Part shown: piece after piece, positions 1 to 64,000 of the stretch
How positions within the stretch are numbered: the stretch's first letter is position 1
Layout of the letters: every line of letters starts with the position of its first letter
Assembly (NCBI GenBank): GCA_965221835.1
Contig: OZ244916.1
Span: 329,947-393,946 of the forward strand
Direction of reading: 5' to 3'
Source of the DNA: Gammaproteobacteria bacterium
Lineage (GTDB): Bacteria > Pseudomonadota > Gammaproteobacteria > Tethybacterales > Persebacteraceae
Length of the DNA stretch: 64,000 bases
Position numbers and translations under genes: made by a program
Notes under the pieces: model-generated
The model's input: the letters and a program-made list of their open reading frames with translations, nothing else
The model's database searches: none
What the model was told of the DNA's origin: nothing

Positions 1-990
1 ATGAATATAACCATGATAAGCACGGAAAAAATTAGGATTAGAGAATGAACTGAATCTTTCAATCAGTTCAACGGCGATATGGTCCATATACACGGTATAT
101 CCGTCTCTGTTCGTTGTATGCGAATTCGCAACATCCTTAAACGAAAGCGTGTAGGTGAAATTATCCAATCGCACGGTAAAACCAAGATTAAAAAAGAAAG
201 GGGTAAGGTCAAAACTTTCGTTTTCAAATCGTGATGTATCCGGCTCGCAAGATTCAAACACACAAGGCGGAAGATATCGATCTCCAATGACGGGATTAAT
301 CGGCAAAGGCGGTGCGTCCAAAAACGAAGAGAGAGGGGGTTGTGGAATCAGAGTTTCGACAAAGGAATGCGGAGTTCCTTCTAATTCTCGTGTAACGCCC
401 ACTTGCCTCCATAACACCGAACGAAAAACCCTCGCCAATCTTGCATGTTCATCACTTCGCACGGTTTGCGTGACTCCCAAAATATCCGTGTAAATTACTG
501 TAAAACTATAAACATCGCCTTCGTCATAACCGTCGCCGGTATGCCCGATATTGACGGTGACATACGGCAGTTCTCCCTCCCGCCGAATACCCGCAATTTG
601 TACCGAAACACCGCTTACCGTTAATGTATTCGAGCCATAAATACGCAAATCGGCGGTGATATGGTCGCAACCCGATATATCTATAAAAGTACTAATCTGC
701 CTAAAAGTCAAAAAACGGGAATTCGGATGTCCAACATCTATTCCCGCAAAATTTTCTCGGATAACTTCGCCGGTGTGAATATCGGTTTGCTGACATCGCC
801 AATAATATTCGCCTCCTGCTCCCGCAACAATTCCCTCGTCAATTTCGGGGGACGGAAATACAACCGAAACCCGTTGCGAATCGTAATCCAAAGTAAGGTC
901 TACTGCAATATCCCCCGTAAATTGTGCAACCGCATTCCCCGCCCCGCAAAGTGCGAAAGCAGTTGCCAAAATTCTCCACAAAACTCTCAT
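1..990 (-). CDS. Partial CDS: N-terminal ~330 aa of a second giant repeat-adhesin paralog; the gene runs off the left edge of the window
   Basis: Manual reverse-complement translation from the ATG at 990 down to position 1 is open with no stops. It reads MRVLWRILATAFALCGAGNAVAQ... (signal peptide). It aligns block by block with the N-terminus of the 3653-aa protein at 37577 (YYWRC / YFWRC, GCDHI / KCDHI, GIRREGELPYVTVNIGHTGDGYDEGDVYSFTVIYTD vs GVRREGNPPHVTVNIDHIGDGYTEGDVYSFNVVYTD, ESCEPD vs ESCETE, YMDHIAVE vs YLDHFAVR). The ORF track omits it because no stop lies inside the window. Confidence 0.6.
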   Translation of the reverse strand, partial: MRVLWRILATAFALCGAGNAVAQFTGDIAVDLTLDYDSQRVSVVFPSPEIDEGIVAGAGGEYYWRCQQTDIHTGEVIRENFAGIDVGHPNSRFLTFRQISTFIDISGCDHITADLRIYGSNTLTVSGVSVQIAGIRREGELPYVTVNIGHTGDGYDEGDVYSFTVIYTDILGVTQTVRSDEHARLARVFRSVLWRQVGVTRELEGTPHSFVETLIPQPPLSSFLDAPPLPINPVIGDRYLPPCVFESCEPDTSRFENESFDLTPFFFNLGFTVRLDNFTYTLSFKDVANSHTTNRDGYTVYMDHIAVELIERFSSFSNPNFFRAYHGYIH

Positions 991-1029
991 GGGCGGAATT
1001 ATAACAAAGAATTGACAAATTAAACGGAA

Positions 1030-1420
1030 TTTTGTATAGTTATGCACGATTCGGCGGCGAAAAATGACGGCGGGGCGAGAATGGAATCGGGCGGCGGCGG
1101 AATTCCGCAAAAAAACCGCGAAATTCCGCGAAAAACCCCCCGTCATTCCCGCGAAAGCGGGAATCCATTATAGGCGATTAATTTTAGAATTCCCGCGCGT
1201 TTTTTCATAAAAAACAGCGTGAACTCGGGGATTTGTCGGCGAAAATGGATTCCCGCTTTCGCGGGAATGACAGCGGGGAAGGCGGGATTTTGTCGGCAAG
1301 AATCGGACGGCGGCGGACGGCGAAAATGACGGGCGGCGGGGGAGATTCCGATTTACATCGGAATGGTAAAAAATGACGGCGCGGCGGACGGGCGAGAATC
1401 GGGCGGCGGCGGGAAGGCGG
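1030..1420. repeat. NIME-type repeat array (RS units flanked by dRS3 ATTCCC-N8-GGGAAT inverted repeats)
   Basis: dRS3 instances attcccgcgaaagcgggaat (~1144) and attcccgctttcgcgggaat (~1249). The RS unit ...ataggcgattaattttagaattcccgcgcgttttttcat... recurs at 16570, 17160 and 48690. The palindromic cattccgatgtaaatcggaatg motif recurs as well. Confidence 0.6.
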
Positions 1421-1422
1421 GA

Positions 1423-2868
1423 TTAGAAACGATGTACGGCTTCCAGATGGAATCTGGCGTTGTTGCCGAATTCGGCGGTTTTTCGCCATTGAAATCCGGC
1501 GGAGGGGCGGATTGTCCAGCGGTTAATCCGCAAAACGCTTTCCAGATTTAGCGAGTTGTTTGTTTCGCTCTCGCCTTTGTCAAAACGGGATTGCAGATGA
1601 TAAACCGGCGATATTTCCCAAATGCCGCCCGTCAAGTTTGCGGACAGGGAAAGATTGTAATCGGCGGTTTCGCCCGCAACGAATTCCGAAAATGCCGCCG
1701 TCCACAACTCGCCTTTGTATTCGCCGCCCGATGAATAATGAAATTCGCCGAATTCGCCGTTTGCGTTTGTTTGTCCGCCGGTGTAGTACAAATGCCAATT
1801 GTCTTTGCGGAAATCCATCCGCCCGCCCGCATTTGCGAAATAGCCGATTTCGTCTACGGAATAGCCGATATCGGGCGTGAAATTAAATAGCGAAAAATCG
1901 CCGCCGGACAAAAGCATCGCCGCCGCCCCGACAACCGCAATTCCCGCCCCGATGGCAGCACCGCCGCCTGAACTGCCCGAACTGCCGCCGCCCGAACTGC
2001 CGCTGTCATCGCCCGCATTTGCGGAATTGGCGGAATTGGCGGAATTTTCGGAATTGACGGAATTGGCGGAATTGGCGGGGGTTGTCGCACAACTCGCAGT
2101 CGCCGGGTCGCAAGAATCCAACGCTTGCGCAACATCGTTTGTTTCTTGATAGTTTGCGTCAAGATGAAACTCGCCGGCATTCGGGTCGGCTTCGCCGACT
2201 CTGCCCGTGTTTTGTGCGAACGCCAAAACTCCGCTTGAATCACGATAAACGAAAACGGTTGCCAATGTATTCTTAAAACGCGAACTTAAGTCGGTGCGGG
2301 GACCGGAGATGAAAAAGCGGTCGCCCGCCTCCATCGTCCGCCGATTACCGGCGTAACCGAACATAAACAAACCCGTATTTGAATCAACCGCTTTCGTATA
2401 GGGCAACTCGCCGCCTATGGTCGTATCGTCGGGGTTGACTCTTCTTAAAATGGCGGCTGCCGCATGATAAGTATGCAAACCGGTTAAATGCGCCACACTT
2501 CCGGCAAAAGAAAAAGCGGAAACGCTCGCAACGATGGCGGTTAGCGGGTCGCTAAAAATGATTTGTCCGCCGGGTTGGGGGCGAGTAGTCGCAACTGTCA
2601 AAGTCGTGGTCTCTACAACTACCGATATGGTATCGGGTCTTCCGTCCCCGTCTATATCTACATTTACATATCTATTGCCTTGACGCAATGTCGTGCGGGT
2701 GGTGATTGTAATAATTCGGTCGCTAATGCCTGGTACATTGATGACAACCGTCGGTCTTTTCCAAACTTGTGCAACTTCCGATTCTTGTGCGGATGCGGAA
2801 GTCGCAAATCCCGCCGCCAAAACGGCAACGGCGAAAAGACGGAAAATAGCGGTTTTTATGATTTTCAT
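1423..2868 (-). CDS. Secreted surface/outer-membrane protein, paralog A: signal peptide, low-complexity (ANS)n and (GSS)n tracts, C-terminal ~160-aa domain ending ...EAVHRF
   Basis: ORF 1423..2928. The likely true start is MKIIKTAIFRLFAVAVLAAGFATSASA-QE (signal peptide). A hydrophobic Gly/Ala-rich segment (AIGAGIAVVGAAAMLL) precedes the C-terminal domain. That domain is shared with the 811-aa protein at 61539..63848 (GQTNxxGxFGxxHYxSG...ELWTAAFSE..AG.TADY.LSLSA.L.GGIW..SPVY...NRWTI.PSAGF.W........RF.). The aromatic C-terminal residue is typical of OM beta-barrel proteins. Confidence 0.6.
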   Translation of the reverse strand: MKIIKTAIFRLFAVAVLAAGFATSASAQESEVAQVWKRPTVVINVPGISDRIITITTRTTLRQGNRYVNVDIDGDGRPDTISVVVETTTLTVATTRPQPGGQIIFSDPLTAIVASVSAFSFAGSVAHLTGLHTYHAAAAILRRVNPDDTTIGGELPYTKAVDSNTGLFMFGYAGNRRTMEAGDRFFISGPRTDLSSRFKNTLATVFVYRDSSGVLAFAQNTGRVGEADPNAGEFHLDANYQETNDVAQALDSCDPATASCATTPANSANSVNSENSANSANSANAGDDSGSSGGGSSGSSGGGAAIGAGIAVVGAAAMLLSGGDFSLFNFTPDIGYSVDEIGYFANAGGRMDFRKDNWHLYYTGGQTNANGEFGEFHYSSGGEYKGELWTAAFSEFVAGETADYNLSLSANLTGGIWEISPVYHLQSRFDKGESETNNSLNLESVLRINRWTIRPSAGFQWRKTAEFGNNARFHLEAVHRF

Positions 2869-2937
2869 AATACTCTCCTGCGTGTGTGTCGTAAAACGGT
2901 ATTGTATCAGAAAACGCCGAAATGTCAACCCGGCGCA

Positions 2938-4275
2938 TCAGATGTCCAGCAAAAATTTTCGTTCCCAAGCGGTGACGACATGGCGGTAGTTTTCCAGTTC
3001 GGTGCGTTTGCATGCCACATACAAATCCACGAAACGATTGCCGAGGCGTTCGCGCAACATTTTGGAACCGCGCATTGCTTCCAGCGATTCTTCCAGCGTT
3101 AGGGGAATTCCGCGCGCCATTTCCCACGCCGCTACGGTAACCGGGGCGGTCGGTGCGATTTTGTTTTTGACGCCCATAAATCCGGCGAGTAAGGAACCCG
3201 CCACCGCCAAATACGGATTTGCATCCGAACCGCAAACGCGATTTTCCACACGCATCGCCGCCGGTGCACCGGTTTCCGGTACGCGCAATCCCACCGTGCG
3301 ATTGTTCGCGCCCCAATGATTGTTGGTATTTGGCCACGGTACATTAATGCGGCGAAACGAATTGACATTCGGTACCAGCATCGCCATAATTTCGGGCAAA
3401 TGCCGCTGCAATCCGCCCAAATAATGTTTGAACATCTGACTCATTCCGCCGTCCCGTCCGGCAAATAAGTTGTCGCCGCCGCCCCGTGCGACAACGCTTT
3501 GGTGAATATGCATTGAACTGCCGGGTTGTCCCTCCACCGGTTTCGCCATAAAAGTAGCGACCATTCCGTGTCGCACCGCCGCCTCGCGTACGCATCGTTT
3601 GAACATCATCACTTGGTCGGTCATCGCCAAGGCGTCGCCGTGCTTGAAATTGATTTCAAACTGCGCAACGCCTTCTTCGTGCGTCAATGTGTCGACCGCC
3701 AGCGATTGCGCTTCGGCAAAACGGTAAATGTCGTTAATGACCGGCTCAAATTCGTTTAAGGCATCTATGCTGAACGGTTGGCTGGAAAACTCCGGGCGAC
3801 CGGTGCGACCAACCGGCGGACGCAAGGGATTGTCGGGATTGTTGTCACGGCTGGCGAGATAAAACTCCAACTCCGGTGCGACAATCGGACGCCAGCCGTT
3901 GCGATGAAAAAAACGAATGACTCGCTTGAGAATACTGCGCGGTGCATAGCGAATAAGCGCGCCTTTTTCGCTGATTCCATCGCAAATAATCTGCCCCGTC
4001 GGTTCCGTCGCCCACGGCACCAAAAAACATCCTTCCAGCCCGGCACGCAACTCCATATCGCCGTCCGTATCATCCAAAAAATCTTCCTGTTCGCCCCAAT
4101 CGCCGGTGACGGTTTGCGCCAAGGCGGATTCGGGCATCCGCACCGAAGATTGAAGGAATTTTTCGCACGGGATAATCTTGCCGCGCGGCACTCCCGCCAA
4201 ATCGGGAATGAAAATTTCGACTTCGGTAATGGAATGATTCCGCAGCCAGTTTTTAACTTCGTTATCCAACGACAT
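2938..4275 (-). CDS. Glutamine synthetase family protein (GlnA type III / gamma-glutamyl-polyamine synthetase-like)
   Basis: 445-aa ORF with GS catalytic-domain hallmarks (GDWGEQ, ...SSMHIHQS..., NRxxxxR-type C-terminal motifs). The exact subfamily was not resolved. Confidence 0.65.
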   Translation of the reverse strand: MSLDNEVKNWLRNHSITEVEIFIPDLAGVPRGKIIPCEKFLQSSVRMPESALAQTVTGDWGEQEDFLDDTDGDMELRAGLEGCFLVPWATEPTGQIICDGISEKGALIRYAPRSILKRVIRFFHRNGWRPIVAPELEFYLASRDNNPDNPLRPPVGRTGRPEFSSQPFSIDALNEFEPVINDIYRFAEAQSLAVDTLTHEEGVAQFEINFKHGDALAMTDQVMMFKRCVREAAVRHGMVATFMAKPVEGQPGSSMHIHQSVVARGGGDNLFAGRDGGMSQMFKHYLGGLQRHLPEIMAMLVPNVNSFRRINVPWPNTNNHWGANNRTVGLRVPETGAPAAMRVENRVCGSDANPYLAVAGSLLAGFMGVKNKIAPTAPVTVAAWEMARGIPLTLEESLEAMRGSKMLRERLGNRFVDLYVACKRTELENYRHVVTAWERKFLLDI

Positions 4276-4321
4276 ATCGCCTCGTTCCCTATTTTAGCAA
4301 AAATATGGCAATATTAATAAA

Positions 4322-4675
4322 ATGTCATACAACGAAACAAAAATGGAAACCGAAATACCCGAAATACCCGCAACAGCGGAACCCGAAACGGCGGAAAACA
4401 CCGCGCAAACCGCCAAATATCGCCTAACCGGCGATGTGCAAAACATCGGATTTCGCCACTATCTCGCAAAAACGGCAGAAGATCTGCAAATACGCGGCTG
4501 GGCAAAAAACGAAAGCGACGGCAGTTTAATCGTTTTGCTGTGCGCCGAAGAATCCGCCATCGCGCAAATGCTCCCGCATCTTTTGCAAGGACCGGTCGGT
4601 GCCGCCGTGAACAATATGATAGAACTTTTGGTTGAAGAAGACGACATTCCGCCCGAAAACTTTGATATCCGCTAA
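4322..4675 (+). CDS. acyP: Acylphosphatase with an acidic ~30-aa N-terminal extension
   Basis: LTGDVQNIGFRHYLAKTAEDLQIRGWAKNESDGSLIVLL matches the acylphosphatase signatures (V.G.VQGV.FR ... G.V.N..DGSV). Confidence 0.6.
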   Translation: MSYNETKMETEIPEIPATAEPETAENTAQTAKYRLTGDVQNIGFRHYLAKTAEDLQIRGWAKNESDGSLIVLLCAEESAIAQMLPHLLQGPVGAAVNNMIELLVEEDDIPPENFDIR

Positions 4676-4703
4676 TGCGTTCGCGCCAATTTTGGCGTAA
4701 AAA

Positions 4704-5939
4704 CTATACCAATCCTTCAAACATTTGCACGCAAACTTTTTCGCCGGCGGCAACCGCCCCGCGCGATTCTTCCAAAACAATAAAACAATTTGCGCGCGTC
4801 ATGGACGACAAAATGCCGGACCCCTGGTCGCCGGTCGGCGACACTTCATAACCGCCGCCCGCCGCCGGACGCAAAACTCCGCGCTGATATTCTTCGCGCC
4901 CCGCCGATTTTTTGAACGCGCACAAAGCGACCGCTTCCAGCATCGGCGGCGGTGAATATGCTTTTCGCCCGGCGCGTTTCCACAATGCGGCTTGCACAAA
5001 TTGATAAAAACACACCATCACCGAAACCGGATTGCCGGGCAATCCGAAAAAATCCGCCTCGCCGAGTTTGCCGAACGCCAGCGGACGACCGGGACGCATT
5101 GCCACTTTCCAAAACACGACTTCGCCGCGTTCCGCCAGAACCGGACGAATAAAATCCGCCTCGCCGACAGACGCCCCGCCGCTGGCGATAACGACATCCG
5201 CGTTTTTTGTTGCCGCATCCATTGCCGCCGCCAACATTTCCGGCGAATCGCGCACCACGCCCAAATCCAAACCGTCCGCCCCCATCCGCGCCAACATCGC
5301 AAAAATCGCATGGCGATTGGAATCGTACACTTCCCCCGGTGCCAGCGAATCGCCGGGCGATTTCAATTCGTCACCGGTGGAAAAATAAGCGACTCGCACG
5401 CGCCGATAAACCGCGGTTTCTGTTATTCCTAACGAACCCAAAAGACCGATTTCCGCCGGGGCGCAAAATGTCCCCGCCGCCAATGCGATTTCGCCGCACC
5501 GCAAATCTTCTCCCGCCAATCGGATGTGCGTTCCTGTGCGGCGAACGGCGGGCGCGATTTCTGCGATTCCGTCTTTTTCGCCGCACGATTCTTCTTGCGG
5601 AACGACAATATCCGCACCTGCCGGTACGCGCGCACCGGTCATAATGCGGACGCATTCGCCGCTTGCAATCGCGCAATCAGAAGGCGCACCGGCAAAGGCG
5701 CGTCCCGCAATGCGCAACGAAACATTTTTGTCGGCGGACAAATCGGCAATGCGACAAGCATAACCGTCCATCGCCGAGTTGTCAAAACCCGGTACATTAA
5801 ACGGTGCGGCAATATCTTCCGCCAGAACGCGCCCCAAAACATCGCGCAACGGCGCGCGCGTTTTTGCCGCAACCGGCACAATGCGCGACAAAATTAATTC
5901 GCGCGCTTCCCGCACCGATTTCCATTTTTCGTTTGTCAT
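4704..5939 (-). CDS. moeA: Molybdopterin molybdotransferase MoeA
   Basis: ORF 4704..6023, with the probable start at MTNEKW. It carries MoeA motifs (...SGGASVGEADF..., GLPGNPVSVMV). Confidence 0.8.
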   Translation of the reverse strand: MTNEKWKSVREARELILSRIVPVAAKTRAPLRDVLGRVLAEDIAAPFNVPGFDNSAMDGYACRIADLSADKNVSLRIAGRAFAGAPSDCAIASGECVRIMTGARVPAGADIVVPQEESCGEKDGIAEIAPAVRRTGTHIRLAGEDLRCGEIALAAGTFCAPAEIGLLGSLGITETAVYRRVRVAYFSTGDELKSPGDSLAPGEVYDSNRHAIFAMLARMGADGLDLGVVRDSPEMLAAAMDAATKNADVVIASGGASVGEADFIRPVLAERGEVVFWKVAMRPGRPLAFGKLGEADFFGLPGNPVSVMVCFYQFVQAALWKRAGRKAYSPPPMLEAVALCAFKKSAGREEYQRGVLRPAAGGGYEVSPTGDQGSGILSSMTRANCFIVLEESRGAVAAGEKVCVQMFEGLV

Positions 5940-6034
5940 TTGTTTCCTCCGCCGTGCGGCGATAAGCGATAAATTTGAATTGTAAAATAAAAACGCGTTC
6001 TGCGAAAAAACCGCCTTTCGCAAAACCGATTATT

Positions 6035-6568
6035 TTATTTCGGAAAAGACGATTTTGCAGAATTTTCCGAATTTTTTTCGGCAACTTTTTCTGCCAGAAA
6101 TGTTTCCGCCGTTTTGCCGTCCGGGTGAATAAAACGAACGATAACTTTTGTGCGTCCGAGATAAATCCATGTTGCAATGTGTATTAAAACCGATGCCACA
6201 ACGAAAATAGTTTGCGGCAAATCAAAAAGCGGCAATTCGGTAATCGTTTCATTTTTGGAAATAAAAATTAAAAGAATTATTCCAATAACGAAAAAAATAA
6301 TATGAACTGCGGCAAAAAATCGCACGGCGCGGCGCGCCCGGTTTTTCATCCGATATAAATTGATTCCGCAAAGGCACATTATCATATACCAAAAAAATGT
6401 CGCCGCCCAAAATGCAGGATATTCCGCGCCATATTCGCGATAAGACGGCAATGCACTTTCCGCAATTTGCACAAGCGGATACAACGCATAATACGCCGCC
6501 ACAACGACCACGCCGGGCATCCGCCCGCCCGCGATTTTTCGCCATAAATCGGCGGCAACTTTTAGCAA
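6035..6568 (-). CDS. Hypothetical integral membrane protein
   Basis: 177-aa ORF with several hydrophobic helices. No recognisable family. Confidence 0.4.
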   Translation of the reverse strand: MLKVAADLWRKIAGGRMPGVVVVAAYYALYPLVQIAESALPSYREYGAEYPAFWAATFFWYMIMCLCGINLYRMKNRARRAVRFFAAVHIIFFVIGIILLIFISKNETITELPLFDLPQTIFVVASVLIHIATWIYLGRTKVIVRFIHPDGKTAETFLAEKVAEKNSENSAKSSFPK

Positions 6569-6705
6569 CTTTTCCGCATTCCGAATGCGCTCCGTGTTTG
6601 AAAATAAAATTTATTATAACCGACAAATCGCGCCGCAAAAAAATTGCAAAAAATCGTATTTTTTCGCATTTGTGATAAAATGCGCGGCATCGGAGGATTA
6701 TAAAA

Positions 6706-8376
6706 ATGAAAAAACGCAGCGACATTATTACCGCCGGAAACGCGCGCGCACCAAATCGCGCATTGTTGCGGGCGGTCGGATTTAACGACGACGATTTTGA
6801 CAAACCGATTATCGGAATCGCCAACGGACATTCCACAATTACGCCTTGCAATTCCGGTCTTGATGCGCTGGCACACGCCGCCGAAAAAGCCCTTCGCGAT
6901 GCGGGCACAATGCCGCAAATGTTCGGCACAATTACAATTTCAGACGCCATTTCAATGGGGACGCCGGGAATGAAATATTCGCTGATTTCGCGCGAAGTAA
7001 TCGCCGATGCGATAGACACCGTCGTCAACGGGCAATGTATGGACGGCGTTATTGTTGTCGGCGGTTGCGACAAAAACATGCCCGGCGGAATGATGGCACT
7101 CGCACGAGTCAATATCCCGGGAATTTTCGTTTATGGCGGCACCATAAAACCGGGGCATTACAAAGGCGAAGATTTAACAGTCGTCAGCGTTTTTGAAGCA
7201 GTCGGCAAACACGCCGCCGGAAAATTGTCGGCAGAAGATTTTTTGCAAATTGAAAAAAAGGCGTGTCCGGGTGCCGGTTCATGCGGCGGAATGTTTACCG
7301 CCAACACGATGTCTTCGGCGTTTGAAGCGATGGGAATGTCGCTGCCTTATTCGTCCACAATGGCGGCAACAGACGCCGAAATAATTGATAGTGCCGCCGA
7401 CTCGGCACGCGCATTAGCCACCGCCATAAAACTGCAAATTCGCCCGCGCGACATTATGACAAAAGCGGCGTTTTTGAACGCCATCGCGGTGATTATGGCA
7501 GTCGGCGGTTCCACCAACGCGGTTTTGCATTTAATGGCAATCGCCCGCGAAGCCGAAGTTAATTTGCATTTGGACGATTTTGAAACGGTGCGGCGACGCA
7601 CGCCCGTTTTGTGCGACTTAAAACCTTCCGGACGATTTGTAACAGTAGATTTGCATCGTGCCGGCGGCATTCCGCAGGTGATGAAAATTTTGCTCAATCT
7701 CGGACTTTTGGAAGGCGAATGCATCGGCATTACCGGCAAAACATTGCGCGAAACTCTGGCGGATGTGCCCGATTTGCCGCCGTCCGCTGCGGCGAAAGAA
7801 GTCATTCGCCCCCCCGACAATCCGCTGTACGCGGACGGTCATTTGTCGGTTTTGTATGGCAATCTCGCCGAAGAAGGCAGCGTTGCAAAAATTTCCGGCA
7901 TCGCAAACCGCGTACATAACGGTCCGGCACGCGTTTTCAACTCCGAAGAAGAAGCACTCGCCGCGATTTTGGACGACAAAATCAAACCCGGCGATGTGCT
8001 GATTATCCGCTACGAAGGCCCGAAAGGCGGACCGGGCATGCGCGAAATGCTGGCACCAACTTCGGCAATTATCGGCAAAGGACTCGGCGATTCGGTCGGA
8101 CTCGTCACAGACGGCAGATTTTCGGGCGGCACTTACGGACTCGTTGTGGGACATGTCACGCCCGAAGCGGCAATCGGCGGCAATATCGCGCTGGTACACG
8201 AAGGCGATTCCATCACCATAGATGCCGAAACACGCAAACTAACTCTGCATATCAGCGACACCGAATTGGCGCACCGCCGCAGCGAATGGCAACCGCCGCA
8301 ACAGAATTTATCCGGCGTTCAGGCGAAATACGCGAAACTTGTCGGCGGCGCAAGCGAAGGCGCAGTAACTTGGTAA
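6706..8376 (+). CDS. ilvD: Dihydroxy-acid dehydratase (IlvD/EDD family)
   Basis: 556 aa, N-terminal ...[10 protein letters not shown]..., CDKNMPG motif, [12 protein letters not shown] ggagga sits 8 nt upstream of the ATG. Confidence 0.85.
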
Positions 8377-8385
8377 AATCGCGCG

Positions 8386-8739
8386 TCAATGCCGGTTCGC
8401 TTTGCGCGTCAATTCGGACATCGCAATGCAATCCACAATCAGCCAGCAAACGGATGCAAGACACAGCGCGCCGCCGCCCGCAAACCAGATTTCGCTTTTC
8501 AGATTGATAATTCCCGTTTGCGGCAACACCGACAAATCGCCGCCCGCCGCCGACAACATCGTCAAAAACGGCGTCAGCAAATGCACATAACCAACCGCCA
8601 AACATACGACACCGACAAAAAACAGCGCCGTCATCCACATACCCGAAACAAAAAATCCCAGATAAAAACGGTGCAACCCGACGACGCCGAAAACCAGCCC
8701 CGCCAACGCAAAACAATACGCCTTAAATAAATTTTTCAT
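8386..8739 (-). CDS. TM2-domain small membrane protein
   Basis: 117 aa with the GLHRFYLG motif and two hydrophobic helices. Confidence 0.45.
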   Translation of the reverse strand: MKNLFKAYCFALAGLVFGVVGLHRFYLGFFVSGMWMTALFFVGVVCLAVGYVHLLTPFLTMLSAAGGDLSVLPQTGIINLKSEIWFAGGGALCLASVCWLIVDCIAMSELTRKANRH

Positions 8740-8806
8740 ATAACGAATTAAACTTTATCACATCCGCCCCGTTTCGGGCGCGGTGTATTATAATTGTCGC
8801 AAGAAT

Positions 8807-9946
8807 ATGCCGGACACACCGCCGACTCCCGCCATTCTCGCTTTTGCGGACGGTATCGTATTTTCCGGCACCGCCGCCGGTCATCCGGGTATCGCCGTCG
8901 GCGAGGCGGTTTTTAATACCGCCATTTGCGGCTATCAAGAAATCGTCAGCGACCCTTCCTACTATCGCCAAATCGTCAATTTTACGCATCCGCACATCGG
9001 CAATACGGGCGCAACTTCGCTTGACGATGAATGCGCGGATTTCGCCGCCGCCGGTATTGTCGCACGGCGAATCGCCTCCTATCCGCATTGGCGCGCGCAA
9101 TGCACTTTGGACGATTATCTGCGGGCGCGACAAATTCCCGCCATCGCCGGAATAGACACGCGCGCAGTTACTTGCAAATTGCGAGACGGCGGCGCAATTG
9201 CCGCTTGCATCGCACCGGGCAATGACGAAAAAACGCGCCAAAATGCCATCGCCGCCGCCGCCGCTTTCGGCGGATTAACCGGCGCAATGTTGGCAGCAGA
9301 ATCCGGACAATCGCGCGCAACACAATGGCGCGAAGGTTTATGGCGCGCGCGCGAAAATGATTATGCGGCGGGCGGCGGACGGCGCGTTGTCGCGGTTTTA
9401 GATTGCGGAGTCAAAAGCGCGATTTTGCGCCAACTCGCCGCACGCGGTTGCGATGTGCGAGTATTGCAATACGACACCGATTTTGCAACAATACAAAAAT
9501 GCAAACCGGACGGCGTAATATTTTCCAACGGACCGGGCGACCCGGAACCGTGCGCCGCCGCAATTGCATTGGCGCGCGAATTAATGCACCAAAAAACGCC
9601 GCTGTTGGGAATTTGTCTTGGGCATCAAATTATCGCCGCCGCATTAGGGGCGAAAATTGTCAAAATGAAATTCGGACACCACGGCGCAAATCATCCGGTG
9701 CGAGACGAAGAAACCGGACGCGTTTTAATCACCAGCCAAAATCACGGTTTTGCGGCAGATGCGGCGAGTTTACCGGCGGACACGCGCATCACGCACACTT
9801 CTTTGTTTGACGGTTCGCTACAAGGAATCGCATGCGATTCGCCGCCGATTATGACTTTTCAGGGACATCCCGAAGCCAGCCCCGGCCCGCACGATGCCGC
9901 GATTTTATTTGACCGTTTTATCAATTTAATGGATGAAAGAAAATAA
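8807..9946 (+). CDS. carA: Carbamoyl-phosphate synthase small (glutaminase) subunit
   Basis: GATase motif ICLGHQ and CarA N-terminal homology. Start taken as the second ATG (8807), downstream of a tattataat -10 element. Confidence 0.9.
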   Translation: MPDTPPTPAILAFADGIVFSGTAAGHPGIAVGEAVFNTAICGYQEIVSDPSYYRQIVNFTHPHIGNTGATSLDDECADFAAAGIVARRIASYPHWRAQCTLDDYLRARQIPAIAGIDTRAVTCKLRDGGAIAACIAPGNDEKTRQNAIAAAAAFGGLTGAMLAAESGQSRATQWREGLWRARENDYAAGGGRRVVAVLDCGVKSAILRQLAARGCDVRVLQYDTDFATIQKCKPDGVIFSNGPGDPEPCAAAIALARELMHQKTPLLGICLGHQIIAAALGAKIVKMKFGHHGANHPVRDEETGRVLITSQNHGFAADAASLPADTRITHTSLFDGSLQGIACDSPPIMTFQGHPEASPGPHDAAILFDRFINLMDERK

Positions 9947-9948
9947 TC

Positions 9949-10254
9949 ATGCCATTTGTAATTGATAACCAAGATCTTTTTTTAGAACATCTCGCGAATC
10001 AAGGAGTTGGCGATAACGACACGGTTCACGGCGCAACACCGAGATCGTATGTCGCCTATCTTAAGTCGGCGGCAAAAATTCTCAACTGCGACATATCCGC
10101 GGATTTGTTTCCAAATTTAAATCGGAATGAATTAGAGGCGGTTTACGACCGTATAAAACGCAATCAACAGCACGCGCAATACGCCGCAGGAACGCGAAGG
10201 AATGCCGTTTCCGCAATGCGACATTATTTTGAGTTTTGCGGGGGAATTCTCTAA
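9949..10254 (+). CDS. Small hypothetical ORF wedged between carA and carB, low GC
   Basis: 101-aa ORF. It starts 2 nt after the carA stop and its TAA overlaps the carB ATG (TAATG). GC is visibly lower than the flanks. No recognisable domain. Confidence 0.35.
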
Positions 10255-13200
10255 TGCCAAAACGAAACGACATAAACAGCGTTCTCGTTCTCGGTGCGGG
10301 ACCGATTATTATCGGGCAGGCGTGTGAGTTTGATTATTCGGGAACGCAAGCGTGTCGTGCGTTGCGCGAGGAGGGAATTCGCGTTGTTTTGTTAAATTCC
10401 AATCCGGCGACAATTATGACCGACCCCGAAGTTGCCGATGCAACTTATATTGAACCGGTGGATGCGGATACGGCGGCGGCGATTATTGCGGAAGAAAAAG
10501 TAGACGCGGTTTTGCCGACAATGGGCGGACAAACCGCATTGAATTGCGCGATGGAACTTTTTCGGCGCGGCGTTTTATTTCCGCAAAATCCGCATGGCGC
10601 AAAACTCATCGGCGCAGGCGCAAACAGCATTCGTGCCGCCGAAGACCGCGGCGAATTCAAACGCGCGATGGAAGAAATCGGGCTGCAATGCGCGCCTTCG
10701 GCACTCGTTTCCGACATTGCGGATGCCGAACGGCGGGCGGGCGAAATCGGTTTTCCGATTATCTTGCGCCCTTCATTTACACTCGGCGGCGGCGGCGGCG
10801 GAGTCGCCTACAATCGCGAAGAATTTCTCGCGCTGGTCGCTCGCGCCCTCGCCGAATCGCCCTCCGGCGAAGTATTGCTGGAACGCTCCTTGCTGGGCTG
10901 GAAAGAGTTTGAAATGGAAGTCGTGCGCGATTCCGCCGACAATTGCATCATCATCTGTTCCATTGAAAATGTCGACCCGATGGGCGTGCATACCGGCGAT
11001 TCGGTCACCGTCGCCCCGGCGCAAACCCTGACCGACAAAGAATATCAGCGAATGCGCGATGCCTCATGCGCAGTATTGCGAAAAATCGGCGTAGATACCG
11101 GCGGCGCAAATGTGCAATTCGCCGTCAATCCCGAAGACGGCGAAATGGCGGTAATAGAAATGAATCCGCGCGTTTCGCGTTCTTCGGCACTCGCCTCAAA
11201 AGCAACCGGTTTTCCGATTGCAAAAGTCGCCGCAAAACTCGCCATCGGCTATACCTTGCCCGAAATCGCCAACGACATTACCGGCGGCACACCCGCATCG
11301 TTTGAACCGTCCATAGATTATATTGTCGTCAAAATACCGCGATTTGATTTTGCCAAATTCGCGCCCGCCGCCGATACGCTCACAACACAAATGCGTTCGG
11401 TCGGCGAAGTCATGGCAATCGGCGGCACTTTCGCCGAGGCGTTGCAAAAAGCATTGCGCGGGCTGGAAATCGGCGCGAACGGATTTGAAACGATATTGCA
11501 TTATGCACAATTAAACGAAGACGAAATACGCGAACGACTTTCAACCCCCCATTCCATGCGGCTGTTCGCCGTTGCCGATGCGATGGCGGGAAGCGAAATC
11601 GCAAAACGCGAACCGTTCAAAATGGAAGAAATTTACAAACTCACGCGCATCAATCCGCGCTTTTTGGACGAAATGCGCGAAATCGTTTTAATGGCGGCAC
11701 AAATCGCGCAAACCCGCCTCGCCGATACCGCCGCGAACGAAATGCACGAATGGAAACGACTCGGTTTTTCGGATGCGCAAATCGCCCGTTTGTCCGACAC
11801 CGGCGACTCGCCGCACACAGCCGAAACCGCGCGAAAAAAACGGCGCGCGTTAAACATTCATCCTGTATATCGCCGCATAGACACTTGCGCGGGCGAGTTT
11901 GCAACCGAAACCGCGTATTTATATTCCACTTATTTTTACGACCGCGCGCATCCCGCATGCGAGTTGCGCCCGCAATCCGGCGACAATAAAATTCTCATTC
12001 TCGGCGGCGGTCCAAACCGAATCGGGCAAGGCGTGGAGTTTGATTATTGTTGCATTCACGGCGTCACCGCATTGCGACAATCCGGTTTTGAAACATTAAT
12101 GATCAATTGCAATCCGGAAACGGTGTCCACCGATTATGACATTGCCGACCGGCTGTTTTTTGAACCGCTTACCGCCGAAGATGTGCTGGAAGTTTGTCGC
12201 CGCGAAATGCCGCGCGGCGTTGTCGTACAATTCGGCGGACAAACGCCGCTTTCCATCGCACGCGAACTGGAAAAAGAAGGCGCGCCGATTATCGGCACTT
12301 CCGTAGACGCAATAGATTGCGCCGAATCGCGCCGCCGCTTTCAACAATTAATTAAAAAATGCGGATTGCGACAACCCGAAAACGCGATTGTCAATTTTTC
12401 CGGCGATATTCAATCCGACAATTCCGCCGTCCCGCAAAAAACCGAAGAAGCGGCGCAAGCGGCGGCAAATATCGGCTATCCGTTGGTCGCCCGTCCGAGT
12501 TATGTACTCGGCGGCAAAGCGATGCGAATCGTACACAACGAAGACGAGTTGCGCGCCTATTTTTCCGCGCCGTGGTTGCAAGATTTTGACGGCGATATTT
12601 TGTTAGACAAATTTCTCGTCGGCGCAGTAGAAGTAGATGCGGACGCAATTCGCGATTCGGCGGGCGCATGCGTCATCGCCGGCGTGATGGAACACATAGA
12701 ACACGCCGGCATACATTCCGGCGATTCGGCGTGTTGTCTACCGCCGCATTCTCTGCCGGCGGCAATTGTCGACGAAATTAAAAGACAAACAACCGCGCTC
12801 GCAAACGCGCTCGGTGCAGTCGGAATGATGAACGTACAATTCGCCGTCAGCCAAAACGAAGTGTATGTTTTGGAAGCAAATCCGCGCGCCTCGCGCACCG
12901 CACCTTTCGTTTCCAAAGCGACCGGAATGCCGGTTGCCAAAATCGCGGCGCGGGCAATGGCGGGAATGTCGTTGCGCGCACAAAACATTCGCGAAATACC
13001 GCCGCCCGCCCGTTTTGCGGTAAAAGAAGCGGTTTTTCCGTTTGACAAATTTTCGGATGCCGATGTACTCCTCGGTCCAGAAATGAAATCTACCGGTGAG
13101 ACAATGGGAATCGCCGAAAACTTTCCGCGCGCGTTTTTGCAAGCACAAGAAGCCATTCAGCCGATGCCGCGCACCGGCACGGCGTTTATCAGCGTCCCCG

Positions 13201-13577
13201 ACGACGACAAACCCGGCGCATTAGAAGCGGCGCGACAATTCCAAAAACTCGGTTTCAATATCATCGCAACAGCAGGCAGCGCGCGCTATTTTTGCGAACA
13301 CGGTGTTGCCGCCGCAGTCGTGAACAAAGTCAAAGAAGGGCGCCCGCACATCGTGGACGAAATTGTCAGCGGGCGAGTGCATATCGTCATCAATACCGAA
13401 ACCAAATCGCCGCAAAGCCGCGCCGATTCTTTTTCCATCCGCCGCGCCGCGTTAATGCGCAAAGTGATATACTATACGACAGTCAGTGCCGCACAAGCGG
13501 CGGCAGCAGCATTAGGCGCAAAACGAGGAAAACCGAAATCTCTGCAAAACTGGCTAAAAAACGATACAAAAAACTAA
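10254..13577 (+). CDS. carB: Carbamoyl-phosphate synthase large subunit
   Basis: Starts [33 protein letters not shown]. Duplicated ATP-grasp halves and an MGS-like C-terminal domain. Confidence 0.95.
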
Positions 13578-13578
13578 A

Positions 13579-14064
13579 ATGGCAACACCGATTACCAAAG
13601 AAGGAAAAACGCGGCTGGAAACCGAACTCCAGAAACTGCGCACCGTAGAACGCCCCGCCATTGTCGCCGCTATCGCCGAAGCGAGGGCGCACGGCGATTT
13701 GTCCGAAAACGCCGAATATCATTCCGCCAAAGAAAAACAAGGAATGATTGAAGCGCGAATCAAAGAACTGGAAGCAGTTTTAGGTTCCGCCGAAGTCATT
13801 GACCCCGCCTCCGAAGGCGGCGGCGGACGATGCATTTTCGGCGCATTTGTCGCGCTTGAAGACGAAGACGGCAACATGTTCCGCTACCGGATTGTCGGCG
13901 AATACGAAGCCGACATTAACGCCGGTTTGTTGTCATCCGCTTCACCGTTAGGACGCGCCCTTCTCGGCAAAATAAAAGGCGATAGCGTGGAAGTCCGCGC
14001 ACCCGGCGGCGTTCGCGAATATCTAATTGCCGCCGTCGCCTATACCCAATTTGAATCCGAATGA
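13579..14064 (+). CDS. greA: Transcription elongation factor GreA
   Basis: MATPITKEGKTRLETELQKL...GDLSENAEYHSAKEKQ... is the classic GreA N-terminus. Confidence 0.9.
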   Translation: MATPITKEGKTRLETELQKLRTVERPAIVAAIAEARAHGDLSENAEYHSAKEKQGMIEARIKELEAVLGSAEVIDPASEGGGGRCIFGAFVALEDEDGNMFRYRIVGEYEADINAGLLSSASPLGRALLGKIKGDSVEVRAPGGVREYLIAAVAYTQFESE

Positions 14065-15482
14065 ATCCGCGCGCGTTCGATTCGCCGCGCTGGGATGTCC
14101 GCGCCGCCGCACTCAAAGCCGCCGATTATGCGGCGTTTGATGCCGTCTTGCAAATCGGCGGCAGCAACACACCTTTCGCAAAAGAAATCGCCGCCGCCGC
14201 CAAAAAACGCGGCGATTCTTCGTCCCCGACAATATGCACTTTGCGCGGCGGCACCGCCGTCATTAAAATCAGTTGGCGCAAAGCCGATTCCGTTTTTTCG
14301 CATCTGGAATCATTACGCCGTCATTTCGCCCCGCTGGCAAAAGCGCGAAAAATCGCAGTAGACATTCGCGATTCGGCGGCGACCGAATCTGCAGTTTTTG
14401 CCATTCTCGCCGGGGCAGCGGTCTTTGCCGGCGGTCCCGATTCCACACGCAAACCCCCGCGTCTGACTTTCGCCGGTTGCAATCGCAAAATCGCCAAAAT
14501 AGCAGCAGAATCGGCAACGGCAAATATTCTCGCACGCACATTGCAACGAATGCCGCCCAACGAATTGACCGTCCCCGAATTTGCGCGAATCGCCCGCACT
14601 CTCGCAAAACAAAATCCGCGCATGTCCTCCACAATTTGGAACGCAACCGAATTGCAAAAAATGAATGCCGGTTTAATCTGCGCAGTCGGACGGGCAGCAG
14701 AAAATCCGCCATGCATCGTCCGCATTCGCTATTCGGGAAATCCAAAATCGCGGCGAATTGTCTTTGTCGGCAAAGGCGTTTGTTATGATACCGGCGGCGT
14801 CAACATCAAACCCGCCCGTCACATGCGGGGAATGAAAAAAGATATGTCGGGGGCGGCGTCCGCATTGGCGGCAGTTTTGGCGGCGGCGGCGTTACAATTG
14901 CCGGTCAATGCGGACGCCTATCTCGCCCTCGCCGAAAATGCCGCCGGTCCGCAGTCATATCGCCCGGACGATGTCGTCACATCAATGTCCGGCAAAACCG
15001 TAGAAGTCGTCCACAGCGATGCCGAAGGACGAATGATTTTGGCAGATGCTATGACACTCGCCGCCCGCAAAACACCGGATGCCGATTTTTTCGTCTCATT
15101 CGCAACACTCACCGGCACAATGCACATCGCCCTCGGCGAAAGAATCAGCGGCGTTTTCGCCTCCGCCCCCTATCTGCTAAAAAAAGCACAAATCGCCGCC
15201 GCCGCAAGCGGAGAAAGATTATGCGCATTCCCGCTGGCAAACGATTATGCAACCGCCCTAAAAAGCGATGTCGCCGACATAAAACAATGTGCCGAAGAAG
15301 GTGCGGCAGACCACATTATGGCGGCACTTTTTTTGCGTGATTTTCTGCCGCCCGATTCGCCGTGGCTGCATTTAGATTTGTCAGCGGCAAGTTGCAAAGG
15401 CGGATTAGGCGTCGCCCCCGGACCAGAAACAGGTTTCGGTGCGGTCTGGGCGTTGGAGTTATTAAAACGGGCAAAACCATGA
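14061..15482 (+). CDS. pepA: M17 family leucyl/cytosol aminopeptidase
   Basis: Active-site NTDAEGR-like motif (VHSDAEGRMILADA) and a GKGVCYDTGG region. The ATGA overlaps the greA stop. Confidence 0.8.
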   Translation: MNPRAFDSPRWDVRAAALKAADYAAFDAVLQIGGSNTPFAKEIAAAAKKRGDSSSPTICTLRGGTAVIKISWRKADSVFSHLESLRRHFAPLAKARKIAVDIRDSAATESAVFAILAGAAVFAGGPDSTRKPPRLTFAGCNRKIAKIAAESATANILARTLQRMPPNELTVPEFARIARTLAKQNPRMSSTIWNATELQKMNAGLICAVGRAAENPPCIVRIRYSGNPKSRRIVFVGKGVCYDTGGVNIKPARHMRGMKKDMSGAASALAAVLAAAALQLPVNADAYLALAENAAGPQSYRPDDVVTSMSGKTVEVVHSDAEGRMILADAMTLAARKTPDADFFVSFATLTGTMHIALGERISGVFASAPYLLKKAQIAAAASGERLCAFPLANDYATALKSDVADIKQCAEEGAADHIMAALFLRDFLPPDSPWLHLDLSAASCKGGLGVAPGPETGFGAVWALELLKRAKP

Positions 15483-16219
15483 ACCAAACTCTGCCGCCGA
15501 TATGCGGCGACGGTTTTTTGGCAACACTATCCCGCCCCCGAGTCGCCGCAAGTTTTTGGCACCCGCCGCAACCACAAAAATTCGCACAAATGTGCCGGGA
15601 CGGTCTGCAAATCGCCGAAATACGCTTGGATCTCGCACAATCGCAAACCGAAGAATCGGCACGCACTCTATTATCCGCCGTTTCCGCCCTGCCGTCAATT
15701 CTCACAATCCGCCCGCCCTTTGAAGGCGGCAAATTCGCCGCAGACGAAAATAAACGCCGCAATTTGTTTTACCGCCTTTTGCCTTTCGCCTCCGCCGCAG
15801 ACATTGAGTTATCAGCAGAAATCCGCCCCGATATTGTCGCCGCCGCAAAAAAATCCGGTGCCGCAACAATCATATCGCAACACAACTTTAACGGCGTAGA
15901 ATCGCCGGCAGCCATAAACACAGCAGCAAATCAGGCATTCGCCGAAGGTGCAGATGTCTTCAAATATGCAGCAACCATAAAAAACCAAAACGAATTCGCC
16001 GCCCTAAAATCATTCTTGCAACAATGGACGCAAAAACCCGAAAATCCGCCCGTCATCGTCATCGGAATGGGCACCGCCGAAATCGCCCAAAAAACCCGCC
16101 GTGATTTTCCCGCCCTCGGTTCACGCATCACTTTCGCCGCCGCAAACGGAATTCCGACCGCCCCGGGACAACTAACAATCAAAGACGCCGCCGCCGCCGC
16201 CGCCCGATATTCACCATAA
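15479..16219 (+). CDS. aroD: 3-dehydroquinate dehydratase, type I
   Basis: IISQHNF (vs ISYHNF) and GADVFKYA (vs GADIVKIA) type-I DHQase motifs. The ATGA overlaps the pepA stop. Confidence 0.65.
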   Translation: MNQTLPPICGDGFLATLSRPRVAASFWHPPQPQKFAQMCRDGLQIAEIRLDLAQSQTEESARTLLSAVSALPSILTIRPPFEGGKFAADENKRRNLFYRLLPFASAADIELSAEIRPDIVAAAKKSGAATIISQHNFNGVESPAAINTAANQAFAEGADVFKYAATIKNQNEFAALKSFLQQWTQKPENPPVIVIGMGTAEIAQKTRRDFPALGSRITFAAANGIPTAPGQLTIKDAAAAAARYSP

Positions 16220-16224
16220 AACCC

Positions 16225-17400
16225 CGCCGCCCCGCCGATTCCCGCCTTTCCGCCGCCCGTCATTTTTCGCCTCCCCGACTCGCCCCTGACATTTGTCGGG
16301 GGCGAAACAAGTTCGGCGGAGTTTACTCCGCCCCCCGCAATTTCCGCCTTTCCGCCGCCGTCCGATTCCCGCCTTCCGCCGCCCGTCATTTTCAATTTTT
16401 ACCATTCCGATGTAAATCGGAATCTCCCCCGCCGCCCGATTCCCGCCTTTCCGCCGCCGCCCGATTCTCGCCGACAAAATCCCGCCTCCCCGCCGTCATT
16501 CCCGCGAAAGCGGGAATCCATTTTCACCGACAAATCCCCGCGTTCACGCCGTTTTTTAAGAAAAAAACGCGCGGGAATTCTAAAATTAATCGCCTATAAT
16601 GGATTCCCGCTTTCGCGGGAATGACGGGGGGGGGGGGGGCGCGGAATTTCGCGGTTTTTTTGCGGAATTCCGCCGCCCCCTCATTCCATTCCCGCGAACG
16701 CGGGAATCTGTCTGCGTCGCAAAGCGGCGGTAATTTGCATCGCAAAGCGATGCGTACAGATTCCCGCGTTCGCGGGAATGGAAGGTTCTTTTTCCCGCCG
16801 CCCCTCCGCCGGATTTCAATGGCGAAAAACCGCCGAATTCGGCAACAACGCCAGATTCCATCTGGAAGCCGTACATCGTTTCTAATCATTAATTCCCCGC
16901 CCCCGACATTTGTCGGGGCGAAATCCGCCGCAGCAGTTCACTGCCGCAAACCCCGGCATTTCCCGCCTTCCCGCCGCCCGTCATTTTTTACCATTCCGAT
17001 GTAAATCGGAATATCCCCCGCCGCCCGTCATTCTCGCCGTCCGCCGCCGTCCGATTCTTGCCGACAAAATCCCGCCCTCCCGCCGTCATTTTCGCGAAAG
17101 CGGGAATCCATTTTCGCCGACAAATTCCCGCGTTCACGCTGTTTTTTATGAAAAAACGCGCGGGAATTCTAAAATTAATCGCCTATAATGGATTCCCGCG
17201 TTCGCGGGAATGACGGGGGGTTTTTCGCGGAATTTCGCGTTTTTTTGCGGAATTCCGCCGCGTTCGCCGGAATGGAAAACTTTATTTTTCGGTCGTTTTA
17301 CGGAAAAATGGAAAACTTTATTTTCGGCGGAATTCCTCCGCATTCCGATGAAAATCGGAATCTCCGAATCGCAAACTAAATCCCGATTGCGATTCCTTCA
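16225..17400. repeat. Large NIME array (multiple RS units and dRS3 repeats); contains a G14 tract and an orphan gene fragment
   Basis: dRS3 copies at ~16499, 16604, 16688, 16760 and 17192. The palindromes ccccgacatttgtcgggggcg and cattccgatgtaaatcggaatc recur. Units are shared with 1030-1420, 48640-48830 and 61340-61535. Confidence 0.65.
16794..16877 (+). pseudogene. Orphan 3'-terminal fragment of the paralog-A surface protein (encodes ...RPSAGFQWRKTAEFGNNARFHLEAVHRF*), inverted relative to the full gene
   Basis: About 100 bp (16782-16880) are the exact reverse complement of 1420-1518, the last codons plus stop of the CDS at 1423..2868. Identity ends a few nt past the stop and ~20 nt into the coding sequence. 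It is embedded in the NIME array. Confidence 0.6.
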
Positions 17401-17513
17401 CGGCGGGTGCAATTCATCGTCGACAAAACGCACAATATGCAGACCGCTGACAAGCGGGCGGATGTTGATTTTTTGGAAAATCGGCGAAAAAAATCTTCCG
17501 CCCGAAAAAAAAA

Positions 17514-18608
17514 TTATACGCGGAATTGGGTGGCAAATTGGTGCAATGGAATTGATAATGCTGCGGTTGTGATTCCGCCGATGATGCGGAACGGGGGGGC
17601 GCGTAAATGTCCGCCCGCCGCCAAAATGCTTGTTGCCGCGAACATTGTGCAATGCGCGCGGGTGCGGCGGCGGCGGTATTCGGAAAACGCGCGCGGCGGC
17701 GGATTCGTCCGCAACAACGCCGCCAGACATTCGGCGTCTGCGATTCCCAAACTCAATCCTTGCGCGCCCGCCGGATGCAAAATAGTCGCGCCCGCGCCCA
17801 ACATCGCAACGCGCCCCGCGGCAAGCGGCGAAACGCGGCGCGCTTTCGGGGCGTAAATAAATCGTTCGCCTGCTGTGTGCAGGGCGAATTCGCCGCCGAA
17901 ACAATCGTTAATTTTTGTCAACAATTCGCCGTCCGGCAATGCCGACAATGCGCCCGCCGCGCGTTCGCCCGCGCATACAATCACGCCGGTTTTGCCGTCC
18001 GTGCGCGGTACCAGCGCGACAATGCCTATGGCGGTGAAACTTTCCACTGCCAGACCGCGCGGAAAACTTTTTGTTTCGGCGGCGAAAGTGATAATCGCCT
18101 GCCGGTAATCGGTTTCGCGCGCGACAAACGGCGGCGGCAAATCGGGCGCGGCGCAAGCGACAACGACGGCGGCGGCTTCGGCGATTTCTTCCGTCCCGTC
18201 CGCCGCGCGATACAAAACGCGCACCGAATCGGGTTGCGGCGTAAAAGACGAAACCGATACCGGCGCGCGAAATGAATCGCCCAATGCGGCGGCGAGTTCG
18301 CGGCGGGCTTCGCGATGGGCGATGCCGATTCCCAAAACGCCGCCGCAAAATGTCGCGCCGCCGGGGGCATTTTGGAAGGATATGCGCGCCGTTGATAGCG
18401 GGGCGGCGTTTGGCAAATTTGCGCCCGCTTGTCGCAAAACGGCGGCGGCGGCGGCGTTGATGACAACCGATTTTCCGTCTTCGGCGGCGGAATCAATGTC
18501 GTCTTTTTCCAAAACCAATACTTCGCCGCCGCGGGATTTGTGCAGGGCGGCAAAAACGAGTCCGCTAATGCCGCCGCCGATAACGCAAATCAGTCGCCGC
18601 GCATCCAT
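17514..18608 (-). CDS. FAD-dependent monooxygenase, UbiH/UbiF/VisC family
   Basis: VIGGGISGL dinucleotide-binding motif and GATILHPAGAQGLSLGIADAECL (vs GDAAH.IHPLAGQGLNLG.RD). Sits downstream of pepP as in E. coli pepP-ubiH. Confidence 0.6.
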   Translation of the reverse strand: MDARRLICVIGGGISGLVFAALHKSRGGEVLVLEKDDIDSAAEDGKSVVINAAAAAVLRQAGANLPNAAPLSTARISFQNAPGGATFCGGVLGIGIAHREARRELAAALGDSFRAPVSVSSFTPQPDSVRVLYRAADGTEEIAEAAAVVVACAAPDLPPPFVARETDYRQAIITFAAETKSFPRGLAVESFTAIGIVALVPRTDGKTGVIVCAGERAAGALSALPDGELLTKINDCFGGEFALHTAGERFIYAPKARRVSPLAAGRVAMLGAGATILHPAGAQGLSLGIADAECLAALLRTNPPPRAFSEYRRRRTRAHCTMFAATSILAAGGHLRAPPFRIIGGITTAALSIPLHQFATQFRV

Positions 18609-19909
18609 TTTTCTATTTCGGCGCGAGTTTTTGGGGCGGCGGGCATTATTTCGCATCCGCCCGCACAAACGACCGCGACATCTTCAATGCGGATTCCGAT
18701 ATTGCGGTATTTCACCGGAATGCCCCGCGCGTCCGGAATATACAATCCGGGTTCCACTGTCAGCACCATTCCGGTGCGCAAAATGCGGGCGTTGCCGTTT
18801 TCTTCGGTCATTCGCCCGACATCGTGAACATCCAATCCGATAAAATGCCCGATGCGATGCATATAAAATCGGCGATATAACTTTTTGTCATAAATGGTTT
18901 TTGCGTCCGCTTTGATAATTTTTAGTGCGGACAATCCGCGCGACAAAACGCGCGCCGCGGCATTTTCTATCGCGTCCCATTTTACGCCGGGGGCGATTGT
19001 CGCCAATGCGCGCCGTTGTGCGGCGAGGACGACATCGTATAACGCCGCTTGTGCGGGGGAAAACTTGCCGTCCGCCGGAAATGTGCGCGACATATCGCCG
19101 GCATAATCGCGATATTCCGCGCCTGCGTCAATCAATATCAGGTCGCGCCCCAAAATCCGCCCGTTATTTTCCCGATAATGCAAAGTCAGGGCGCGGCGAC
19201 CGGCGGCGACAATCGGCGAAAAAGCGTGTTGCGCATCGCCCGCACGAAATACCGCGCCGAGAATCGCCTCCAACTCGCGTTCGTTTTTTGCAATGGCGAC
19301 GGCGCGCATTGCGGCGGAATGTCCGGCGGCGGTGATTTCCATCGCCCGCCGCAACAGCGCGATTTCTTCGGGCGATTTGATTGTGCGCATGTCGTCCAAA
19401 ATCGGCGCGACATCGGAAAGCGTGCGCAACATTGTCGCGCCATCGCCGCGGTTTTGTAGGCGGCGGGCGGCGATTTTTTCGCATAAATACAAATCCAACT
19501 CTTTGTCTGCGCCGGGGAGAAAATGTGCGATTTCGCTGTGTTGCAAAAACGAATTGAGTTGCGCGTGCCATTCGGCAATGTCGACGCTTTCGGTGATTCC
19601 GGTTTGACGGCGGGCGCGCAACGGACCGGCTCTTTCGCCGTCCCATTGTTCGGCGCGTTTGTCGCGCGGGCGGCACAGCAATGTTTCGCGCACGATTCCG
19701 CCGTTGCGAATTTGCATTAACAAAGCGGAATGCGGTTCGGCGAAACCGGTTAAATAATATAAATATTTGTCGGGGCAGTACGGATAATCGTTGTCGCGGC
19801 TTTTGACTCGTACCGGCGCGGAGGTGAGAATGAGTGCGCCGTCTTTGAGAGTGCGGGCAACGGTGCGCCGCCGTGCGCGAAAGTTATCGGCGGTTAAGAT
19901 TGCGTCCAT
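18590..19909 (-). CDS. pepP: Xaa-Pro aminopeptidase (aminopeptidase P, M24B)
   Basis: HRIGHFIGLDVHDVG, GMVLTVEPGLY and other M24 metal-ligand motifs. Confidence 0.85.
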   Translation of the reverse strand: MDAILTADNFRARRRTVARTLKDGALILTSAPVRVKSRDNDYPYCPDKYLYYLTGFAEPHSALLMQIRNGGIVRETLLCRPRDKRAEQWDGERAGPLRARRQTGITESVDIAEWHAQLNSFLQHSEIAHFLPGADKELDLYLCEKIAARRLQNRGDGATMLRTLSDVAPILDDMRTIKSPEEIALLRRAMEITAAGHSAAMRAVAIAKNERELEAILGAVFRAGDAQHAFSPIVAAGRRALTLHYRENNGRILGRDLILIDAGAEYRDYAGDMSRTFPADGKFSPAQAALYDVVLAAQRRALATIAPGVKWDAIENAAARVLSRGLSALKIIKADAKTIYDKKLYRRFYMHRIGHFIGLDVHDVGRMTEENGNARILRTGMVLTVEPGLYIPDARGIPVKYRNIGIRIEDVAVVCAGGCEIMPAAPKTRAEIEKWMRGD

Positions 19910-20352
19910 GGCAGTCCGTGAAAACGCCAGCCGTTTATGTTGCCGCGTTTGCCGGTTTTGTCGGGATCGCCTTCAAAACCTTCCAAAATGTTGTAGGCTT
20001 TTTTCCATCCGGCTTCGGCGGCGGCGGCGGCGGCATGATGCGAACGGACGCCGCTGCGACACAAAAACAAAACGGGGCGGTCGTGCGGTACTTCGCGTTC
20101 CAGTTGTTCGCAAAAGTTTTCGTTGTTGATCATTTCCGGGTAAATCTGCCATTCTAAATGCAAGGCGTTCGGCGCGCGTCCTACATATAAAAATTCGGGC
20201 GCGGTGCGCACATCCACCAATACGGCGGACGAATCGCCGCGCAAAACGGCGGCGGCTTCGGGCGGCGTCAATGCGCCGGAATAAATCAGATTCATTTCCC
20301 GCCGCCGTTCTTCGGCGGATTTTAGGGCTTGCTGCGGTGACGGATTTTGCAT
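19894..20352 (-). CDS. Rhodanese-domain sulfurtransferase
   Basis: Rhodanese active-site loop CRSGVRS. 152 aa. Confidence 0.7.
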   Translation of the reverse strand: MQNPSPQQALKSAEERRREMNLIYSGALTPPEAAAVLRGDSSAVLVDVRTAPEFLYVGRAPNALHLEWQIYPEMINNENFCEQLEREVPHDRPVLFLCRSGVRSHHAAAAAAEAGWKKAYNILEGFEGDPDKTGKRGNINGWRFHGLPWTQS

Positions 20353-20378
20353 AATATTCGCTGGTTTATAAAATAAAT

Positions 20379-20451
20379 TAGGCCGTCAGGGACTCGAACC
20401 CTGGACCAACGGATTAAAAGTCCGCTGCTCTACCAACTGAGCTAACGACCC
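20379..20451 (-). tRNA. tRNA-Lys (anticodon UUU)
   Basis: The reverse complement gggtcgttagctcagttggtagagcagcggacTTTtaatccgttggtccagggttcgagtccctgacggccta folds as a cloverleaf with D-loop, anticodon loop cuUUUaa and T-loop GGTTCGAGTCC. The acceptor stem has two G-U pairs and CCA is not encoded. Confidence 0.8.
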
Positions 20452-20522
20452 GCCGAAATTATACTACCGAAATCGCCTTTTTTTTCGATTCGCGATTTCT
20501 TAATTTTTTGCCAAAAAAAATT

Positions 20523-22034
20523 TCAGAGATTTTCCCGAAAATCGGACGGGCGGACGCCGCCGATTCTTAATGCGATGAAATAAGTTATCGCGCCCAAAAA
20601 TATCAATCCGAAAAGGGCGGCGGTGCGCGACAAAAGCGCGGCGGTGTTCCAAAAATTCGCGTCCGGCAATATCGCCGCCAATGTTAAAACCATCGCCGTC
20701 AGTGCGCCGACGGTTGCCGCCCCCAATCGCCGCCATCCGGCGGGCGGGGTATACCATCCGCGGCGGCGCAATATAAACAGCAACAAAAACGCGTTTAATG
20801 TCGCGGCGAGACCGATAGAAAATGCAATTCCGGCGTGATTCCATTTCAGCATAAAAACAAAAATGCCGTTTCCGATTTGCGTAAAAATCAGCGCGCAAAA
20901 CGCGACTTTTGCGGGAGTTGCTGCGTCATGACGGGCGAAAAATGCCGCCGCCAGCGGGCGCAACGCCACAAGTCCGATAACGCCCGCGCTATATGCAACA
21001 ACCGCCTGCGCGGTCATTTCGGCATCCGCCGCATCAAATTCGCCGTGCCGAAACAATACCGACACAAGCGGCATCGCCAATATCGCCATTCCGACTGCGG
21101 CGGGGGCGGATAACAAAACCGCCAGCCGCAAAGTTTTATCCAAAATGGCGGAAGCGCGATTTGCGTCCGCCGACAATGCGGGCAAGGCGACGGTCGTCAA
21201 TGCCGCCCCCAACAATCCGGCGGGCAACTCCATTAAACGATCCGCATAATACAACCACGAAATCGCTCCCGCCGGCAACAAAGAAGCGACGATTAAATTA
21301 ATCAGCAAATTAATTTGCATAGCACCCGCACCCAATGCGCTTTGTCCCATTCGTATCAGTGCGGTTTTCATTTGCGCACCCGGACGGCGGATGCGGATTC
21401 GCAAGCGAATTCGGGCGCGGCGGACGAAAAATATCGCCCATATTAATTGCAATGCGCCGCCTGCCAATACGCCCCACGCCAGCGCGATATTCGGCGGCGA
21501 ATGTGCGGGAGACGAAAAAAATGCGGCGGCAATCATACACAAATTTAACAAAACCGGCGCGGCGGCGGCGGCACGAAAATGTCGCCCGGCGTTCAACATT
21601 CCCGCCAAAAGCGCGACAACCGAAATAAACGCGATATACGGAAAAACGATTCGCAACAAATCGGCGGCGGTTTCGGTTTTTTGCAAACCGGGGGCGAAAA
21701 CGGCAATGATTTGCGGGGCGAAAATCGCGACAATCGCCGACAAAACCGACAACGCCGCGCCGAGAAGAAATAATAATTCACCGGCGAAATTCGCGGCTTT
21801 TTCTTCGTCTTCTTTTAATAAAGAAGTGTAGGCGGGAATAAATGCTTGCGTCAATGCGCCTTCTGCGGTAAATCGGCGCAACGCATTCGGCAAGCGGAAC
21901 GCGACAAAAAACGCGTCCATTAATGCGCCCGCACCGAAAACGGCGGCAATCATAATATCGCGCACCAGCCCGAGAATGCGCGATATAAAAGTCCATCCGC
22001 TGACGGACAAAAACGCGCCGATAAAATTTTTCAT
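20523..22034 (-). CDS. murJ: Lipid II flippase MurJ (MviN)
   Basis: N-terminus MKNFIGAFLSVSGWTFISRILGLVRDIMIAAVFGAG is canonical MurJ. 14 predicted TM helices. Confidence 0.9.
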   Translation of the reverse strand: MKNFIGAFLSVSGWTFISRILGLVRDIMIAAVFGAGALMDAFFVAFRLPNALRRFTAEGALTQAFIPAYTSLLKEDEEKAANFAGELLFLLGAALSVLSAIVAIFAPQIIAVFAPGLQKTETAADLLRIVFPYIAFISVVALLAGMLNAGRHFRAAAAAPVLLNLCMIAAAFFSSPAHSPPNIALAWGVLAGGALQLIWAIFFVRRARIRLRIRIRRPGAQMKTALIRMGQSALGAGAMQINLLINLIVASLLPAGAISWLYYADRLMELPAGLLGAALTTVALPALSADANRASAILDKTLRLAVLLSAPAAVGMAILAMPLVSVLFRHGEFDAADAEMTAQAVVAYSAGVIGLVALRPLAAAFFARHDAATPAKVAFCALIFTQIGNGIFVFMLKWNHAGIAFSIGLAATLNAFLLLFILRRRGWYTPPAGWRRLGAATVGALTAMVLTLAAILPDANFWNTAALLSRTAALFGLIFLGAITYFIALRIGGVRPSDFRENL

Positions 22035-22933
22035 TGTTGCAAAAGGCGCGTTGTTGCCGCAAAATCGTCCGGCAACGGCGCGCGCAAATCAAGTTTTTCG
22101 CCGGTCAGCGGATGTTCAAACGACAAAACGGACGCATGCAACATCGTCCGTTTTGCGCCGAGTTTGCGATTTGCGGCAAAATCGCCGTATTTGTCGTCGC
22201 CGACAATCGGCAAACCGACCGCAGCGAGATGAATGCGCAATTGATGGGTGCGTCCGGTGATAATATCCGCCCGCACCATCGCAGCGGCGGGAAATGCTTC
22301 CAAAAGAGTCGTTCGCGTCAAGGCGGGGCGTCCGTCTTTTGCGACCATTCCGCCGATACCGTGTGCGGTGCGTTTTAGCGGCAGCGAAATGACCGCCGCC
22401 CGCCGCGACCATTTTCCGAACACCAGCGCATGATAAATTTTGTTGACTTGTCGCGCCCGCCAGCGGCTTTGTACGCCGCGCAATGCCGAAGATTTTTTCG
22501 CCAGCAATAAAACGCCGGAAGTGCTTTTGTCCAACCGGTGCGCGAGTTCCAAAAATTGCCCGTCGTGCGTTGTCCGCAATCGTTCCACAACGCCATGGGC
22601 GGTTGCCGTGCCGCCATGTACCGCCATTCCGGAAGGTTTATTGACCGCCAGAAACGCGGAATCTTCGTATATGACCGGCAATGTTGCCGGCGGGGCGGCG
22701 GCGGCGGGGGCGGCGAGAGATATATTGTCGGGAATGCGAAGTTCGTCGCCGGCGCAAAGTTTGCTACTCGGGGCGGAGCGTCTTCCGTTGATTCGCACTT
22801 GCCCCGTGCGGATGAGGCGGTATATCAGCGGGCGCGGTGCGCCCTTCATTTCGCGCGCGAGGTAGTTATCCAGCCGTTGTCCGTGGTAGTTGACGCCGAC
22901 TGTGCGGGCGGGAGATAATATTTTTTTCTGCAT
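22031..22933 (-). CDS. rluC: 23S rRNA pseudouridine synthase RluC
   Basis: S4 domain, then LNKPSGMAVHGG and HRLDKSTSGVLLLAKK catalytic motifs. Divergent from rne as in E. coli. Start taken at MQKKIL. Confidence 0.8.
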   Translation of the reverse strand: MQKKILSPARTVGVNYHGQRLDNYLAREMKGAPRPLIYRLIRTGQVRINGRRSAPSSKLCAGDELRIPDNISLAAPAAAAPPATLPVIYEDSAFLAVNKPSGMAVHGGTATAHGVVERLRTTHDGQFLELAHRLDKSTSGVLLLAKKSSALRGVQSRWRARQVNKIYHALVFGKWSRRAAVISLPLKRTAHGIGGMVAKDGRPALTRTTLLEAFPAAAMVRADIITGRTHQLRIHLAAVGLPIVGDDKYGDFAANRKLGAKRTMLHASVLSFEHPLTGEKLDLRAPLPDDFAATTRLLQQ

Positions 22934-23210
22934 TATGTGTACATAACGACGATATTTTATCTTATAATTATAAACAATGGCGGAGAGGGGAAGAATCCTT
23001 GCCGGATTTATTCCTGTCTTCAATTATTTTGTGGCGAAAATCGCGCCACCCGCGGAAAGCCGCTACCGCGTTTTGCAAAAGCGGTGTTAATTCGGACAAA
23101 GGCAATGTATTGGCTGTTCGCTGCGAATGATATTGTATCGTGTTTTTTCCGCTTGCCGGAAATTCGCGCGTTTGTTTGTTGCCTTGCGCCGAGTGGAAAG
23201 CAATTAATTT

Positions 23211-25415
23211 ATGAGAACTATCTACATCAACACGCGACAATCGGAAGAACACCGGATTGTCATCGCCCAAAGCGGAAAACTGACCGGATTTGAGCAAGAT
23301 ATTGTCGGCTGGGAGAACAAAAAAGGCGACATTTACAAAGGTGTCGTCACTCGCATAGAAGAGGGACTGGACGCCGCATTCGTCAATTTCGGCGAATCCA
23401 AAAACGGTTTTTTGCCGCTCAAACACATTGCCGCGGATTTGCCCGGCGCATCCGGCGGACAATACCGGGTTGCCGAAGGCGACAGCATTTTGGTGCAAAT
23501 TAAAAAAGACCATGTCGGCGACAAGGGCGCGGGATTGACGACCAACATTTCGCTTGCCGGATGTTATTTGGTGCTGATGCCGCAAACCAAAAAAGACAAA
23601 ACGATGGTGTCCAAAAACATTTCCGGACAAGATCGCCGCAAAATCACCGAATCGCTGGACGGTTTGAATATCCCGGACGGAATGAGCGTTATCGTGCGCA
23701 CCGCCGGTATCGGTCGCCCGCAAGAAGATTTGCGATGGGATTTGGAATCGTATTTGCTTAAATTGTGGCGGGCGGTGGAAACTGCGGCACAAAACAATCG
23801 CGGTCCGGTTCTCATTTATCGCGAAAATAATCTTTTGTTGCGGGCGGTGCGCGATCATTACCGCCCCGGCGAAGACGAAATTTTTTGCGATGATTTTGAC
23901 AATTTTCAGGAGTTGAAAAACTTTATGGAAATTATCAGCCCCGACAATGTAGATTGCGTTCATTATTACGAGGGCACGGGCGTGATGGTGCCGGACGCTT
24001 TAGAACAGCAAATAGACGCGATTTATCAGCGCGAAATAAAGACGACTTCGGGCGCGCGGGTTGTGTTTGATGTCACCGAGGCGATGATCGCGATTGATGT
24101 CAATTCCGCGCAAATGCGGGGCGCGAGCGACATAGAAACGACGGCGTTGCGCGCCAACAAAGAAGCCGCCGAAGTCATCGCCAAACATCTGCATTTGCGC
24201 GACATGAGCGGGTTGGTTGTCGTGGATTTTATTGATATGGCGATAGAGGCGAACCGCCGTCAATTAGAAGAATATTTTGTTTCGCTTTTGCGCAAAGATC
24301 GCGCCCGCGTGCAGTGGGCGGGGTTGTCGCGATTCGGAATGATGGAGTTATCGCGTCAGCGATTGTCGCGACCGGTAGAAGAATCGCAAAGCGTGGTGTG
24401 CCAAACTTGTCGCGGCACCGGACGGCAACGCCGCCCCGAATCTTTCGCCTTGCGATTGTTGCGCAAAATCCGCGGAATGCTGCCGGATCCTGAGGCGGAG
24501 GCGTTGGTCGTGCATGCGCCGTCCGATTCGGCGGTGTATTTGTTGAACGAAAAACGCGTGGAGTTGCGGCGGATGGAAGACGAATACGATTGCGAAATAT
24601 TAATCGCGCCGTTGTCGGATATGAAACCGCACGATTACAGCATCCGCAAAATCAAAAACGAGGGAAAAGTCGGCGCGAGTTATCAGGCGCGAGGCGGCGG
24701 CGAAGACAAAATGCGCGCCGAAGAAATGAAACAACGCGCCGAGAAAAAAATGACCGGCAAGAAAAAACCGCTCATCCAAACCATCATCCCCGAAGAACGC
24801 GCGCCCGACAGCGATGGAATGTGGGGCAAGTTGTGGAAGAAAATCGCGGGGGCGTTTTCGTCTTCCGCCCCGTCCAAAACCGGCGACAAAAAACAAGGCG
24901 ACAAACGCCGCAATCTCAAAAAGAAACGCCGACAAAAATCCGGCAACGACGAATCGGCGGCAAAGTCGCCGCCGGGTGCCGCCGAAAATGCGTCCGCCGG
25001 TCGTAAATCGCGCAACAACGGACAACGGCGGCGTGGACAACGGATGCGACAAGAATCGCCGAAACCGATGCCGCAATCCGCCCGCACAAATTCGGAAACG
25101 CCCGATGAACAGAAACAATCGCCGACACCTGCCGTTGCGGACGGCGATACTGCGGCGGCTGTTGCGGCAACGCCCGAAATCGCCGCCGAAACAAATGCCG
25201 AAAAAAGTTTTTCGCCTCCCGCATTTGCCGAAAATGAATCGTTGCAAAAAATAGAGACCATCGGCGGCGACAAAACGCCTGTTGCACGAGTTGAACAAAA
25301 CGAAGTGCAACAATTGGAATCGGGAAATATCGTTCGCGAAAAACGCCCGCCCGAAACTGCCGCATTAATGCAAGTAGAAACCGCCGCCCCCGGCAAAGAA
25401 AATCCGCCGTCTTGA
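23211..25415 (+). CDS. rne: Ribonuclease E
   Basis: The N-terminus ([10 protein letters not shown]..., [35 protein letters not shown]) matches the RNase E S1/catalytic region. The C-terminal half is Arg/Pro/Gln-rich low complexity (degradosome scaffold-like). Confidence 0.85.
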   Translation: [734 protein letters not shown]

Positions 25416-25950
25416 TTTTGTTGTAAAAAATCCATTTTTGTCGCAAAAAAATCCGCTTCCCAAAAAAATTAAAAGTTAATTTTCCGCGTTTTTTTACAGC
25501 ATTCCGATTAGAATCATGCAAATTCCGGCGGACGCTGGAATGATGGCGGGTTTTGTGGAATTAATTTAAGAATCCCTCTTTTGTCGTAAAAAAATCCATT
25601 TCCGCAAAAATGTTAATTTCCGCGGTTTTTACTACATTTTCCGCGGTTTATAGCGTTCCGATGAAAATCGGAGTTGCGTGCGAATTCGGATTGGAATCAG
25701 GGAAATTTGTTTGTGAAAAACGCCCGTCGCCCGATTTCGCCGCATTAATGCAAGTGGAAACCGCCGCTTCCGACAAAGAAAATCCGCCGTCTTGATTTTG
25801 TTGTAAAAAATTCATTTTTGTCGTAAAAAAATCCGCTTCCCAAAAAAATTAAAAGTTAATTTTCCGCGTTTTTTTACAGAATTCCGATTATAATCAGGCA
25901 GATTCCGGCGGACGCTGGAATGATGGCGGGTTTTGTGGCATTAATTTAAT
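25361..25950. repeat. Roughly 380-bp tandem duplication spanning the rne 3' end and downstream region
   Basis: Block 25361-25590 (ccgcattaatgcaagtagaaaccgccgcc...gaaaatccgccgtcttgattttgttgtaaaaaa...ccgcttcccaaaaaaattaaaagttaattttccgcg...) is repeated at 25741-25950 with a few substitutions. The second copy reproduces a pseudo C-terminus (ORF 25610..25795 ends ...[17 protein letters not shown], versus rne ...[17 protein letters not shown]). Confidence 0.6.
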
Positions 25951-26059
25951 AATCCCTTCTCGTGCCGCATTACGGTGCGAGAGAATCGGGGGAATTATTG
26001 CACGAGAAGAACGGGGCGGAATGAAAAACGACGGTTATGCCGCCCCGTTCGTTGGCGGT

Positions 26060-26677
26060 TTAGGAATCCATTGCCTTTTCAAAACGCTCGTTTGCGGTTT
26101 TCCAATCGGCGACATTCCAGAATGCGGCGATATAATCGGGGCGGCGGTTTTGGTATTTTAGATAATAGGCGTGTTCCCAAACATCCAACGCCAGCACCGG
26201 CGTACCGCGATGCGATTCGTCCGTCACATCCATCAGCGGATTGTCCTGATTGGGCGTGGAGACGATTTTGAGTTTGCGATTTTGGACGACCAGCCACGCA
26301 AAGCCGGAACCGAAACGGGCAACCCCGGCGTCCGACATTTCTTTTCGCAACTCGTCAATGCTGTTGAAAGTGCGCCCGACTTCCGCCGCCAAAGCGCCTT
26401 GCGGGTCGCCGCCGCCGTCCGGCGACATGGAAGTCCAGTAGATATTGTGATTGTAATAACCGCCGGCGTTGTTGCGGACGGCGGAGCCCATGGACGATAC
26501 GCTGCCTAACAGGCGTTCTATCGGCATCATCCATCCTTCGCTGTCTTTGAGTGCGACCGCCATTTTGTCGTAATAGGTGCGATGGTGTTTGCCGTAGTGG
26601 ATTTCCATCGTTTGTGCGTCAATATGCGGTTCCAGCGCCTTAAAATCGTAAGGCAAGTCCAAAAAATCAAAAGCCAT
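26060..26677 (-). CDS. sodB: Fe/Mn superoxide dismutase
   Basis: MAFDFLDLPYDFKALEPHIDAQTMEIHYGKHH...DVWEHAYYLKYQNRRPDYI. SD aggaga. An inverted-repeat terminator candidate lies downstream (~26010-26050). Confidence 0.85.
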   Translation of the reverse strand: MAFDFLDLPYDFKALEPHIDAQTMEIHYGKHHRTYYDKMAVALKDSEGWMMPIERLLGSVSSMGSAVRNNAGGYYNHNIYWTSMSPDGGGDPQGALAAEVGRTFNSIDELRKEMSDAGVARFGSGFAWLVVQNRKLKIVSTPNQDNPLMDVTDESHRGTPVLALDVWEHAYYLKYQNRRPDYIAAFWNVADWKTANERFEKAMDS

Positions 26678-26758
26678 TGTCGTGTCTCCTGTCGGTTGTC
26701 TGATAAAAAAATATACCAACGCCATTATATCACTCTGTTTTTGTTTTACAATACGGCG

Positions 26759-27679
26759 GTGCGAGTTTTGCGCGACATTCCCGAAAAAGGCGCGCCGCTG
26801 GCGCTTTGTATCGGCAATTTTGACGGCGTCCACCGCGGCCACCGGATGCTTGTGGAACGGGTATTGCGGCGGGCGGCGGACGATAGTTTGAAAAGCGCGG
26901 TGTTGAGTTTTGAACCGCATCCGCTATCTGTGTTGCGCGGCGAAGTTTTGCGGCGGATTGGCGGTGCGAGCGACAAAATATATTATTTGTCAGATATAAA
27001 TCGTTTATATTTACTTCGTTTTACGAAAAATTTTTCTATGCAAACGGCGGCGCAATTTGCCGATTTGGTTTTTGCGCGATTGAATGCGCGTTATGTTGCG
27101 GTCGGCGAAAACTTTCGTTTCGGGCGCGGGCGGTTGGGCGATTTGTCGCTTTTGCGGCGCACGGGAGAACGGTATGGGGCGACGGTGGAAGGTGTGCCGT
27201 TGCGAAGTGATAACGGCGGGGCGATTAGCAGCGGGCGGATTCGCGATTGTTTGCGGGACGGCGATTTTGCGGCGGCGGCAGCATTGCTGGGGCATCCGTG
27301 GACATTGCGCGGGCGGGTGGTACGCGGACGCGGATTGGGGCGGACTCTCGGCTATCCGACTGCAAATTTGAATTTGCATTTTATTCCGGTGTGCGAGGGA
27401 ATTTTTGTCGCCGCCGCTTTGCTGGACGGAAAAGTGATTCCTGCGGCATTGAGTATCGGCATAAATCCGACTGTGGACGGCGGCGGCGGCGTTCGCGCGG
27501 AAGCGTTTTTGTTGGATTTTGCTGGCGATTTATACGGAAAACGGTTGGAAATTCAACCGCTGCATAAACTGCGGGACGAAATAAAATTCGCGGGAATGGA
27601 CGATTTGCGCGCGGCAATGGCGAACGATGTTTCACAACTACGCGAATGGTGGCGACAAAACGGCGGCAGTTTCGGATAA
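26759..27679 (+). CDS. ribF: Bifunctional riboflavin kinase / FMN adenylyltransferase
   Basis: LCIGNFDGVHRGH motif and a riboflavin-kinase C-terminal domain. The start is uncertain (likely GTG near 26759). The long upstream extension in the ORF track was rejected. Confidence 0.75.
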   Translation: MRVLRDIPEKGAPLALCIGNFDGVHRGHRMLVERVLRRAADDSLKSAVLSFEPHPLSVLRGEVLRRIGGASDKIYYLSDINRLYLLRFTKNFSMQTAAQFADLVFARLNARYVAVGENFRFGRGRLGDLSLLRRTGERYGATVEGVPLRSDNGGAISSGRIRDCLRDGDFAAAAALLGHPWTLRGRVVRGRGLGRTLGYPTANLNLHFIPVCEGIFVAAALLDGKVIPAALSIGINPTVDGGGGVRAEAFLLDFAGDLYGKRLEIQPLHKLRDEIKFAGMDDLRAAMANDVSQLREWWRQNGGSFG

Positions 27680-27689
27680 ATCGGTACGA

Positions 27690-28045
27690 TAATCACCACC
27701 GGAAAATGCCCGCAAATTTCGGTTTTGCACGACTGTATTAATTTAAAATCGCCACCGGAAAAATGTTCGCAAATTTCGGTTTTGCACGACTATTAATTTA
27801 AAATCGCCACCGGAAAATGCCCGCAAATTTCGGTTTTGCGCGACTATTAATTTAAAATCGCCGCCGGAAAACGCCCGAAAATTTCGGTTTTGCGCGACTG
27901 TATTAATTTAAAATCGCCACCGAAAAATGCCCGCAAATTTCGGTTTTACACAACTGTATTAATTTAAAATCGCCGCCGGAAAATGCCTGCAAATTTTGCA
28001 CCTTTTGCGCGATTGTATTAATTTAAAAATTAATTTAAAAATTTA
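27690..28045. repeat. Intergenic tandem array, about 6 copies of a ~59-bp unit, decaying into a short AT-rich taattt/taaaaat microrepeat
   Basis: The unit aatcgccaccggaaaatgcccgcaaatttcggttttgcacgactgtattaatttaa repeats head to tail with point variants (gccacc/gccgcc, gcacgac/gcgcgac/acacaac). Confidence 0.7.
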
Positions 28046-28049
28046 AAAA

Positions 28050-29105
28050 TTAATTAAAAAAATTGAGTGGCGATGACGGGGTGGGGATGGTTTTTCCGCG
28101 CCGCAAACAGACAAGCGCGACTGCCGCATCGGTCAGGGCGAGTTTGATTTCGCCGTCGGCAACGCCTTTTATAACCCGGTCGGCGTAGGCGGCGCGGCGC
28201 AATACTTCCAGCACGGCATTTTCGCCCGTGTTTTGGGAGACGATTCGCGCCGATTCCGTTGCGGATTTGGAAAGTCCCGCCGGATAACCGCCGCGTTTTA
28301 ACGCCAATATGCCGGAGGCGGCGGCGGAAATCGCCCACAAAATCAGCGGCGGCGGTTCTTGGATTTCCAGCAAAACATTGAGAATCGCCAGCGTTTTTTT
28401 GCCGTCGCCGGACAATGCCGCATCCGTCAGTTGAAAAATATTAAGGCGCGCGCCGCCGGATAACGCTTCCGCGACATTTTCTTCGTTGCCGCCGCCCGCC
28501 AGCCGCATTTTATACAAACATTGTTTTGCGGCAGACAAATTGCCTTCGGTTTGCGCCGCTAATCGGGCGACGGCGTCTTCTGAGAGCGACATTTCCCATT
28601 CGCGCGCCCATTTTTTGCACCAAATCGCGGTTTGTTTTGCATTGAGCGGCGGGCAATGCACGACGACAGCGTTCGCGCCCAAATCTTTAAACCATTTCGC
28701 TTTGTGATGTTTGCGATCCAGCCGGTAAAAAGATAATGTCAGCGAATCGGGCGATTTGACTCGTTTAATTACATCCCGCAAAATACCCAAAGAACCGCCG
28801 CCATCGCCGTCGCCGCTTTTTTTTCCGCGCAAACCGGTCGGCGGCGAATGCGCCGTAATTTCGTACAAAGTCGCGCCGCCGCCAAAAAGCGAATCGCCGG
28901 GCGAAGATGCGATGGACGAATCGGGACGGTCGGAATCGCCGAACAATTCCAAAGAGGCGAATTCCAAATTTTTGTAATCGCCTGCGGTGCGCAATGCGGC
29001 GCGCATTTCTTCTATCAGTTGCGGTTCTTCGCCGTAAAAAATGTACGCACCGCCCGGCGAACGTTCTTTTTGCATTTCGCGTACGAATTCAACGGCGGAA
29101 TTCAC
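28050..29105 (-). CDS. holA: DNA polymerase III delta subunit
   Basis: 351 aa. N-terminal ...PGGAYIFYGEEPQLIEE... and overall HolA architecture. Conserved leuS-lptE-holA order. Confidence 0.7.
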   Translation of the reverse strand: MNSAVEFVREMQKERSPGGAYIFYGEEPQLIEEMRAALRTAGDYKNLEFASLELFGDSDRPDSSIASSPGDSLFGGGATLYEITAHSPPTGLRGKKSGDGDGGGSLGILRDVIKRVKSPDSLTLSFYRLDRKHHKAKWFKDLGANAVVVHCPPLNAKQTAIWCKKWAREWEMSLSEDAVARLAAQTEGNLSAAKQCLYKMRLAGGGNEENVAEALSGGARLNIFQLTDAALSGDGKKTLAILNVLLEIQEPPPLILWAISAAASGILALKRGGYPAGLSKSATESARIVSQNTGENAVLEVLRRAAYADRVIKGVADGEIKLALTDAAVALVCLRRGKTIPTPSSPLNFFN

Positions 29106-29506
29106 GGATTTTCCCGCCCCAAAATATAACGCATTTGCCGCAACGCCTCCCGCCGCAAACGAACGATTGCGTCTTTGCGGACATGGCGGGCGGCGAGATA
29201 ACGCGATTCCGAAACCGGCACGACTTGCTCCAACGCAATATCGCGCGCCGCCGCCTCGCCCAAACGAAACTCCAAAACATAACGCATTTTGTACGCGCTG
29301 ACGGTACCGTCGCCGTCAAACGATTCAATTTTGGATGAGACATTTTCGCGCAACGACAAAGATTGCGCGTTTTCGCCGCCGATTGTCATTGCCGCCGCCG
29401 CCGCCCGTGCAAGTTCGGGCGATTCGGTTTGCACATTCACCGGCGGCGTATACAACGGCGGCGCGCATGCCGAAAGCAAAAAACAAAACCAACACCGCGC
29501 ACGCAT
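29102..29506 (-). CDS. lptE: LPS-assembly lipoprotein LptE (RlpB)
   Basis: Lipoprotein signal with lipobox LLSAC. Small protein directly downstream of leuS with overlapping start/stop. Confidence 0.6.
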   Translation of the reverse strand: MRARCWFCFLLSACAPPLYTPPVNVQTESPELARAAAAAMTIGGENAQSLSLRENVSSKIESFDGDGTVSAYKMRYVLEFRLGEAAARDIALEQVVPVSESRYLAARHVRKDAIVRLRREALRQMRYILGRENP

Positions 29507-32196
29507 TATTCTGCAATCACAAAATTAACGATTTTGCCGGGGACGATAATGACTTTGCGTACGGATTTTTGGGCGAGATATTTTTCTGCCGCCCGCCGCG
29601 CAAAATCTTCTATCGCCGCGCGATCTGCATCCGGCGGTACGGCAATTTCGCCGCGCCGTTTGCCATTGATTTGCACCGCCATTGTTGTCAATTGTCGCGC
29701 CGCCAAAACTTCCGCATCTGCGCGCGGCCACGGCGCTTCGGCAATAAACTCGCATTCTGAATCTGAATTAAAACCGAGTTTTTCCCACAACGCCTGCGCG
29801 ATATGCGGCACGGCGGGCGCGAGAAGACGCAAAACGATGGACGCGCTTTCGTCAATTAAATCCGCGCCTTTTTTTGCGGTGTCGCCGCTTGCATTCGCGA
29901 CCAAATCAATCGCCGATTTTCCCAATTCGTTCGCAATGTTCATCGCCGCGGAAGGAATATTATTAAAGCGCAAACGATTCATATCGTAATCGGCTTTCGC
30001 GAGCGTTTGATGTACTTGCAAACGGACATTTGCAATTTTGCGCATCAATTCTTCTTTGTGTTCGTTGTCGGAATTTTTTGCCGCTGTGCGCAACGAATCG
30101 CGACATTGAAGAAGTCCGAGATGTTTGACATCCGATTCGGAATCGCCGTTTGCACTTCGCCACAAACGATTTAAGAATCGCGAACAGCCGCGGATTCCAT
30201 CATCCGACCAGTCCAGCGATTGTTCCGGCGGGGCGGCGAAAAGAATGAAAAGCCGCGCCGCATCCGCGCCGTATTCGGCGACCAGCGATTCCGGGTCCAC
30301 GCCGTTATTTGTGGATTTGGACATTTTAATTCGCCCGGCATATTGCACCGCTTCGCCGCTTGCATCCGCACCGGTTTTGCCGTCCGCTTGCGGCAAAACT
30401 TCGGACGGCGCAAACCATATTCGCCCGCCATCGCTATCGCGATAATAGGCGTCGTTCAACACCATTCCCTGACACAGCAAATTTGCAAACGGTTCGTCGT
30501 AGCGTTTTTCTTGCGGATACATTCCGGCATCGCGCATTAGTTTGTGAAAAAAACGCGCGTATAATAAATGTAGACAAGCGTGTTCTATGCCGCCGACATA
30601 TTGATCCACCGGCATCCAATACGCCGCGCGTTCATCGGTCATTGCATCGCCGCAATCATAACTCGCAAATCGCGCAAAATACCATGACGATTCAAAAAAA
30701 GTATCCAGCGTATCGGTTTCGCGTTTTGCCGCCGCACCGCATTGCGGACATTTGCAATTGACGAACGATTCCATTTTGGCGAGAGGAGAACCGCGTCCGT
30801 CTATTGCGGCATTTTCGGGCAGGCGCACCGGCAAATCTTTTTCCGCCGCCGGCACATCGCCGCATTGCGGACAATGCACAATCGGAATCGGGCAACCCCA
30901 ATATCGCTGACGGGAAACGCCCCAATCGCGCAAACGATATTGCGTTTCGCGCGCGCCCCGTCCGATTTTTTCCAGTTCGGCAATGGCGCGGGGAATCGCT
31001 TCCCGTTGCGGCATTCCGTCCAAAAATCCGGAATTGATCATCGCGCCTTCGCCGGTATATGCCGCATCCGCAATCGCGAATGTTGCCGCCGATTCGCCGG
31101 GCGGCAATACGACCGGCATCACCGGCAAGTTTTCGCGGCGCGCAAAATCTAAATCGCGTTGGTCGTGGGCGGGACAGCCGTAAATCGCACCGGTGCCGTA
31201 TTGGGCGAGAATGAAGTTTGCGACATACACTGGCAGTTTGCGTTGCGGTGCGAAAGGATGAATTACCCGCAAGCCGGTATCGTAACCGCGTTTTTCGGTT
31301 TTTTCCATCGCCTCTTCGCTGACCGCCAGATGGCGGCATTCGGCAATAAATTCGGCAAGCGCGGAATCGTTTTTCGCACATTCCGCCGCCAGACGATGGG
31401 CGGGCGCAATCGCGCAAAAAGACGCGCCGAATAAAGTGTCGGGGCGCGTCGACCAGCATTCTATCGCGTCATTTCGCCCTTCAATTTCCAAAAAAACGCG
31501 CGCACCTTCGGAACGCCCAATCCAATTTTTTTGCATTGTTTTAACCGATTCCGGCCACCCCGGCAAATCGTCCAAATCCGCGAGCAGTTCGTCGGCATAA
31601 TCGGTAATTTTCATAAAATACATTGGAATTTCGCGGCGTTCCACAACCGCCCCCGAACGCCATCCGCGTCCGTCCACTACTTGTTCGTTGGCGAGAACGG
31701 TGTTGTCGACCGGGTCCCAATTGACGGCGGCTTTCTTTTTATAAACTAACCCTTTGCGAAACAGGCGGACGAATAGTTGTTGTTCCCAGCGGTAATATTC
31801 GGCATCGCATGTTGCGTGTTCGCGTCGCCAATCTATGGCGAGTCCGAGTCGCATCAGTTGCGCGCGCATTTCGGCAATATTTCCGCGCGTCCATTCGGCG
31901 GGCGGGATGTTGTTGTCAATCGCGGCGTTTTCGGCGGGCAATCCGAAAGCGTCCCAGCCCAGCGGTTGCAAAACATTGTATCCCAACATTCGCTTGTGTC
32001 GGGCGATCATGTCGCCGATAGTGTAGTTGCGCATGTGTCCCATGTGCAACCGTCCGGACGGATAGGGAAACATTGAAAGGCAATAAAACTTTTCGCCGGG
32101 GCGGTTTTCATCGGCGGCGAAAAGTCCGGCGTCCGCCCATCGCTTTTGCGTTGCGGATTCTACTTCGGTAAAAGGATAACTGCCCGGCGCAATCAT
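29506..32196 (-). CDS. leuS: Leucyl-tRNA synthetase
   Basis: FPYPSGRLHMGHMRNYTIGDMIARHKRMLGYNVLQPLGWDAFGLPAE (HIGH region), KMSKS, and C-terminal ...VRKVIIVPGKIVNFV. Near-colinear with E. coli LeuS. Confidence 0.95.
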   Translation of the reverse strand: MIAPGSYPFTEVESATQKRWADAGLFAADENRPGEKFYCLSMFPYPSGRLHMGHMRNYTIGDMIARHKRMLGYNVLQPLGWDAFGLPAENAAIDNNIPPAEWTRGNIAEMRAQLMRLGLAIDWRREHATCDAEYYRWEQQLFVRLFRKGLVYKKKAAVNWDPVDNTVLANEQVVDGRGWRSGAVVERREIPMYFMKITDYADELLADLDDLPGWPESVKTMQKNWIGRSEGARVFLEIEGRNDAIECWSTRPDTLFGASFCAIAPAHRLAAECAKNDSALAEFIAECRHLAVSEEAMEKTEKRGYDTGLRVIHPFAPQRKLPVYVANFILAQYGTGAIYGCPAHDQRDLDFARRENLPVMPVVLPPGESAATFAIADAAYTGEGAMINSGFLDGMPQREAIPRAIAELEKIGRGARETQYRLRDWGVSRQRYWGCPIPIVHCPQCGDVPAAEKDLPVRLPENAAIDGRGSPLAKMESFVNCKCPQCGAAAKRETDTLDTFFESSWYFARFASYDCGDAMTDERAAYWMPVDQYVGGIEHACLHLLYARFFHKLMRDAGMYPQEKRYDEPFANLLCQGMVLNDAYYRDSDGGRIWFAPSEVLPQADGKTGADASGEAVQYAGRIKMSKSTNNGVDPESLVAEYGADAARLFILFAAPPEQSLDWSDDGIRGCSRFLNRLWRSANGDSESDVKHLGLLQCRDSLRTAAKNSDNEHKEELMRKIANVRLQVHQTLAKADYDMNRLRFNNIPSAAMNIANELGKSAIDLVANASGDTAKKGADLIDESASIVLRLLAPAVPHIAQALWEKLGFNSDSECEFIAEAPWPRADAEVLAARQLTTMAVQINGKRRGEIAVPPDADRAAIEDFARRAAEKYLAQKSVRKVIIVPGKIVNFVIAE

Positions 32197-32228
32197 TGCG
32201 AAATTATAACACCCGCCGCCGCCGCTTT

Positions 32229-33584
32229 TCAGTTAAGTTTTAGCGGTTTGATTTCCGCACCGCGGGCGTGCAATTGTTGTTCGTAATATGAACCGTTTCC
32301 CAGCCGCCCCGCCGCCGAAATGGACAACGCCACCGCCAAAGATGATGCAACAGTCAGCGGATAGTTGCCGCCCGAAAGTTCCAGTACAAATAAAATTCCC
32401 GCCAGCGGTGCGCCGATAACGGGCGCGGTGAAAGCGATCATGCCGCATACCACCGGCACAAAAAACGGACCGTCATAAACGCCGATTGCAGAGGTCAATG
32501 CCGCATATAAAACGCCCGCCAGCGCACCGATTCCCAATGTCGGCGTGACTGCGCCCCCGGCAAATCCCGCCCCCAGACAAATAATTGTCGCCGCGGTTTT
32601 AATCGCGCCCCAAAACAACGCTTCCCGCCAGCCGCCGGGCAATCCGTCTTCCACAATCAATGCCAGCAAATCGCGTCCGCCGGATGCATTAGGGGCGAAA
32701 AACCACAACATCCCGCATATCAATCCCGCCGCCGGCAGCACAATTAACGGCGAAAATGGCGACAATCGTTTTCCCAAAGCGAAAATCGCGCGCAAATACC
32801 ACGCCGCCAACGCCCCGAACAATGCGCCTTGCACACCAAACACCGCGAAATTCGCCACCGTAATGGCGGGCATATCGCCGATGGACAAAAACGCCGGACG
32901 CGCCAAACCGACTGAAACCATATAACCCGCAACGGCTGCAACCGCCACCGGTGCGAAAGTCCGCCGTGAATAATGCCGCAAAATCACTTCGTGCGCAAAA
33001 AGTAAACCAGTTACCGGCGCATTGAATGCCGCCGCAATTCCAGCGGCAACGCCGCATGCCAATCCAACACCGCGTTCTTGCCAATGCCGGAAAAAGCCGC
33101 CGACAAATCCGCCCAAATGCCCGATGGGACCGTATACGCCCACGGATGCACCGGCGGCGAAAGAAGTAAAAGAGGCGAAAACGGATGCAATCGCCGGTTT
33201 CCATGGTTGCGAATCGCCTCGTTGCGCCGCCAACATCGTATCGGCAAGTCCGCAAAATGGCGTTTTGATGACAACCCGAACGATGCCGCAAACGATTCCC
33301 GCCGCCATCGGCGCAAATATCAAAGAATATAAACTAAAACCATCGCCGGAAACGCCGATTATTTGCGCCGCCGCCGTTGCGCCTTCCAAAAATGTGATGC
33401 CGAAAAACGCCGCTATGCAACCCAATCCGGCGGCGGCGGCAATCCCCAAAAATGTGTTTGCAAATTCTTTATATTTGTTCAAAGGCGGGATTTTTTCTCG
33501 GCGGCGTTTTTTTGTACATAATCGGGCGTGTAGCGGAAAGACATCCGCCGCATCGTTTCGTCGCCAATCATGAAATGATGCCAC
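32229..33584 (-). CDS. ClC family chloride channel / H+-Cl- antiporter homolog (start uncertain)
   Basis: AAGIAAAFNAPVTGLLFAHEV matches the ClC AAG.AAAFNAPL.G.LF..E region. GASVGVYGP occupies the GREGP position and GGAVTP the GxFxP position. The annotated ORF start overlaps the upstream gene by 105 bp, so a later TTG/GTG start is likely. Confidence 0.65.
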   Translation of the reverse strand: MASFHDWRRNDAADVFPLHARLCTKKRRREKIPPLNKYKEFANTFLGIAAAAGLGCIAAFFGITFLEGATAAAQIIGVSGDGFSLYSLIFAPMAAGIVCGIVRVVIKTPFCGLADTMLAAQRGDSQPWKPAIASVFASFTSFAAGASVGVYGPIGHLGGFVGGFFRHWQERGVGLACGVAAGIAAAFNAPVTGLLFAHEVILRHYSRRTFAPVAVAAVAGYMVSVGLARPAFLSIGDMPAITVANFAVFGVQGALFGALAAWYLRAIFALGKRLSPFSPLIVLPAAGLICGMLWFFAPNASGGRDLLALIVEDGLPGGWREALFWGAIKTAATIICLGAGFAGGAVTPTLGIGALAGVLYAALTSAIGVYDGPFFVPVVCGMIAFTAPVIGAPLAGILFVLELSGGNYPLTVASSLAVALSISAAGRLGNGSYYEQQLHARGAEIKPLKLN

Positions 33585-34117
33585 AAGCCGACAACAATAT
33601 GCAAGCCGATAAGCACAATCATCGTATCGCCGACAAATTCGTGCAGGGCGCGCATTTGGTGTGCTGCCGGTGCATCGGCGGCGGAAAAATACGGTATCAG
33701 CGGCGCAATAATTTCGAGAAAACGATCACCCGCATCGGCGAGAGAAGGCAGTTCATAAAAATTGAAAAACACCACATCGCGCCGCGCCATTTGCGACATT
33801 GCAACGCCGATTGCCGCTTGCATCAGCACGATAATATACAGCAGCCAGTGCATCAAAAACGCAAGCATTCCGAAAAGCCACGAACTGGAAGATGCCACAG
33901 AAGTGTTGATTATCCGCCACAAAAGGCGAAACGCCATCAGCAGAAAAACCGCCATGCCGATTTGTTTGTGCGCGCCGATTAGTATGCCGATTTTGTCGCC
34001 GGACGGCAACGAAGCGGAATATTTTCCGCCCGCCAGCAACCCCGCAATGAGCAAAAACAGCAGCCAGTGCAGCAACAACGCCATCCATCCATATTGGTCA
34101 CGTCTATTAAACATCAT
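33479..34117 (-). CDS. Cytochrome b561 family protein
   Basis: Four TM helices with conserved His (…LLHWLLF…, …HKQIGMAVF…, …LMHWLLYIIVL…, …GLHIVVGLWHHF…). SD ggaga upstream of the MMFNRR start. Confidence 0.7.
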   Translation of the reverse strand: MMFNRRDQYGWMALLLHWLLFLLIAGLLAGGKYSASLPSGDKIGILIGAHKQIGMAVFLLMAFRLLWRIINTSVASSSSWLFGMLAFLMHWLLYIIVLMQAAIGVAMSQMARRDVVFFNFYELPSLADAGDRFLEIIAPLIPYFSAADAPAAHQMRALHEFVGDTMIVLIGLHIVVGLWHHFMIGDETMRRMSFRYTPDYVQKNAAEKKSRL

Positions 34118-34262
34118 CGTTTTGGTCTCCAAAATAAAAAATAACGGGAATGTCAAAATTATAACGAAATTATCCCGTTTCGCAAAATTTCCGCCGCCCG
34201 TTCGCTACAATTCAATCGTGTCGCTATCCGTATTTTGGCAAAACCTGCCGCCGCCGGTAAAA

Positions 34263-36239
34263 ATGTCTCTGCAACGGGGCGGAATTTCCTCCGCCGAAGA
34301 TCTGTTGACGCGCTTTCCGATTCGCTACGAAAATTGGCGGGCAACGCAAAGCACAGCGTCTTTGCGCGGCGGCGAAAAGGCGTTGGTGGAAGGAGTCGTG
34401 ACCGATGTTCGCATTCTTCCGCGCCGCAGAGGGCGGCAACTTCTCGCGCATCTGGAAGATGACGAAGGCGGTTATTTAACCGCGCGTTTTTTTCATGTAA
34501 CGCCGGGATTGCAACGGGCGCTTGCTATCGGTGCGCGTTTGCGGCTGATGGGGACGGTCAAATTCGGAAATGGATGGGAAATGGCGCATCCGAAAATTCA
34601 ATTCGCCGATTCCGCCGGCGAAGGCAAAATGCAGGCGATTTACGGTGCGGCGGGCGATTTGTCGCAAGACCGGCGGCGGCGATTGATTATGCAAGCGTTG
34701 GAATTGGTTCCTTCTGCGGACGATATTCCGAAAAGTTTTATGCATTTTACCGGCGGCGAATGGCGTTTTCGCGATGCGCTTTCGCTTGTGCATTTGCCGC
34801 CGCCGGACGACCCGCAACAAATTGAAAAAGTACAAAACGGCGAACATCCGGCATGGCGGCGATTGCGATTTGACGAACTTCTCGCCCATCAAATTGTATT
34901 GCGGGCGATTTACCGGCGGCGCGGGCGAAAAAAAGCCGCGCAAATTCGTCCGCCGCCAGAATGGGATTCGGCATTGCGCGCGGCGTTGCCGTTTACGCCG
35001 ACCGCCGCACAACAACGGGCGATGGACGAAATTGCCGAAGATTTACGCGGTTCGCGCCCGATGCGGCGATTGTTGCAAGGCGATGTCGGCAGCGGCAAAA
35101 CGCTGGTCGCCGCATTCGCCTGTCTCGCCGCAGCAAAAAGCGGACGGCTGGCGGTATTGATGGCGCCGACCGAAATTTTGGCATATCAACATTACGAAAC
35201 ATTATCGGCATTTTTTCGTACTTCGGGCGTGCAGTGCGAGTTATTTGTCGGCGGCATTCGCGGTGCAAAACGGCGCGAAGCGTTGGCGCAACTGCGTCTC
35301 GGATTGTCGCACATCGCAATCGGCACACACGCGCTTTTTTACAAAGAAAAAAATATGCCGCCGGTCGCGCTGGCGGTGATAGACGAACAACATCGTTTCG
35401 GCGTAGAACAACGCGCCGCATTATCGGCGGCGGGCAATACGCATCAATTGATGATGTCGGCGACTCCGATTCCGCGTACTTTGGCAATGAGTGCGTTTGC
35501 CGATGTAGACATTAGCGTTTTGGACGAGTTGCCGCCCGGACGAATGCCGGTAGCGACCCGTCTGGTACCTCGCCGCCGCCGTGACGAAGTATTGGCACGA
35601 ATCGAAGCGCAAGAAGGGGCTGCCTATTGGGTTTGTCCGCGCATTGAAGAATCGGACGACGATTTGCAAGATGTATTTTCGCTTTTAGAAAAAGTGCGAA
35701 AAAATCACCCGAATTTGTCGCCGGAAGTTTTGCACGGGCGATTGTCGGCGGCAGAAAAACGGGACGCGATAGACCGTTTTCGTGCCGGAAAATCGCGTTT
35801 TTTGGCAGCAACGACCGTCATAGAAGTCGGCGTGGATGTGCCGCAAGCGGATGTGATGGTGGTAGAACACGCCGAACGAATGGGGCTTTCGCAATTGCAT
35901 CAGTTGCGTGGCAGAGTGGGGCGAGGCGGTCGCGCCGGGGTATGCATTTTGTTGTACGAGGATGATTTGTCGGACGAAGCAAAAGCGCGATTGAAAATTT
36001 TGCACGAAACATCGGACGGTTTTAAGGTTGCCGAACATGATTTGCGATTGCGCGGTCCGGGCGAATGGCTGGGCACACGGCAAAGCGGTTTACCGCCGTT
36101 TCGCGTTGCGCGTCTCGGCGAAGACGCAGATTTAATCGCCATCGCCGGACGCACCGCCGAATGGCTTCTGAACAACGATTTACGCACCTGCATCCGCCAA
36201 ATCCGCCGCTGGATTCCCCGCCACCGCCCACGCGATTGA
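34263..36239 (+). CDS. recG: ATP-dependent DNA helicase RecG
   Basis: Walker A GDVGSGKTLVA, DExH (VIDEQHRFGV), helicase motif VI QLRGRVGRG. The ORF-track N-terminal extension (from 33762) was rejected. Start at MSLQRGG. Confidence 0.9.
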   Translation: MSLQRGGISSAEDLLTRFPIRYENWRATQSTASLRGGEKALVEGVVTDVRILPRRRGRQLLAHLEDDEGGYLTARFFHVTPGLQRALAIGARLRLMGTVKFGNGWEMAHPKIQFADSAGEGKMQAIYGAAGDLSQDRRRRLIMQALELVPSADDIPKSFMHFTGGEWRFRDALSLVHLPPPDDPQQIEKVQNGEHPAWRRLRFDELLAHQIVLRAIYRRRGRKKAAQIRPPPEWDSALRAALPFTPTAAQQRAMDEIAEDLRGSRPMRRLLQGDVGSGKTLVAAFACLAAAKSGRLAVLMAPTEILAYQHYETLSAFFRTSGVQCELFVGGIRGAKRREALAQLRLGLSHIAIGTHALFYKEKNMPPVALAVIDEQHRFGVEQRAALSAAGNTHQLMMSATPIPRTLAMSAFADVDISVLDELPPGRMPVATRLVPRRRRDEVLARIEAQEGAAYWVCPRIEESDDDLQDVFSLLEKVRKNHPNLSPEVLHGRLSAAEKRDAIDRFRAGKSRFLAATTVIEVGVDVPQADVMVVEHAERMGLSQLHQLRGRVGRGGRAGVCILLYEDDLSDEAKARLKILHETSDGFKVAEHDLRLRGPGEWLGTRQSGLPPFRVARLGEDADLIAIAGRTAEWLLNNDLRTCIRQIRRWIPRHRPRD

Positions 36240-36249
36240 TTGCAAAAGA

Positions 36250-36290
36250 AAACGGCGGCGGGAATCTCTTCCCATCCGCCGTTTTTGTTT
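36250..36290. terminator. Bidirectional rho-independent terminator between recG and the convergent hypothetical gene
   Basis: aaaacggcggcgggaatctcttcccatccgccgtttttgttttc: a GC stem (acggcgg / ccgccgt) followed by a T-run. Confidence 0.5.
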
Positions 36291-36300
36291 TCGGTTTATG

Positions 36301-36981
36301 TCAGACGATAACCGCTTTTTCCGTCATTGACCAGGGACCCCGTCCCGCCGAATTTTCGTACGCGACTTTTAAGAACGCGTTCATTCCAACTTCGGGTTCG
36401 GTAAACATCACCGTAAACCGCCCTCGCCCGATATAATCCATCGGATGAAAATCGCCGTCCGTCGGTTCTGTTCCTTGCGGCAAAACTGCAATTTGTCTTG
36501 CAACTTTCGTATTTCTCGGCAATGCAACACGATTTACGCCTTCGGTCGTCTGCATTGTCGTATCAAAAGTCAAAGCCATCGCCCGCCGGTCAACCAAAAC
36601 CAAAGTCGGTGCATCGGTCGGAACTTCGGCGGGTGTTCGTGTTGTTTTGTCTTCGTGAATAAACAAATGCAAATAATCGTCCGTTGTCAGCGTCACCATT
36701 CCATTTTTTATTGCCTGCCGTAGCGGCAAAACGAAAGTGTACGCCGCATCGTCCATTTCCCGCATTTCCCGTATTGCTTTCGGTCCGTGCGTGTCGGGGT
36801 CAATATAATTGTTATATGCCGTCTGAAAGGCGGAATTGAAATTAATCAAACTCGTCACCTGTTCAGCAGTCACACCGAGTCGGGTTGCATTTTCGCTTGG
36901 AACGCCGCCCGTGTCGGAGAGATATTGCACCATAGATAATAATTCCGCCCAATGTTCGGCGTATCGTTGTGATAAACGCAT
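36301..36981 (-). CDS. Hypothetical cytoplasmic protein (226 aa), divergent neighbour of the giant adhesin gene; contains the only canonical DUS in the window
   Basis: Good SD (aaggag) before MRLSQRY. No signal peptide or known domain. ATGCCGTCTGAA occurs at 36816-36827 inside the CDS. Confidence 0.5.
   Translation of the reverse strand: MRLSQRYAEHWAELLSMVQYLSDTGGVPSENATRLGVTAEQVTSLINFNSAFQTAYNNYIDPDTHGPKAIREMREMDDAAYTFVLPLRQAIKNGMVTLTTDDYLHLFIHEDKTTRTPAEVPTDAPTLVLVDRRAMALTFDTTMQTTEGVNRVALPRNTKVARQIAVLPQGTEPTDGDFHPMDYIGRGRFTVMFTEPEVGMNAFLKVAYENSAGRGPWSMTEKAVIV
36816..36827 (+). other. Neisseria 12-mer DNA uptake sequence (AT-DUS, ATGCCGTCTGAA)
   Basis: Exact match read directly from the sequence. 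No further exact copies or other DUS dialects were spotted by eye elsewhere in the window. Confidence 0.6.
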
Positions 36982-37084
36982 GATTTTTCTCCTTTTGTGT
37001 TGATTAATAAAATAAGCGTTGCAGCGATTAAAACACGATTCTGCACAAATTGCGAAAGTTTTTACATTAGCATGCCATTTTGCT

Positions 37085-37255
37085 ACACAAAAGTTTGCAT
37101 TTACAGTGTAAAGACATGAAATAACAGTGTAAATAATTGCAGTACGGCATAGGAATGTGCATGAACAGTGTTGCAATTTGCAAGAACAGTGTAGTAATTT
37201 GCAGTGTCAGTATTGCAATTTGCATGTGCTGTGTAGCAAAATGCTCGATCAATGT
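37085..37255. promoter_or_regulatory. AT-rich control region upstream of the giant gene with about 6 iteron-like ~22-bp direct repeats (consensus nACAGTGTwrynAATTTGCA)
   Basis: The repeats are tacagtgtaaagacatg, aacagtgtaaataattgcagt, gaacagtgttgcaatttgcaag, aacagtgtagtaatttgcagtg, tcagtattgcaatttgcatgtg and ctgtgtagcaaaatgc. The region 36985-37575 is far more AT-rich than its surroundings. A near-consensus ttgaca-N15-tataat lies at 37545-37569. Confidence 0.4.
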
Positions 37256-37576
37256 AAGAATTTGCCGAATTAATGCGGGAATTCATAGATTTATGCGTTT
37301 CAGACGCCGAATTACTGCGGAAAATAAAAGTGCAGGCGATGAACGGGTTTTGTATGAGAGTTTTGCCGTCCTATCCGCTGACATTTCTGCCCCGCCTGCA
37401 ACGGATTCGTAAAAATGATGCCGTCCGGATATATTATATTCAATCAAGTTCCACTTGCGACACGAGAATCAGCAAGATGACGAGGAAAATAAAGCCGATA
37501 TACATCCCTTTCATTTGGCGGAGATTATAGCATTAAATATCGTTGACAAGTCAAACTATCTGCTATAATTCCGCCC

Positions 37577-40500
37577 ATGAGATTTTTCCGGCGAATTTTG
37601 GCGATTCTTTTCGCCCTTTGCGGGGCGGAGGCGGCATTATCGCAAGAAATTACGATTAGTTTGGATGTTGCGGCAAAACAGATAACGGTTTTATCGCCGA
37701 GACCGACAAGGCAATTTAGATATTTTTGGCGGTGTGCGGAAACTAACCCTATCACAGGCGATGAAATCGAACTTGAATTTCTTCAGCGGGATACAAACCT
37801 ACCAAATTCTCAATTTTTAACTTTCGCCGAAATTGAAGAACATCTTAACGATAATATCAAATGCGATCATATTTCTTTGGCTTATGTGAGAAATGCTAAT
37901 GAAGTAATACGCAGCAATACTCTCCGAATTGTGGGCGTGCGGCGAGAAGGAAATCCGCCGCATGTCACCGTCAACATTGACCATATCGGCGATGGATATA
38001 CCGAAGGCGATGTTTATAGTTTCAATGTGGTATACACGGATTTATTTGGAGTCGTGCAAACCGTACGCAACGATGAAGAAGAAAGATTTAATGAGGTTTT
38101 TGGAAATGTGCAGTGGTTTAAGACGGGAATTAGAAGCAAGGATAACTTGATTGCATTTCCGTCATCTTCGTCTACTGATAATCTTTTTGTAAATCCGCCC
38201 TCTCCGTTTCCAGAAAGAAGATTTATTTTTTTACCAGTACGGGATATTGAATGTACGGGCGAATCTTGCGAAACTGAACTTATGCCGACATTGGGCGATG
38301 CCATAGCATATCAACCGATTGAAAGCCCGCCTCCACCACAATATCCTCATACCTATACACTATCGCACAGTCATTTTTCCGATTCGTACTACACCAGAGA
38401 TAACGGAGAAATAATATATTTAGACCATTTCGCCGTTCGGATAACAGACAAATGGGAACACACAGAACAACCATTTTCGGGGCTAACGCAATATGGAGTT
38501 TCTTGGGGATTTATTCCGAGAAACGAACCGACCGAAGTTTCTCAACTGGAACTTTATAGGAGTATTGACCCGTTCCAATTTTCCGGAACTCCGGCAGAAG
38601 AACCAGTTTCTTTCGGCGAATTTGCATTCGGTAGCGATAAAGAAAAACTTTACAACTTATTCAGCATTTCCGGAGACCTCAACAATGGCATTAAGCAAAG
38701 TACCAGATTTATATGGCAACACCGGATTAACGGCGGCGAATGGATAACTACGGAAGATGAAAGGATTGTCAGAGGAACTTATTTTACAAGTCCCGATCAT
38801 TTTGTCGGGGCGAAAATAGGGGACGAAATTCAAATTCGTGGCATATTGGATGTTGAAGACGGATGGGGATTGCGAAACTATTTATTTTCGCCCACATTAT
38901 CGCACACCGATATGCCGCCGACGGGAGATATGCAATTCATAGAGACCGGATTGCATGCAGAAGCGACGATAACCACCTCGCTGGATGAAATAGAAGACCC
39001 GGACGGAGAAATTGATGTACTTTCCTATCGTTGGCAAGCGGGAAATGGTACGGTTTTTACCGATGTACTTTTTCAAGAATATGATGAGGCAAACCGGAGA
39101 TTATTTGCCGACAGTATTAGAAATGTTCCGTACATTTTGGACGCATCCGTTTTCAATCAAGAAGGCAACAGCGGAATGCGAGTAATTGCGGAATTGACCG
39201 ACTCATTTTTTGGGCAGGCAACTATAACTTCCGGTTTCTTTCTGGTGAATCCCCCGACCGAAGGAACCGTTTCCATAAACGGCAATCCGTTATTTTCGGA
39301 CGGCGAAATATACACATTAACGAATGTTGACGAATTAACGGACGGCAACGGAATCGGCAGATTTAGTTATTCATGGTATGTAAGCATAGACGGCGGCAAT
39401 AGTTATGACAGAAGAGGGGCTTTTGGTACAACTTTCACATTAAAAGCATCTCACATTGCAGAGGCAAATGCAGATACGCCCGTATTGTTGCGTGCCGATG
39501 TGGTACATACCGATGCGGACAGATACACACAAACGCTTGTGGCTTTTTTTGAACAAAATTTTCCGACACAAGGCGAAATCACAATTGACGGCAATCCGAT
39601 GTTTGCGGCGGGCGAAATATACACCGCAATCACCGCCGAATTATCGGACAGCAACGAAATCGGCGGATTTACTTATCAATGGCTTGTGAGTTTTGATGAC
39701 GGCAATAACTATAATGAAATTGCGGGCGAGACGGGAGAAACTTACACGGCGGACACGGCGGATTTTGCGGGGGCGAATCCGAACACGCCGATATTTTTGG
39801 GCGTTTCGGCGGTGCATACCGATTTGGACGGCTACGCACAAACGATTACGGCATTTTTGGAACAGGATCTTCCGACACAAGGCGATATTGTTTTGAATGC
39901 TATTGCGAATCCTTTGGTGCTTGGCGAAGTCAAGTTTTCGGTGAATGTTGACGCATTGACGGACGGCAACGACATCGGCGATTTTGCATATCAATGGTTT
40001 GCGAGTATTGCCCGTGGTGCAGATTACAATCCGATTTCGGCGGCGACCGACAGATCGTACATATTGGACCGGTCGGATTTTGCGGGGGCGGCGGCGAATG
40101 AACCGGTGCGAATTTCGGTTTCGGTTGTGCATACCGATTTGGCGGGATATGAACAATCGTTCGGAGATTTTTTCGTGCAGAATCCTCGGACAGAAGGCGA
40201 GATAACAATTGACGGCAATCCGATGTTTGCGGACGGCGAAATATACACCGCAATCACTGCCGCATTATCGGACAGAAACGGAATCGGCGATTTTACTTAT
40301 CAATGGGTTATAAGTTTTGACGGCGGCAACAACTATAACACTAACGGAATTTTGGGAATCGATTCTACTTACACTTTGCGGGCGGAAGATATTGCGAATG
40401 CCGATGAAAACATTCCCGCCCTGCTGGGTGTTGCGGCGGTGCATACCGATTTGGACGGAAACACACAAACGTTAACGGCATCTTTTTTGCAAGATATTGC

Positions 40501-43500
40501 CGGCACAGGCAGCGTTTCAATTTCGGGTGCGAATTCATTTGCGGCGGGCGAAAAATATACAGCGATAACAAACATTGCGGATGCAAACGGAATCAGCGTT
40601 TTCGTTTATTCATGGCATGCAAGTACGGACGGCGGAAATAACTATACGCAAATAACAGATGCGAATTCGGAATCGTACACGCTTGCATTGTCAGATTTTG
40701 CCGGTGCAACTTCGGCGAATCCGGTGCATCTTTTGCTTTCAGTTGTGCATACCGACATGGGCGGATTTTCGGAGTTTTATTTGGCAACGCTAATTCATTC
40801 CGACACGGCGGCGGGTGGAAGTTTGGGAATTGAAATTCAAAACGGCGTAATTGCGGAAGATGCGATTGTGGAATTAAATACGGCGGGAATTTCGGACATA
40901 AACGGCGGGGGAATCGTTTCGCATTCGTGGCATTTGGATAACGGTGCGGCGATTGTCGGCGAAACTTCGGCGACTTATATTTTGTCATCGGCGAATTTAA
41001 CTTTGTCGGAAATTCGCAACGGCGTTTTACATTCGGAAGTTTTATATCGGGATTCGTTCGGTTATGAAACAAGATTTTCCATCACGCTATTCGGCGAAGG
41101 CGATGATGAAGAATACGATCCGGACAATCCGAATGAGTTGGATTCTATGGGAACGGGAACGGTTGCGATTTCGGGAACGATTTCGTTTGCGGCGAATGAA
41201 AGATATACGGCGGACATTTCGCAAATCGCTCCGAATGACGCAAACGGCGAAGGAGATTTCGCATATTCATGGCATACGAGTACGGACGGCGGAACGAATT
41301 ACAATTTAATATCGGGTGCGAATTCGGAATCGTACACGCTTGCATTGTCGGATTTTTCCGGTGCAACTTCGGCGAATCCGGTGCATCTTTTGCTTTCGGT
41401 TGTGCATACCGATTTCGGCGGATTTGATCAAAGTTATCTGGCGACTTTGATTCATTCCGACACGGCGGCGGGCGGAAGTTTGGGAATCGGAATTCAAAGC
41501 GGCGTAATTGCAGAAGGTGCGATTGTGGAATTAAACACGGCGGGAATTTCGGACATAAACGGCGGCGGAATCATTTCGCATTCGTGGCATTTGGATAACG
41601 GTGCGGCGATTGTCGGTGCAACGGCGGCGACTTATATTTTGTCATCGGCGAATTTAACTTTGTCGGAAATTCGCAACGGCGTTTTACATTCGGAAGTTTT
41701 ATATCGGGACGATTTCGGTTATGAAACGAGATTTTCCATCACGCTATTCGGCGAAGGCGATGATGAAGAATACGATCCGGACAATCCGAATGAGTTGGAT
41801 TCTTTGGGAACGGGAACGGTTGCGATTTCGGGAACGATTTCGTTTGCGGCGAATGAAAAATATACGGCGGACATTTCGGACATCGCTCCGAATGATGCAA
41901 ACGGCAAAGGGACTTTTACATATTCATGGCATACGAGTACGGACGGCGGAAATAACTATACGCAAATCACGGGGGCGACATTGGAGTTGTATACGCTTGC
42001 ATTGTCGGATTTTGCGGGTGCGAATGCGAATGCGGAAGTGCATTTGCGAGTTTCGGTTGTGCATACCGATTTCGGCGGATTTGATCAAAGTTATCTGGCG
42101 ACTTTAATTCATTCCGACACAGCGGCGGGTGGAAGTTTGGGAATTGGCATTCGGGACGGAATCATCGCCGAAGATGCGGTTGTGGAATTAGACACGGCGG
42201 GAATTTCGGACATAAACGGCGGGGGAATCGTTTCGCATTCGTGGCATTTGGATAACGGTGCGGCGATTGTCGGTGCGACTGCGGCGACTTATACATTGCA
42301 AGCGGCGAATTTAACTTTGTCGGAAATTCGCAACGGCGTTTTACATTCGGAAGTTTTGTATCGGGATTCGTTCGGCTATGAAACAAGATTTTCCATCACG
42401 CTATTCGGCGAAGGCGATGATGAAGAATACGATCCGAACAATCCGAATGAGTTGGATTCTTTGGGCACGGGAACGGTTGCGATTTCGGGGACGATTTCGT
42501 TTGCGGCGAATGAAAGATATACGGCGGACATTTCGGACATCGCTCCGAATGACGCAAACGGCAAAGGAGATTTCGCATATTCATGGCATACGAGTACGGA
42601 CGGCGGAACGAATTACGATTTAATTTCGGGGGCGACATTGGAGTTGTATACGCTTGCGTTGTCGGATTTCGCCGGTGCGAATGCGAATGCGGAAGTGCAT
42701 TTGCGAGTTTCGGTTGTGCATACCGATTTCGGCGGATTTGATCAAAGTTATCTGGCAACTTTGATTCATTCCGACACGGCGGCGGGCGGAAGTTTGGGAA
42801 TTGAAATTCAAAGCGGCGTAATTGCCGAAGATGCGATTGTGGAATTAGACACGGCGGCGATTTCGGACATAAACGGCGGCGGAATCGTTTCGCATTCATG
42901 GCATTTGGATAACGGTGCGGCGATTGTCGGCGCAACGGCGGCGACTTATATTTTGTCATCGGCGAATTTAACTTTGTCGGAAATTCGCAATGGCGTTTTA
43001 CATTCGGAAGTTTTATATCGGGATTCGTTCGGTTATGAAACGAGATTTTCCATCACACTATTCGGCGAAGGCGATGATTCCGTCTCGCCGAATCCCGATG
43101 ATCCGAATCGTCCCGGCACGACGACAAATCCGGTTGACCCCGGCGACAATCCGGGCGGCGAAGATCCGGACAATCCGGGAAACATTTTCGGCACAGGCAG
43201 CGTTTCAATTTCGGGTGCGAATTCATTTGCGGCGGGTGAGAAATATACAGCGATAACGAACATTGCGGATGCAAACAGAATCGGTACGGTTTCATATTCA
43301 TGGCAAGCGAGTACGGACGGCGGAACGAATTACAATTTAATAACGGATGCGAATTCGGAATCGTACACGCTTGCGTTGTCAGATTTTTCCGGTGCAACTT
43401 CGGCAAATCCGGTGCATCTTTTGCTTTCAGTTGTGCATACCGACATGGGCGGATTTTCGGAGTTTTATCTGGCAACTTTGATTCATTCCGACACAGCGGC

Positions 43501-46500
43501 GGGCGGAAGTTTGGGAATTGAAATTCAAAGCGGCGTAATTGCGGAAGGTGCGGTTGTGGAATTAGACACGGCGGGAATTTCGGACATAAACGGCGGGGGA
43601 ATCGTTTCGCATTCGTGGCATTTGGATAACGGTGCGGCGATTGTCGGCGAAACTTCGGCGACTTATATTTTGTCATCGGCGAATTTAACTTTATCGGAAA
43701 TTCGCAACGGCGTTTTACATTCGGAAGTTTTATATCGGGATTCGTTCGGTTATGAAACAAGATTTTCCATCACGCTATTCGGCGAAGGCGATGATGAAGA
43801 ATACGATCCGGACAATCCGAATGAGTTGGATTCTTTGGGCACGGGAACGGTTGCGATTTCGGGAACGATTTCGTTTGCGGCGAATGAAAAATATACGGCG
43901 GACATTTCGGACATCGCTCCGAATGATGCAAACGGCAAAGGGACTTTTACATATTCATGGCACACGAGTACGGACGGCGGAACGAATTACAATTTAATAT
44001 CGGATGCGAATTCGGAATCGTACACGCTTGCATTGTCGGATTTTGCGGGTGCGAATGCGAATGCGGAAGTGCATTTGCGAGTTTCGGTTGTGCATACCGA
44101 TTTCGGCGGATTTGATCAAAGTTATCTGGCAACTTTGATTCATTCCGACACAGCGGCGGGCGGAAGTTTGGGAATTGAAATTCAAAGCGGCGTAATTGCC
44201 GAAGATGCGATTGTGGAATTAGACACGGCGGGAATTTCGGACATAAACGGCGGGGGAATCGTTTCGCATTCGTGGCATTTGGATAACGGTGCGGCGATTG
44301 CCGGCGAAACTTCGGCGACTTATACTTTGCAAGCGGCGAATTTAACTTTGTCGGAAATTCGCAATGGCGTTTTACATTCGGAAGTTTTGTATCGGGATGA
44401 TTTCGGTTATGAAACAAGATTTTCCATCACACTATTCGGCGAAGGCGATGACGAAGAATACGATCCGGACAATCCGAATGAGTTGGATTCTATGGGAACG
44501 GGAACGGTTGCGATTTCGGGGACGATTTCGTTTGCGGCGAATGAAAAATATACGGCGGACATTTCGGACATCGCTCCGAATGATGCAAACGGCAAAGGGA
44601 CTTTTACATATTCATGGCATGCGAGTACGGACGGCGGAACGAATTACGATTTAATTTCGGGGGCGACATTGGAGTTGTATACGCTTGCGTTGTCGGATTT
44701 TGCCGGTGCGAATGCGAATGCGGAAGTGCATTTGCGAGTTTCGGTTGTGCATACCGATTTCGGCGGATTTGATCAAAGTTATCTGGCGACTTTGATTCAT
44801 TCGGATACGGCGGCGGGCGGAAGTTTGGGAATCGGAATTCGGGACGGAATCATCGCCGAAGATGCGGTTGTGGAATTAGACACGGCGGGAATTTCGGACA
44901 TAAACGGCGGGGGAATCGTTTCGCATTCATGGCATTTGGATAACGGTGCGGCGATTGTCGGCGAAACTTCGGCGACTTATATTTTGTCATCGGCGAATTT
45001 AACTTTGTCGGAAATTCGCAACGGCGTTTTACATTCGGAAGTTTTATATCGGGATTCGTTCGGTTATGAAACGAGATTTTCCATCACACTATTCGGCGAA
45101 GGCGATGATTCCGTCTCGCCGAATCCCGATGATCCGAATCGTCCCGGCACGACGACAAATCCGGTTGACCCCGGCGACAATCCGGGCGGCGAAGATCCGG
45201 ATAATCCGGGAAACATTTTCGGCACAGGCAGCGTTTCAATTTCGGGTGCGAATTCATTTGCGGCGGGTGAGAAATATACAGCGATAACAAACATTGCGGA
45301 TGCAAACAGAATCGGTACGGTTTCATATTCATGGCAAGCGAGTACGGACGGCGGAACGAATTACAATTTAATAACGGATGCGAATTCGGAATCGTACACG
45401 CTTTCGCTGGCGGATTTTGCCGGTGCAACTTCGGCAAATCCGGTGCATCTTTTGCTTTCAGTTGTGCATACCGACATGGGCGGATTTTCGGAGTTTTATC
45501 TGGCAACTTTGATTCATTCCGACACGGCGGCGGGCGGAAGTTTGGGAATTGAAATTCAAAATGGCGTAATTGCGGAAGATGCGATTGTGGAATTAGACAC
45601 TGCCGGAGTTTCGGACATAAACGGCGGGGGAATCGTTTCGCATTCGTGGCATTTGGATAACGGTGCGGCGATTGTCGGGGCGGATGCGGCGACTTATACA
45701 TTGCAAGCGGCGAATTTAACTTTGTCGGAAATTCGCAACGGCGTTTTACATTCGGAAGTTTTATATCGGGATTCGTTCGGTTATGAAACAAGATTTTCCA
45801 TCACGCTATTCGGCGAAGGCGATGATGAAGAATACGATCCGAACAATCCGAATGAGTTGGATTCTATCGGCACGGGAACGGTGGCGATTTCGGGAACGAT
45901 TTCGTTTGCGGCGAATGAAAAATACACGGCGGACATTTCGGACATCGCTCCGAATGATGCAAACGGCGAAGGAGATTTCGCATATTCATGGCATGCGAGT
46001 ACGGACGGCGGAACGAATTACGATTTAATTTCGGGGGCGACATTGGAGTTGTATACGCTTGCGTTGTCGGATTTTGCCGGTGCGAATGCGAATGCGGAAG
46101 TGCATTTGCGAGTTTCGGTTGTGCATACCGATTTCGGCGGATTTGATCAAAGTTATCTGGCAACTTTGATTCATTCCGACACGGCGGCGGGCGGAAGTTT
46201 GGGAATTGTCGCCGCCGGTTTGATGGCGGGCGATTTGGTGACGGCGGATGCGGCGGGATTGACGGACGCAAACGGGGCGTTGACAATTTCATATCGCTGG
46301 CAAACGGGCGAACGAAATACGCCGGAAAGTTTTGCGGATCTTGTCGGCGAAACGGAAGCGGTTTATACAATTTATGCGGATGATTATGATTCCGATTCGC
46401 GAGATTCGTTGCGGCTGATTGCAAGAACGGCGGATCCGTTCGGCGGCGAGACGCAAATTACGAGTGCGATATTGCCGATCAATCGCGAAACCGAAGGGCG

Positions 46501-48538
46501 AATTTCGTTGGAGTTGGTCGGCGGAGAAATTGTTGCGGGGGCGACGATACGATTGCGGACGGATGCGGTATCGGATGAAAACGGCGGCGGTTTTGAAAAA
46601 TATTATTGGTTTATAAACGATCTTTTGTTGATGGAAGAAAATGACGATTTTCTTGTCGTGCGGTCGGATGATTTGCGCGATATTGCGGCGGGCGGATTGC
46701 GGGCGGAGGCGAAGTATGTTGACGGAATCGGATTTACCGTTCGGTTGTCGGCGAGATTGATTGCTGCCGGTATTGTCGCACCGTCGCCGGAAGAAATCGC
46801 GAATTGGTCGGTCGTTATAGAAACCGAAGGCGTTGCGTTCGGCGAGGATTTGGCACGGGCGAATTTGATTGGCGCGGAACAATCGGATTATTACGAAGTT
46901 TTCTATCGCTGGCGAACAGGCGTTGGCATCGCTTTTGCCGATGAAAGGAATGTCGGCGGCGTTGGCAACTATCATCAGTTGGAAGCGGCGAATTTTAATC
47001 CGCAAGATCATTTGCGGGCGATTGCCGAAGTGGAGTTATTGTCCGGCGCTTTTGTCACGCTTACTTCGGCGCCGGTGCAAATTGATTATCCGTCTATCGG
47101 TGCGGTGCGAATTGTCGCCGGCGAGTTGCTGGCGCCGGGGGTTGTGGTCAGTGCGGATATTTCTGATGTGCGGGATGCGAATGGCGGCATAAACGTTGTT
47201 TCTGAAAGATGGTTGTATGCAGATACGCCTGTTGCGATGGCGCGCAGTTATACCTTAACCGAAGAAGCGGTGCATGCCGGAAAAGTTTTTTATGAGGCGA
47301 TTTTTGCGGACGCTGCCGGTTTTCGTACATCGTTGCGGGCGGAAGCAAATGTGGGAGGCGAAGTATCATCCGAAAAAGCCGAAGCAATAATTGGTGCGGT
47401 CAATGCAGCGGCGATTGACGGATTGTGGAACGCGTTGGAGGGGCATTTGGATAGCGAAGCCGGATGGCGTGCGAATGGTGCGCCGATTGAAGATCCATCG
47501 CAAATCGCCGCGGCATTGTCGCGCCGTGATGAAAATTCTTTGCATCCCGATTCGCCGTTTGCGTTGGATTCGTTTGCGTTGAAAGAATCGGGCGGCGAGG
47601 CGGGTGAAGAATGGTCGTGGTGGGCGCACGGGTCGCGGAGTAGATTGAAAGGAAAGCCGATTATCGACGGCGAGGAAGTAAAATATCACGGCGATTATGC
47701 ATCTTTTCATGCGGGAATGGATCGGCAAATCAGCGACACGATGCGCGCCGGACTCGCTTTCGGTGCGGACGATGCGGATTTGGATGTGGAATGGCGCAAA
47801 GGCGTAGACGGACGGTTGCGGCAGAATATTCGTTCGCTGATTCCATATACGGAATGGCGTCCGGATGATTTGACGAATGTGCGCATATTGGCGGGCTACG
47901 GCGAAGGCGATATTTATTTGGCGGAACACGATAACGCATCCAGGGCATCCGCCCGCCGGACATTGTTCGGCATTCGCGCCGCCCGCCGCAAAGATTTGGC
48001 GGACAATTTTGATATTACTTTTTCGGGCGGATTTGACAAAACGCGTCTGCAAACGGGCGCGATTGATTTGCCCGGATTGCAAGATGATTTGGACGCCCGC
48101 ACGAAAGAAACACATGCGCGAGTGAGAGGTGGACATATTTCATTGTTGCCGGCAAAAGGATCATTGCACAAAGAAATAAGTTTGCGTTGGCGTTCGCAAT
48201 CAGTAGCGGGCGACAGAGATAGCGTTTTTGATTTCGGCATCGGATTTAATGCGACATTGCCGGAATATTTTCTTTCGTTCGGGGCGGACGGCGAACGGCA
48301 ACTAACCGACTCGGCACACGAACGAAATCGTTTCGGCGTTTATATCGCCTACGGTGCCGGACGATTTGCGCATATTTTGGAAACCCGTTATGACAACGAA
48401 ATAGCGTTACCACAAAATCGCTGGCAAATTAACACCGTTTCAGAATGGGGCGTCAGCGAACTTCTCACCGGCGTTTATGTGGAACATAACGGCAACGCAG
48501 ATCTTAGAATCGGCTGGGAATCTAATCTTCTGTTTTAA
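37577..48538 (+). CDS. Giant (3653 aa) secreted repeat protein: signal peptide, unique N-terminal domain, diverged ~110-aa modules, about 9 near-identical ~219/238-aa tandem repeats, and a ~330-aa C-terminal autotransporter-like beta-domain ending in Phe
   Basis: One uninterrupted 10.96 kb ORF. Signal peptide MRFFRRILAILFALCGAEA-ALS. Repeat blocks (...GTGTVAISGTISFAANEKYTADISDIAPNDANGKG.F.YSWH.STDGG.NY...VHLRVSVVHTDFGGFDQSYLATLIHSDTAAGGSLGIEIQSGVIAEDAIVELDTAGISDINGGGIVSHSWHLDNGAAIVG..SATY.L..ANLTLSEIRNGVLHSEVLYRDSFGYETRFSITLFGEGDDEEYDPDNPNELDS) are identical except at scattered residues. The C-terminus (...WSWWAHGSRSRLKG... to ...IGWESNLLF) resembles the start and end of type Va autotransporter barrels. 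Confidence 0.8.
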   Translation: MRFFRRILAILFALCGAEAALSQEITISLDVAAKQITVLSPRPTRQFRYFWRCAETNPITGDEIELEFLQRDTNLPNSQFLTFAEIEEHLNDNIKCDHISLAYVRNANEVIRSNTLRIVGVRREGNPPHVTVNIDHIGDGYTEGDVYSFNVVYTDLFGVVQTVRNDEEERFNEVFGNVQWFKTGIRSKDNLIAFPSSSSTDNLFVNPPSPFPERRFIFLPVRDIECTGESCETELMPTLGDAIAYQPIESPPPPQYPHTYTLSHSHFSDSYYTRDNGEIIYLDHFAVRITDKWEHTEQPFSGLTQYGVSWGFIPRNEPTEVSQLELYRSIDPFQFSGTPAEEPVSFGEFAFGSDKEKLYNLFSISGDLNNGIKQSTRFIWQHRINGGEWITTEDERIVRGTYFTSPDHFVGAKIGDEIQIRGILDVEDGWGLRNYLFSPTLSHTDMPPTGDMQFIETGLHAEATITTSLDEIEDPDGEIDVLSYRWQAGNGTVFTDVLFQEYDEANRRLFADSIRNVPYILDASVFNQEGNSGMRVIAELTDSFFGQATITSGFFLVNPPTEGTVSINGNPLFSDGEIYTLTNVDELTDGNGIGRFSYSWYVSIDGGNSYDRRGAFGTTFTLKASHIAEANADTPVLLRADVVHTDADRYTQTLVAFFEQNFPTQGEITIDGNPMFAAGEIYTAITAELSDSNEIGGFTYQWLVSFDDGNNYNEIAGETGETYTADTADFAGANPNTPIFLGVSAVHTDLDGYAQTITAFLEQDLPTQGDIVLNAIANPLVLGEVKFSVNVDALTDGNDIGDFAYQWFASIARGADYNPISAATDRSYILDRSDFAGAAANEPVRISVSVVHTDLAGYEQSFGDFFVQNPRTEGEITIDGNPMFADGEIYTAITAALSDRNGIGDFTYQWVISFDGGNNYNTNGILGIDSTYTLRAEDIANADENIPALLGVAAVHTDLDGNTQTLTASFLQDIAGTGSVSISGANSFAAGEKYTAITNIADANGISVFVYSWHASTDGGNNYTQITDANSESYTLALSDFAGATSANPVHLLLSVVHTDMGGFSEFYLATLIHSDTAAGGSLGIEIQNGVIAEDAIVELNTAGISDINGGGIVSHSWHLDNGAAIVGETSATYILSSANLTLSEIRNGVLHSEVLYRDSFGYETRFSITLFGEGDDEEYDPDNPNELDSMGTGTVAISGTISFAANERYTADISQIAPNDANGEGDFAYSWHTSTDGGTNYNLISGANSESYTLALSDFSGATSANPVHLLLSVVHTDFGGFDQSYLATLIHSDTAAGGSLGIGIQSGVIAEGAIVELNTAGISDINGGGIISHSWHLDNGAAIVGATAATYILSSANLTLSEIRNGVLHSEVLYRDDFGYETRFSITLFGEGDDEEYDPDNPNELDSLGTGTVAISGTISFAANEKYTADISDIAPNDANGKGTFTYSWHTSTDGGNNYTQITGATLELYTLALSDFAGANANAEVHLRVSVVHTDFGGFDQSYLATLIHSDTAAGGSLGIGIRDGIIAEDAVVELDTAGISDINGGGIVSHSWHLDNGAAIVGATAATYTLQAANLTLSEIRNGVLHSEVLYRDSFGYETRFSITLFGEGDDEEYDPNNPNELDSLGTGTVAISGTISFAANERYTADISDIAPNDANGKGDFAYSWHTSTDGGTNYDLISGATLELYTLALSDFAGANANAEVHLRVSVVHTDFGGFDQSYLATLIHSDTAAGGSLGIEIQSGVIAEDAIVELDTAAISDINGGGIVSHSWHLDNGAAIVGATAATYILSSANLTLSEIRNGVLHSEVLYRDSFGYETRFSITLFGEGDDSVSPNPDDPNRPGTTTNPVDPGDNPGGEDPDNPGNIFGTGSVSISGANSFAAGEKYTAITNIADANRIGTVSYSWQASTDGGTNYNLITDANSESYTLALSDFSGATSANPVHLLLSVVHTDMGGFSEFYLATLIHSDTAAGGSLGIEIQSGVIAEGAVVELDTAGISDINGGGIVSHSWHLDNGAAIVGETSATYILSSANLTLSEIRNGVLHSEVLYRDSFGYETRFSITLFGEGDDEEYDPDNPNELDSLGTGTVAISGTISFAANEKYTADISDIAPNDANGKGTFTYSWHTSTDGGTNYNLISDANSESYTLALSDFAGANANAEVHLRVSVVHTDFGGFDQSYLATLIHSDTAAGGSLGIEIQSGVIAEDAIVELDTAGISDINGGGIVSHSWHLDNGAAIAGETSATYTLQAANLTLSEIRNGVLHSEVLYRDDFGYETRFSITLFGEGDDEEYDPDNPNELDSMGTGTVAISGTISFAANEKYTADISDIAPNDANGKGTFTYSWHASTDGGTNYDLISGATLELYTLALSDFAGANANAEVHLRVSVVHTDFGGFDQSYLATLIHSDTAAGGSLGIGIRDGIIAEDAVVELDTAGISDINGGGIVSHSWHLDNGAAIVGETSATYILSSANLTLSEIRNGVLHSEVLYRDSFGYETRFSITLFGEGDDSVSPNPDDPNRPGTTTNPVDPGDNPGGEDPDNPGNIFGTGSVSISGANSFAAGEKYTAITNIADANRIGTVSYSWQASTDGGTNYNLITDANSESYTLSLADFAGATSANPVHLLLSVVHTDMGGFSEFYLATLIHSDTAAGGSLGIEIQNGVIAEDAIVELDTAGVSDINGGGIVSHSWHLDNGAAIVGADAATYTLQAANLTLSEIRNGVLHSEVLYRDSFGYETRFSITLFGEGDDEEYDPNNPNELDSIGTGTVAISGTISFAANEKYTADISDIAPNDANGEGDFAYSWHASTDGGTNYDLISGATLELYTLALSDFAGANANAEVHLRVSVVHTDFGGFDQSYLATLIHSDTAAGGSLGIVAAGLMAGDLVTADAAGLTDANGALTISYRWQTGERNTPESFADLVGETEAVYTIYADDYDSDSRDSLRLIARTADPFGGETQITSAILPINRETEGRISLELVGGEIVAGATIRLRTDAVSDENGGGFEKYYWFINDLLLMEENDDFLVVRSDDLRDIAAGGLRAEAKYVDGIGFTVRLSARLIAAGIVAPSPEEIANWSVVIETEGVAFGEDLARANLIGAEQSDYYEVFYRWRTGVGIAFADERNVGGVGNYHQLEAANFNPQDHLRAIAEVELLSGAFVTLTSAPVQIDYPSIGAVRIVAGELLAPGVVVSADISDVRDANGGINVVSERWLYADTPVAMARSYTLTEEAVHAGKVFYEAIFADAAGFRTSLRAEANVGGEVSSEKAEAIIGAVNAAAIDGLWNALEGHLDSEAGWRANGAPIEDPSQIAAALSRRDENSLHPDSPFALDSFALKESGGEAGEEWSWWAHGSRSRLKGKPIIDGEEVKYHGDYASFHAGMDRQISDTMRAGLAFGADDADLDVEWRKGVDGRLRQNIRSLIPYTEWRPDDLTNVRILAGYGEGDIYLAEHDNASRASARRTLFGIRAARRKDLADNFDITFSGGFDKTRLQTGAIDLPGLQDDLDARTKETHARVRGGHISLLPAKGSLHKEISLRWRSQSVAGDRDSVFDFGIGFNATLPEYFLSFGADGERQLTDSAHERNRFGVYIAYGAGRFAHILETRYDNEIALPQNRWQINTVSEWGVSELLTGVYVEHNGNADLRIGWESNLLF
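40500..46210 (+). repeat. Intragenic tandem array: about 9 copies of a 657-bp unit (two copies 714-717 bp with an added Pro/Asp-rich linker), >95% identical, arranged as a ~2031-bp higher-order repeat
   Basis: The antisense and alternate-frame ORFs in the supplied track recur with identical sequence at fixed spacing (41719/42376/43750/44407; 41064/42378/43752/45783; 43033..43263 = 45064..45294; 43053..43760 = 45084..45791; 43300..43521 = 45331..45552). Older diverged ~330-bp repeats precede the array at 39230-40500. Confidence 0.85.
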
Positions 48539-48639
48539 TATATTCCGAAAATTTTTTTCGGCGGTTTTGCTTTTTTAAGATATTCCGAAAATTTTTTTTT
48601 CGGCGATTTTGTTTTTTTAAGATATTCCGAAATCCCCGC

Positions 48640-48830
48640 CGTCATTTTCGCGAAAGCGGGAATTTATTCGGGGAAATTAATTTTGGAATTTTCGCGCATT
48701 TTTTTGTGAAAAACGGCGTGAACGCGGGGATTTGTCGGTGAAAATGGATTCCCGCGTTCGCGGGAATGACGGGGTTTTTCGCGGAATTGCCACAAAAAAC
48801 GGCGGGGATTCGGAATCCCGCCGGTTTTTA
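48640..48830. repeat. NIME/dRS3 repeat block downstream of the giant gene, ending in a bidirectional terminator hairpin
   Basis: dRS3 attcccgcgttcgcgggaat (~48750) and the RS unit shared with 1170-1260 and 17120-17200. The hairpin aaaaacggcggggattcggaatcccgccggtttttatttg at 48797-48832 has T-runs on both strands. Confidence 0.55.
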
Positions 48831-49265
48831 TTTGTCTTTGGCGCAATCGCTCGCTTTTAGCAAACAATATTTTCCGCATTTTTTACGGGCAACGAGTTCG
48901 GCTTTTTCTTTCGTGCCTCCTCTTGCCAAAGAATAGCGGAATTTTTTCTCTTCATTATGAATGTACAGTGCGAAACATTTTGCGCCTCCGGCGGAAAGAC
49001 GACGGCAGGGTTTAAGCCCCCGATTCTGTTTTGCGCGATTCTGTTCGCAAAATCCCCGTGCGGCAGCGTTCGCCTCATTAATATTCTCACGGCGTGCCCA
49101 ACCGAATGCATATCCGCCGTGTTTGCCGGGTTTTGCCAACCACACGGCGGCGATGTCTTCTTGGGTATGCTGTATAAATTTATGCACATAACCTTTCGCA
49201 CTTGCAGACGGCGAAACCGCCAACAAAATCGCAAACAGCGAAATAATAAATGTTCGTTTTTTCAT
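48828..49265 (-). CDS. Small secreted Cys-containing protein (DUF4189-like), 145 aa
   Basis: Strong SD (aaggag) and signal peptide MKKRTFIISLFAILLAVSPSASA-KG. ...GGYAFGWARREN...AAARGFC... resembles DUF4189 periplasmic proteins (family assignment from memory only). Confidence 0.45.
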   Translation of the reverse strand: MKKRTFIISLFAILLAVSPSASAKGYVHKFIQHTQEDIAAVWLAKPGKHGGYAFGWARRENINEANAAARGFCEQNRAKQNRGLKPCRRLSAGGAKCFALYIHNEEKKFRYSLARGGTKEKAELVARKKCGKYCLLKASDCAKDK

Positions 49266-49507
49266 TCTGTTCTCCTTTTTTATGGATATTAAAAGCGGAA
49301 ATGAATTCCGCACGGAAAAGATTATACAAAAAAACGGCGGGGAATCTAATCTTTTGTTTTAAGATATTCCACCGATTTCGTTTCTGGCGGTTTTGGAATT
49401 CGTGGTTTGTTTGTATTTTCCGAAAATGGAGTTGTGGCGGGCGGGGAATGATTTTTCTGGCGCGGATTTTCATCATAAAAGGGGGCGTGTCTGCTACAAT
49501 TGCGGGC

Positions 49508-50749
49508 ATGCCGTTCGCGCTGATTAAGTATGCGTTTCGCCGCCGTCCGTTGCCGCGTTTTTTGCCGCCTTCGCCGCCGCGCAAAAAAAATTACGATGTC
49601 GTCATTATCGGCGGCGGCGGACACGGGCTGGCATGCGCATATTATCTTGCCGCCCGCCATGGCATTCGCAATGTTGCGGTGTTTGAACGCGGCTGGCTCG
49701 GCGGCGGCAATACCGCGCGCAATACCGCCATTATTCGGGCGAATTATCTGACCGCCGAGGCGATTCGTTTTTACGGCGAATCGGCGCGAATGTTCGCCGG
49801 TTTGTCGCGCGAGTTGGACTATAATATTTTGTATTCTCCGCGCGGACATTTGACATTGGCGCACACCGATGCCGCTTGTCGTACCGCCCGTTGGCGCGCA
49901 AATATGAACCGGCATTCGGGCGAAGAATCGCATTTTATCGGCGCGGACGAAGTCGCCAAAATATGCCCCGAAATTAATCTTTCCGCATCGGCGCGTTATC
50001 CGGTTTTGGGGGCGTTGTATCATCCGCCGGGGGCTATCGCCCGTCACGATGCGGTCGCATGGGGATATGCGGCGCGTGCTGCCGAGTTGGGAGTCGCGAT
50101 TTTTCCGCACACCGAAGTGACCGGCATTATGCGCGAAAACGGCGAAGTGCGCGGCGTTTGTCTGGCGGACGGCGAAGAGATTTTTGCGGGGGCGGTGATG
50201 CAAGCGACAGCGGGTGCAAGTTCGGCGGTTGCGGCGCTTGCCGGATTTAAATTGCCGCTGATAAGTATTCCGTTGCAGGCGATGGTGTCGCAACCGCTGG
50301 CGCCGTTTTTGGACCCGATTATCGTTTCCGGTTCTTTGCATGTCTATATTTCGCAATCATCGCGCGGCGAATTGGTGATGGGCGGCAGTGTGGATCCGCG
50401 TCCGTTGCATTCGCCGCGTTCCACGGCGCGATTTAAAGAATCGCTCGCTGGCGACATCGTGCAGTTGTTTCCGTTTCTCGGCGAGGTGCGCGTTTTGCGG
50501 CAGTGGGCGGGAATTGCAGACATGACTCCCGATTTTTCGCCGCTGATGGGCGAGACGCCGCTGAAAAACTATTACATAGATGCCGGCTGGGGGACATGGG
50601 GATTTAAGGCGACGCCGGTGTGCGGAAAAACGATGGCGGAAACCATTGCCGCCGGACGCGCACCGCCGATTATCGCGCCGTATTCGTTGTCGCGATTTGA
50701 CGATTTGAATCTGGTCGGCGAAAAAGGCGCGGCGGCGGTCGGGCATTGA
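49508..50749 (+). CDS. soxB: Heterotetrameric sarcosine oxidase beta-subunit homolog (FAD-dependent oxidoreductase)
   Basis: YDVVIIGGGGHGLACAYYLA dinucleotide fold, ...GGGNTARNTAIIR... typical of SoxB. First gene of a B-D-A-G order. Confidence 0.8.
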   Translation: MPFALIKYAFRRRPLPRFLPPSPPRKKNYDVVIIGGGGHGLACAYYLAARHGIRNVAVFERGWLGGGNTARNTAIIRANYLTAEAIRFYGESARMFAGLSRELDYNILYSPRGHLTLAHTDAACRTARWRANMNRHSGEESHFIGADEVAKICPEINLSASARYPVLGALYHPPGAIARHDAVAWGYAARAAELGVAIFPHTEVTGIMRENGEVRGVCLADGEEIFAGAVMQATAGASSAVAALAGFKLPLISIPLQAMVSQPLAPFLDPIIVSGSLHVYISQSSRGELVMGGSVDPRPLHSPRSTARFKESLAGDIVQLFPFLGEVRVLRQWAGIADMTPDFSPLMGETPLKNYYIDAGWGTWGFKATPVCGKTMAETIAAGRAPPIIAPYSLSRFDDLNLVGEKGAAAVGH

Positions 50750-50750
50750 A

Positions 50751-51053
50751 ATGAAGTTGATTCCCTGTCCGCTGAACGGTCTGCGTCCCGAAGACGAGTT
50801 TGTTTGCGGCGGTCGCATTCGCGCCGTGCCGCCGCCGGATGCGCCCGATTCGGCGTGGCGCGATTATCTTTTTTTTGACGACAATCTGCCCGGCGAAATG
50901 TGGGAATGGTGGTGTCATTTGCCGAGCAGTTTTTGGTTCGCCGCCCGCCGCGACACCGTGCGCGATGAAATTTTGGAAACGCGCGAAGTTGCCGAAATCT
51001 CCGAAATCTCCGAAATTGCCGAAATCTCCAAAATCGCGGAGGCGAAAAAATGA
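50751..51053 (+). CDS. soxD: Sarcosine oxidase delta-subunit homolog with a C-terminal (EIS/EIA)n repeat
   Basis: MKLIPCPLNGLRPEDEFVCGG...WWCHLPSS.W is SoxD-like. The tail EISEISEIAEISKIAE is encoded by 9-bp tandem repeats (gaaatctcc x~5). Confidence 0.75.
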   Translation: MKLIPCPLNGLRPEDEFVCGGRIRAVPPPDAPDSAWRDYLFFDDNLPGEMWEWWCHLPSSFWFAARRDTVRDEILETREVAEISEISEIAEISKIAEAKK

Positions 51054-53749
51054 CGCCGGGAAAATTTATCGCGTCGTCAAAGCGGCTGTCGTTCAATTTT
51101 GACGGGCGGCGGATTGAATGTTTTGCCGGCGATTCGGTTTCGTCGGCGTTGTGGCGTGCGGGCGTCAAAACAATTTCGCGTTCTTTTAAGTACCATCGGC
51201 GGCGCGGCATATTGTCGCTGTCGGGGGCGGATGCGAACGCGCTGGCGGATATTGATGGCGCGCCGAATGCATGTATGGATCGCGCGGCGGCGGCGGAGGG
51301 AATGACGGTGCGCGCCCGTCATTGCATCGGCGGGGCGGCGCGTGACCGGCTGGCGATGATGCGGTGGCTGTCGCCGTTTTTGCCGCCGGGATTTTATTAC
51401 AAGGCGTTTTACAAACCGCACGGCGTTTGGCCGCTGTGGGAAAAACTCATTCGCCGTCTCGCCGGAATGGGCGAAGTCAATCCGGCGGCGACATTTTCCC
51501 CGCCGGAGCGGATATACGATTTTTGCGATGTCGCGGTTATCGGCGGCGGTGCGGCGGGCATTGCCGCGGCGCGTGCGGCGGCGAAAGGCGGCGCATCCGT
51601 TTGTTTGATAGACCGCAATCTTGCATTGGGCGGCGCGTTGAATTGGCGCGGCGGCGGTGCGGAAGATTTCGCGTTGCCCGACAAAGTGCGCGTGATGACA
51701 TCGTGCGAGGCGACCGGCGTATTTCCCGACCGGACAATTCTGGCGCATTCGCCGGGGCGTTCTTTTCGTTTGCGCGCGGACAATATTTTGTATGCGACCG
51801 GCGCGCGCGATACGCCGGTTGTGTTCGGCAACAACGATTTACCCGGCGTAATGCTGGTCTCGGCGGCGTTGCGTCTCGCGTTTTTGTACGATGTCGCTTG
51901 CGGACGGCGTGCCGCGATAGTTGCCGGTACTGCGGCGGATGCGAATGCCGCGCGCGCATTGCAAAACTACGGCGTGCAAATCGCGGCGGTTTTCAATATC
52001 GGCGATGGCGATGCGGAATGGGCGGCGGCATTGGCGGCGGACGGATTCGCCGTCTACCGCGATATTTCGGCTTTTTCTGCAACCGGACGCGAATGCGTTG
52101 CGGGCGCGAACGCCGTTGCCGAAGGACGGAATATAAAAATCAGTTGCGATTGCATTCTGATGAACGGCGGCGCGATTCCATGCGCGGAGTTACCGGCGGC
52201 GGCGGGAGTTGCGTTTCATTACGATTCGCTTTTGCGCCGACCGGTTTCCGCAGACAAATCGCTGGCGGGCGGGGTTTGCAATCGCGCGCAGTTTGCCGCC
52301 GAAGACGGTGCGGCGGCGGGCGGCGGCGGTGCGCGACCGGCGGCGGATTCCGAAGCGGCACCCGCCGACATATTTTTATCCGGCAACGGAATGGCGTTCG
52401 TGGATATGGAAGAGGATTTGCAATTAAAAGATTTGGACGATGCGATGGACGAAGGATTTGACGACATTCAACTTCTCAAAAGATACACGACCGCCGGAAT
52501 GGGACCGGCGCAAGGCAAACTCGGCAATGTCGCGGTATTGCGCTATCTCGCCGACAAATCGGGGCGGGATGCGGCGACACTCGGACAAGTCACCGCCCGC
52601 CCGCCGGCGGCAGCGGAAACATTGGCGCAACTCGCCGATCATCCGCATCCGATAAAACGCACGCCGTTGCATTACGAACATTTGCATTTATCGGCGGCGT
52701 TTATGCCCGCCGGGGCGTGGTTGCGTCCGGCACGCTACGGCAATGTGGAAGAAGAAGCGCGGGCGGTGCGCGAAAATGCGGGCGTTATTGACATTTCCAC
52801 ACTCGGCAAAATTCAAATTTCCGGTCCCGATGCGGCGGCGTTTTTGGAACGAATGTATGCGGGCAAATTCGCGCAACAAAAACCCGGCACGGTGCGTTAT
52901 GCGTTGATGCTGGACGAAAGCGGCGTTATCGCCGATGACGGAGTCGTCGCCCGTTTGGACGAGGCGCGTTTTTGGGCAACAACGACAACGGGCAATGCAG
53001 ACGCGATTTATCGGCAGATGTTGCTGTGGCGCGCGCGCTGGAATTTGCGGGCGGATATTTTGCAAATGACTTCGGCGTTTGCGGCGATGAATGTTGCAGG
53101 CCCGAACGCGCCGCGATTGCTCGCCGCAGTTGCCGGTCGCGACATTGATTTGGGCTATATGCGGGCGGCGGAAATATCGCTCGGCGGCGGCACGGTCATT
53201 TTGATGCGGGTCGGATTTGTCGGCGAAAAAGGATATGAAATTCATCTTCCGGCGGGGCGCGCGGTCGCGCTGTGGAAAGCGTTTTTGCGGGACGCGATTC
53301 CTTTCGGCGTGGAAGCGCAACGGCTGTTGCGTTTGGAAAAAGGGCATATTATTGTCGGACAAGACACGGACGGTTTAACGACGCCGTTAGAATCGGGAAT
53401 GGAATCGCTACTCGGGCGCGACAAAGCGTTTTATCTCGGACAACGCGCTTTGACAATTCACCGGCGGCGCGGCATTCGGCGGGTATTGCGCGGTTTTACG
53501 ATGAACGCGCGCCGCCGAAAAATTACCGAATCCGATTTGGTGCTGGACAAAACCGGTGCGGCGGCGGGGCATGTCACTTCGGTCGCCTATTCGCCGGCAT
53601 TGCGGCGCGTTGTCGGTTTGGCGTTTGCGCCCGCTGACACGCCGCCGCGCGGGGGGATTTTGCGTTTGCGTACCGCCGCCGGAGAAGTCATGGAAGTACG
53701 CACTTCGCCGCCGCCGTTTTATGACCCGGAAGGAGAACGACAAAAATGA
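51050..53749 (+). CDS. soxA: Sarcosine oxidase alpha-subunit homolog (NAD/FAD-binding plus GcvT-like folate-binding domain)
   Basis: The N-terminal SoxA segment (…RIECFAGDSVSSALWRAGV…HRRRGIL) is followed by DVAVIGGGAAGIAAARAAAKGGASVCLIDRN and then a C-terminal aminomethyltransferase-like region (GKIQISGPDAAAFLERMYAGKF). The ATGA overlaps the soxD stop. Confidence 0.85.
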   Translation: MTPGKFIASSKRLSFNFDGRRIECFAGDSVSSALWRAGVKTISRSFKYHRRRGILSLSGADANALADIDGAPNACMDRAAAAEGMTVRARHCIGGAARDRLAMMRWLSPFLPPGFYYKAFYKPHGVWPLWEKLIRRLAGMGEVNPAATFSPPERIYDFCDVAVIGGGAAGIAAARAAAKGGASVCLIDRNLALGGALNWRGGGAEDFALPDKVRVMTSCEATGVFPDRTILAHSPGRSFRLRADNILYATGARDTPVVFGNNDLPGVMLVSAALRLAFLYDVACGRRAAIVAGTAADANAARALQNYGVQIAAVFNIGDGDAEWAAALAADGFAVYRDISAFSATGRECVAGANAVAEGRNIKISCDCILMNGGAIPCAELPAAAGVAFHYDSLLRRPVSADKSLAGGVCNRAQFAAEDGAAAGGGGARPAADSEAAPADIFLSGNGMAFVDMEEDLQLKDLDDAMDEGFDDIQLLKRYTTAGMGPAQGKLGNVAVLRYLADKSGRDAATLGQVTARPPAAAETLAQLADHPHPIKRTPLHYEHLHLSAAFMPAGAWLRPARYGNVEEEARAVRENAGVIDISTLGKIQISGPDAAAFLERMYAGKFAQQKPGTVRYALMLDESGVIADDGVVARLDEARFWATTTTGNADAIYRQMLLWRARWNLRADILQMTSAFAAMNVAGPNAPRLLAAVAGRDIDLGYMRAAEISLGGGTVILMRVGFVGEKGYEIHLPAGRAVALWKAFLRDAIPFGVEAQRLLRLEKGHIIVGQDTDGLTTPLESGMESLLGRDKAFYLGQRALTIHRRRGIRRVLRGFTMNARRRKITESDLVLDKTGAAAGHVTSVAYSPALRRVVGLAFAPADTPPRGGILRLRTAAGEVMEVRTSPPPFYDPEGERQK

Positions 53750-54387
53750 GCGGCAACGAAAATTTGTCGTACTGGCGCGGACCGCTGGAATCGGCGTTCG
53801 CGAACGGCGCGGACGGCGCGGAATGGGCGGATTGCGGCGATTCCCGCATTGTCGAATCGTGCGCATCCGATTCCGGTTCTTTTTCAACAGGCGTTTGCGA
53901 TTTGTCGCCGCTGCCGCGAACGGGTGCGAAAGGCGAATGCACCGCCGCCGCACCGCCGCCGAACACTTCCGCGGCATTTGCGGACGGTTCGCTTTGTTGC
54001 CGTCTCGGTGCGGACGAAATTTTAATTTTGGCATCACCCGATGGTGCGCATGCGAACATTTCCGAATCGGTGATGCCGTCGCCGCGTCTGATTATTCCGC
54101 GCCGCGATTCGCATTGTCAAATCGGTTTGTACGGTGCGGCGGCGAAATCGGCGTTGGCGCGATTGTGCGCGGTGCCGCCGCCGTGCAAAAACGAATTGCT
54201 GCAAACGCGCGTTGCCGATGTGTCGGCGATTGTCGTTTGCGAACCGCGCGCGGCGGGTGCGTTTTATATTCTGACCGATTGCGGTTATGCGATGCATTTG
54301 TGGGAGGCGGTTGTCGCCGCCGTCAAATCGGCGGGCGGCGGAGTCGCCGGATGGAAACAATGGCGGACATTGTTCGCCGAAAAATGA
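53746..54387 (+). CDS. soxG: Sarcosine oxidase gamma-subunit homolog
   Basis: Size (~213 aa), position and overlap with the soxA stop. Weak SoxG-like composition. Confidence 0.6.
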   Translation: MSGNENLSYWRGPLESAFANGADGAEWADCGDSRIVESCASDSGSFSTGVCDLSPLPRTGAKGECTAAAPPPNTSAAFADGSLCCRLGADEILILASPDGAHANISESVMPSPRLIIPRRDSHCQIGLYGAAAKSALARLCAVPPPCKNELLQTRVADVSAIVVCEPRAAGAFYILTDCGYAMHLWEAVVAAVKSAGGGVAGWKQWRTLFAEK

Positions 54388-55271
54388 AAACGACTCTCGC
54401 CGTTTTGCAAATCGCATGCGAGGCGGAACCGTCCGCGAATATCGCTAAAATCGGCGGGATGACGCGGGCGGCGGCGCGCAACGGCGCACAAATTATTCTG
54501 CCGCCCGAATTGTTTGAACGCCCGTATTTTTGCAAGACGCAACGCGCCGAGTTTTACGATTTCGCTGCCGCACCCGAAGAAAATATGGCGGTGCGGGCGA
54601 TGCAAAAACTATCTGCGGAATTAAATTTAATCATTCCCGTCAGTTTTTACGAACGCGCGGGCAACGCATTATTCAATTCGCTCGCGTTGTTGGCGGACGG
54701 CGAAGTAGCGGGCGTATATCGCAAATCGCACATTCCGGACGGACCGGGTTATCAAGAAAAGTTTTATTTTTCGCCGGGCGATACCGGATTTTTTGCCGCA
54801 CCGACTTCGCGCGGAAAAATCGGCGCAGCGATTTGTTGGGATCAATGGTTTCCAGAAGCCGCGCGGATTATGGCGTTGGGCGGCGCGGATGTTTTGCTGT
54901 ATCCGACAGCGATAGGAGACGAACCGCATCTTACCGCGAAAGGTGCAACCGCAAATTCGTTCGCGCATTGGCAAAATGTCATGCGCGGACACGCCGCCGC
55001 GAATGTCGTATCGGTTGCCGCCGCAAATCGCATCGGCGAAGAGGAACAAAAAGACGCTTTTGGCAATATCGTGCGGACGAATTTTTACGGCGGTTCGTTT
55101 GTCGCCGATGCGTGCGGCGAAGTTGTCGCGCAAGCATCGCACGATGGCGAAGAAACGATTGCCGCCGAAATGGATTTTGCGCGGGATGCGGAAATGCGCG
55201 CGACATGGGGATTGTTCCGCGACCGCCGCCCCGATTTATACCGCGCGTTAACGACATTGTCGGGAAAGTAG
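54384..55271 (+). CDS. aguB: N-carbamoylputrescine amidase homolog (nitrilase-superfamily C-N hydrolase)
   Basis: Near-colinear with Pseudomonas AguB: ...AQIILPPELFERPYFC..., LIIPVSFYERAGNALFNS, YRKSHIPDGPGYQEKFYFSPGDTGF, KIGAAICWDQWFPE, LLYPTAIGDEPH. Its ATG overlaps the soxG TGA (ATGA). Confidence 0.85.
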   Translation: MKTTLAVLQIACEAEPSANIAKIGGMTRAAARNGAQIILPPELFERPYFCKTQRAEFYDFAAAPEENMAVRAMQKLSAELNLIIPVSFYERAGNALFNSLALLADGEVAGVYRKSHIPDGPGYQEKFYFSPGDTGFFAAPTSRGKIGAAICWDQWFPEAARIMALGGADVLLYPTAIGDEPHLTAKGATANSFAHWQNVMRGHAAANVVSVAAANRIGEEEQKDAFGNIVRTNFYGGSFVADACGEVVAQASHDGEETIAAEMDFARDAEMRATWGLFRDRRPDLYRALTTLSGK

Positions 55272-55284
55272 ACGCGGCAAGTTT

Positions 55285-55975
55285 TTAATCGGAATTCGGA
55301 AAATTCCGATTTTCATCTGAATTTAGAAAATTACGATTTTCACCGTAATTCGGAAAACTCCGATTTTCACCAGAATGCCATTTTATGAACATCGCCGCCC
55401 GCCGCCGTTTCCATCCTCGCAAAACGCGGAAATTAAATAGGCGCGTTTTTCATCATAATTTGGAAAATTCCGATTTTTATCTGAATTTAGAAAATTACAA
55501 TTTTTATCGCAATTCGGAAAACTCCGATTTTCATCTGAATTTAGAAAATTACGATTTTCACCGTAATTCGTAAAATTCCGATTTTCACCAGAACGCTATT
55601 TTATAAACACCGCCCGCCGCCGCCGTTTCCATCCTCGCAAACGCGGAAATTAAATAGGCGCGTTTTTCATCGGAATTCGGAAAATTCCGTTTTTCATCCG
55701 AATTCGGAAAATTAAGATTTTTATCAGAACGCTATTTTATGAACTCCGCCCGCCGCCCGTTTCCATCTTTGCGAACGCGGAAATGAAATAGGCGCGTTTT
55801 TTATCATAATTCAGAAAATTCCGTTTTTCATCATAATTCGGAAAATTCAAATTTTCACCGGAATTCGGAAAACTCCGATTTTTATCAGAACGCTATTTAT
55901 GAACGCCGCCCGTTTCCATCTTCGCAAAACGCGGAAATGGAAAAGATGATTTTTTTTATAAAACAGTGATTCGGT
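55285..55975. repeat. Complex intergenic tandem repeat array: about 14 copies of a 26-28-bp hairpin-capable unit (AATTCGGAAAAyTCCGATTTTCAyC) interleaved with 4 copies of a ~80-bp unit
   Basis: gaattcggaaaattccgattttcatc, tgaatttagaaaattacgattttcacc and gtaattcggaaaactccgattttcacc alternate with ...gccattttatgaacatcgccgcccgccgccgtttccatcctcgcaaaacgcggaaattaaataggcgcgtttttcat. Each cggaa-aa-ttccg core can form a 5-bp stem. Confidence 0.7.
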
Positions 55976-56020
55976 TTTGCGCGGGTGTTCTTTTTTGCGG
56001 TTGCGTATTATAATTTGCGA

Positions 56021-57382
56021 ATGACTAAAACGACAAACGAAACTGCTGAATATCAATGTTTGGATGCGGCGCATTATATGCATCCTTTTACGGACGGGCG
56101 CGCGTTGGGGGCGGGGGCGCGCATTATCGTGCGCGGCGAAGGCGCATATTTGTGGGACAGCGATGGCGGCAAACTGCTGGACGGAATGTCCGGTTTGTGG
56201 TGCGTCAATATGGGTTATGGGCGCGAGGAAATTGTCGCCGCGGTTGCCGCACAAATGCGCGAGTTGCCTTATTACAACAGTTTTTTTCAGTGCGCGACTC
56301 CGCCCGCGATTGAGTTGGCGAAAGAGTTGGCGGACATTGCACCGCCGGGATTCAATCATGTCTTTTTTGTCGGTTCCGGTTCCGAGGCGAACGATACTAT
56401 CGTGCGAATGATTCGCCGCTATTGGGCGTTGCGCGGTCGTCCGCAAAAAACGGTTATCGTTTCGCGTCATAACGCTTATCACGGCAGCACGATGGCGGGC
56501 GCGTCTTTGGGCGGAATGGCGGCGATGCACGCGCAAGGCGGATTGCCGATTCCCGGCATTGTGCATACCGCGCAACCTTATTGGTTTGGCGAAGGACGCG
56601 ATTTGTCGCCGGACGAATTCGGACGCCGTGCGGCGAATGCGCTGGCAGAAACAATTGACGAAATCGGCGCGGAAAATGTCGCGGCGTTTATCGGCGAACC
56701 GGTGCAAGGGGCGGGCGGCGTGATTGTGCCGCCCGATTCATATTGGGGAGCGGTGCAGGAAATTTGCGACGAACGCGATGTGCCGATTGTCGCCGACGAA
56801 GTGATTTGCGGTTTCGGGCGTTTGGGGACTTGGTTTGGGTCGGAAGTTTTCGGGATTCGTCCGAAACTGATGCCGATAGCGAAAGGAATGACTTCGGGCT
56901 ATTTGCCGATGGGCGGCGTGTTGGTGCATGACGATATTGCCGACACCATTATTGACGAATGCGGCGAATTCGCACACGGATTTACATACAGCGGTCATCC
57001 GGCTTGTGCGGCGGCGGCGCTTGCAAATTTGCGTCTAATGCACGAAGAAAATATTATACAAAAAACGCGCGAAGTTGCTGCACCGTATTTGCAACAAGAA
57101 TGGGCGCGACTTGCCGATCATCCGATTGTCGGCGAAGCGCGCGGAATCGGAATGGTTGCGGCGCTGGAAATTGTCGCCGATAAAGCAACCGGCGCGCGAT
57201 TTGCGGGACAATCGGCGGGCGCAAAATGCCGCGATTTTTGCGTCGCCGCCGGACTCGTCATGCGCGCAGTCGGCGATACGATGATCGTCGCACCGCCGTT
57301 AGTTATCACCCGCGAACAAACAGACGAACTCATCCAAAAAGCAACTCTCGCATTAGACAAAACCGCCGCCGCATTGCGATAG
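56021..57382 (+). CDS. Class III (omega-amine) pyridoxal-phosphate aminotransferase, SpuC / beta-alanine–pyruvate transaminase-like
   Basis: ...LWCVNMGYGREEI..., ...VFFVGSGSEANDT..., FIGEPVQGAGGVIVPP, DEVICGFGRLG, ...MPIAKGMTSGYLPMGGV... (PLP-lysine region). A tattataat -10 ends 6 nt before the ATG. Confidence 0.8.
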   Translation: MTKTTNETAEYQCLDAAHYMHPFTDGRALGAGARIIVRGEGAYLWDSDGGKLLDGMSGLWCVNMGYGREEIVAAVAAQMRELPYYNSFFQCATPPAIELAKELADIAPPGFNHVFFVGSGSEANDTIVRMIRRYWALRGRPQKTVIVSRHNAYHGSTMAGASLGGMAAMHAQGGLPIPGIVHTAQPYWFGEGRDLSPDEFGRRAANALAETIDEIGAENVAAFIGEPVQGAGGVIVPPDSYWGAVQEICDERDVPIVADEVICGFGRLGTWFGSEVFGIRPKLMPIAKGMTSGYLPMGGVLVHDDIADTIIDECGEFAHGFTYSGHPACAAAALANLRLMHEENIIQKTREVAAPYLQQEWARLADHPIVGEARGIGMVAALEIVADKATGARFAGQSAGAKCRDFCVAAGLVMRAVGDTMIVAPPLVITREQTDELIQKATLALDKTAAALR

Positions 57383-57613
57383 ATTCGCGGCGCGGAATTC
57401 TAACTATGCCATTTCCGTGAAGGCGGGAATATTGTCAATCCGCAGAATCCGCAGAAGCGAGGGGCGACAATAAACTGCGGCACGAGAGAAAACTTCCCGC
57501 ATCAAATGCTCGGATGTGGTTTTTTTGTTGCAGGTTTGTGTGTGCTGATGGGGCGGGGGCGGGATTTGGGGGGATTTTTTTGTGCAGCGCAAAAATATGC
57601 TATACTTTTCGCC

Positions 57614-59335
57614 ATGAAAAAGAAATCGGGATCGGCGGCGGAACCGCCGCATTTGGAAAATCTCGGCGACGGACCGGTGTTGCTGGCGGTTGCCGGACAA
57701 AAAATTGCGGGGGCGTGGCAGCGATTTTCGGATGCGTTGGCGGAAAATCCCGATGTCTGGCTTTCCATTGTCGGCGATGCGCAACAAAAACAAATGCAAA
57801 TCGCCGCACAACCGGTCAATCCGGCGGACGCCGGAAAACCCGACCGCATTTTTGCTTCCGCACAATGGCGCGAAAATCCGTTTTTTTCTTTTCTCCGCCG
57901 CAACTATCTTCTCGGCGGCGAAATGCTGGAAACCGCAATTGACCGCGCACCGCTTTCGGAAGAAGACAAAAAATTGTTGCGATTCGCCGCCGGACAATAT
58001 ATTGACGCAGTGTCGCCGGCGAATTTTCCGATGACAAATCCCGAAGTGCTGGATGAAACTATTAAAACCGGCGGGCAAAACTTTGTCGCCGGAATGCAAA
58101 ATTTTGCGGAAGATATGCAAAAAGGTGCAATCAGCAACACCGACAAAAACGCTTTCGCCCCCGGCAAAAATGTCGCTATCACGCCCGGCAAAGTTGTGTT
58201 TCAAAACGACATTATGCAGTTGATTGAATATGCACCGCAAACCGAAAAAGTGCATTCGCGTCCGCTGCTCATCGTGCCGCCTTGCATTAACAAATATTAT
58301 ATTTTGGATTTGCAACCGCGCAATTCGCTGGTCGCGCATGCGATTGCCGCCGGGCATCGGGTATTTTTGATTTCGTGGGTGAATGCGACTCCGGCACATC
58401 GCAGTTTGGATTGGGATTTTTATTTACGCGAAGGCGCGATGGCGGCGATTGAATCTGTGCGCGCGATTTCCGGACAAGCGAAAATAAATGCGCTTGGTTT
58501 TTGTATCGGCGGCACGATGCTGGCGGCGGCGTTGGCGGTGCTGGCGAACGAAAAACAACGTCCGGTACAATCGCTTACGCTGCTGGCGACGATGTTGGAT
58601 TTTTCCGATTCGGGCGACATCGGCGTTTTTATAGACGAAGCGCATGTTGCGGCACGGGAAAAAATGTTTGCCGATGGCGGATTGGTGGACGGCGAAGAGT
58701 TGGCGCACGGTTTTGCGGTGTTGCGTCCGAACGATCTGATTTGGCCATACATCGTCAACAACTATTATCGCGGACACAAACCGCAGGCGTTTGATTTGTT
58801 GTACTGGAATTCCGATTCAACGAATTTGCCGGGACCGATGTTTATGGAATATCAACGCGCGTTTTATCTGGAAAATCGTTTCGCAAAAAATACGGCGACA
58901 TTTTGCGGCGTGCGGGCGGATTTGGCGACGGTGAAACTTCCGCTATATGCAGTGTCGTGTGAGAAAGATCATATCGTGCCGTGGCATGCCGCTTTTTCAA
59001 GCGCGCAACTGCTGGCACACGGCGCAAAAACGCGTTTTATATTGTCGGCAAGCGGTCATATCGCCGGTATTATCAATCCGCCCGCCGCAAAAAAAGGATG
59101 GTGTCGAGCCGCACCGTTGTCGGCGGCGGCGGCAGATGAATGGCGGAATTCCGCCGAAGAGTTTTCCGGCGGCTGGTGGGACGATTGGCTGCAATGGCTT
59201 TCCGCACACAGCGGACGCAAAGTCGCCGCCCCCGCAAAACAAGGCAATGCCCGTTATGCACCGCTGGAAGATGCACCCGGTTCGTTCGTTTGCGCACCGA
59301 AATTTAATGTCAACAACAAAGGAATATTAAAATGA
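57614..59335 (+). CDS. phaC: Class I poly(R)-hydroxyalkanoate synthase
   Basis: Lipase-box GFCIGGT with the catalytic Cys, a conserved PhaC N-terminal region and the alpha/beta-hydrolase core. Start at MKKKSGS. Confidence 0.85.
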   Translation: MKKKSGSAAEPPHLENLGDGPVLLAVAGQKIAGAWQRFSDALAENPDVWLSIVGDAQQKQMQIAAQPVNPADAGKPDRIFASAQWRENPFFSFLRRNYLLGGEMLETAIDRAPLSEEDKKLLRFAAGQYIDAVSPANFPMTNPEVLDETIKTGGQNFVAGMQNFAEDMQKGAISNTDKNAFAPGKNVAITPGKVVFQNDIMQLIEYAPQTEKVHSRPLLIVPPCINKYYILDLQPRNSLVAHAIAAGHRVFLISWVNATPAHRSLDWDFYLREGAMAAIESVRAISGQAKINALGFCIGGTMLAAALAVLANEKQRPVQSLTLLATMLDFSDSGDIGVFIDEAHVAAREKMFADGGLVDGEELAHGFAVLRPNDLIWPYIVNNYYRGHKPQAFDLLYWNSDSTNLPGPMFMEYQRAFYLENRFAKNTATFCGVRADLATVKLPLYAVSCEKDHIVPWHAAFSSAQLLAHGAKTRFILSASGHIAGIINPPAAKKGWCRAAPLSAAAADEWRNSAEEFSGGWWDDWLQWLSAHSGRKVAAPAKQGNARYAPLEDAPGSFVCAPKFNVNNKGILK

Positions 59336-60507
59336 AAGAAATCGCAGTTGTCGCCGCATGCAGAACAGCGGTCGGAAAGTTTTCGGGCGCACTCGGCAAA
59401 ATCCCCGCCGCCGATTTGGGCGGCGAAGTCATTGCCGCATTGTTACGCCGTGCCGGTGTGGAATCGTCGGCGGTGAATGATGTCATTATGGGACAAGTTT
59501 TAACCGCCGGAGTCGGACAAAATCCCGCCCGACAAGCGGCAATGCGGGCGGGCATACCCCAAGAAACGCCGGCGATGACAATCAATCATGTTTGCGGCAG
59601 CGGATTGCGTGCCGTGCATCTCGCCGCACAGGCGATTGCGTGCGGCGATTCCGATGTTGTCGTCGCCGGCGGACAAGAAAATATGAGTGCAAGCCCGCAT
59701 GTGCTGAACAATTCGCGCAACGGCATTCGCCTCGGCAACGGCGTATTGACCGATACAATGGTATATGACGGTCTCACCGATGTTTTCAATCAATATCACA
59801 TGGGAATTACCGCCGAAAATGTCGCCGCCAAATATGGCGTTTCGCGTGAAGAACAAGACGCCTTCGCCGCCGCCTCGCAAAACAAGGCGGAATCTGCACA
59901 AAAGGCGGGGCATTTTGCGGACGAAATCATCCCAATTAAAATTCCGCAACGCAAAGATTTGATTTTTGAATCGGATGAATACATTCGCCTCGGTGCGACT
60001 GCCGAATCGCTTGCCGGATTGCGTCCGGCTTTTCGCAAAGATGGCACGGTAACCGCCGGTAATGCGTCCGGCATTAACGACGGTGCAGCGGCGGTTTTGC
60101 TGATGAGTACCGATTTCGCAAAAGCACAAAACATTAAACCGCTGGCGATTGTGCGGGCGTGTGCGACTTGCGGCGTAGACCCGGCATTGATGGGAATCGG
60201 TCCGGTGCCTGCCTCGCGAAAATGCCTGCAAAAAGCGGGATGGCGTGCCGAAGAGTTGGATTTAATGGAAATTAACGAGGCGTTTGCCGCACAGGCGATT
60301 GCGGTAAATCGCGAAATGCAGTGGGACGAATCGCGTGTTAATGTCTGCGGCGGGGCGATTGCAATTGGGCATCCTATCGGTGCATCGGGTGCGCGTATTT
60401 TAACGACTTTGTTGCACGAAATGGTGCGGCGTGATTCTAAAAAAGGGTTGGCATCTTTGTGTATCGGCGGCGGGATGGGAATTGCGTTGGCGGTTGAAAG
60501 AGTTTGA
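59332..60507 (+). CDS. phaA: Acetyl-CoA acetyltransferase (beta-ketothiolase)
   Basis: MKEIAVVAACRTAVGKFSGALG..., active-site NHVCGSGLRA and C-terminal GGGMGIALAVE. ATGA overlap with phaC. Confidence 0.9.
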   Translation: MKEIAVVAACRTAVGKFSGALGKIPAADLGGEVIAALLRRAGVESSAVNDVIMGQVLTAGVGQNPARQAAMRAGIPQETPAMTINHVCGSGLRAVHLAAQAIACGDSDVVVAGGQENMSASPHVLNNSRNGIRLGNGVLTDTMVYDGLTDVFNQYHMGITAENVAAKYGVSREEQDAFAAASQNKAESAQKAGHFADEIIPIKIPQRKDLIFESDEYIRLGATAESLAGLRPAFRKDGTVTAGNASGINDGAAAVLLMSTDFAKAQNIKPLAIVRACATCGVDPALMGIGPVPASRKCLQKAGWRAEELDLMEINEAFAAQAIAVNREMQWDESRVNVCGGAIAIGHPIGASGARILTTLLHEMVRRDSKKGLASLCIGGGMGIALAVERV

Positions 60508-60532
60508 GTTTTTACTTCCGGAGAAAATAAAA

Positions 60533-61276
60533 ATGACAAAAAAAACAGCATTGATTACAGGCGGATTGGGCGGCATCGGCACGGCAATTTGTCGCCGTTT
60601 GCGTAGCGAAGATTACGCAGTCGCCACAACATACATTCATAACGGTCCCCGTTTGGAAAAATGGCTTGCCGACCGCAAAGCGGAAGGTTATGAAGATTTC
60701 CATCCCTATTTGTGCGACATCACCCGCTGGGAAGATTGCGTTGCATTGGGCGAAAAAATAGAAAAAGATTTGGGCGGCGTGGATGTATTAGTCAACAACG
60801 CCGGAATCACCCGTGACGGTCTTTTTCGCAAAATGACTCCGCAAATGTGGGACGAAGTTATGGCGACAAATTTGGATAGCGTTTTTTATGTCAGCCGGCA
60901 GTTTGTGGAAGGAATGACAAAACGAGGTTTCGGTCGCATCATCAACATTTCTTCGGTCAACGGACAAAAAGGGCAATTCGGGCAAGTCAACTATTCGGCG
61001 GCAAAAGCGGGAATGCACGGTTTTACCAAGGCACTTGCGCAAGAAGTCGTCAAAAAAGGCGTGACGGTCAATACGATTTCGCCGGGCTATATCGGTACCG
61101 AAATGGTGAAAGCGATTGCCGAAGAAGTTCGCGAAAAAATTCGTGCGCAAATTCCGGTCGGTCGTTTCGGCGAACCAGACGAAATCGCCCATATCGTCTC
61201 ATTCCTCGCCGCCGAAGAATCCGCCTTCATCACCGGTGCAAACATCGCCGCAAACGGCGGACAGCACATGTTTTGA
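60533..61276 (+). CDS. phaB: Acetoacetyl-CoA reductase (SDR)
   Basis: ALITGGLGGIGTAICRRL (TGxxxGxG), NNAGITRD, catalytic YSAAKAG. SD ggaga. Confidence 0.85.
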   Translation: MTKKTALITGGLGGIGTAICRRLRSEDYAVATTYIHNGPRLEKWLADRKAEGYEDFHPYLCDITRWEDCVALGEKIEKDLGGVDVLVNNAGITRDGLFRKMTPQMWDEVMATNLDSVFYVSRQFVEGMTKRGFGRIINISSVNGQKGQFGQVNYSAAKAGMHGFTKALAQEVVKKGVTVNTISPGYIGTEMVKAIAEEVREKIRAQIPVGRFGEPDEIAHIVSFLAAEESAFITGANIAANGGQHMF

Positions 61277-61296
61277 TAGTTTGGATTTTGCAAAGA

Positions 61297-61336
61297 AAAT
61301 GGCGGACGGGATTTTATTTCCCGCCCGCCTTTTTTG
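61297..61336 (+). terminator. Rho-independent terminator after phaB
   Basis: ggcggacgggattttatttcccgcccgcc followed by ttttttgtttt. Confidence 0.5.
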
Positions 61337-61339
61337 TTT

Positions 61340-61535
61340 TAATATGCGGCGGAATATCGCTTCTTCCTCGCCCCCGACATTTGTCGGGGGCGAAACAAGT
61401 ACGGCGGAGTTTACTCCGCCCCGCAATTCCCGATTTCCCGCCGCAATCTATCGTTCGCGGAAAATTCCAGATTTTGCAGCAGTAAACTGCTGCGGCTGAT
61501 TTCGCCCCCGACAAATGTCAGGGGCGAGAAATTAA
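61340..61535. repeat. NIME-type repeat block / REP-like palindromes between phaB and the paralog-B surface protein gene
   Basis: gcccccgacatttgtcgggggcg and the inverted copy gcccccgacaaatgtcaggggcg flank ...ggcggagtttactccgcc.... Same family as 16285-16330 and 16890-16925. Confidence 0.5.
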
Positions 61536-61538
61536 GAA

Positions 61539-63848
61539 TCAGAAACGATGCACCGCATTTATCTGAAATCTTCCGCCATTCGCAAAATCTGCGGCATTTT
61601 CCCATCTAAATCCCGCAGACGGGTGAATCGTCCAGCGATTGTAATGCAAAACGCCTTCCAGATTTAACTCGTTTTGCGTTTCGGTTTGTATGCCGAAATC
61701 GGATTCTTTCCATTCGGAATGCATCCGGTAAACCGGCGACAAACTCCAAATCCCGCCTCGCAAATCCGCCGACAACGACAAATCATAATCGGCAGTTTTG
61801 CCCGCAATAGATTCCGAAAATGCCGCCGTCCAAATCTCGCCATTGAACTTCGCCCCGGATTCGTAATGCAAATCTCCGAATTTTCCGTCCGTATTCGTCT
61901 GTCCCGCCGACCAATACAAATCCCATTCTCCTATTTCGTATTTCGCCCGACCGCCGAAATGTGCAGAATATCCGCTTTCGCTAAATGCATAACCCGCATC
62001 GGGCGAGAACGAAAATGCCCGAACATCGCCGCTGTGGAAATAATGCACAATCGCAACCATCCCCAAAATTCCGCCGACAACGCCCGCAACTTTCGCACTT
62101 TCTTGTGCGTCGCCCGAACTCTCAACAACCAACAAAATCCGAGGCACTTCCAAATCGCCGTAAAATATCTGATTCTCGCCGCCGGCAACAACCACAACAA
62201 TCAGCCGGTCAGTTTCAACATCAAAACCGTCCGGCATCGCCGGAAATCCCTCACTGCCAAAAACTTGCAAATCCGCACAATCGGGAACCGCAAAACTATC
62301 AGAAGCGGCAGTTCTCCGCATCGCACAACCGTTCGCCGTGTCGCCATTTTCGGCAATTTGCGGTTGCGATTCTCTTGCGGCGGCAACAGCCGAATCGTTT
62401 CGTTCAAGCGGAATCCCGCAAATTTCCGCAACTTCTTGCCGGTTTTCGCTAAATGCAAATCCCGTTTGCCATCTTGCGTTTTCGCATGAGTCGGCGGTAT
62501 AAGTCGCCGAAATAAATGCCGACCCCGCCAAAACTTCGGCGGCAGAAACGCAAATACCGCCGCTATTCGCCGGTTCAAAAACTTGCATATTATCGCAATC
62601 TTCGGCAGTCCGAGGTTCGCATATTTTATCGGCATCGTTTAACGATTCCGTTTCGCCGCAAACCGGATTTACGCAAACGCCGTTTTCGGCAGTTTGTTCG
62701 CCCTCGCAATCCGAAGTCACAAGCGGACGACATTTGTCGGTTTCGCTATCGTCAAAAATCGGCATCGCAACGCCATAAACCGAAAAACATTCCGCATCGC
62801 CATCTGCAATTGTCGGCAGACGGCAGTTGCCGGTCGCTATTGCGGCGGAATCCATATCGTCAAAAATCGGAAATGCTGCCGGACATTCGCCCATTTCGCC
62901 CGCCGCCCGACACATTCCGTCATCGCCTAATATCGGAGTCGCTTCCATAGATGCACAATCCGATGCGTTTCTTTCGCACATTGTCGGATTTACTCTTGCG
63001 GAAAATCCGGTTAGGCAATCGCAGTTGCCGTTGTTTAGTTGCGTTGTTGTTGTATCGCAACTCGGATTTTCGCAAAGATTATTGACGACGGTTTGAATTC
63101 CGATGCAATCGTTATTTGCGGGCGTGCGAAGGTCGCAAGTAGACGGCGTATTTGCTTCATTAAAATATTCTGTGTTCAAACAATCCGATGCTTGCAATAA
63201 TCTGCAATTTACTTCGTCATCCGAAATATAACCGGTTGCACATTGAACCGGTTGAAATCCGAAAGCGTCTCTTGTTAGCGTGTCGGTTCTTTGCCAATTT
63301 GATTCAATAAGAAAAAATTGAGTTGCGGTTTTGTCCGCTTGCGGGGCATTTGTCGGGTCGGCGGCAGTCGGCAAAACATCGCCTTCTCCTCCCGCTACAA
63401 ATAATTCAGTGTTGCCCGCTTTTCTATATGTTCGTACGGAAATGCGAAATTCAATGGGTGCACCGGCAATATAGTTATCTCGTAAAATGACAACATCTCC
63501 CGCCCTTATTTCTCGTTTTGTGTCAAAGCCCGTGCAAACAGCATTAAATTCCGGCAAAACAGCGGTTATTGAAGGCAAATTCCCACCGTCTAATCGCCCG
63601 TCGCTTGTTCGTATACATGCAAACGCCAATATATGACTGCTTGCACCTGCAAGATCTCTCGAAATTTGCTGAATAGAATTATTAAAATTAAATGATTGCC
63701 TTGTCGTACTAAAAGCAATTATATTCTGCGTTCCAACATCGTAAAAAACTCTCGCACTTGCGGGAGTCGTAACTTGTGCATTTGCGGATGTAAATCCCGC
63801 CGCAAAAAAGACGGCGAAAAGAATGATTTTATTGATTGTATTTTTCAT
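61539..63848 (-). CDS. Secreted Cys-rich surface/outer-membrane protein, paralog B (769 aa): signal peptide, Cys-rich central region, C-terminal ~160-aa domain ending ...NAVHRF
   Basis: SD gaggag before MKNTINKIILFAVFFAAGFTSANA-QV. The central region has over 40 Cys residues. The C-terminal domain is colinear with paralog A (1423..2868) and is again preceded by a hydrophobic Gly-rich segment (AKVAGVVGGILGMVAIV). Confidence 0.6.
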   Translation of the reverse strand: MKNTINKIILFAVFFAAGFTSANAQVTTPASARVFYDVGTQNIIAFSTTRQSFNFNNSIQQISRDLAGASSHILAFACIRTSDGRLDGGNLPSITAVLPEFNAVCTGFDTKREIRAGDVVILRDNYIAGAPIEFRISVRTYRKAGNTELFVAGGEGDVLPTAADPTNAPQADKTATQFFLIESNWQRTDTLTRDAFGFQPVQCATGYISDDEVNCRLLQASDCLNTEYFNEANTPSTCDLRTPANNDCIGIQTVVNNLCENPSCDTTTTQLNNGNCDCLTGFSARVNPTMCERNASDCASMEATPILGDDGMCRAAGEMGECPAAFPIFDDMDSAAIATGNCRLPTIADGDAECFSVYGVAMPIFDDSETDKCRPLVTSDCEGEQTAENGVCVNPVCGETESLNDADKICEPRTAEDCDNMQVFEPANSGGICVSAAEVLAGSAFISATYTADSCENARWQTGFAFSENRQEVAEICGIPLERNDSAVAAARESQPQIAENGDTANGCAMRRTAASDSFAVPDCADLQVFGSEGFPAMPDGFDVETDRLIVVVVAGGENQIFYGDLEVPRILLVVESSGDAQESAKVAGVVGGILGMVAIVHYFHSGDVRAFSFSPDAGYAFSESGYSAHFGGRAKYEIGEWDLYWSAGQTNTDGKFGDLHYESGAKFNGEIWTAAFSESIAGKTADYDLSLSADLRGGIWSLSPVYRMHSEWKESDFGIQTETQNELNLEGVLHYNRWTIHPSAGFRWENAADFANGGRFQINAVHRF

Positions 63849-64000
63849 GGTTTTGCTCCTCTGATTAAAAATGTCTGCGAAAGTATAACACACATTCCGC
63901 CCGAATTTGCAAAAAAAACGGGCGGGTTCGGCAAAAAATGCGTAAATCGCTGATTTCCCGCCTTTTTGCGGCAAACTGCTGGCTGAAAAAAGGATTTTAT

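What the first reader, a model, noticed from the sequence alone, without database searches (positions are those of the whole stretch)
37577..48538. 11-kb gene for a 3653-aa autotransporter-like adhesin carrying about 9 near-identical 657-bp tandem repeats
The ORF is unbroken for 10,962 bp, has a clean Sec signal peptide, and ends in Phe after a ~330-aa region beginning ...EEWSWWAHGSRSRLKG..., the pattern seen at type Va autotransporter barrel starts. Between 40.5 and 46.2 kb the DNA is a head-to-tail array of 657-bp units that are almost base-identical. The ORF track shows this as the same antisense mini-ORFs recurring at 657- or 1314-bp spacing. Such long perfect repeats are hotspots for RecA-mediated expansion and contraction. 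The protein length is therefore probably variable between strains and cells, which would give length/antigenic variation of a surface adhesin. The repeat modules (YSWHxSTDGGxNY ... VHTDFGGF ... SHSWHLDNGAAIVG) do not match any family I can name from memory, so this may be an uncharacterised repeat fold.
Basis: partly seen in the sequence, partly recalled or inferred. Interest (0 to 1): 0.8.

Follow-up and report, generated by a model that had tools for sequence, protein, structure and literature searches.

The report
Giant variable-length Ig-chain autotransporter adhesin
This 11-kb gene encodes a 3653-residue outer-membrane-anchored surface protein, a chain of about 26 immunoglobulin-like domains on a C-terminal autotransporter barrel, and its repeat number differs between closely related strains, which makes it an unusual version of a known kind of variable-length bacterial adhesin.

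Summary
The ORF (37577-48538, +, 3653 aa) is real. It has a signal peptide and ends in a beta-domain that passes Pfam PF03797 (autotransporter) when the C-terminus is scanned alone. The model's best PDB matches are EstA, Hbp, NalP, AIDA-I and BrkA.

The array has 8 full units plus one half unit, with a period of 657 or 717 nt. The units are 80-96% identical and strongly mosaic, not "near-identical".

Each unit is two Ig-like beta-sandwich domains. This is an ordinary fold, although no Pfam family matches the sequence.

Length variation is supported directly. In 17 homologues, several from genomes with flanks 98-99% identical to the window, the number of full units runs from 2 to 8. The last 775 aa stay constant in length and 98-99.6% identical.

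The two genes diverge around a 36.6-kb segment that appears in both orientations among co-occurring strains (3 versus 3).

Verdict: a "Periscope"-type variable-length adhesin with classical (Va) topology but a passenger built like those of inverse autotransporters, from an uncultured, poorly represented proteobacterial lineage. It is a new variant of a known kind and of moderate interest.

The parts
37577..37642 (+). Signal peptide, aa 1-22 (MRFFRRILAILFALCGAEAALS|Q)
   Evidence: Translation shows a positive n-region, an 11-residue hydrophobic core and A-x-S before the cut. The same layout is found in all homologues. No signal-peptide predictor was run.
37643..38920 (+). N-terminal head, aa 23-448; no recognisable family; the variable tip of the protein
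   Evidence: No Pfam hit and no PDB sequence hit. In one search, 'head' means everything N-terminal of domain S1 (about aa 1-555, signal peptide included); heads so defined fall into at least 5 types, 45-100% identical.
38921..39256 (+). Weakly detected Ig-like domain, aa 449-560
   Evidence: The self-built domain HMM gives a weak match at aa 449-539.
39257..40501 (+). Four diverged single Ig-like domains S1-S4, aa 561-975, about 103 aa each
   Evidence: Self-HMM scores of 132-148 bits each. YxW...DGG...VHTD motifs. Their number varies among homologues.
40502..45868 (+). Tandem array of 8 full double-domain units (A+B), aa 976-2764; unit starts at nt 40502, 41150, 41807, 42464, 43190, 43838, 44495, 45221
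   Evidence: Period 657/717 nt, 80-96% nt identity, mosaic (Rm >= 25). Each unit models as two beta-sandwiches.
45869..46183 (+). Truncated ninth unit (A domain only), aa 2765-2869
46187..47347 (+). Membrane-proximal region aa 2871-3257: three diverged Ig-like domains detected (C1 2871-2966, C2 2972-3065, C4 3173-3257) and an undetected gap (aa 3066-3172) where a fourth would fit
   Evidence: Self-HMM hits at 2871-2966, 2972-3065 and 3173-3257. This region is part of the 775-aa tail that is 98-99.6% identical in all homologues.
47348..47602 (+). Linker with a long alpha-helix, aa 3258-3342
   Evidence: The AlphaFold2 model has a helix at residues 31-57 of the 419-aa segment, which is aa 3265-3291, with pLDDT about 90.
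47603..48538 (+). C-terminal beta-barrel (autotransporter beta-domain), aa 3343-3653, plus the stop codon; ends in Phe
1..990 (-). 5' end (first 330 codons) of the second paralogue (P0014, 2836 aa), which runs off the left edge of the window; divergent to the main gene, with start codons 36.6 kb apart
   Evidence: tblastn gives 100% identity to P0014 aa 1-330. P0014 and the window protein are on the same 1,984,335-bp contig.
48533..48632 (+). 42-nt direct repeats (2.4 copies), each with a CCGAAAA(T)nCGG hairpin followed by a T-run; probable terminators just after the stop codon
36248..37576 (.). Variable upstream cassette: a 226-aa ORF on the minus strand (36301-36981; weak HTH_PafC match), 21-nt direct repeats (37150-37239), TTGACA (37543-37548), a 15-nt spacer and TATAAT (37564-37569), which lies 7 nt before the ATG
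   Evidence: The cassette is present only here and in ctg52279. Other genomes have mosaics of short dispersed repeats in its place.

Best explanation
The gene encodes a monomeric, classical-topology (type Va-like) autotransporter.

Proposed pathway:
1. Sec exports the precursor.
2. The C-terminal ~310 aa insert as an outer-membrane beta-barrel.
3. The N-terminal ~3300 aa are threaded to the surface. There they fold, domain by domain, into a beaded stalk of about 26 Ig-like beta-sandwich domains, with a family-specific ~430-aa head at the far end.

The stalk contains a tandem array of ~219-aa double-domain units. Their DNA is similar enough (80-96% identity, exact stretches up to 181 nt) for homologous recombination. 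Unequal crossing-over adds and removes units, and gene conversion shuffles segments between them. Stalk length, and so the reach of the head, therefore differs between strains, as in 'Periscope' proteins.

A second paralogue lies 36.6 kb away in inverted orientation. It shares the stalk units and a nearly identical 775-aa tail but has a different head. Recombination between the two genes homogenises the tails and inverts the segment between them.

Shown here: the architecture, the barrel family, the Ig-like fold, the copy-number polymorphism, the mosaicism, and both orientations of the segment.
Inferred: surface exposure, adhesive function, the recombination pathway, and the order of folding.
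For: ORF and repeats:
- The ORF and the repeat array are confirmed.

Barrel:
- PF03797 passes its cut-off on the C-terminal 419 aa and is precomputed on the fragment P0022.
- An exhaustive phmmer search finds 164 relatives, all matching at their C-terminal end. Several of them carry PF03797, and one has six Big_12 Ig-like domains plus PF03797.

Stalk:
- The unit models as two 7-stranded beta-sandwiches. Its best matches are tandem Ig-like or FN3 stalk domains of the giant adhesins GhpA and MpIBP, and 6xi3.
- A self-built HMM finds 23 strong and 3 weaker-but-significant domain copies, plus a marginal one at aa 449-539, strung head to tail.

Variation:
- Full units per protein number 2-8 across 17 homologues, and the order of unit types differs. 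The 775-aa tail has a fixed length.
- The alleles at the recG locus, P0002 (7 units) and P0004 (6 units), sit in genomes whose flanks are 98-99% identical to the window, which has 8 units.
- Among the 8 units, 2663 of 6555 site pairs fail the four-gamete test, and Rm >= 25.
- Tails are 98.3-99.6% identical; heads are 45-100% identical.

Inversion:
- The recG-side gene is followed by sox genes in three assemblies and by polyprenyl synthase/obg/L27/L21 in two. The GlnA-side gene is followed by sox in two assemblies.

Literature:
- The Periscope class is defined by highly identical tandem repeat domains whose number varies between strains (PMC9704523).
Against: - No experiment shows surface display or binding.
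- The passenger is not the beta-helix found in characterised Va adhesins, and no autochaperone is recognisable.
- The model's barrel region shows about 16 DSSP strands over 308 aa rather than a clear 12, with lower confidence in the last 80 residues.
- A whole-protein Pfam scan did not report PF03797.
- Units are only 80-96% identical, so the rate of expansion and contraction may be modest.
- Copy-number and orientation differences come from metagenome assemblies. No reads were available to confirm them.
Confidence: 0.75

Rival explanations
1. The copy-number differences and the two orientations are assembly artefacts. The assembler collapsed, expanded or mis-joined long repeats in a mixture of strains, and the real gene has a fixed length.
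For: All homologues come from metagenome assemblies. Four strain-level contigs come from one sample, ERZ25072152. The two paralogues share several kb of 90-99% identical sequence in inverted orientation, which is a classic cause of mis-joins. I could not inspect any reads.
Against: - Units differ by 4-20% and each has its own mosaic pattern, so they can be told apart.
- Contig names of the form ctgN_coverage-x_l/c, sizes of 1.3-2.0 Mb and one circular contig suggest accurate long reads. That reading of the names rests on my own knowledge.
- Each protein is an intact ORF with a complete tail.
- Both orientations recur in separate samples (versus 23, 74).
Confidence: 0.1
2. The protein is surface-anchored as described but is not an adhesin. 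The long Ig-like chain could serve as a spacer or protective coat, or as a tether for capturing prey or a host cell, like the Aureispira grappling-hook protein GhpA.
For: The best Foldseek hit of the unit is GhpA (9flw, 9fls). The head has no recognisable binding domain. The organism is unknown and has a small (~2.0 Mb) genome.
Against: The fold match is to generic tandem Ig-like domains (12-14% identity), not to GhpA specifically. As far as I know, GhpA uses a different secretion route (type IX) and has no C-terminal autotransporter barrel. Divergent heads on a conserved stalk are the usual layout of adhesins.
Confidence: 0.15
3. The C-terminal domain is a general outer-membrane anchor barrel, or one with more than 12 strands, and the passenger reaches the surface by a route other than classical autotransport.
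Confidence: 0.1

Closest known systems
Classical (type Va) autotransporter adhesins, e.g. AIDA-I, Ag43, ShdA
   Same: Sec signal peptide, a single polypeptide, a C-terminal PF03797 beta-domain ending in Phe, and a helix before the barrel. ShdA also varies in repeat number (PMC9704523).
   Different: The passenger is a chain of about 26 Ig-like beta-sandwich domains, not a beta-helix, and no autochaperone is recognisable. Reviews describe Va passengers as usually beta-helical (PMC6555100). Neither the 2012 survey nor the 2022 classification mentions an Ig-like passenger class. The barrel sequence is longer, and the model does not show a clear 12 strands.
Inverse (type Ve) autotransporters: intimin, invasin, YrInv/YrIlm
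   Same: A long stalk of tandem Ig-like domains with a distinct distal head; the repeat number is highly variable; passenger export is thought to be driven by sequential folding of the Ig-like domains (PMC6555100; PMC9704523).
   Different: The topology is reversed. Here the barrel is C-terminal and belongs to PF03797, and the head is N-terminal. There are no Big_1/Big_2, LysM or inverse-autotransporter barrel hits.
Periscope proteins (SasG, Rib, SGO_0707 and others; Whelan et al., reviewed in PMC9704523)
   Same: A single-chain surface protein whose stalk is made of tandem repeat domains longer than 50 residues with high DNA identity, and whose repeat number differs between closely related strains.
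   Different: Unit identity is lower (80-96%) than in the most extreme Periscope examples. The anchor is a Va-type barrel. The organism is uncultured. A paired, inverted paralogue shares the stalk.
Giant T1SS RTX adhesins with BIg extender regions (MpIBP, LapA-type)
   Same: The tandem Ig-like extender domains are among the best structural matches to the unit (4p99, 5irb, 6xi3).
   Different: No RTX repeats and no other family typical of RTX/T1SS adhesins are reported in the whole-protein Pfam scan. The C-terminus is a barrel instead.
Uncharacterised database proteins with Ig-like repeats plus PF03797, e.g. P0030 (6x Big_12 + Autotransporter), P0024 (6519 aa) and P0025 (4911 aa)
   Same: The same barrel family (24-35% identity) and an Ig-like chain passenger. 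P0024 and P0025 share the ~200-aa double-domain periodicity, with copies up to 99-100% identical.
   Different: None of them is named or studied. The window protein's Ig-like domains match no Pfam model, whereas P0030's are Big_12.

Membership tests
Type Va (classical) autotransporter | N-terminal Sec signal peptide | tested here: met
   MRFFRRILAILFALCGAEAALS|QE has n/h/c regions and A-x-S before the cut (inspection). The layout is conserved in homologues. No predictor was run.
Type Va (classical) autotransporter | C-terminal beta-domain matching PF03797 above the gathering score | tested here: met
   45.7 bits against a cut-off of 26, E = 8.9e-12, on the last 419 aa. Precomputed on the fragment P0022. 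Not reported when the whole 3653-aa protein was scanned.
Type Va (classical) autotransporter | 12-stranded barrel with an alpha-helical linker in the pore | tested here: inconclusive
Type Va (classical) autotransporter | C-terminal aromatic residue (beta-signal) | tested here: met
   The protein ends ...LRIGWESNLLF. Most relatives end in F or W.
Type Va (classical) autotransporter | Beta-helical passenger with an autochaperone (usual, but not obligatory) | tested here: not met
   The passenger is made of Ig-like beta-sandwich domains. No pertactin or autochaperone family is hit.
Periscope proteins | Tandem repeat domains longer than 50 residues with high identity between repeats | tested here: met
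   Eight units of 216-242 aa, 80-96% nt and 75-95% aa identity. This is lower than 'near-identical'.
Periscope proteins | Repeat number varies between closely related strains | tested here: met
   2-8 full units among homologues. At the recG locus the count is 8, 7 or 6 in genomes whose flanks are 98-99% identical. This is assembly-level evidence only.
Periscope proteins | Rod-like stalk that projects a functional tip from the cell surface | not testable with these tools
   Only a two-domain model is available, and its interdomain geometry is uncertain (pTM 0.48).
Inverse (type Ve) autotransporter | N-terminal barrel with a C-terminal passenger of Big_1/Big_2 domains | tested here: not met
   The barrel is C-terminal. 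The N-terminal 608 aa match no family, and no Big_1 or Big_2 hit appears.
T1SS RTX adhesin | RTX nonapeptide repeats and a C-terminal T1SS signal | tested here: not met
   No RTX (HemolysinCabind) hit or other family typical of RTX/T1SS adhesins appears in the Pfam scans. The C-terminus is a barrel.
Pfam K319L-like_PKD (PF22352) | An individual domain matching the model | tested here: not met
   The whole-protein score of 45 bits is a sum with no single stretch passing. Single domains scanned alone give no hit.
NCBIfam ZirU family (NF040485) | Score above the curated cut-off (100 bits) | tested here: not met
   50.7 bits. This is consistent only with a shared Ig-like fold.

The most novel reading that the evidence does not exclude
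The two inverted paralogues and the 36.6-kb segment between them may work as a recurrent, recombination-driven switch. Crossovers in the shared stalk and tail would repeatedly flip the segment and could move stalk units between two different heads. On this reading the protein family would also be a so-far uncharacterised class of Va-type autotransporter, specialised, perhaps through a wider barrel, for exporting chains of Ig-like domains C-to-N, the mirror image of inverse autotransporters.
Probability: 0.25. Interest if true: 0.65.

Novelty: new variant of a known kind. Interest (0 to 1): 0.45.

Why it matters
Current models of type Va secretion rest largely on beta-helical passengers that fold from C to N with the help of an autochaperone. 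A Va-type barrel carrying about 26 Ig-like domains, in a family reaching at least 46 detected domains and 6519 aa, would be a natural test of whether sequential folding of globular domains can drive export in that direction, as has been proposed for inverse autotransporters in the opposite direction.

The locus also shows in one place how a surface protein's length is tuned in a natural multi-strain population: by unit gain and loss, by gene conversion, and by recombination between inverted paralogues. It adds a Gram-negative, environmental, uncultured example to the Periscope class. The Ig-like domain family and the head are not covered by Pfam.

Tried and rejected
- Tandem Repeats Finder did not report the array because its longest period is 500. 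The repeat finder and my own scripts were used instead.
- A whole-protein Pfam scan gave only spurious summed hits (LpxD, MATH, Nebulin) and missed PF03797. Scanning the regions separately was needed.
- NCBIfam gave only a sub-threshold ZirU hit.
- The head gave nothing in Pfam or in PDB sequences.
- The look-up of encoding contigs has no record of the window protein or of P0014.
- Scanning species-representative genomes with the 775-aa tail found no relative.
- Scanning them with LeuS found nothing above about 51% identity, with hits across Alpha-, Beta- and Gammaproteobacteria, so the organism could not be named.
- The word-indexed search with the barrel found only one fragment. The exhaustive search was needed to find relatives.
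- The afdb50 fold library was unavailable.
- Diversifying selection on the units was considered and rejected: dN/dS is 0.17-0.43.
- RTX/T1SS adhesin, inverse autotransporter and two-partner secretion were rejected on architecture.
- Rfam found no RNA element near the gene.
- The promoter scan missed the TTGACA/TATAAT pair upstream because its spacer is 15 nt.
Full report
**Observation**

The window holds one unbroken ORF at 37577..48538 on the + strand, encoding 3653 aa. The N-terminus, MRFFRRILAILFALCGAEAALS|QE, has the three regions of a Sec signal peptide. That is by inspection; no predictor was run. The protein ends ...IGWESNLLF.

The repeat finder and my own scripts show a head-to-tail array from 40502 to about 46183. 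It has eight complete units and a truncated ninth. Start-to-start spacing is 657, 657, 657, 717, 657, 657, 717, 657 nt. The two longer units carry a Pro-rich linker.

Among the eight full units, pairwise nucleotide identity is 80-96% and amino-acid identity 75-95%. The longest exact shared stretch is 181 nt. The array is therefore real, but it is not "almost base-identical". Tandem Repeats Finder missed it only because its longest period is 500.

**Anatomy**

A profile built from the protein's own repeats finds 23 strong copies of a ~100-aa domain and 3 weaker-but-significant ones, strung head to tail, plus a marginal match at aa 449-539:
- four diverged single copies (S1-S4, aa 561-975);
- eight A+B pairs (aa 976-2764);
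- a lone A domain (aa 2765-2869);
- three detected diverged copies before the barrel (aa 2871-3257), with an undetected gap (aa 3066-3172) where a fourth would fit.

Each "657-bp unit" is thus two domains of the same family. The N-terminal ~430 aa (the head) match nothing in Pfam or among PDB sequences.

AlphaFold2 on one unit, with the internal copies as the alignment, gives two 7-stranded beta-sandwiches (pLDDT 74). Foldseek against the PDB returns tandem Ig-like or FN3 pairs. The top hits are:
- fragments of the Aureispira grappling-hook protein GhpA;
- the BIg extender of the Marinomonas ice-binding RTX adhesin;
- 6xi3, a [quoted passage not shown].

The fold is ordinary. The sequence family is not in Pfam: single domains give no hit, and the whole-protein K319L-like_PKD score is a sum of sub-threshold matches.

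**C-terminal domain**

A whole-protein Pfam scan did not report PF03797. The last 419 aa scanned alone hit PF03797 (Autotransporter beta-domain) at E = 8.9e-12 and 45.7 bits, above the cut-off of 26. A 709-aa fragment from another assembly carries the same precomputed annotation.

An exhaustive phmmer search of 1.84 billion representatives found 164 proteins at E <= 0.001, and every match lies at the C-terminal end. Among the relatives checked:
- several carry PF03797;
- one (P0030) has six Big_12 Ig-like domains plus PF03797;
- the nearest large ones (P0024, 6519 aa; P0025, 4911 aa) contain 46 and 29 copies of the window's Ig-like domain, in a ~200-aa double-domain periodicity, with copies up to 99-100% identical.

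A model of the last 419 aa, built with 15 remote relatives, has pLDDT 83 and pTM 0.73. It shows a 27-residue helix followed by a beta-barrel.
- Foldseek ranks EstA, BrkA, Hbp, EspP and NalP first, with TM-scores of only about 0.5.

The model lists about 16 strands over 308 aa, with low confidence in the last 80 residues. I could not verify the canonical 12 strands. Long barrel sequences are known in the AIDA-I group (PMC3419190). I therefore file the protein as Va-like by sequence family and topology, with strand number unresolved.

**Variation**

The word-indexed search found only 17 homologues, all unnamed and all from metagenome assemblies. They range from 2229 to 3677 aa.
- The number of full units runs from 2 to 8.
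- The order of the two unit subtypes, the number of Pro-rich linkers (0-3) and the number of single domains also differ.
- The last 775 aa have exactly the same length wherever the protein is complete.
- Tails are 98.3-99.6% identical. Heads fall into at least five types, 45-100% identical.

Three other loci were aligned to the window. Their flanks are 98-99% identical at the nucleotide level, so these are conspecific or nearly so. The recG-side alleles have 8 (window), 7 (P0002) and 6 (P0004) full units.

Within the window's array, 2663 of 6555 pairs of informative sites fail the four-gamete test, and the minimum number of recombination events is 25. The units have therefore been reshuffled by gene conversion or unequal exchange. 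dN/dS among units is 0.17-0.43, so the stalk is under purifying rather than diversifying selection.

**A second paralogue and an invertible segment**

The first 330 codons of a second family member (P0014, 2836 aa, 3 full units, a different head) lie at window 990..1 on the minus strand and run off the window. Both proteins are on the same 1.98-Mb contig. The two genes are divergent, with start codons 36.6 kb apart.

Across assemblies:
- the recG-side gene is followed by the sarcosine-oxidase genes in the window, ctg52279 and ctg52281;
- it is followed by polyprenyl synthase/obg/L27/L21 in ctg52280 and contig_3;
- the GlnA-side gene is followed by the sox genes in contig_3 and in the circular 1,999,211-bp ctg52285.

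Heads stay with their upstream flanks, and tails exchange their downstream flanks. That is the signature of an inversion by recombination between the inverted genes, here seen 3 versus 3. It also explains why the tails are homogenised. Mis-assembly across the inverted repeats cannot be excluded without reads.

**Context**

The gene lies in a chromosomal neighbourhood: leuS, a CLC channel and recG upstream, and soxBDAG-like genes downstream. Its GC content (0.44-0.49 in the 5' two-thirds) is below that of the flanks (about 0.54).

The hits come from genomes labelled Alpha-, Beta- and Gammaproteobacteria. The tail has no relative in that collection. The organism therefore appears to be an uncultured, poorly represented proteobacterial lineage with a ~2.0-Mb genome. 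Several strains of it co-occur at 66-464x coverage in one sample.

**Comparison with what is known**

The protein works like a Periscope protein: a single-chain surface protein whose stalk of highly similar tandem domains changes length between strains (PMC9704523).

By topology and barrel family it is a classical autotransporter. By passenger architecture it resembles inverse autotransporters, whose Ig-like chains fold sequentially during export (PMC6555100). Reviews describe Va passengers as usually beta-helical. The 2012 survey and the 2022 classification do not mention an Ig-like passenger class. Unstudied database proteins with Ig-like repeats plus PF03797 do exist.

**Verdict**

It is right on the autotransporter and on length variation. 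It is wrong on "near-identical" repeats and on a new fold. It missed the inverted paralogue. This is a new variant of a known kind, of moderate interest (0.45).

Noticed in passing
window 1-990 (minus strand): The 5' end of a second giant paralogue (P0014, 2836 aa, a different head, the same stalk and tail) runs off the left edge of the window. It is divergent to the main gene, with start codons 36.6 kb apart.
   Followed up: yes
window 991-37576 and the flanks; loci L001, L003, L002, L084, L085, L086, L087: The 36.6-kb segment between the two paralogues appears in both orientations relative to the outer flanks (sox genes versus polyprenyl synthase/obg/L27/L21) among related assemblies, 3 versus 3. 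It carries housekeeping genes (carAB, ilvD, leuS, recG).
   Followed up: partly
window 1132-1271, 16493-16632, 17083-17224, 48630-48790; related copies near 61361-61536: A dispersed ~140-nt element with inverted ends (...GTCATTTTCGCGAAAGCGGGAAT...ATTCCCGCGTTCGCGGGAATGAC...) sits next to both adhesin genes and elsewhere. It looks like a MITE or REP element. In other genomes the region upstream of the adhesin genes is a mosaic of such repeats.
   Followed up: partly
L084 versus window ~1.1-16.6 kb: In ctg52281 the ilvD-carAB-greA-DHQase block (window 6697-16629) directly abuts the second paralogue. This implies a further ~15-kb inversion whose ends coincide with oppositely oriented copies of the 140-nt element.
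   Followed up: partly
window 36248-37576: A 1.3-kb cassette upstream of the gene holds a 226-aa ORF on the minus strand (weak HTH_PafC hit, E 0.011) and 4.3 copies of a 21-nt direct repeat (37150-37239). It is present only here and in ctg52279. In ctg52281 the gap between recG and the adhesin gene is only 105 nt.
   Followed up: partly
window 37543-37579 and 991-1003: A TATAAT hexamer lies 7 nt before the ATG, with no Shine-Dalgarno motif. The stretch ...TATAATTCCGCCCATG is shared by the window's two paralogues. Other alleles conserve GTTATAATT six nucleotides before the ATG, but with different intervening bases. In the main gene a perfect TTGACA lies 15 nt upstream of the hexamer. The mRNA may be leaderless.
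   Followed up: no
window 48533-48632: Immediately after the stop codon there are 2.4 copies of a 42-nt repeat, each with a CCGAAAA(T)nCGG hairpin and a T-run. They look like stacked terminators.
   Followed up: no
window 37577-48535 (method note): hmmscan of the whole 3653-aa protein did not report PF03797 and instead listed spurious summed hits (LpxD, MATH, Nebulin). The barrel hit appeared only when the C-terminal 419 aa were scanned alone.
   Followed up: yes
window 36001-46000: GC content of the 5' two-thirds of the gene (0.44-0.49) is below that of the flanking genes (about 0.54), and GC skew is strongly positive across the gene.
   Followed up: no
P0024 (6519 aa), P0025 (4911 aa): Distant relatives (barrel 34-35% identical) have 46 and 29 copies of the same Ig-like domain in ~200-aa double-domain units that are up to 99-100% identical. 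Giant Ig-chain autotransporters with high-identity arrays are therefore a wider, unnamed family.
   Followed up: partly
ENA ERZ25072152 contigs ctg52279, ctg52280, ctg52281, ctg52285: Four strain-level contigs of the same organism (66x to 464x; one circular, 1,999,211 bp) co-occur in one sample, each with different adhesin alleles. The organism has no close relative among the species-representative genomes searched (LeuS at most about 51% identical).
   Followed up: partly

What the first reader, a model, noticed from the sequence alone, without database searches (positions are those of the whole stretch)
43075..45110. Higher-order ~2031-bp super-repeat inside the array, marked by a Pro/Asp-rich linker inserted in every third unit
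The segment DSVSPNPDDPNRPGTTTNPVDPGDNPGGEDPDNPGNIFGTGSVSISGANSFAAGEKYTAITNIADANRIGTVSYSWQASTDGG occurs twice, at about 43075 and 45105. The alternate-frame ORFs 43033..43263, 43053..43760 and 43300..43521 are duplicated exactly at 45064..45294, 45084..45791 and 45331..45552. The array therefore grew by duplicating a 3-unit block that holds two unit flavours (DMGGFSEFY and DFGGFDQSY). This is a recent segmental duplication layered on the 657-bp periodicity.
Basis: seen in the sequence. Interest (0 to 1): 0.55.

Follow-up and report, generated by a model that had tools for sequence, protein, structure and literature searches.

The report
Patchwork repeat array in giant adhesin gene
The 2031-base super-repeat is real, but it is an ordinary, strain-specific by-product of recombination between near-identical repeat units in the stalk-coding part of a giant surface-adhesin-like gene, not a clean recent three-unit duplication or a designed feature.

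Summary
The finding lies inside one 10,962-nt ORF (37577-48538, +). It encodes a 3653-aa protein with a signal peptide, about 25 Ig-like ~100-aa domains and a C-terminal autotransporter beta-barrel (Pfam PF03797). Nine 657-nt two-domain units (A+B+linker) form an array at 40502-46210.

The 83-aa segment occurs exactly twice, at 43076 and 45107, 2031 nt apart. Similarity at lag 2031 runs from 41262 to 46210 (about 2.45 periods, 94.1%). The alternate-frame ORFs are not exact copies (2/231, 27/708 and 6/222 mismatches).

The reading "recent 3-unit duplication" is only partly right.
- Only about 0.38 kb is near-identical (42992-43372 vs 45023-45403, 2 mismatches). It covers the end of the B domain, the long linker and the first half of the S-type A domain.
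- Elsewhere lag-2031 identity (92.8-93.5%) equals the background between any two units.
- Mismatches are clustered, and the nearest relative of the last units changes every 100-150 nt.
- In 17 homologues the long linker sits at variable positions (0-3 copies) but always precedes an S-type A domain (27/27).
- The closest allele is 100% identical over 2387 nt up to 45045 and lacks the second copy.

So this is a mosaic made by unequal crossover and gene conversion. In kind it matches the variable-length "Periscope" adhesin class. A side observation: a second, inverted paralogue and a 36-kb inversion polymorphism.

The parts
37577..48538 (+). Single giant ORF (3653 aa) that contains the whole finding. 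Layout: N-terminal signal peptide, about 430 aa of unassigned head region, about 25 Ig-like domains, C-terminal beta-barrel.
   Evidence: ORF list, translation, domain scan, Pfam. There are 17 homologues of 2229-3677 aa.
37577..37633 (+). Probable Sec signal peptide (MRFFRRILAILFALCGAEA | AL).
   Evidence: Read directly from the translation: basic n-region, hydrophobic core, AxA motif. No signal-peptide predictor was available.
38939..47362 (+). String of about 25 homologous ~100-aa beta-sandwich (Ig/PKD-like) domains, aa 455-3262.
   Evidence: Iterated HMM search of the protein against itself found 25 domain hits. Alignment A1 has invariant G, D-x-N, W and D positions. The AF2 model shows two beta-sandwiches. 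Foldseek hits are tandem Ig/FN3 domains and adhesin extender regions.
40502..46174 (+). Array of nine two-domain units (A + B + linker). A domains start at 40502, 41150, 41807, 42464, 43190, 43838, 44495, 45221 and 45869. U9 has only its A domain before the sequence diverges.
41262..46210 (+). Span over which 2031-nt periodic similarity is detectable (about 2.45 periods, 94.1% identity).
43079..43189 (+). Long Pro/Asp-rich linker, copy 1 (L4; 37 aa, SVSPNPDDPNRPGTTTNPVDPGDNPGGEDPDNPGNIF). It replaces the 14-aa linker EEYDPDNPNELDSx.
   Evidence: It is predicted to be disordered (pLDDT below 50 for residues 1-38 of the model).
45110..45220 (+). Long Pro/Asp-rich linker, copy 2 (L7). It differs from L4 at 1 of 111 nt.
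43190..43486 (+). S-type A domain A5 (99 aa; GTGSVSISGANS...MGGFSEFY). The other S-type copies are A1 (40502-40798) and A8 (45221-45517).
   Evidence: A5 vs A8 differ at 6/297 nt and A5 vs A1 at 32/297 nt.
42992..43372 (+). Donor-side copy of the only near-identical tract: end of B4, L4 and the first 183 nt of A5.
   Evidence: 2 mismatches in 381 nt against 45023-45403.
45023..45403 (+). Recipient-side copy of the near-identical tract: end of B7, L7 and the first 183 nt of A8.
45023..45045 (+). Interval that holds the left recombination junction. Up to 45022 the window follows the B7 of allele L001 and differs from its own B4. From 45046 it follows its own B4/L4 and differs from L001.
   Evidence: Lag-2031 mismatch list combined with the window-vs-L001 mismatch list.
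42659..45045 (+). 2387-nt tract that is 100% identical to the orthologous allele L001 (protein P0002). That allele lacks the second long linker and S unit.
47666..48310 (+). Autotransporter beta-domain (Pfam PF03797). The protein ends ...NLLF.
   Evidence: 45.9 bits against a curated cut-off of 26, E 7.7e-12, profile positions 15-246 of 255. C-terminal residue.
1..990 (-). 5' end of a second, inverted paralogue of the giant gene (MRVLWRILATAFALCGAGNAVAQFTGD...). It runs off the left end of the window.
   Evidence: Its head is of the same type as P0007, P0012 and P0014.

Best explanation
The region is the stalk-coding part of a giant autotransporter-type surface protein.

Structure of the array. 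The stalk is built from a 657-nt unit that encodes two Ig-like domains (A and B) plus a short acidic linker. The units are 89-95% identical at DNA level, and the last third of the B domain is almost invariant. This gives RecA-type homologous recombination long substrates in several registers.

How the pattern arose. Repeated unequal crossovers and short gene-conversion tracts have turned the array into a patchwork. These exchanges occur within the gene, between sister copies, between the two paralogues in the genome and between strains. They also change the number of units.

The linker cassette. One sequence block behaves as a single cassette: the 111-nt Pro/Asp-rich linker plus the S-type first half of the A domain. 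It has no alignable counterpart in the ordinary units, so exchanges can only resolve in the conserved sequence on either side of it.

Origin of the 2031-nt period. In this strain a second copy of the cassette was placed after B7. The left junction lies at 45023-45045 and the right end near 45403, a tract of about 0.38 kb. The two cassettes happen to lie three units apart, and that spacing creates the 2031-nt period. The weaker lag-3 resemblance of U3/U6 and U4/U7 is probably the remnant of an older multi-unit exchange.

Function. The repeat number sets the length of the stalk. The long linker is most likely a disordered, flexible spacer between rigid domain pairs.

Status of each step.
- Shown: the anatomy, the mosaic pattern, the junction, the variability among alleles and the linkage of the linker to the S-type domain.
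- Inferred: the recombination mechanism and the stalk and hinge functions.
For: - One ORF with 25 homologous domains and a PF03797 barrel.
- Uneven divergence at lag 2031: 2/381 mismatches in the core tract against 20/309 and 25/348 just downstream.
- Mismatches clustered: dispersion index 3.38 against at most 1.46 in shuffles.
- The table of variable sites shows blocks of variants shared in different combinations among units. For example, A2 is T-type at its 5' end and carries the S-type SANPVHLLL block.
- B domains have no lag-3 signal.
- The nearest relative of U8-U9 switches every 100-150 nt among eight alleles and paralogues.
- The junction is mapped to 45023-45045.
- Allele L001 is identical over 2387 nt but lacks the copy.
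- The 18 alleles have 3-9 A domains and 0-3 long linkers, with linkers 1, 2, 3 or 4 units apart.
- 27 of 27 long linkers are followed by an S-type A domain. None of 59 short linkers is.
- The longest exact run at lag 2031 is 179 nt, at the end of the B domain.
- pN/pS is about 0.3, so the domains are under purifying selection and are not decaying.
- In the AF2 model the linker residues 1-38 have pLDDT below 50, followed by two beta-sandwiches.
- Foldseek hits include extender regions of giant adhesins: 4p99, 6xi3, 5irb and GhpA.
- Homologous recombination as the source of repeat-number variation in such proteins is the standard view (PMC9704523).
Against: - No recombination event was observed directly. 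The history is inferred from one sequence per strain.
- At whole-unit level three consecutive units are mutual nearest neighbours at lag 3. A genuine three-unit duplication at some earlier time is therefore not excluded and is in fact likely.
- The donor of the second cassette cannot be identified. The window's own L4/A5 and that of L001 are identical to each other, and the window's other paralogue lies outside the window.
- The AF2 model has only moderate confidence (mean pLDDT 66.8, pTM 0.45).
- All alleles come from metagenome assemblies, and I could not check the accuracy of their repeat regions.
Confidence: 0.75

Rival explanations
1. One recent tandem duplication of a complete 3-unit, 2031-bp block, followed only by point substitutions, produced the second linker and the period.
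For: - 2031 is the best lag.
- U3-U5 vs U6-U8 aligns without gaps at 94.7%, the best of all triplet pairs.
- U3/U6, U4/U7 and U5/U8 are mutual nearest units.
Against: - Divergence ranges from 0.5% to 7.2% along the block, and mismatches come in patches.
- B5-B8, B4-B7 and B3-B6 are no closer than random B pairs. A9 is closer to A4 than to A6.
- U1-U3 vs U5-U7 (lag 4 units) is nearly as similar, at 94.0%.
- pS between the copies is 0.118, against about 1.2% nucleotide divergence in RecG between strains.
- L001 is identical over U4B-U7B yet has no third block. It differs in length by one unit (717 nt), not by 2031 nt.
Confidence: 0.12
2. The second linker and S unit did not arise within this gene. 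The gene would be a chimera. Its 5' part (up to about 45045) would come from the RecG-side paralogue. Its 3' part (L7 onwards) would come from the other, inverted paralogue, joined by the crossover that inverted the 36-kb segment between the two genes. The 2031-nt period would then be an accident of where the two arrays were fused.
For: - A second paralogue starts at 990 on the minus strand.
- The window gene has RecG upstream and SoxB/D/A downstream. L001 and L002 have RecG upstream and polyprenyl synthase downstream.
- L020, on the same contig as L001, has the Sox flank.
- L021, L023 and L025 carry the reciprocal combination.
- Identity to L001 ends abruptly at 45046-45109, exactly where the second cassette begins.
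- The 3' 2.3 kb of all paralogues and orthologues is 97.5-98.5% identical in every pairing. The paralogues therefore exchange sequence.
Against: - The SVSPNP-type linker of L7 is 110/111 identical to the window's own L4. Among the loci fetched it is otherwise seen only in L001 and L021. The Sox-side gene of the L001 genome (L020) has the EVANP-type linker instead.
- The homogenised tails carry no paralogue-specific markers, so the inversion crossover cannot be placed.
- The window's own second paralogue is not available for comparison.
Confidence: 0.25
3. The three-unit spacing of the long linker is a selected structural design: a flexible hinge after every six Ig-like domains.
For: - The linker is predicted to be disordered, between folded domain pairs.
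- Mixtures of flexible and rigid linkers are described for intimin (PMC9704523).
Against: - Among 18 alleles the long linker occurs 0, 1, 2 or 3 times, with linkers 1, 2, 3 or 4 units apart.
- Four alleles of complete proteins have no long linker at all, and three have runs with one after every unit.
- In the window the rule rests on two copies only.
Confidence: 0.04
4. Assembly artefact. The unit order in this part of the window is a mis-join or collapse of near-identical repeats.
For: - Repeat arrays of this kind break or confuse assemblies. The GTDB representative contig L003 ends inside this gene.
Against: - The ORF is intact over 10,962 nt.
- The units differ by 5-10%, which is enough for long reads to resolve.
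- An independent assembly (L001) is 100% identical over 2387 nt of the array.
- Comparable variable layouts are seen in eight other loci from long contigs.
Confidence: 0.06

Closest known systems
[quoted passage not shown]
   Same: - A single-chain surface protein with a stalk of near-identical, individually folding domains.
- Repeat number differs among strains (3-9 units here).
- High DNA identity between repeats.
- Homologous recombination is the presumed mechanism.
- The repeating unit has two domains, as in the G5-E unit of SasG.
   Different: - The anchor is a C-terminal PF03797 barrel, not a sortase motif or an N-terminal inverse-autotransporter barrel.
- The units are 89-95% rather than almost 100% identical, and they form a fine-scale mosaic with two flavours and two linker types.
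- A rod shape and any length-dependent function were not tested.
Ig-like extender regions of giant RTX/T1SS adhesins (MpIBP RII, PDB 4p99 and 5irb; 6xi3) and GhpA of Aureispira (9flw, 9fls)
   Same: - Best Foldseek matches of the modelled unit are tandem beta-sandwich extender domains.
- Conserved acidic D-x-N and T-D motifs could bind Ca2+ as in MpIBP. This last point is an inference.
   Different: - Only 13-16% sequence identity and low TM-scores (0.26-0.28) on a moderate-confidence model.
- A different secretion and anchoring system (type V barrel rather than T1SS).
- No sequence-level match to any PDB chain.
Classical (type Va) autotransporters
   Same: - N-terminal signal peptide.
- C-terminal PF03797 beta-domain above Pfam's gathering score.
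- Terminal aromatic residue.
   Different: Type Va passengers usually form a beta-helix. Long strings of Ig-like domains are typical of type Ve inverse autotransporters (PMC6555100). Here the passenger is about 25 Ig-like domains.
Higher-order repeats produced by unequal crossing-over in tandem arrays (the concept comes from alpha-satellite DNA; cited from my own knowledge)
   Same: - The period is an integer number of base units.
- Units one period apart are more alike than neighbouring units.
   Different: - Only 2.45 periods.
- The copies are not homogenised as blocks.
- Most of the signal comes from one 0.38-kb cassette.
- The pattern is absent from other alleles.
RecA-dependent inversion between inverted sap (S-layer) gene homologues in Campylobacter fetus (from my own knowledge; relevant only to the side observation)
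   Same: Inverted paralogous surface-protein genes flank an invertible segment. Recombination within the shared sequence re-assorts gene parts.
   Different: - Here both genes appear complete, each with its own 5' end.
- The segment is about 36 kb and holds housekeeping genes.
- No evidence of programmed or frequent switching. Only a polymorphism among genomes is seen.

Membership tests
   657+657+717 = 2031. U3/U6, U4/U7 and U5/U8 are mutual nearest units. The best triplet pair is at lag 3, at 94.7%.
   Divergence is 0.5% in 42992-43372 against 6.5-7.2% downstream. Dispersion index 3.38 against at most 1.46 in shuffles. B domains show no lag-3 signal. The lag-4 triplet is 94.0% identical.
Classical (type Va) autotransporter | C-terminal 12-stranded beta-barrel translocator (Pfam PF03797). 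| tested here: met
   45.9 bits against a cut-off of 26, E 7.7e-12, profile positions 15-246 of 255. The strand number itself was not modelled.
Classical (type Va) autotransporter | N-terminal Sec signal peptide and a C-terminal aromatic residue. | tested here: met
   MRFFRRILAILFALCGAEA|AL at the N-terminus and ...NLLF at the C-terminus, read from the translation. No predictor was run.
Classical (type Va) autotransporter | Beta-helical passenger (usual but not obligatory; PMC6555100). | tested here: not met
   The passenger is about 25 Ig-like beta-sandwich domains.
Classical (type Va) autotransporter | An alpha-helical linker threads the barrel pore, and the passenger is exported to the surface. 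| not tested
   The homologues are too similar to give a useful alignment for modelling the barrel. Export needs experiment.
Periscope Proteins (PMC9704523) | Tandem repeat domains that are highly identical within one chain. | tested here: met
   Units are 81-96% identical at DNA level, and B domains 90-97%. This is lower than the near-100% of the classic examples.
Periscope Proteins (PMC9704523) | Repeat number varies between closely related strains. | tested here: met
   There are 3-9 A domains in 18 alleles, with protein lengths of 2229-3677 aa. The flanking RecG gene is 97-99% identical at DNA level between the window and L001, L002 and L003.
Periscope Proteins (PMC9704523) | The repeats fold individually and form an anisotropic rod that projects a functional domain from the cell surface. 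| tested here: inconclusive
   AF2 gives two separate beta-sandwiches per unit, but mean pLDDT is 66.8 and pTM 0.45. Rod shape and the function of the head were not tested.
PKD / bacterial Ig-like domain families in Pfam | A single domain scores above a family's gathering threshold. | tested here: not met
   For one unit, only PKD_5 is found at E 0.2. K319L-like_PKD reaches 45 bits only as a sum over the whole protein, with no stretch significant on its own. A profile of the domain finds 10,456 representative proteins, some of which hit IG_AIR9, PKD_3 or Ig_2. The domain is therefore a divergent Ig-like type without a dedicated Pfam model.

The most novel reading that the evidence does not exclude
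The locus would belong to an undescribed family of giant classical-topology autotransporters whose passenger is a string of about 25 Ig-like domains instead of a beta-helix. The family is present as two inverted paralogues about 36 kb apart. Recombination between them would invert the intervening chromosome segment and re-assort heads, stalk arrays and tails. Together with cassette-like movement of the long linker and S module, this would act as a population-level system for diversifying surface proteins in an uncultured bacterial lineage.
Probability: 0.3. Interest if true: 0.55.

Novelty: new member of a known kind. Interest (0 to 1): 0.3.

Why it matters
The super-repeat itself matters little. 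It shows that this stalk array is being reshuffled by homologous recombination, as in other variable-length adhesins.

It is a useful caution. A higher-order period in a repeat array can come from one short conversion tract plus background similarity, and need not be a block duplication.

The surrounding gene is of more interest.
- It is a giant autotransporter-type protein with an all-Ig-like passenger.
- It is found in only 17 database entries out of 5.8 billion clusters.
- It is present as two inverted paralogues that flank an inversion polymorphism.
- Short-read assemblies break inside it.

Tried and rejected
- Tandem Repeats Finder did not report the array, because its longest period is 500. 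I used the repeat finder and my own lag scans instead.
- Pfam on the whole protein gave misleading summed hits (LpxD, Nebulin, MATH, Phage_tail_C_2) with no individually significant stretch. I rejected these as repeat artefacts. The NCBIfam ZirU hit (50.7 bits against a cut-off of 100) was rejected as below threshold.
- Rfam found only one tRNA, far from the region.
- PDB sequence searches with the domain profile and with the C-terminal 445 aa found nothing significant.
- A genome-contig scan with the C-terminal 712 aa found no relative. The RecG scan found one close MAG contig (L003, labelled Spirochaetia bacterium), and that contig ends inside the gene. The label is doubtful, because the next-best RecG matches are a gammaproteobacterial MAG (68%) and Rhodobacterales (about 42%).
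- I tried to place the inversion crossover by comparing the last 2300 nt of seven genes. All pairs are 97.5-98.5% identical with no paralogue-specific signal, so it cannot be placed.
- I tried to find a single donor for U8-U9 among eight loci. There is none, because the best match changes every 100-150 nt.
- I considered that the alternate-frame ORFs might be genes. I rejected this because they lie inside a conserved 3653-aa ORF under purifying selection (pN/pS about 0.3) and recur only because the DNA is repeated.
- I did not model the barrel or the head. The available homologues are too similar to give a useful alignment.

Full report
**What is at the coordinates**

The finding (43075-45110) lies inside a single 10,962-nt ORF, 37577-48538 on the + strand, which encodes 3653 aa.
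- The protein starts with a typical Sec signal sequence (MRFFRRILAILFALCGAEA|AL; read).
- About 430 aa follow with no family match.
- An iterated HMM search of the protein against itself then finds about 25 homologous ~100-aa domains between aa 455 and 3262 (alignment).
- The last 345 aa match the Pfam Autotransporter beta-domain PF03797 above its curated threshold (45.9 bits against 26). The protein ends in ...NLLF.

An AlphaFold2 model of one long linker plus one A+B unit has moderate confidence (mean pLDDT 66.8). It shows a disordered linker (residues 1-38, pLDDT below 50) followed by two beta-sandwiches. Its Foldseek matches in the PDB are tandem Ig/FN3 pairs. They include the extender regions of giant adhesins (4p99, 5irb, 6xi3) and the grappling-hook protein GhpA.

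A profile of the domain finds 10,456 representative proteins in 1.84 billion. Many are giant multi-repeat proteins, and some hit IG_AIR9, PKD_3 or Ig_2. The domain is therefore a divergent Ig-like type. The whole protein is most simply read as a giant autotransporter-anchored adhesin-like stalk.

**Anatomy of the array**

Nine units start at 40502, 41150, 41807, 42464, 43190, 43838, 44495, 45221 and 45869.
- Each unit is an A domain (306 nt, or 297 nt in the S flavour), a B domain (309 nt) and a linker (42 nt, or 111 nt in the long form).
- S-flavour A domains (GTGSVSISGANS...MGGFSEFY) are U1, U5 and U8. The rest are T flavour (GTGTVAISGTIS...FGGFDQSY).
- The long Pro/Asp-rich linker occurs twice, at 43079-43189 (L4) and 45110-45220 (L7), each time directly before an S-type A domain.
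- The arithmetic of the period is 726+648+657 = 2031 nt.

**Checking the observation**

Confirmed:
- The 83-aa string is present exactly twice, at nt 43076-43324 and 45107-45355.
- Gapless identity at lag 2031 is 94.07% over 2919 nt (41262-44180 vs 43293-46211). That is about 2.45 periods.
- 2031 is the best lag.
- The alternate-frame ORFs exist at the stated coordinates.

Not confirmed as worded:
- The ORF pairs differ at 2/231, 27/708 and 6/222 nt, so they are not exact duplicates. They are mechanical by-products of the repeated coding sequence.
- 'Every third unit' rests on two copies only. U1, the third S unit, is four units from U5.

**Testing the interpretation**

I did this per block, per unit, per domain and per site.

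In favour of a three-unit period:
- The triplet U3-U5 vs U6-U8 aligns without gaps at 94.7%, the best of all triplet pairs.
- U3/U6, U4/U7 and U5/U8 are mutual nearest neighbours at whole-unit level.

Against a clean recent block duplication:
- The lag-4 triplet U1-U3 vs U5-U7 is 94.0% identical.
- Divergence along the block is very uneven. There are 2 mismatches in 381 nt for 42992-43372 vs 45023-45403. By contrast there are 20/309 for B5 vs B8 and 25/348 for L5+A6 vs L8+A9. The last two values are ordinary for any pair of B domains or T-type A domains.
- Mismatches come in patches. The dispersion index in 30-nt bins is 3.38, against at most 1.46 in 2000 shuffles.
- B5 is closest to B1 (8 mismatches), not to B8 (20). 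A9 is closest to A4 (8), not to A6 (22). A3 is closest to A7.
- The table of variable sites shows blocks of variants shared in different combinations among units. A2, for example, has a T-type 5' end and the S-type SANPVHLLL block.
- Synonymous divergence between the copies is 0.118 and pN/pS is about 0.3. Most of the similarity is therefore old and maintained under purifying selection.

**Evidence from other alleles**

Only 17 homologues exist in the 5.8-billion-cluster database, all from ENA assemblies. They are 2229-3677 aa long.
- They have 3-9 A domains and 0-3 long linkers, with linkers 1, 2, 3 or 4 units apart. Four alleles of complete proteins have none, and three have runs with a long linker after every unit. 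The three-unit spacing is peculiar to this window.
- One rule is absolute. All 27 long linkers are followed by an S-type A domain, and none of 59 short linkers is. Each allele has exactly one more S-type A domain than long linkers, the extra one being the first unit. The long linker plus the S-type 5' half therefore behaves as one cassette, bounded by conserved sequence on both sides.

The closest allele is L001 (protein P0002; RecG flank 98.8% identical).
- It is collinear with the window and 100% identical over 42659-45045 (2387 nt).
- It differs at 45046 and 45073, and diverges completely from 45109.
- It has a short linker and a T unit where the window has L7 and U8.

Combining this with the lag-2031 mismatch list places a junction at 45023-45045. 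Up to 45022 the window follows L001's B7 and differs from its own B4. From 45046 it follows its own B4/L4 and differs from L001. The near-identical tract ends near 45403. Downstream of that point, the nearest relative of the window sequence switches every 100-150 nt among eight alleles and paralogues.

**Best explanation**

The array is a recombination patchwork. The units are similar enough for homologous recombination in several registers, and the 3' third of B is almost invariant (a 179-nt exact run at lag 2031). Unequal crossovers change the number of units. Short conversion tracts move variant patches and the long-linker/S cassette.

In this strain a second cassette copy of about 0.38 kb was placed after B7, three units from the first. 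That placement, plus an older and now blurred lag-3 relationship of U3/U6 and U4/U7, gives the 2031-nt period.

The order of events is then:
1. The S and T flavours and the two linker types arose (oldest; shared by all alleles).
2. Multi-unit exchanges followed, at about 5-7% divergence.
3. The cassette copy is the most recent event (0.5% divergence).

The mechanism is inferred, not observed. Functionally, repeat number would set the length of the stalk, and the long linker would act as a flexible spacer. Both points are inferences from the fold model and from the literature on variable-length adhesins (PMC9704523).

**A complication, and a side observation**

A second paralogue of the giant gene starts at window position 990 on the minus strand and runs off the left end. 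The two genes are inverted repeats about 36.6 kb apart. Their flanks differ among genomes in two configurations.
- Configuration I: RecG-giant-polyprenyl synthase, and glutamine synthetase-like gene/481-aa gene-giant-Sox. It is seen in L001 and L020 on one contig, and L002 shows the RecG-side gene.
- Configuration II: RecG-giant-SoxB/D/A, and a reciprocal gene whose downstream flank is polyprenyl synthase. It is seen in the window, L022/L023 and L024/L025. L021 shows the reciprocal gene.

This is what recombination between the inverted genes would produce: inversion of the intervening segment and exchange of the 3' parts. The last 2300 nt of all seven genes are 97.5-98.5% identical in every pairing, with no paralogue-specific signal. 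The paralogues therefore evolve in concert, and the crossover cannot be placed.

It remains possible (I estimate about 25%) that the window's L7-U8-U9 came from the other paralogue through such a crossover, with the junction at 45023-45045. That is a special case of the same mechanism.

**Comparison with known systems**

- In kind, this matches the Periscope class of variable-length surface proteins. These have near-identical tandem domains, strain-to-strain differences in repeat number and homologous recombination as the presumed cause (PMC9704523). The two-domain unit recalls the G5-E repeats of SasG.
- It differs in its anchor (a C-terminal PF03797 barrel), in lower and mosaic repeat identity, and in having two flavours and two linker types.
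- As an autotransporter it has type Va topology but an Ig-like passenger. According to the review read here, such passengers are typical of inverse (type Ve) autotransporters, while type Va passengers are usually beta-helical (PMC6555100). Export and barrel structure were not tested.
- As a higher-order repeat it meets the period criterion but fails the uniform-divergence criterion.

**Verdict**

There is a three-unit periodicity, but it is not a clean recent segmental duplication, and the linker spacing is not a feature of the family. The phenomenon is ordinary for repeat-rich adhesin genes, so this is a new member of a known kind and of low-to-moderate interest. The unusual architecture of the gene and the paralogue inversion polymorphism are the parts that deserve follow-up.

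Noticed in passing
window 1-990 (minus strand) and 37577-48538 (plus strand); loci L001, L002, L020-L025: The window holds the 5' end of a second, inverted paralogue of the giant gene, about 36.6 kb from the first. Among seven genomes the genes' outer flanks occur in two configurations. RecG-giant-Sox occurs in the window, L022 and L024, and RecG-giant-polyprenyl synthase in L001 and L002. The reciprocal gene, whose upstream flank varies, occurs in L021, L023, L025 and L020. This is as expected for an inversion by recombination between the two genes.
   Followed up: yes
window 47666-48310 together with 38939-47362: A C-terminal classical autotransporter barrel (PF03797) is combined with a passenger of about 25 Ig-like domains. 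According to the reviews read, Ig-like strings are typical of inverse (type Ve) autotransporters, not of type Va. Only 17 homologues exist in the 5.8-billion-cluster database.
   Followed up: partly
window 42659-45045 vs L001 8083-10469: There are 2387 nt of perfect identity between two strains inside the array. The first units of the same gene differ strongly (A1 57/297, A2 39/306 mismatches), and the RecG flank differs by 1.2%. This suggests recent exchange of part of the array between strains.
   Followed up: partly
L003 (GTDB representative MAG contig CBDCPJ010000029.1, labelled Spirochaetia bacterium): The only close genome in the GTDB species set has a 6.1-kb contig that ends inside this gene at the first repeated domains. 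Short-read assemblies evidently break here, so the family is probably under-sampled. The taxonomic label is doubtful, because the next-best RecG matches are a gammaproteobacterial MAG (68%) and Rhodobacterales (about 42%).
   Followed up: partly
window 55283-55887 and 48533-48632: There are intergenic tandem repeats. One is a 27-nt palindromic-looking unit (TTTTCATCGGAATTCGGAAAATTCCGA) in several arrays, nested in a 134-nt period. The other is a 42-nt repeat that starts at the stop codon of the giant gene. The 42-nt repeat region is conserved in the other loci (blast alignments reach 48632).
   Followed up: no
L025 1771-2721; L024 1730-2992: In one genome an integrase/transposase-like gene (rve, HTH_38) sits directly upstream of the second paralogue. 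Extra small ORFs lie between RecG and the giant gene. The promoter-proximal regions of these genes are therefore also variable.
   Followed up: no
window 49250-50749 (+) and 49346-50356 (-): These are overlapping ORF calls downstream of the giant gene. The plus-strand ORF is the DAO/SoxB-like gene (433 aa in the other loci), with an apparent N-terminal over-extension to 499 aa. The minus-strand 336-aa ORF has no family hit and is probably spurious.
   Followed up: partly

Follow-up and report, generated by a model that had tools for sequence, protein, structure and literature searches.

A sarcosine oxidase-like gene cluster adjoining an aguB–aminotransferase pair in one gammaproteobacterial clade: a probable juxtaposition of two catabolic modules

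Gene content and junctions

The window, i.e. the whole 64-kb stretch of DNA analysed, contains four sox-like genes followed by a homolog of the N-carbamoylputrescine amidase gene aguB and, beyond a tandem-repeat array, by a SpuC-type aminotransferase gene (Table 1). The sox, aguB and aminotransferase genes and their coordinates, as listed in an earlier note on this DNA, were reproduced. All junctions from soxB to soxG had been described there as ATGA overlaps of 1–4 nt; this holds for soxD/soxA and soxA/soxG, which overlap by 4 nt, but soxB and soxD are separated by a 1-nt spacer (TGA A ATG). The overlap of the soxG stop with the aguB start is likewise a 4-nt ATGA, and the aguB start at 54384 (MKTT...) agrees with the N-termini of its relatives.

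A promoter scan found no plus-strand promoter-like site upstream of aguB. Because there is also no intergenic space, co-transcription from soxB to aguB is likely, and soxB-soxD-soxA-soxG-aguB would form one transcript. The sox genes have a GC3 of 0.62–0.63, which falls to 0.57 past the soxG/aguB junction, for aguB as well as the aminotransferase gene, a weak hint at two modules.

The aminotransferase gene had been said to follow a 700-bp repeat array. The array, built of a 27-nt unit, is present, but the aguB–aminotransferase spacer as a whole measures 750 bp. The unit occurs in 12 same-strand (plus) copies with up to 3 mismatches, with 0 expected in shuffled sequences, and no copy was found elsewhere in the 64-kb window. 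The copies form a higher-order repeat of about 134 nt, and the array has a different length in the 99% identical strain L001. In the spacer of the more distant relative L009 the array is absent and an ankyrin-repeat gene takes its place. The -10-like element TATTATAAT, which ends 6 nt upstream of the aminotransferase ATG, is common to the window, L001 and L009, though the spacers upstream of it in the window/L001 and in L009 are otherwise unrelated. The promoter scan gave no -35 match for it. It is possible that TATTATAAT is the aminotransferase's own promoter and directs a leaderless mRNA.

Table 1. Features of the sox–aguB–aminotransferase region (window positions)
Feature	Coordinates	Strand	Length	Evidence
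soxB-like	49508..50749	+	413 aa	DAO domain PF01266 225 bits; TIGR01373 448 bits
soxD-like	50751..51053	+	100 aa	PF04267 82 bits; TIGR01374 58 bits
soxA-like	51050..53749	+	899 aa	Fer2_4, SO_alpha_A3, GCV_T, GCV_T_C; TIGR01372 594 bits
soxG-like	53746..54387	+	213 aa	no Pfam / NCBIfam match; conserved position
aguB (N-carbamoylputrescine amidase homolog)	54384..55271	+	295 aa	PF00795 (CN_hydrolase); TIGR03381 382 bits
27-nt tandem-repeat array	55283..55887			12 copies, fills aguB–aminotransferase spacer
TATTATAAT, -10-like element	56006..56014	+		conserved window/L001 vs L009
SpuC-type putrescine/polyamine:pyruvate aminotransferase	56021..57382	+	453 aa	PF00202; PRK07480 738 bits

The Sox-like flavoenzyme

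By sequence, the complex encoded by the sox-like genes belongs to a divergent clade of the Sox/Mgd-family heterotetrameric flavoenzymes. Its gene order, soxB-soxD-soxA-soxG, is kept in all eight subfamily loci and corresponds to the order beta, delta, alpha, gamma of the SoxBDAG TSOX from Corynebacterium sp. U-96 (1VRQ, 3AD7) and Stenotrophomonas maltophilia (2GAG). Other features common to TSOX are the FMN-histidine and GFK motifs of beta, the SO_alpha_A3 and GcvT folate domains of alpha and the PF04267 domain of delta. Three subunits nevertheless score under the curated NCBIfam cut-offs: alpha 594 vs 1164 bits (TIGR01372), beta 448 vs 529 (TIGR01373) and delta 58 vs 116.5 (TIGR01374).

The beta subunit, to which alignments of its relatives begin at residue 1, is 47% identical to the TSOX beta chain 1VRQ_B (391 bits). 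Its motifs IARHDAVAW and GWGTWGFKATP pair with IAKHDHVAW and GWGTGGFKGTP of that chain. In TSOX the histidine of the HD motif binds FMN covalently, and both it and the GFK lysine belong to an active site for N-methyl amino acids that carry a carboxylate, as opposed to polyamines.

The alpha subunit is about 65 residues shorter than that of TSOX, matches the solved alpha chain with 259 bits and contains the GcvT-like tetrahydrofolate-binding domain (PF01571 235 bits, PF08669 44 bits). It belongs to a distinct subfamily of ~900-aa proteins with at least 52% identity, beyond which there is a gap down to 44% or less.

The delta subunit differs from TSOX in lacking two of the four Cys/His positions found in both solved chains. 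Of the aligned Cys6, Cys9, His59 and Cys63, the Cys3His zinc site of TSOX, it retains the first and the third; Cys9 is replaced by Asn and Cys63 by Ser or a gap, and substitute cysteines are not conserved across the subfamily. The C-terminal tail of delta is encoded by a 9-bp tandem repeat (50976–51038). The gamma subunit, unlike that of TSOX, is not recognised by Pfam, nor does it match any NCBIfam model, and its position and sequence are conserved in all subfamily loci. It is 26–32% identical to its counterparts in the sister clade, themselves weak matches to PF04268 and GCV_T, and a profile gave a colinear match to 2GAG_C with E = 0.085.

Sarcosine or N-methylglutamate

The most likely reaction of the complex would be the conversion of sarcosine to glycine, with N-methylglutamate as the main alternative substrate. 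The genes would in the latter case encode an N-methylglutamate dehydrogenase of the MgdABCD type involved in methylamine utilisation, and their link to aguB would be incidental. MgdABCD of the N-methylglutamate pathway is described from Methyloversatilis universalis and is putative in SAR11, and sarcosine oxidase and Mgd are reportedly not separable by sequence alone (PMC3160333).

The window's complex has the four-subunit architecture of MgdABCD, and the nearest outgroup clade, 57–65% identical to the window in beta and 39–42% in alpha, sits in gmaS/mgs-type clusters. In these clusters a synthetase gene of the TIGR03105 (GlnT/GmaS) type, scoring 527–668 bits against a cut-off of 470, lies downstream of the sox-like genes, and at one locus (L103) GXGXG and Glu_synthase genes follow as well, which is the layout of the N-methylglutamate pathway. 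The window clade and this sister clade share GWGTWGFKATP and the delta motif CP[LMV]NG, and neither has the TSOX delta cysteines. The window's subfamily is sister to the gmaS-carrying clusters and not nested in them, these clusters being typed by their gene content.

Unlike the MgdABCD layout, no gmaS-type or mgsABC-type gene was found in the 64-kb window or adjoining any of the 8 subfamily loci, and the GS-like gene of the window reaches just 220 bits on TIGR03105 against the cut-off of 470. A GbcA-like Rieske oxygenase gene follows the sox cluster of locus L007, pointing to betaine-type methylated substrates. Oxidation of sarcosine derived from choline and creatine has been reported for a related sponge symbiont of the Persebacteraceae whose genome measures 2.05 Mb (PMC11525543). 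An N-methylglutamate dehydrogenase is thus unlikely, and sarcosine is preferred.

The same GS-family gene, at 2938–4275, had been counted as part of the catabolic module. It is indeed present, on the minus strand, but it lies 45 kb away and is unrelated to the cluster; its identity to the GS-like genes found with one or the other module elsewhere is only 28–30%.

AguB and the aminotransferase

The nitrilase-superfamily enzyme is of the AguB type, as had been proposed, and is colinear from end to end with annotated AguB at 54–57% identity (references aligned: Tistrella, Azospirillum, Ruminococcus). Its Glu-Lys-Cys triad, E42, K114 and C151, is invariant in an alignment of 24 sequences with 77 invariant columns. 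The best match of known structure is the Medicago N-carbamoylputrescine amidohydrolase (CPA, 315 bits), as opposed to 107 bits or less for beta-ureidopropionases, and the TIGR03381 cut-off is narrowly missed (382 vs 410 bits).

The aminotransferase has the class-III fold and was correctly assigned to the SpuC type (PRK07480, 738 bits vs a cut-off of 510). Its best matches of known structure are 6GWI, a “putrescine aminotransferase” (663 bits), 9J4Z, a “polyamine:pyruvate transaminase” (640 bits), and 6HX9 (638 bits), with just 288 bits for the beta-alanine:pyruvate transaminase 4B98. Orthologs with 62–86% identity directly follow aguB in L009, L010, L012, L013 and L094. The pair is followed in L012 and L094 by genes for an alanine dehydrogenase (465 bits on TIGR00518, against a cut-off of 392) and a GS-like protein; an alanine dehydrogenase in this position would fit a pyruvate-dependent amine transaminase.

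The earlier note remarked that AguB normally partners agmatine deiminase and not sox genes. This is in line with ordinary aguB loci, 45 of 80 of which have aguA within 500 bp and none a sox-like gene within 10 kb. A transaminase gene adjoins aguB in only one of the 80. An aguB-aguA-aminotransferase cluster is found in an Acidocella MAG (L043), and an aguB–aminotransferase pair in a Hyphomicrobiales MAG (L056).

No aguA was found within the 64-kb window, and the AguA of a relative, used as query, gave no match on contigs as long as this organism's genome. The 2,048,534-bp contig of a relative has both AguA and the aguB–aminotransferase pair.

Together, AguB and the aminotransferase fit the known route of agmatine and putrescine catabolism. 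Pseudomonas aeruginosa has the AguA/AguB agmatine deiminase pathway (Nakada & Itoh 2003) together with SpuC, PA0299, both as cited in PMC9397018. The consecutive steps from N-carbamoylputrescine to putrescine and 4-aminobutanal are predicted to be common to both systems. Unlike in P. aeruginosa, aguB and the transaminase gene of this lineage form a translationally coupled pair with no adjacent aguA, and in the window this pair is both interrupted by the repeat array and joined to sox.

Specificities are known to overlap among carbamoylases of the nitrilase superfamily and among transaminases of class III. The two enzymes might use another carbamoyl-amine, such as N-carbamoyl-beta-alanine, converted through beta-alanine to malonate semialdehyde as in pyrimidine degradation, or N-carbamoylsarcosine, feeding the oxidase. 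The TIGR03381 score and the absence of an aguA match for this genome would agree with this. The identity to annotated AguB, the higher scores of both enzymes on putrescine-related structures than on beta-ureidopropionases and the beta-alanine:pyruvate transaminase, and the presence of both AguA and such a pair in the genome of a relative speak against it and make another carbamoyl-amine very unlikely.

Distribution of the junction

The junction of sox and aguB is restricted to the window, L001 (99%) and L009 (80%), with SoxA at least 80% identical. soxBDAG is found without aguB in L002 (66%), L003/L004 (63%), L005/L006 (68%), L007 (60%), L008 (60%) and L095 (73%, C-terminal part), and in these six junction-free lineages it is a stand-alone four-gene unit amid housekeeping genes.

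Conversely, aguB and the aminotransferase gene overlap by 4 nt in L010/L011, L012, L013 and L094, where the aminotransferases are 62–80% identical and no sox gene lies within 8–10 kb of the pair. The two modules also occur apart in the same genome: the sox genes of L007 and the aguB–aminotransferase pair of L012 are on one contig of 1,773,455 bp, at ~1.45 and ~1.66 Mb, about 195 kb apart. The sox genes of L002 and the pair of L010 are on different scaffolds of one TARA assembly.

Several observations speak against mere juxtaposition. The soxG/aguB ATGA junction is kept between the window and L009 across about 20% protein divergence, so the fusion did not arise by chance only very recently, and selection, at least for joint expression, may maintain it. 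The undetected aguA and the scores of the sox subunits and AguB under their curated cut-offs also weigh against this reading. The aguB–aminotransferase pair of L010 lies 110 bp after gcvT-H-P. Two placements beside glycine/C1 genes, in L010 and in the window, could hint at a metabolic link.

Contrary to what the earlier note implies, the organism is not Neisseria: the uptake 10-mer GCCGTCTGAA occurs just once in 64 kb, and the close homologs all come from uncultured Gammaproteobacteria, from MAGs and contigs of 1.8–2.1 Mb. The organism resembles Gammaproteobacteria with small genomes that are possibly sponge-associated. Import of putrescine, spermidine and glycine has been reported for Persebacteraceae (PMC8546597).

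Two modules or one pathway

The region is best read as two independent catabolic modules, each older than their adjacency, that came to lie side by side in this lineage; we assign this reading a probability of about 0.7. The most likely explanation is an operon rearrangement of the ordinary kind, as opposed to a new pathway, because sox and aguB–aminotransferase sit apart in related marine bacteria and are neighbours in one narrow lineage.

In the first module, the SoxBDAG flavoenzyme of the sarcosine-oxidase/N-methylglutamate-dehydrogenase family would oxidatively demethylate an N-methyl amino acid and pass the C1 unit to tetrahydrofolate via the alpha subunit's GcvT-like domain. In the second, AguB would hydrolyse N-carbamoylputrescine to putrescine, CO2 and NH3, and the SpuC-type aminotransferase would transfer an amino group of putrescine to pyruvate, yielding 4-aminobutanal and alanine; these functions are suggested by close homology and by the alanine dehydrogenase after the pair in relatives.

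The aguB–aminotransferase pair probably landed directly behind soxG in the ancestor shared by the genus-level clade to which the window belongs, so that aguB would now be read from the sox transcript via the ATGA overlap. The older overlap between aguB and the aminotransferase gene would then have been broken by inserted DNA, the 27-nt array here and the ankyrin gene in L009, and the aminotransferase gene probably has its own promoter now.

The earlier note instead proposed an undescribed pathway, in which the SoxBDAG-like oxidase would work in series with AguB and the aminotransferase on one N-substituted amine or polyamine; an N-methylated or N-carbamoylated diamine would be an example. The gap-free string from soxB to aguB with its ATGA junction conserved in L009, an uncharacterised sox-like subfamily under the curated TSOX cut-offs and an aguA that went undetected for this genome are consistent with this proposal. 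An unconserved sox–aguB adjacency had been named in that note as a result that would refute it, and the adjacency is indeed confined to one clade with at least 80% identity and absent in six other subfamily lineages. Four aguB–aminotransferase pairs lack sox, AguB and the aminotransferase both have close homologs whose specificity is known, the beta-subunit active-site motifs agree with the solved TSOX, and the aminotransferase gene lies 750 bp away behind its own -10-like element. One undescribed pathway is thus not supported and is most improbable.

It is hardly more probable that, in this clade, whose genome here may have no agmatine deiminase, a Sox/Mgd-like flavoenzyme was recruited together with AguB to a common N-substituted amine. 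In a weaker form of this reading, the divergent sox-like clade, with a delta subunit short of the zinc-site cysteines and an unrecognisable gamma, would use a substrate that is neither sarcosine nor N-methylglutamate. Candidate amines for such a recruited flavoenzyme are N-methylated or N-carbamoylated compounds supplied by an animal host. If such recruitment were true, the fused operon would encode a real new catabolic route.

With two juxtaposed modules as the preferred reading, what they would have in common is a theme, the scavenging of organic nitrogen, possibly host-derived, and not a substrate.

Gene content of the cluster

The earlier note had proposed a cluster of soxBDAG (beta, delta, alpha and gamma subunits), an AguB-like nitrilase and a class-III aminotransferase, and this content was confirmed, the open reading frames being present as claimed and the families being recovered by Pfam and NCBIfam. 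The overlaps claimed for the sox-aguB junctions hold for three of them, which are ATGA overlaps, but not for soxB/soxD, where a 1-nt spacer is found (TGA-A-ATG). Gene callers place the aguB start at an upstream ATG at 54351, which yields a protein of 306 residues; an exact-sequence look-up of the protein from the 54384 start gave no match.

Features of the cluster and other elements of the window
Feature	Position	Strand	Size	Family match or description
GS-family gene with 501-aa ORF	1423-4275	minus
GS-family gene	2938-4275	minus	445 aa	Gln-synt_C only
Giant ORF	37577-48538		3653 aa	no confident Pfam domain
42-nt tandem repeat	48533-48632		2.4 copies	directly past the giant-ORF stop
soxB-like	49508-50749		413 aa	DAO domain, TIGR01373
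soxD-like	50751-51053		100 aa	PF04267
9-bp tandem repeat	50976-51038		~5 copies	soxD 3' end
soxA-like	51050-53749		899 aa	Fer2_4, SO_alpha_A3, GCV_T, GCV_T_C
soxG-like	53746-54387		213 aa
aguB-like nitrilase-superfamily gene	54384-55271		295 aa	CN_hydrolase, TIGR03381
aguB/aminotransferase spacer	55272-56020		about 750 bp
27-nt repeat array	55283-55887		12 copies	consensus TTTTCATCGGAATTCGGAAAATTCCGA
TATTATAAT	56006-56014			ends 6 nt ahead of the aminotransferase ATG
Class-III aminotransferase	56021-57382		453 aa	Aminotran_3, PRK07480

The sox subunits all score below their curated NCBIfam cut-offs (alpha 594 against 1164 bits, beta 448 against 529 and delta 58 against 116.5), and the gamma subunit had no match in the Pfam or NCBIfam search. 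AguB lies just under its NCBIfam cut-off (382 against 410 bits) and the aminotransferase above (PRK07480, 738 against 510 bits). The remainder of the window is ordinary chromosome, with carAB, greA, pepA, leuS, recG, rne, ribF, murJ, ilvD and moeA, and the cluster is followed downstream by phaC, a thiolase and a reductase. In the interval between the aminotransferase and phaC, the 99% identical strain (L001) carries ~1.7 kb of additional DNA (L001 16482-18055 versus window 57383-57505) with an MvaI/BcnI-type restriction endonuclease gene that is missing in the window, a strain-level indel.

Directly upstream of sox lies a giant ORF, which may encode a large surface protein. It is also present in L001 (1-7861) and in the 66% identical relative L002 (1-8331; 5948 aa), and is absent upstream of sox in the other subfamily loci. 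Each copy of the 42-nt repeat that follows its stop codon contains the hairpin CCGAAAATTTTTTTCGG.

Distribution of the sox-aguB junction

The homologs of SoxA form two groups, a subfamily of ~900-aa proteins with at least 52% identity to the window's SoxA, and all others, at 44% or less. Nine subfamily loci were read besides the window. The order soxBDAG, CN_hydrolase, aminotransferase is found in L001 (99%) and L009 (80% SoxA identity, GCA_973529575.1), and the ATGA junction between soxG and aguB is retained in the latter. The soxBDAG genes stand alone amid unrelated housekeeping genes in L002 (66%), L003/L004 (63%), L005/L006 (68%), L007 (60%) and L008 (60%), and likewise in L095 (73% over the part present). 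Among these subfamily loci the junction is thus confined to the window, L001 and L009, and therefore has a single origin in a narrow clade. The earlier note had named adjacency without conservation as a ground for refutation, and on that ground its view of sox, aguB and the aminotransferase as one undescribed pathway fails.

The aguB-aminotransferase pair

The identity of AguB homologs falls off without a break, from 99% to the 54-57% shared with proteins of Tistrella, Azospirillum and Ruminococcus that are annotated as N-carbamoylputrescine amidases. In four related lineages aguB is joined by a 4-nt overlap to an orthologous aminotransferase gene at a locus without sox, the identities of AguB and aminotransferase being 72% and 80% in L010/L011, 66% and 70% in L013, 62% and 66% in L094, and 57% and 62% in L012. 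One contig of 1.77 Mb holds both the L012 pair and the L007 sox genes, ~195 kb apart, and the L010 pair and L002 sox genes lie on separate scaffolds of the same assembly; both modules are therefore inherited in the lineage and normally unlinked. The soxBDAG genes and the aguB-spuC genes are most likely independent modules that both predate their joining, which took place in a single rearrangement within one genus-level clade; its effect is probably that aguB is co-expressed with sox, and nothing beyond. That the fused genes constitute a new route, with a flavoenzyme of the sarcosine oxidase or N-methylglutamate dehydrogenase (Mgd) kind and AguB acting on one shared N-substituted amine, is very improbable.

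As a baseline, 80 aguB loci of diverse species were taken from the matches listed in a genome-contig scan with the AguB alignment; these are generic AguB proteins (48-55% identity), and no close relative of the window's AguB was among the matches listed. Among these listed loci, aguA lies within 500 bp of aguB in 45 of 80, which bears out the statement that AguB is usually partnered by AguA, a SpuC-like aminotransferase gene lies within 500 bp in one (L056), and a sox-like gene within 10 kb in none; a single aguB-aguA-aminotransferase cluster was present, that of Acidocella (L043). It is particular to the window's lineage that aguB and spuC are coupled.

The assignment of the aminotransferase as SpuC-type was upheld by its PRK07480 match and by its similarity to the solved putrescine/polyamine:pyruvate transaminases (6GWI, 9J4Z and 6HX9; 638-663 bits, versus 288 bits to beta-alanine:pyruvate transaminase). 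AguB scores 315 bits against the Medicago N-carbamoylputrescine amidohydrolase, versus at most 107 against beta-ureidopropionases, and its Glu-Lys-Cys triad is invariant. In the known route N-carbamoylputrescine is converted to putrescine and this to 4-aminobutanal, with pyruvate as the acceptor (for AguA/AguB and SpuC see PMC9397018). The pair fits this route because of the matches of both enzymes and because alanine dehydrogenase is encoded nearby in relatives. A conserved string of four genes, for AguB, the SpuC-type aminotransferase, a genuine alanine dehydrogenase and a glutamine synthetase (GS)-like protein, is found in L012 (8001-12679) and L094 (10001-14671), whose genomes are of 1.8-2.05 Mb, and in L094 it is followed by a RidA-family gene. 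This string looks like a compact putrescine-deamination unit.

There is no aguA within the 64-kb window. A relative on a contig of 2,048,534 bp has both AguA and the aguB-aminotransferase pair, and the best 120 matches of a search with one AguA type included none on a contig whose length fits this organism.

A Creatinase_N/M24 gene beside the pair in L013 prompted consideration of a link of the pair to creatine or sarcosine, which was rejected: NCBIfam matches the neighbours to ectoine-utilisation-like EutA, an M24 hydrolase and diaminopropionate ammonia-lyase, and these matches are either weak or have no relation to creatinase.

The GS-family gene, which the earlier note had counted in the module, does not belong there. 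It lies 45 kb away, with 10 nt between it and a downstream 501-aa ORF without a family match, falls short of all curated cut-offs, among them those of GlnA, type III GS and gamma-glutamylputrescine synthetase, and is only 28-30% identical to gmaS-type genes and to the GS-like genes following the pair. It is an ortholog of neither gmaS nor the GS-like gene found after aguB, the aminotransferase and alanine dehydrogenase genes.

The sox-like complex

With the solved beta chain of heterotetrameric sarcosine oxidase (TSOX) the beta subunit shares 47% identity, and it retains the FMN-histidine and GFK-lysine motifs. Similarity of the alpha subunit to solved TSOX alpha is confined to residues 236-898 (259 bits). 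Of the four zinc-site positions of the delta subunit, Cys or His in both solved chains, two are altered, CPNCG being changed to CPLNG and a later Cys being gone. At the 3' end of soxD the 9-bp repeat encodes a EISEISEIAEISKIAE tail that reaches the soxA start; the L009 ortholog (85 aa) has no such tail, and those of other relatives differ and are unrelated. The gamma subunit is recognisable indirectly only, from its gene's comparison with an outgroup clade (26-32% identity to gamma genes that are themselves weak PF04268 and GCV_T matches) and from a colinear profile match to 2GAG_C (E = 0.085); single-sequence structure prediction of this subunit was uninformative (pLDDT 34).

The outgroup clade, taken from a metagenome scan, is 57-65% identical to the window in beta and 39-42% in alpha. 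In five of its loci a TIGR03105 (GlnT/GmaS-type) synthetase gene scoring above cut-off comes after the sox-like BDAG genes, and in L103 GXGXG and Glu_synthase genes come after them too; this layout is that of the N-methylglutamate pathway. The sox-like proteins of the sister clade (L096, L100-L103 and L105) are likewise below the TSOX cut-offs and lack the delta-subunit cysteines. In a neighbour-joining tree of beta subunits the window's subfamily is sister to the outgroup clade, with solved TSOX outside. This position would favour an Mgd role for the sox-like genes, and sarcosine oxidase and Mgd are reported not to be separable by sequence alone (PMC3160333). However, no gmaS- or mgs-type gene occurs within the window or adjoins any subfamily member, a GbcA-like Rieske oxygenase gene follows the cluster in L007, and a Persebacteraceae symbiont has been reported to oxidise sarcosine derived from choline and creatine (PMC11525543). 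Sarcosine appears the more likely substrate, ahead of N-methylglutamate, the main alternative. "Sarcosine oxidase" is the usual annotation, and metabolic models of sponge symbionts rely on it; the label is only putative here, since the sox-like clade is distinct and sister to N-methylglutamate-pathway clusters.

The spacer between aguB and the aminotransferase gene

The 27-nt units of the array lie in a single orientation, occur nowhere else in the window and are grouped in higher-order repeats of about 134-153 nt. The unit carries a small palindrome, GGAATTcggaaAATTCC, and a T-run after it; the array folds no better than shuffles (z = -1.7). It is longer in the 99% identical strain (L001 14234-14989) and absent from the L009 spacer, where its place is taken by an ankyrin-repeat gene together with further unrelated sequence. 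It follows that the ancestral overlap of aguB and the aminotransferase gene was broken apart, with different DNA inserted in each sublineage. The array is hypervariable.

The motif TATTATAAT is conserved in L009 (~6836-6844), the upstream spacers being otherwise unrelated. Its conservation just before the start codon suggests a candidate promoter belonging to the aminotransferase gene and a leaderless transcript. Promoter and terminator counts from a scan were not above shuffles, and an Rfam scan of 48-58 kb gave no riboswitch or known RNA.

Host lineage

Neisseria genomes carry about one uptake sequence per kb. The uptake-sequence 10-mer occurs once in the 64 kb, and the most similar proteins are from assemblies of uncultured organisms, so that Neisseria is discarded as the source organism. 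A circular contig of 1,999,211 bp (ena:ERZ25072152:ctg52285_257x_c) is 99% identical to the window; other closest proteins derive from "Gammaproteobacteria bacterium" MAGs (one labelled WSBS_2016), a TARA scaffold and contigs of 1.77-2.12 Mb. The best named relative of AguB is from Candidatus Persebacteraceae, order Tethybacterales (60% identity). Ankyrin, Sel1 and TPR repeat proteins and a pentapeptide-repeat protein are encoded beside the relatives' aguB-aminotransferase genes (L009 5978-6388; L013 11852-16100). Eukaryote-like repeat proteins of the ankyrin, Sel1 and TPR kinds are typical of animal-associated symbionts. The organism may accordingly belong to, or lie close to, Tethybacterales, an order of sponge symbionts.

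Significance

A single tight gene junction is poor ground for inferring a pathway. If the shared-amine route were true, it would be a new route of amine degradation in symbiont nitrogen metabolism. As two joined older modules, the cluster is of small significance, as an example of a small genome re-packing its catabolic operons; the conserved, translationally coupled aguB-spuC pair, behind which an alanine dehydrogenase gene often lies, is a marker of agmatine/putrescine catabolism in this lineage of small-genome marine Gammaproteobacteria.
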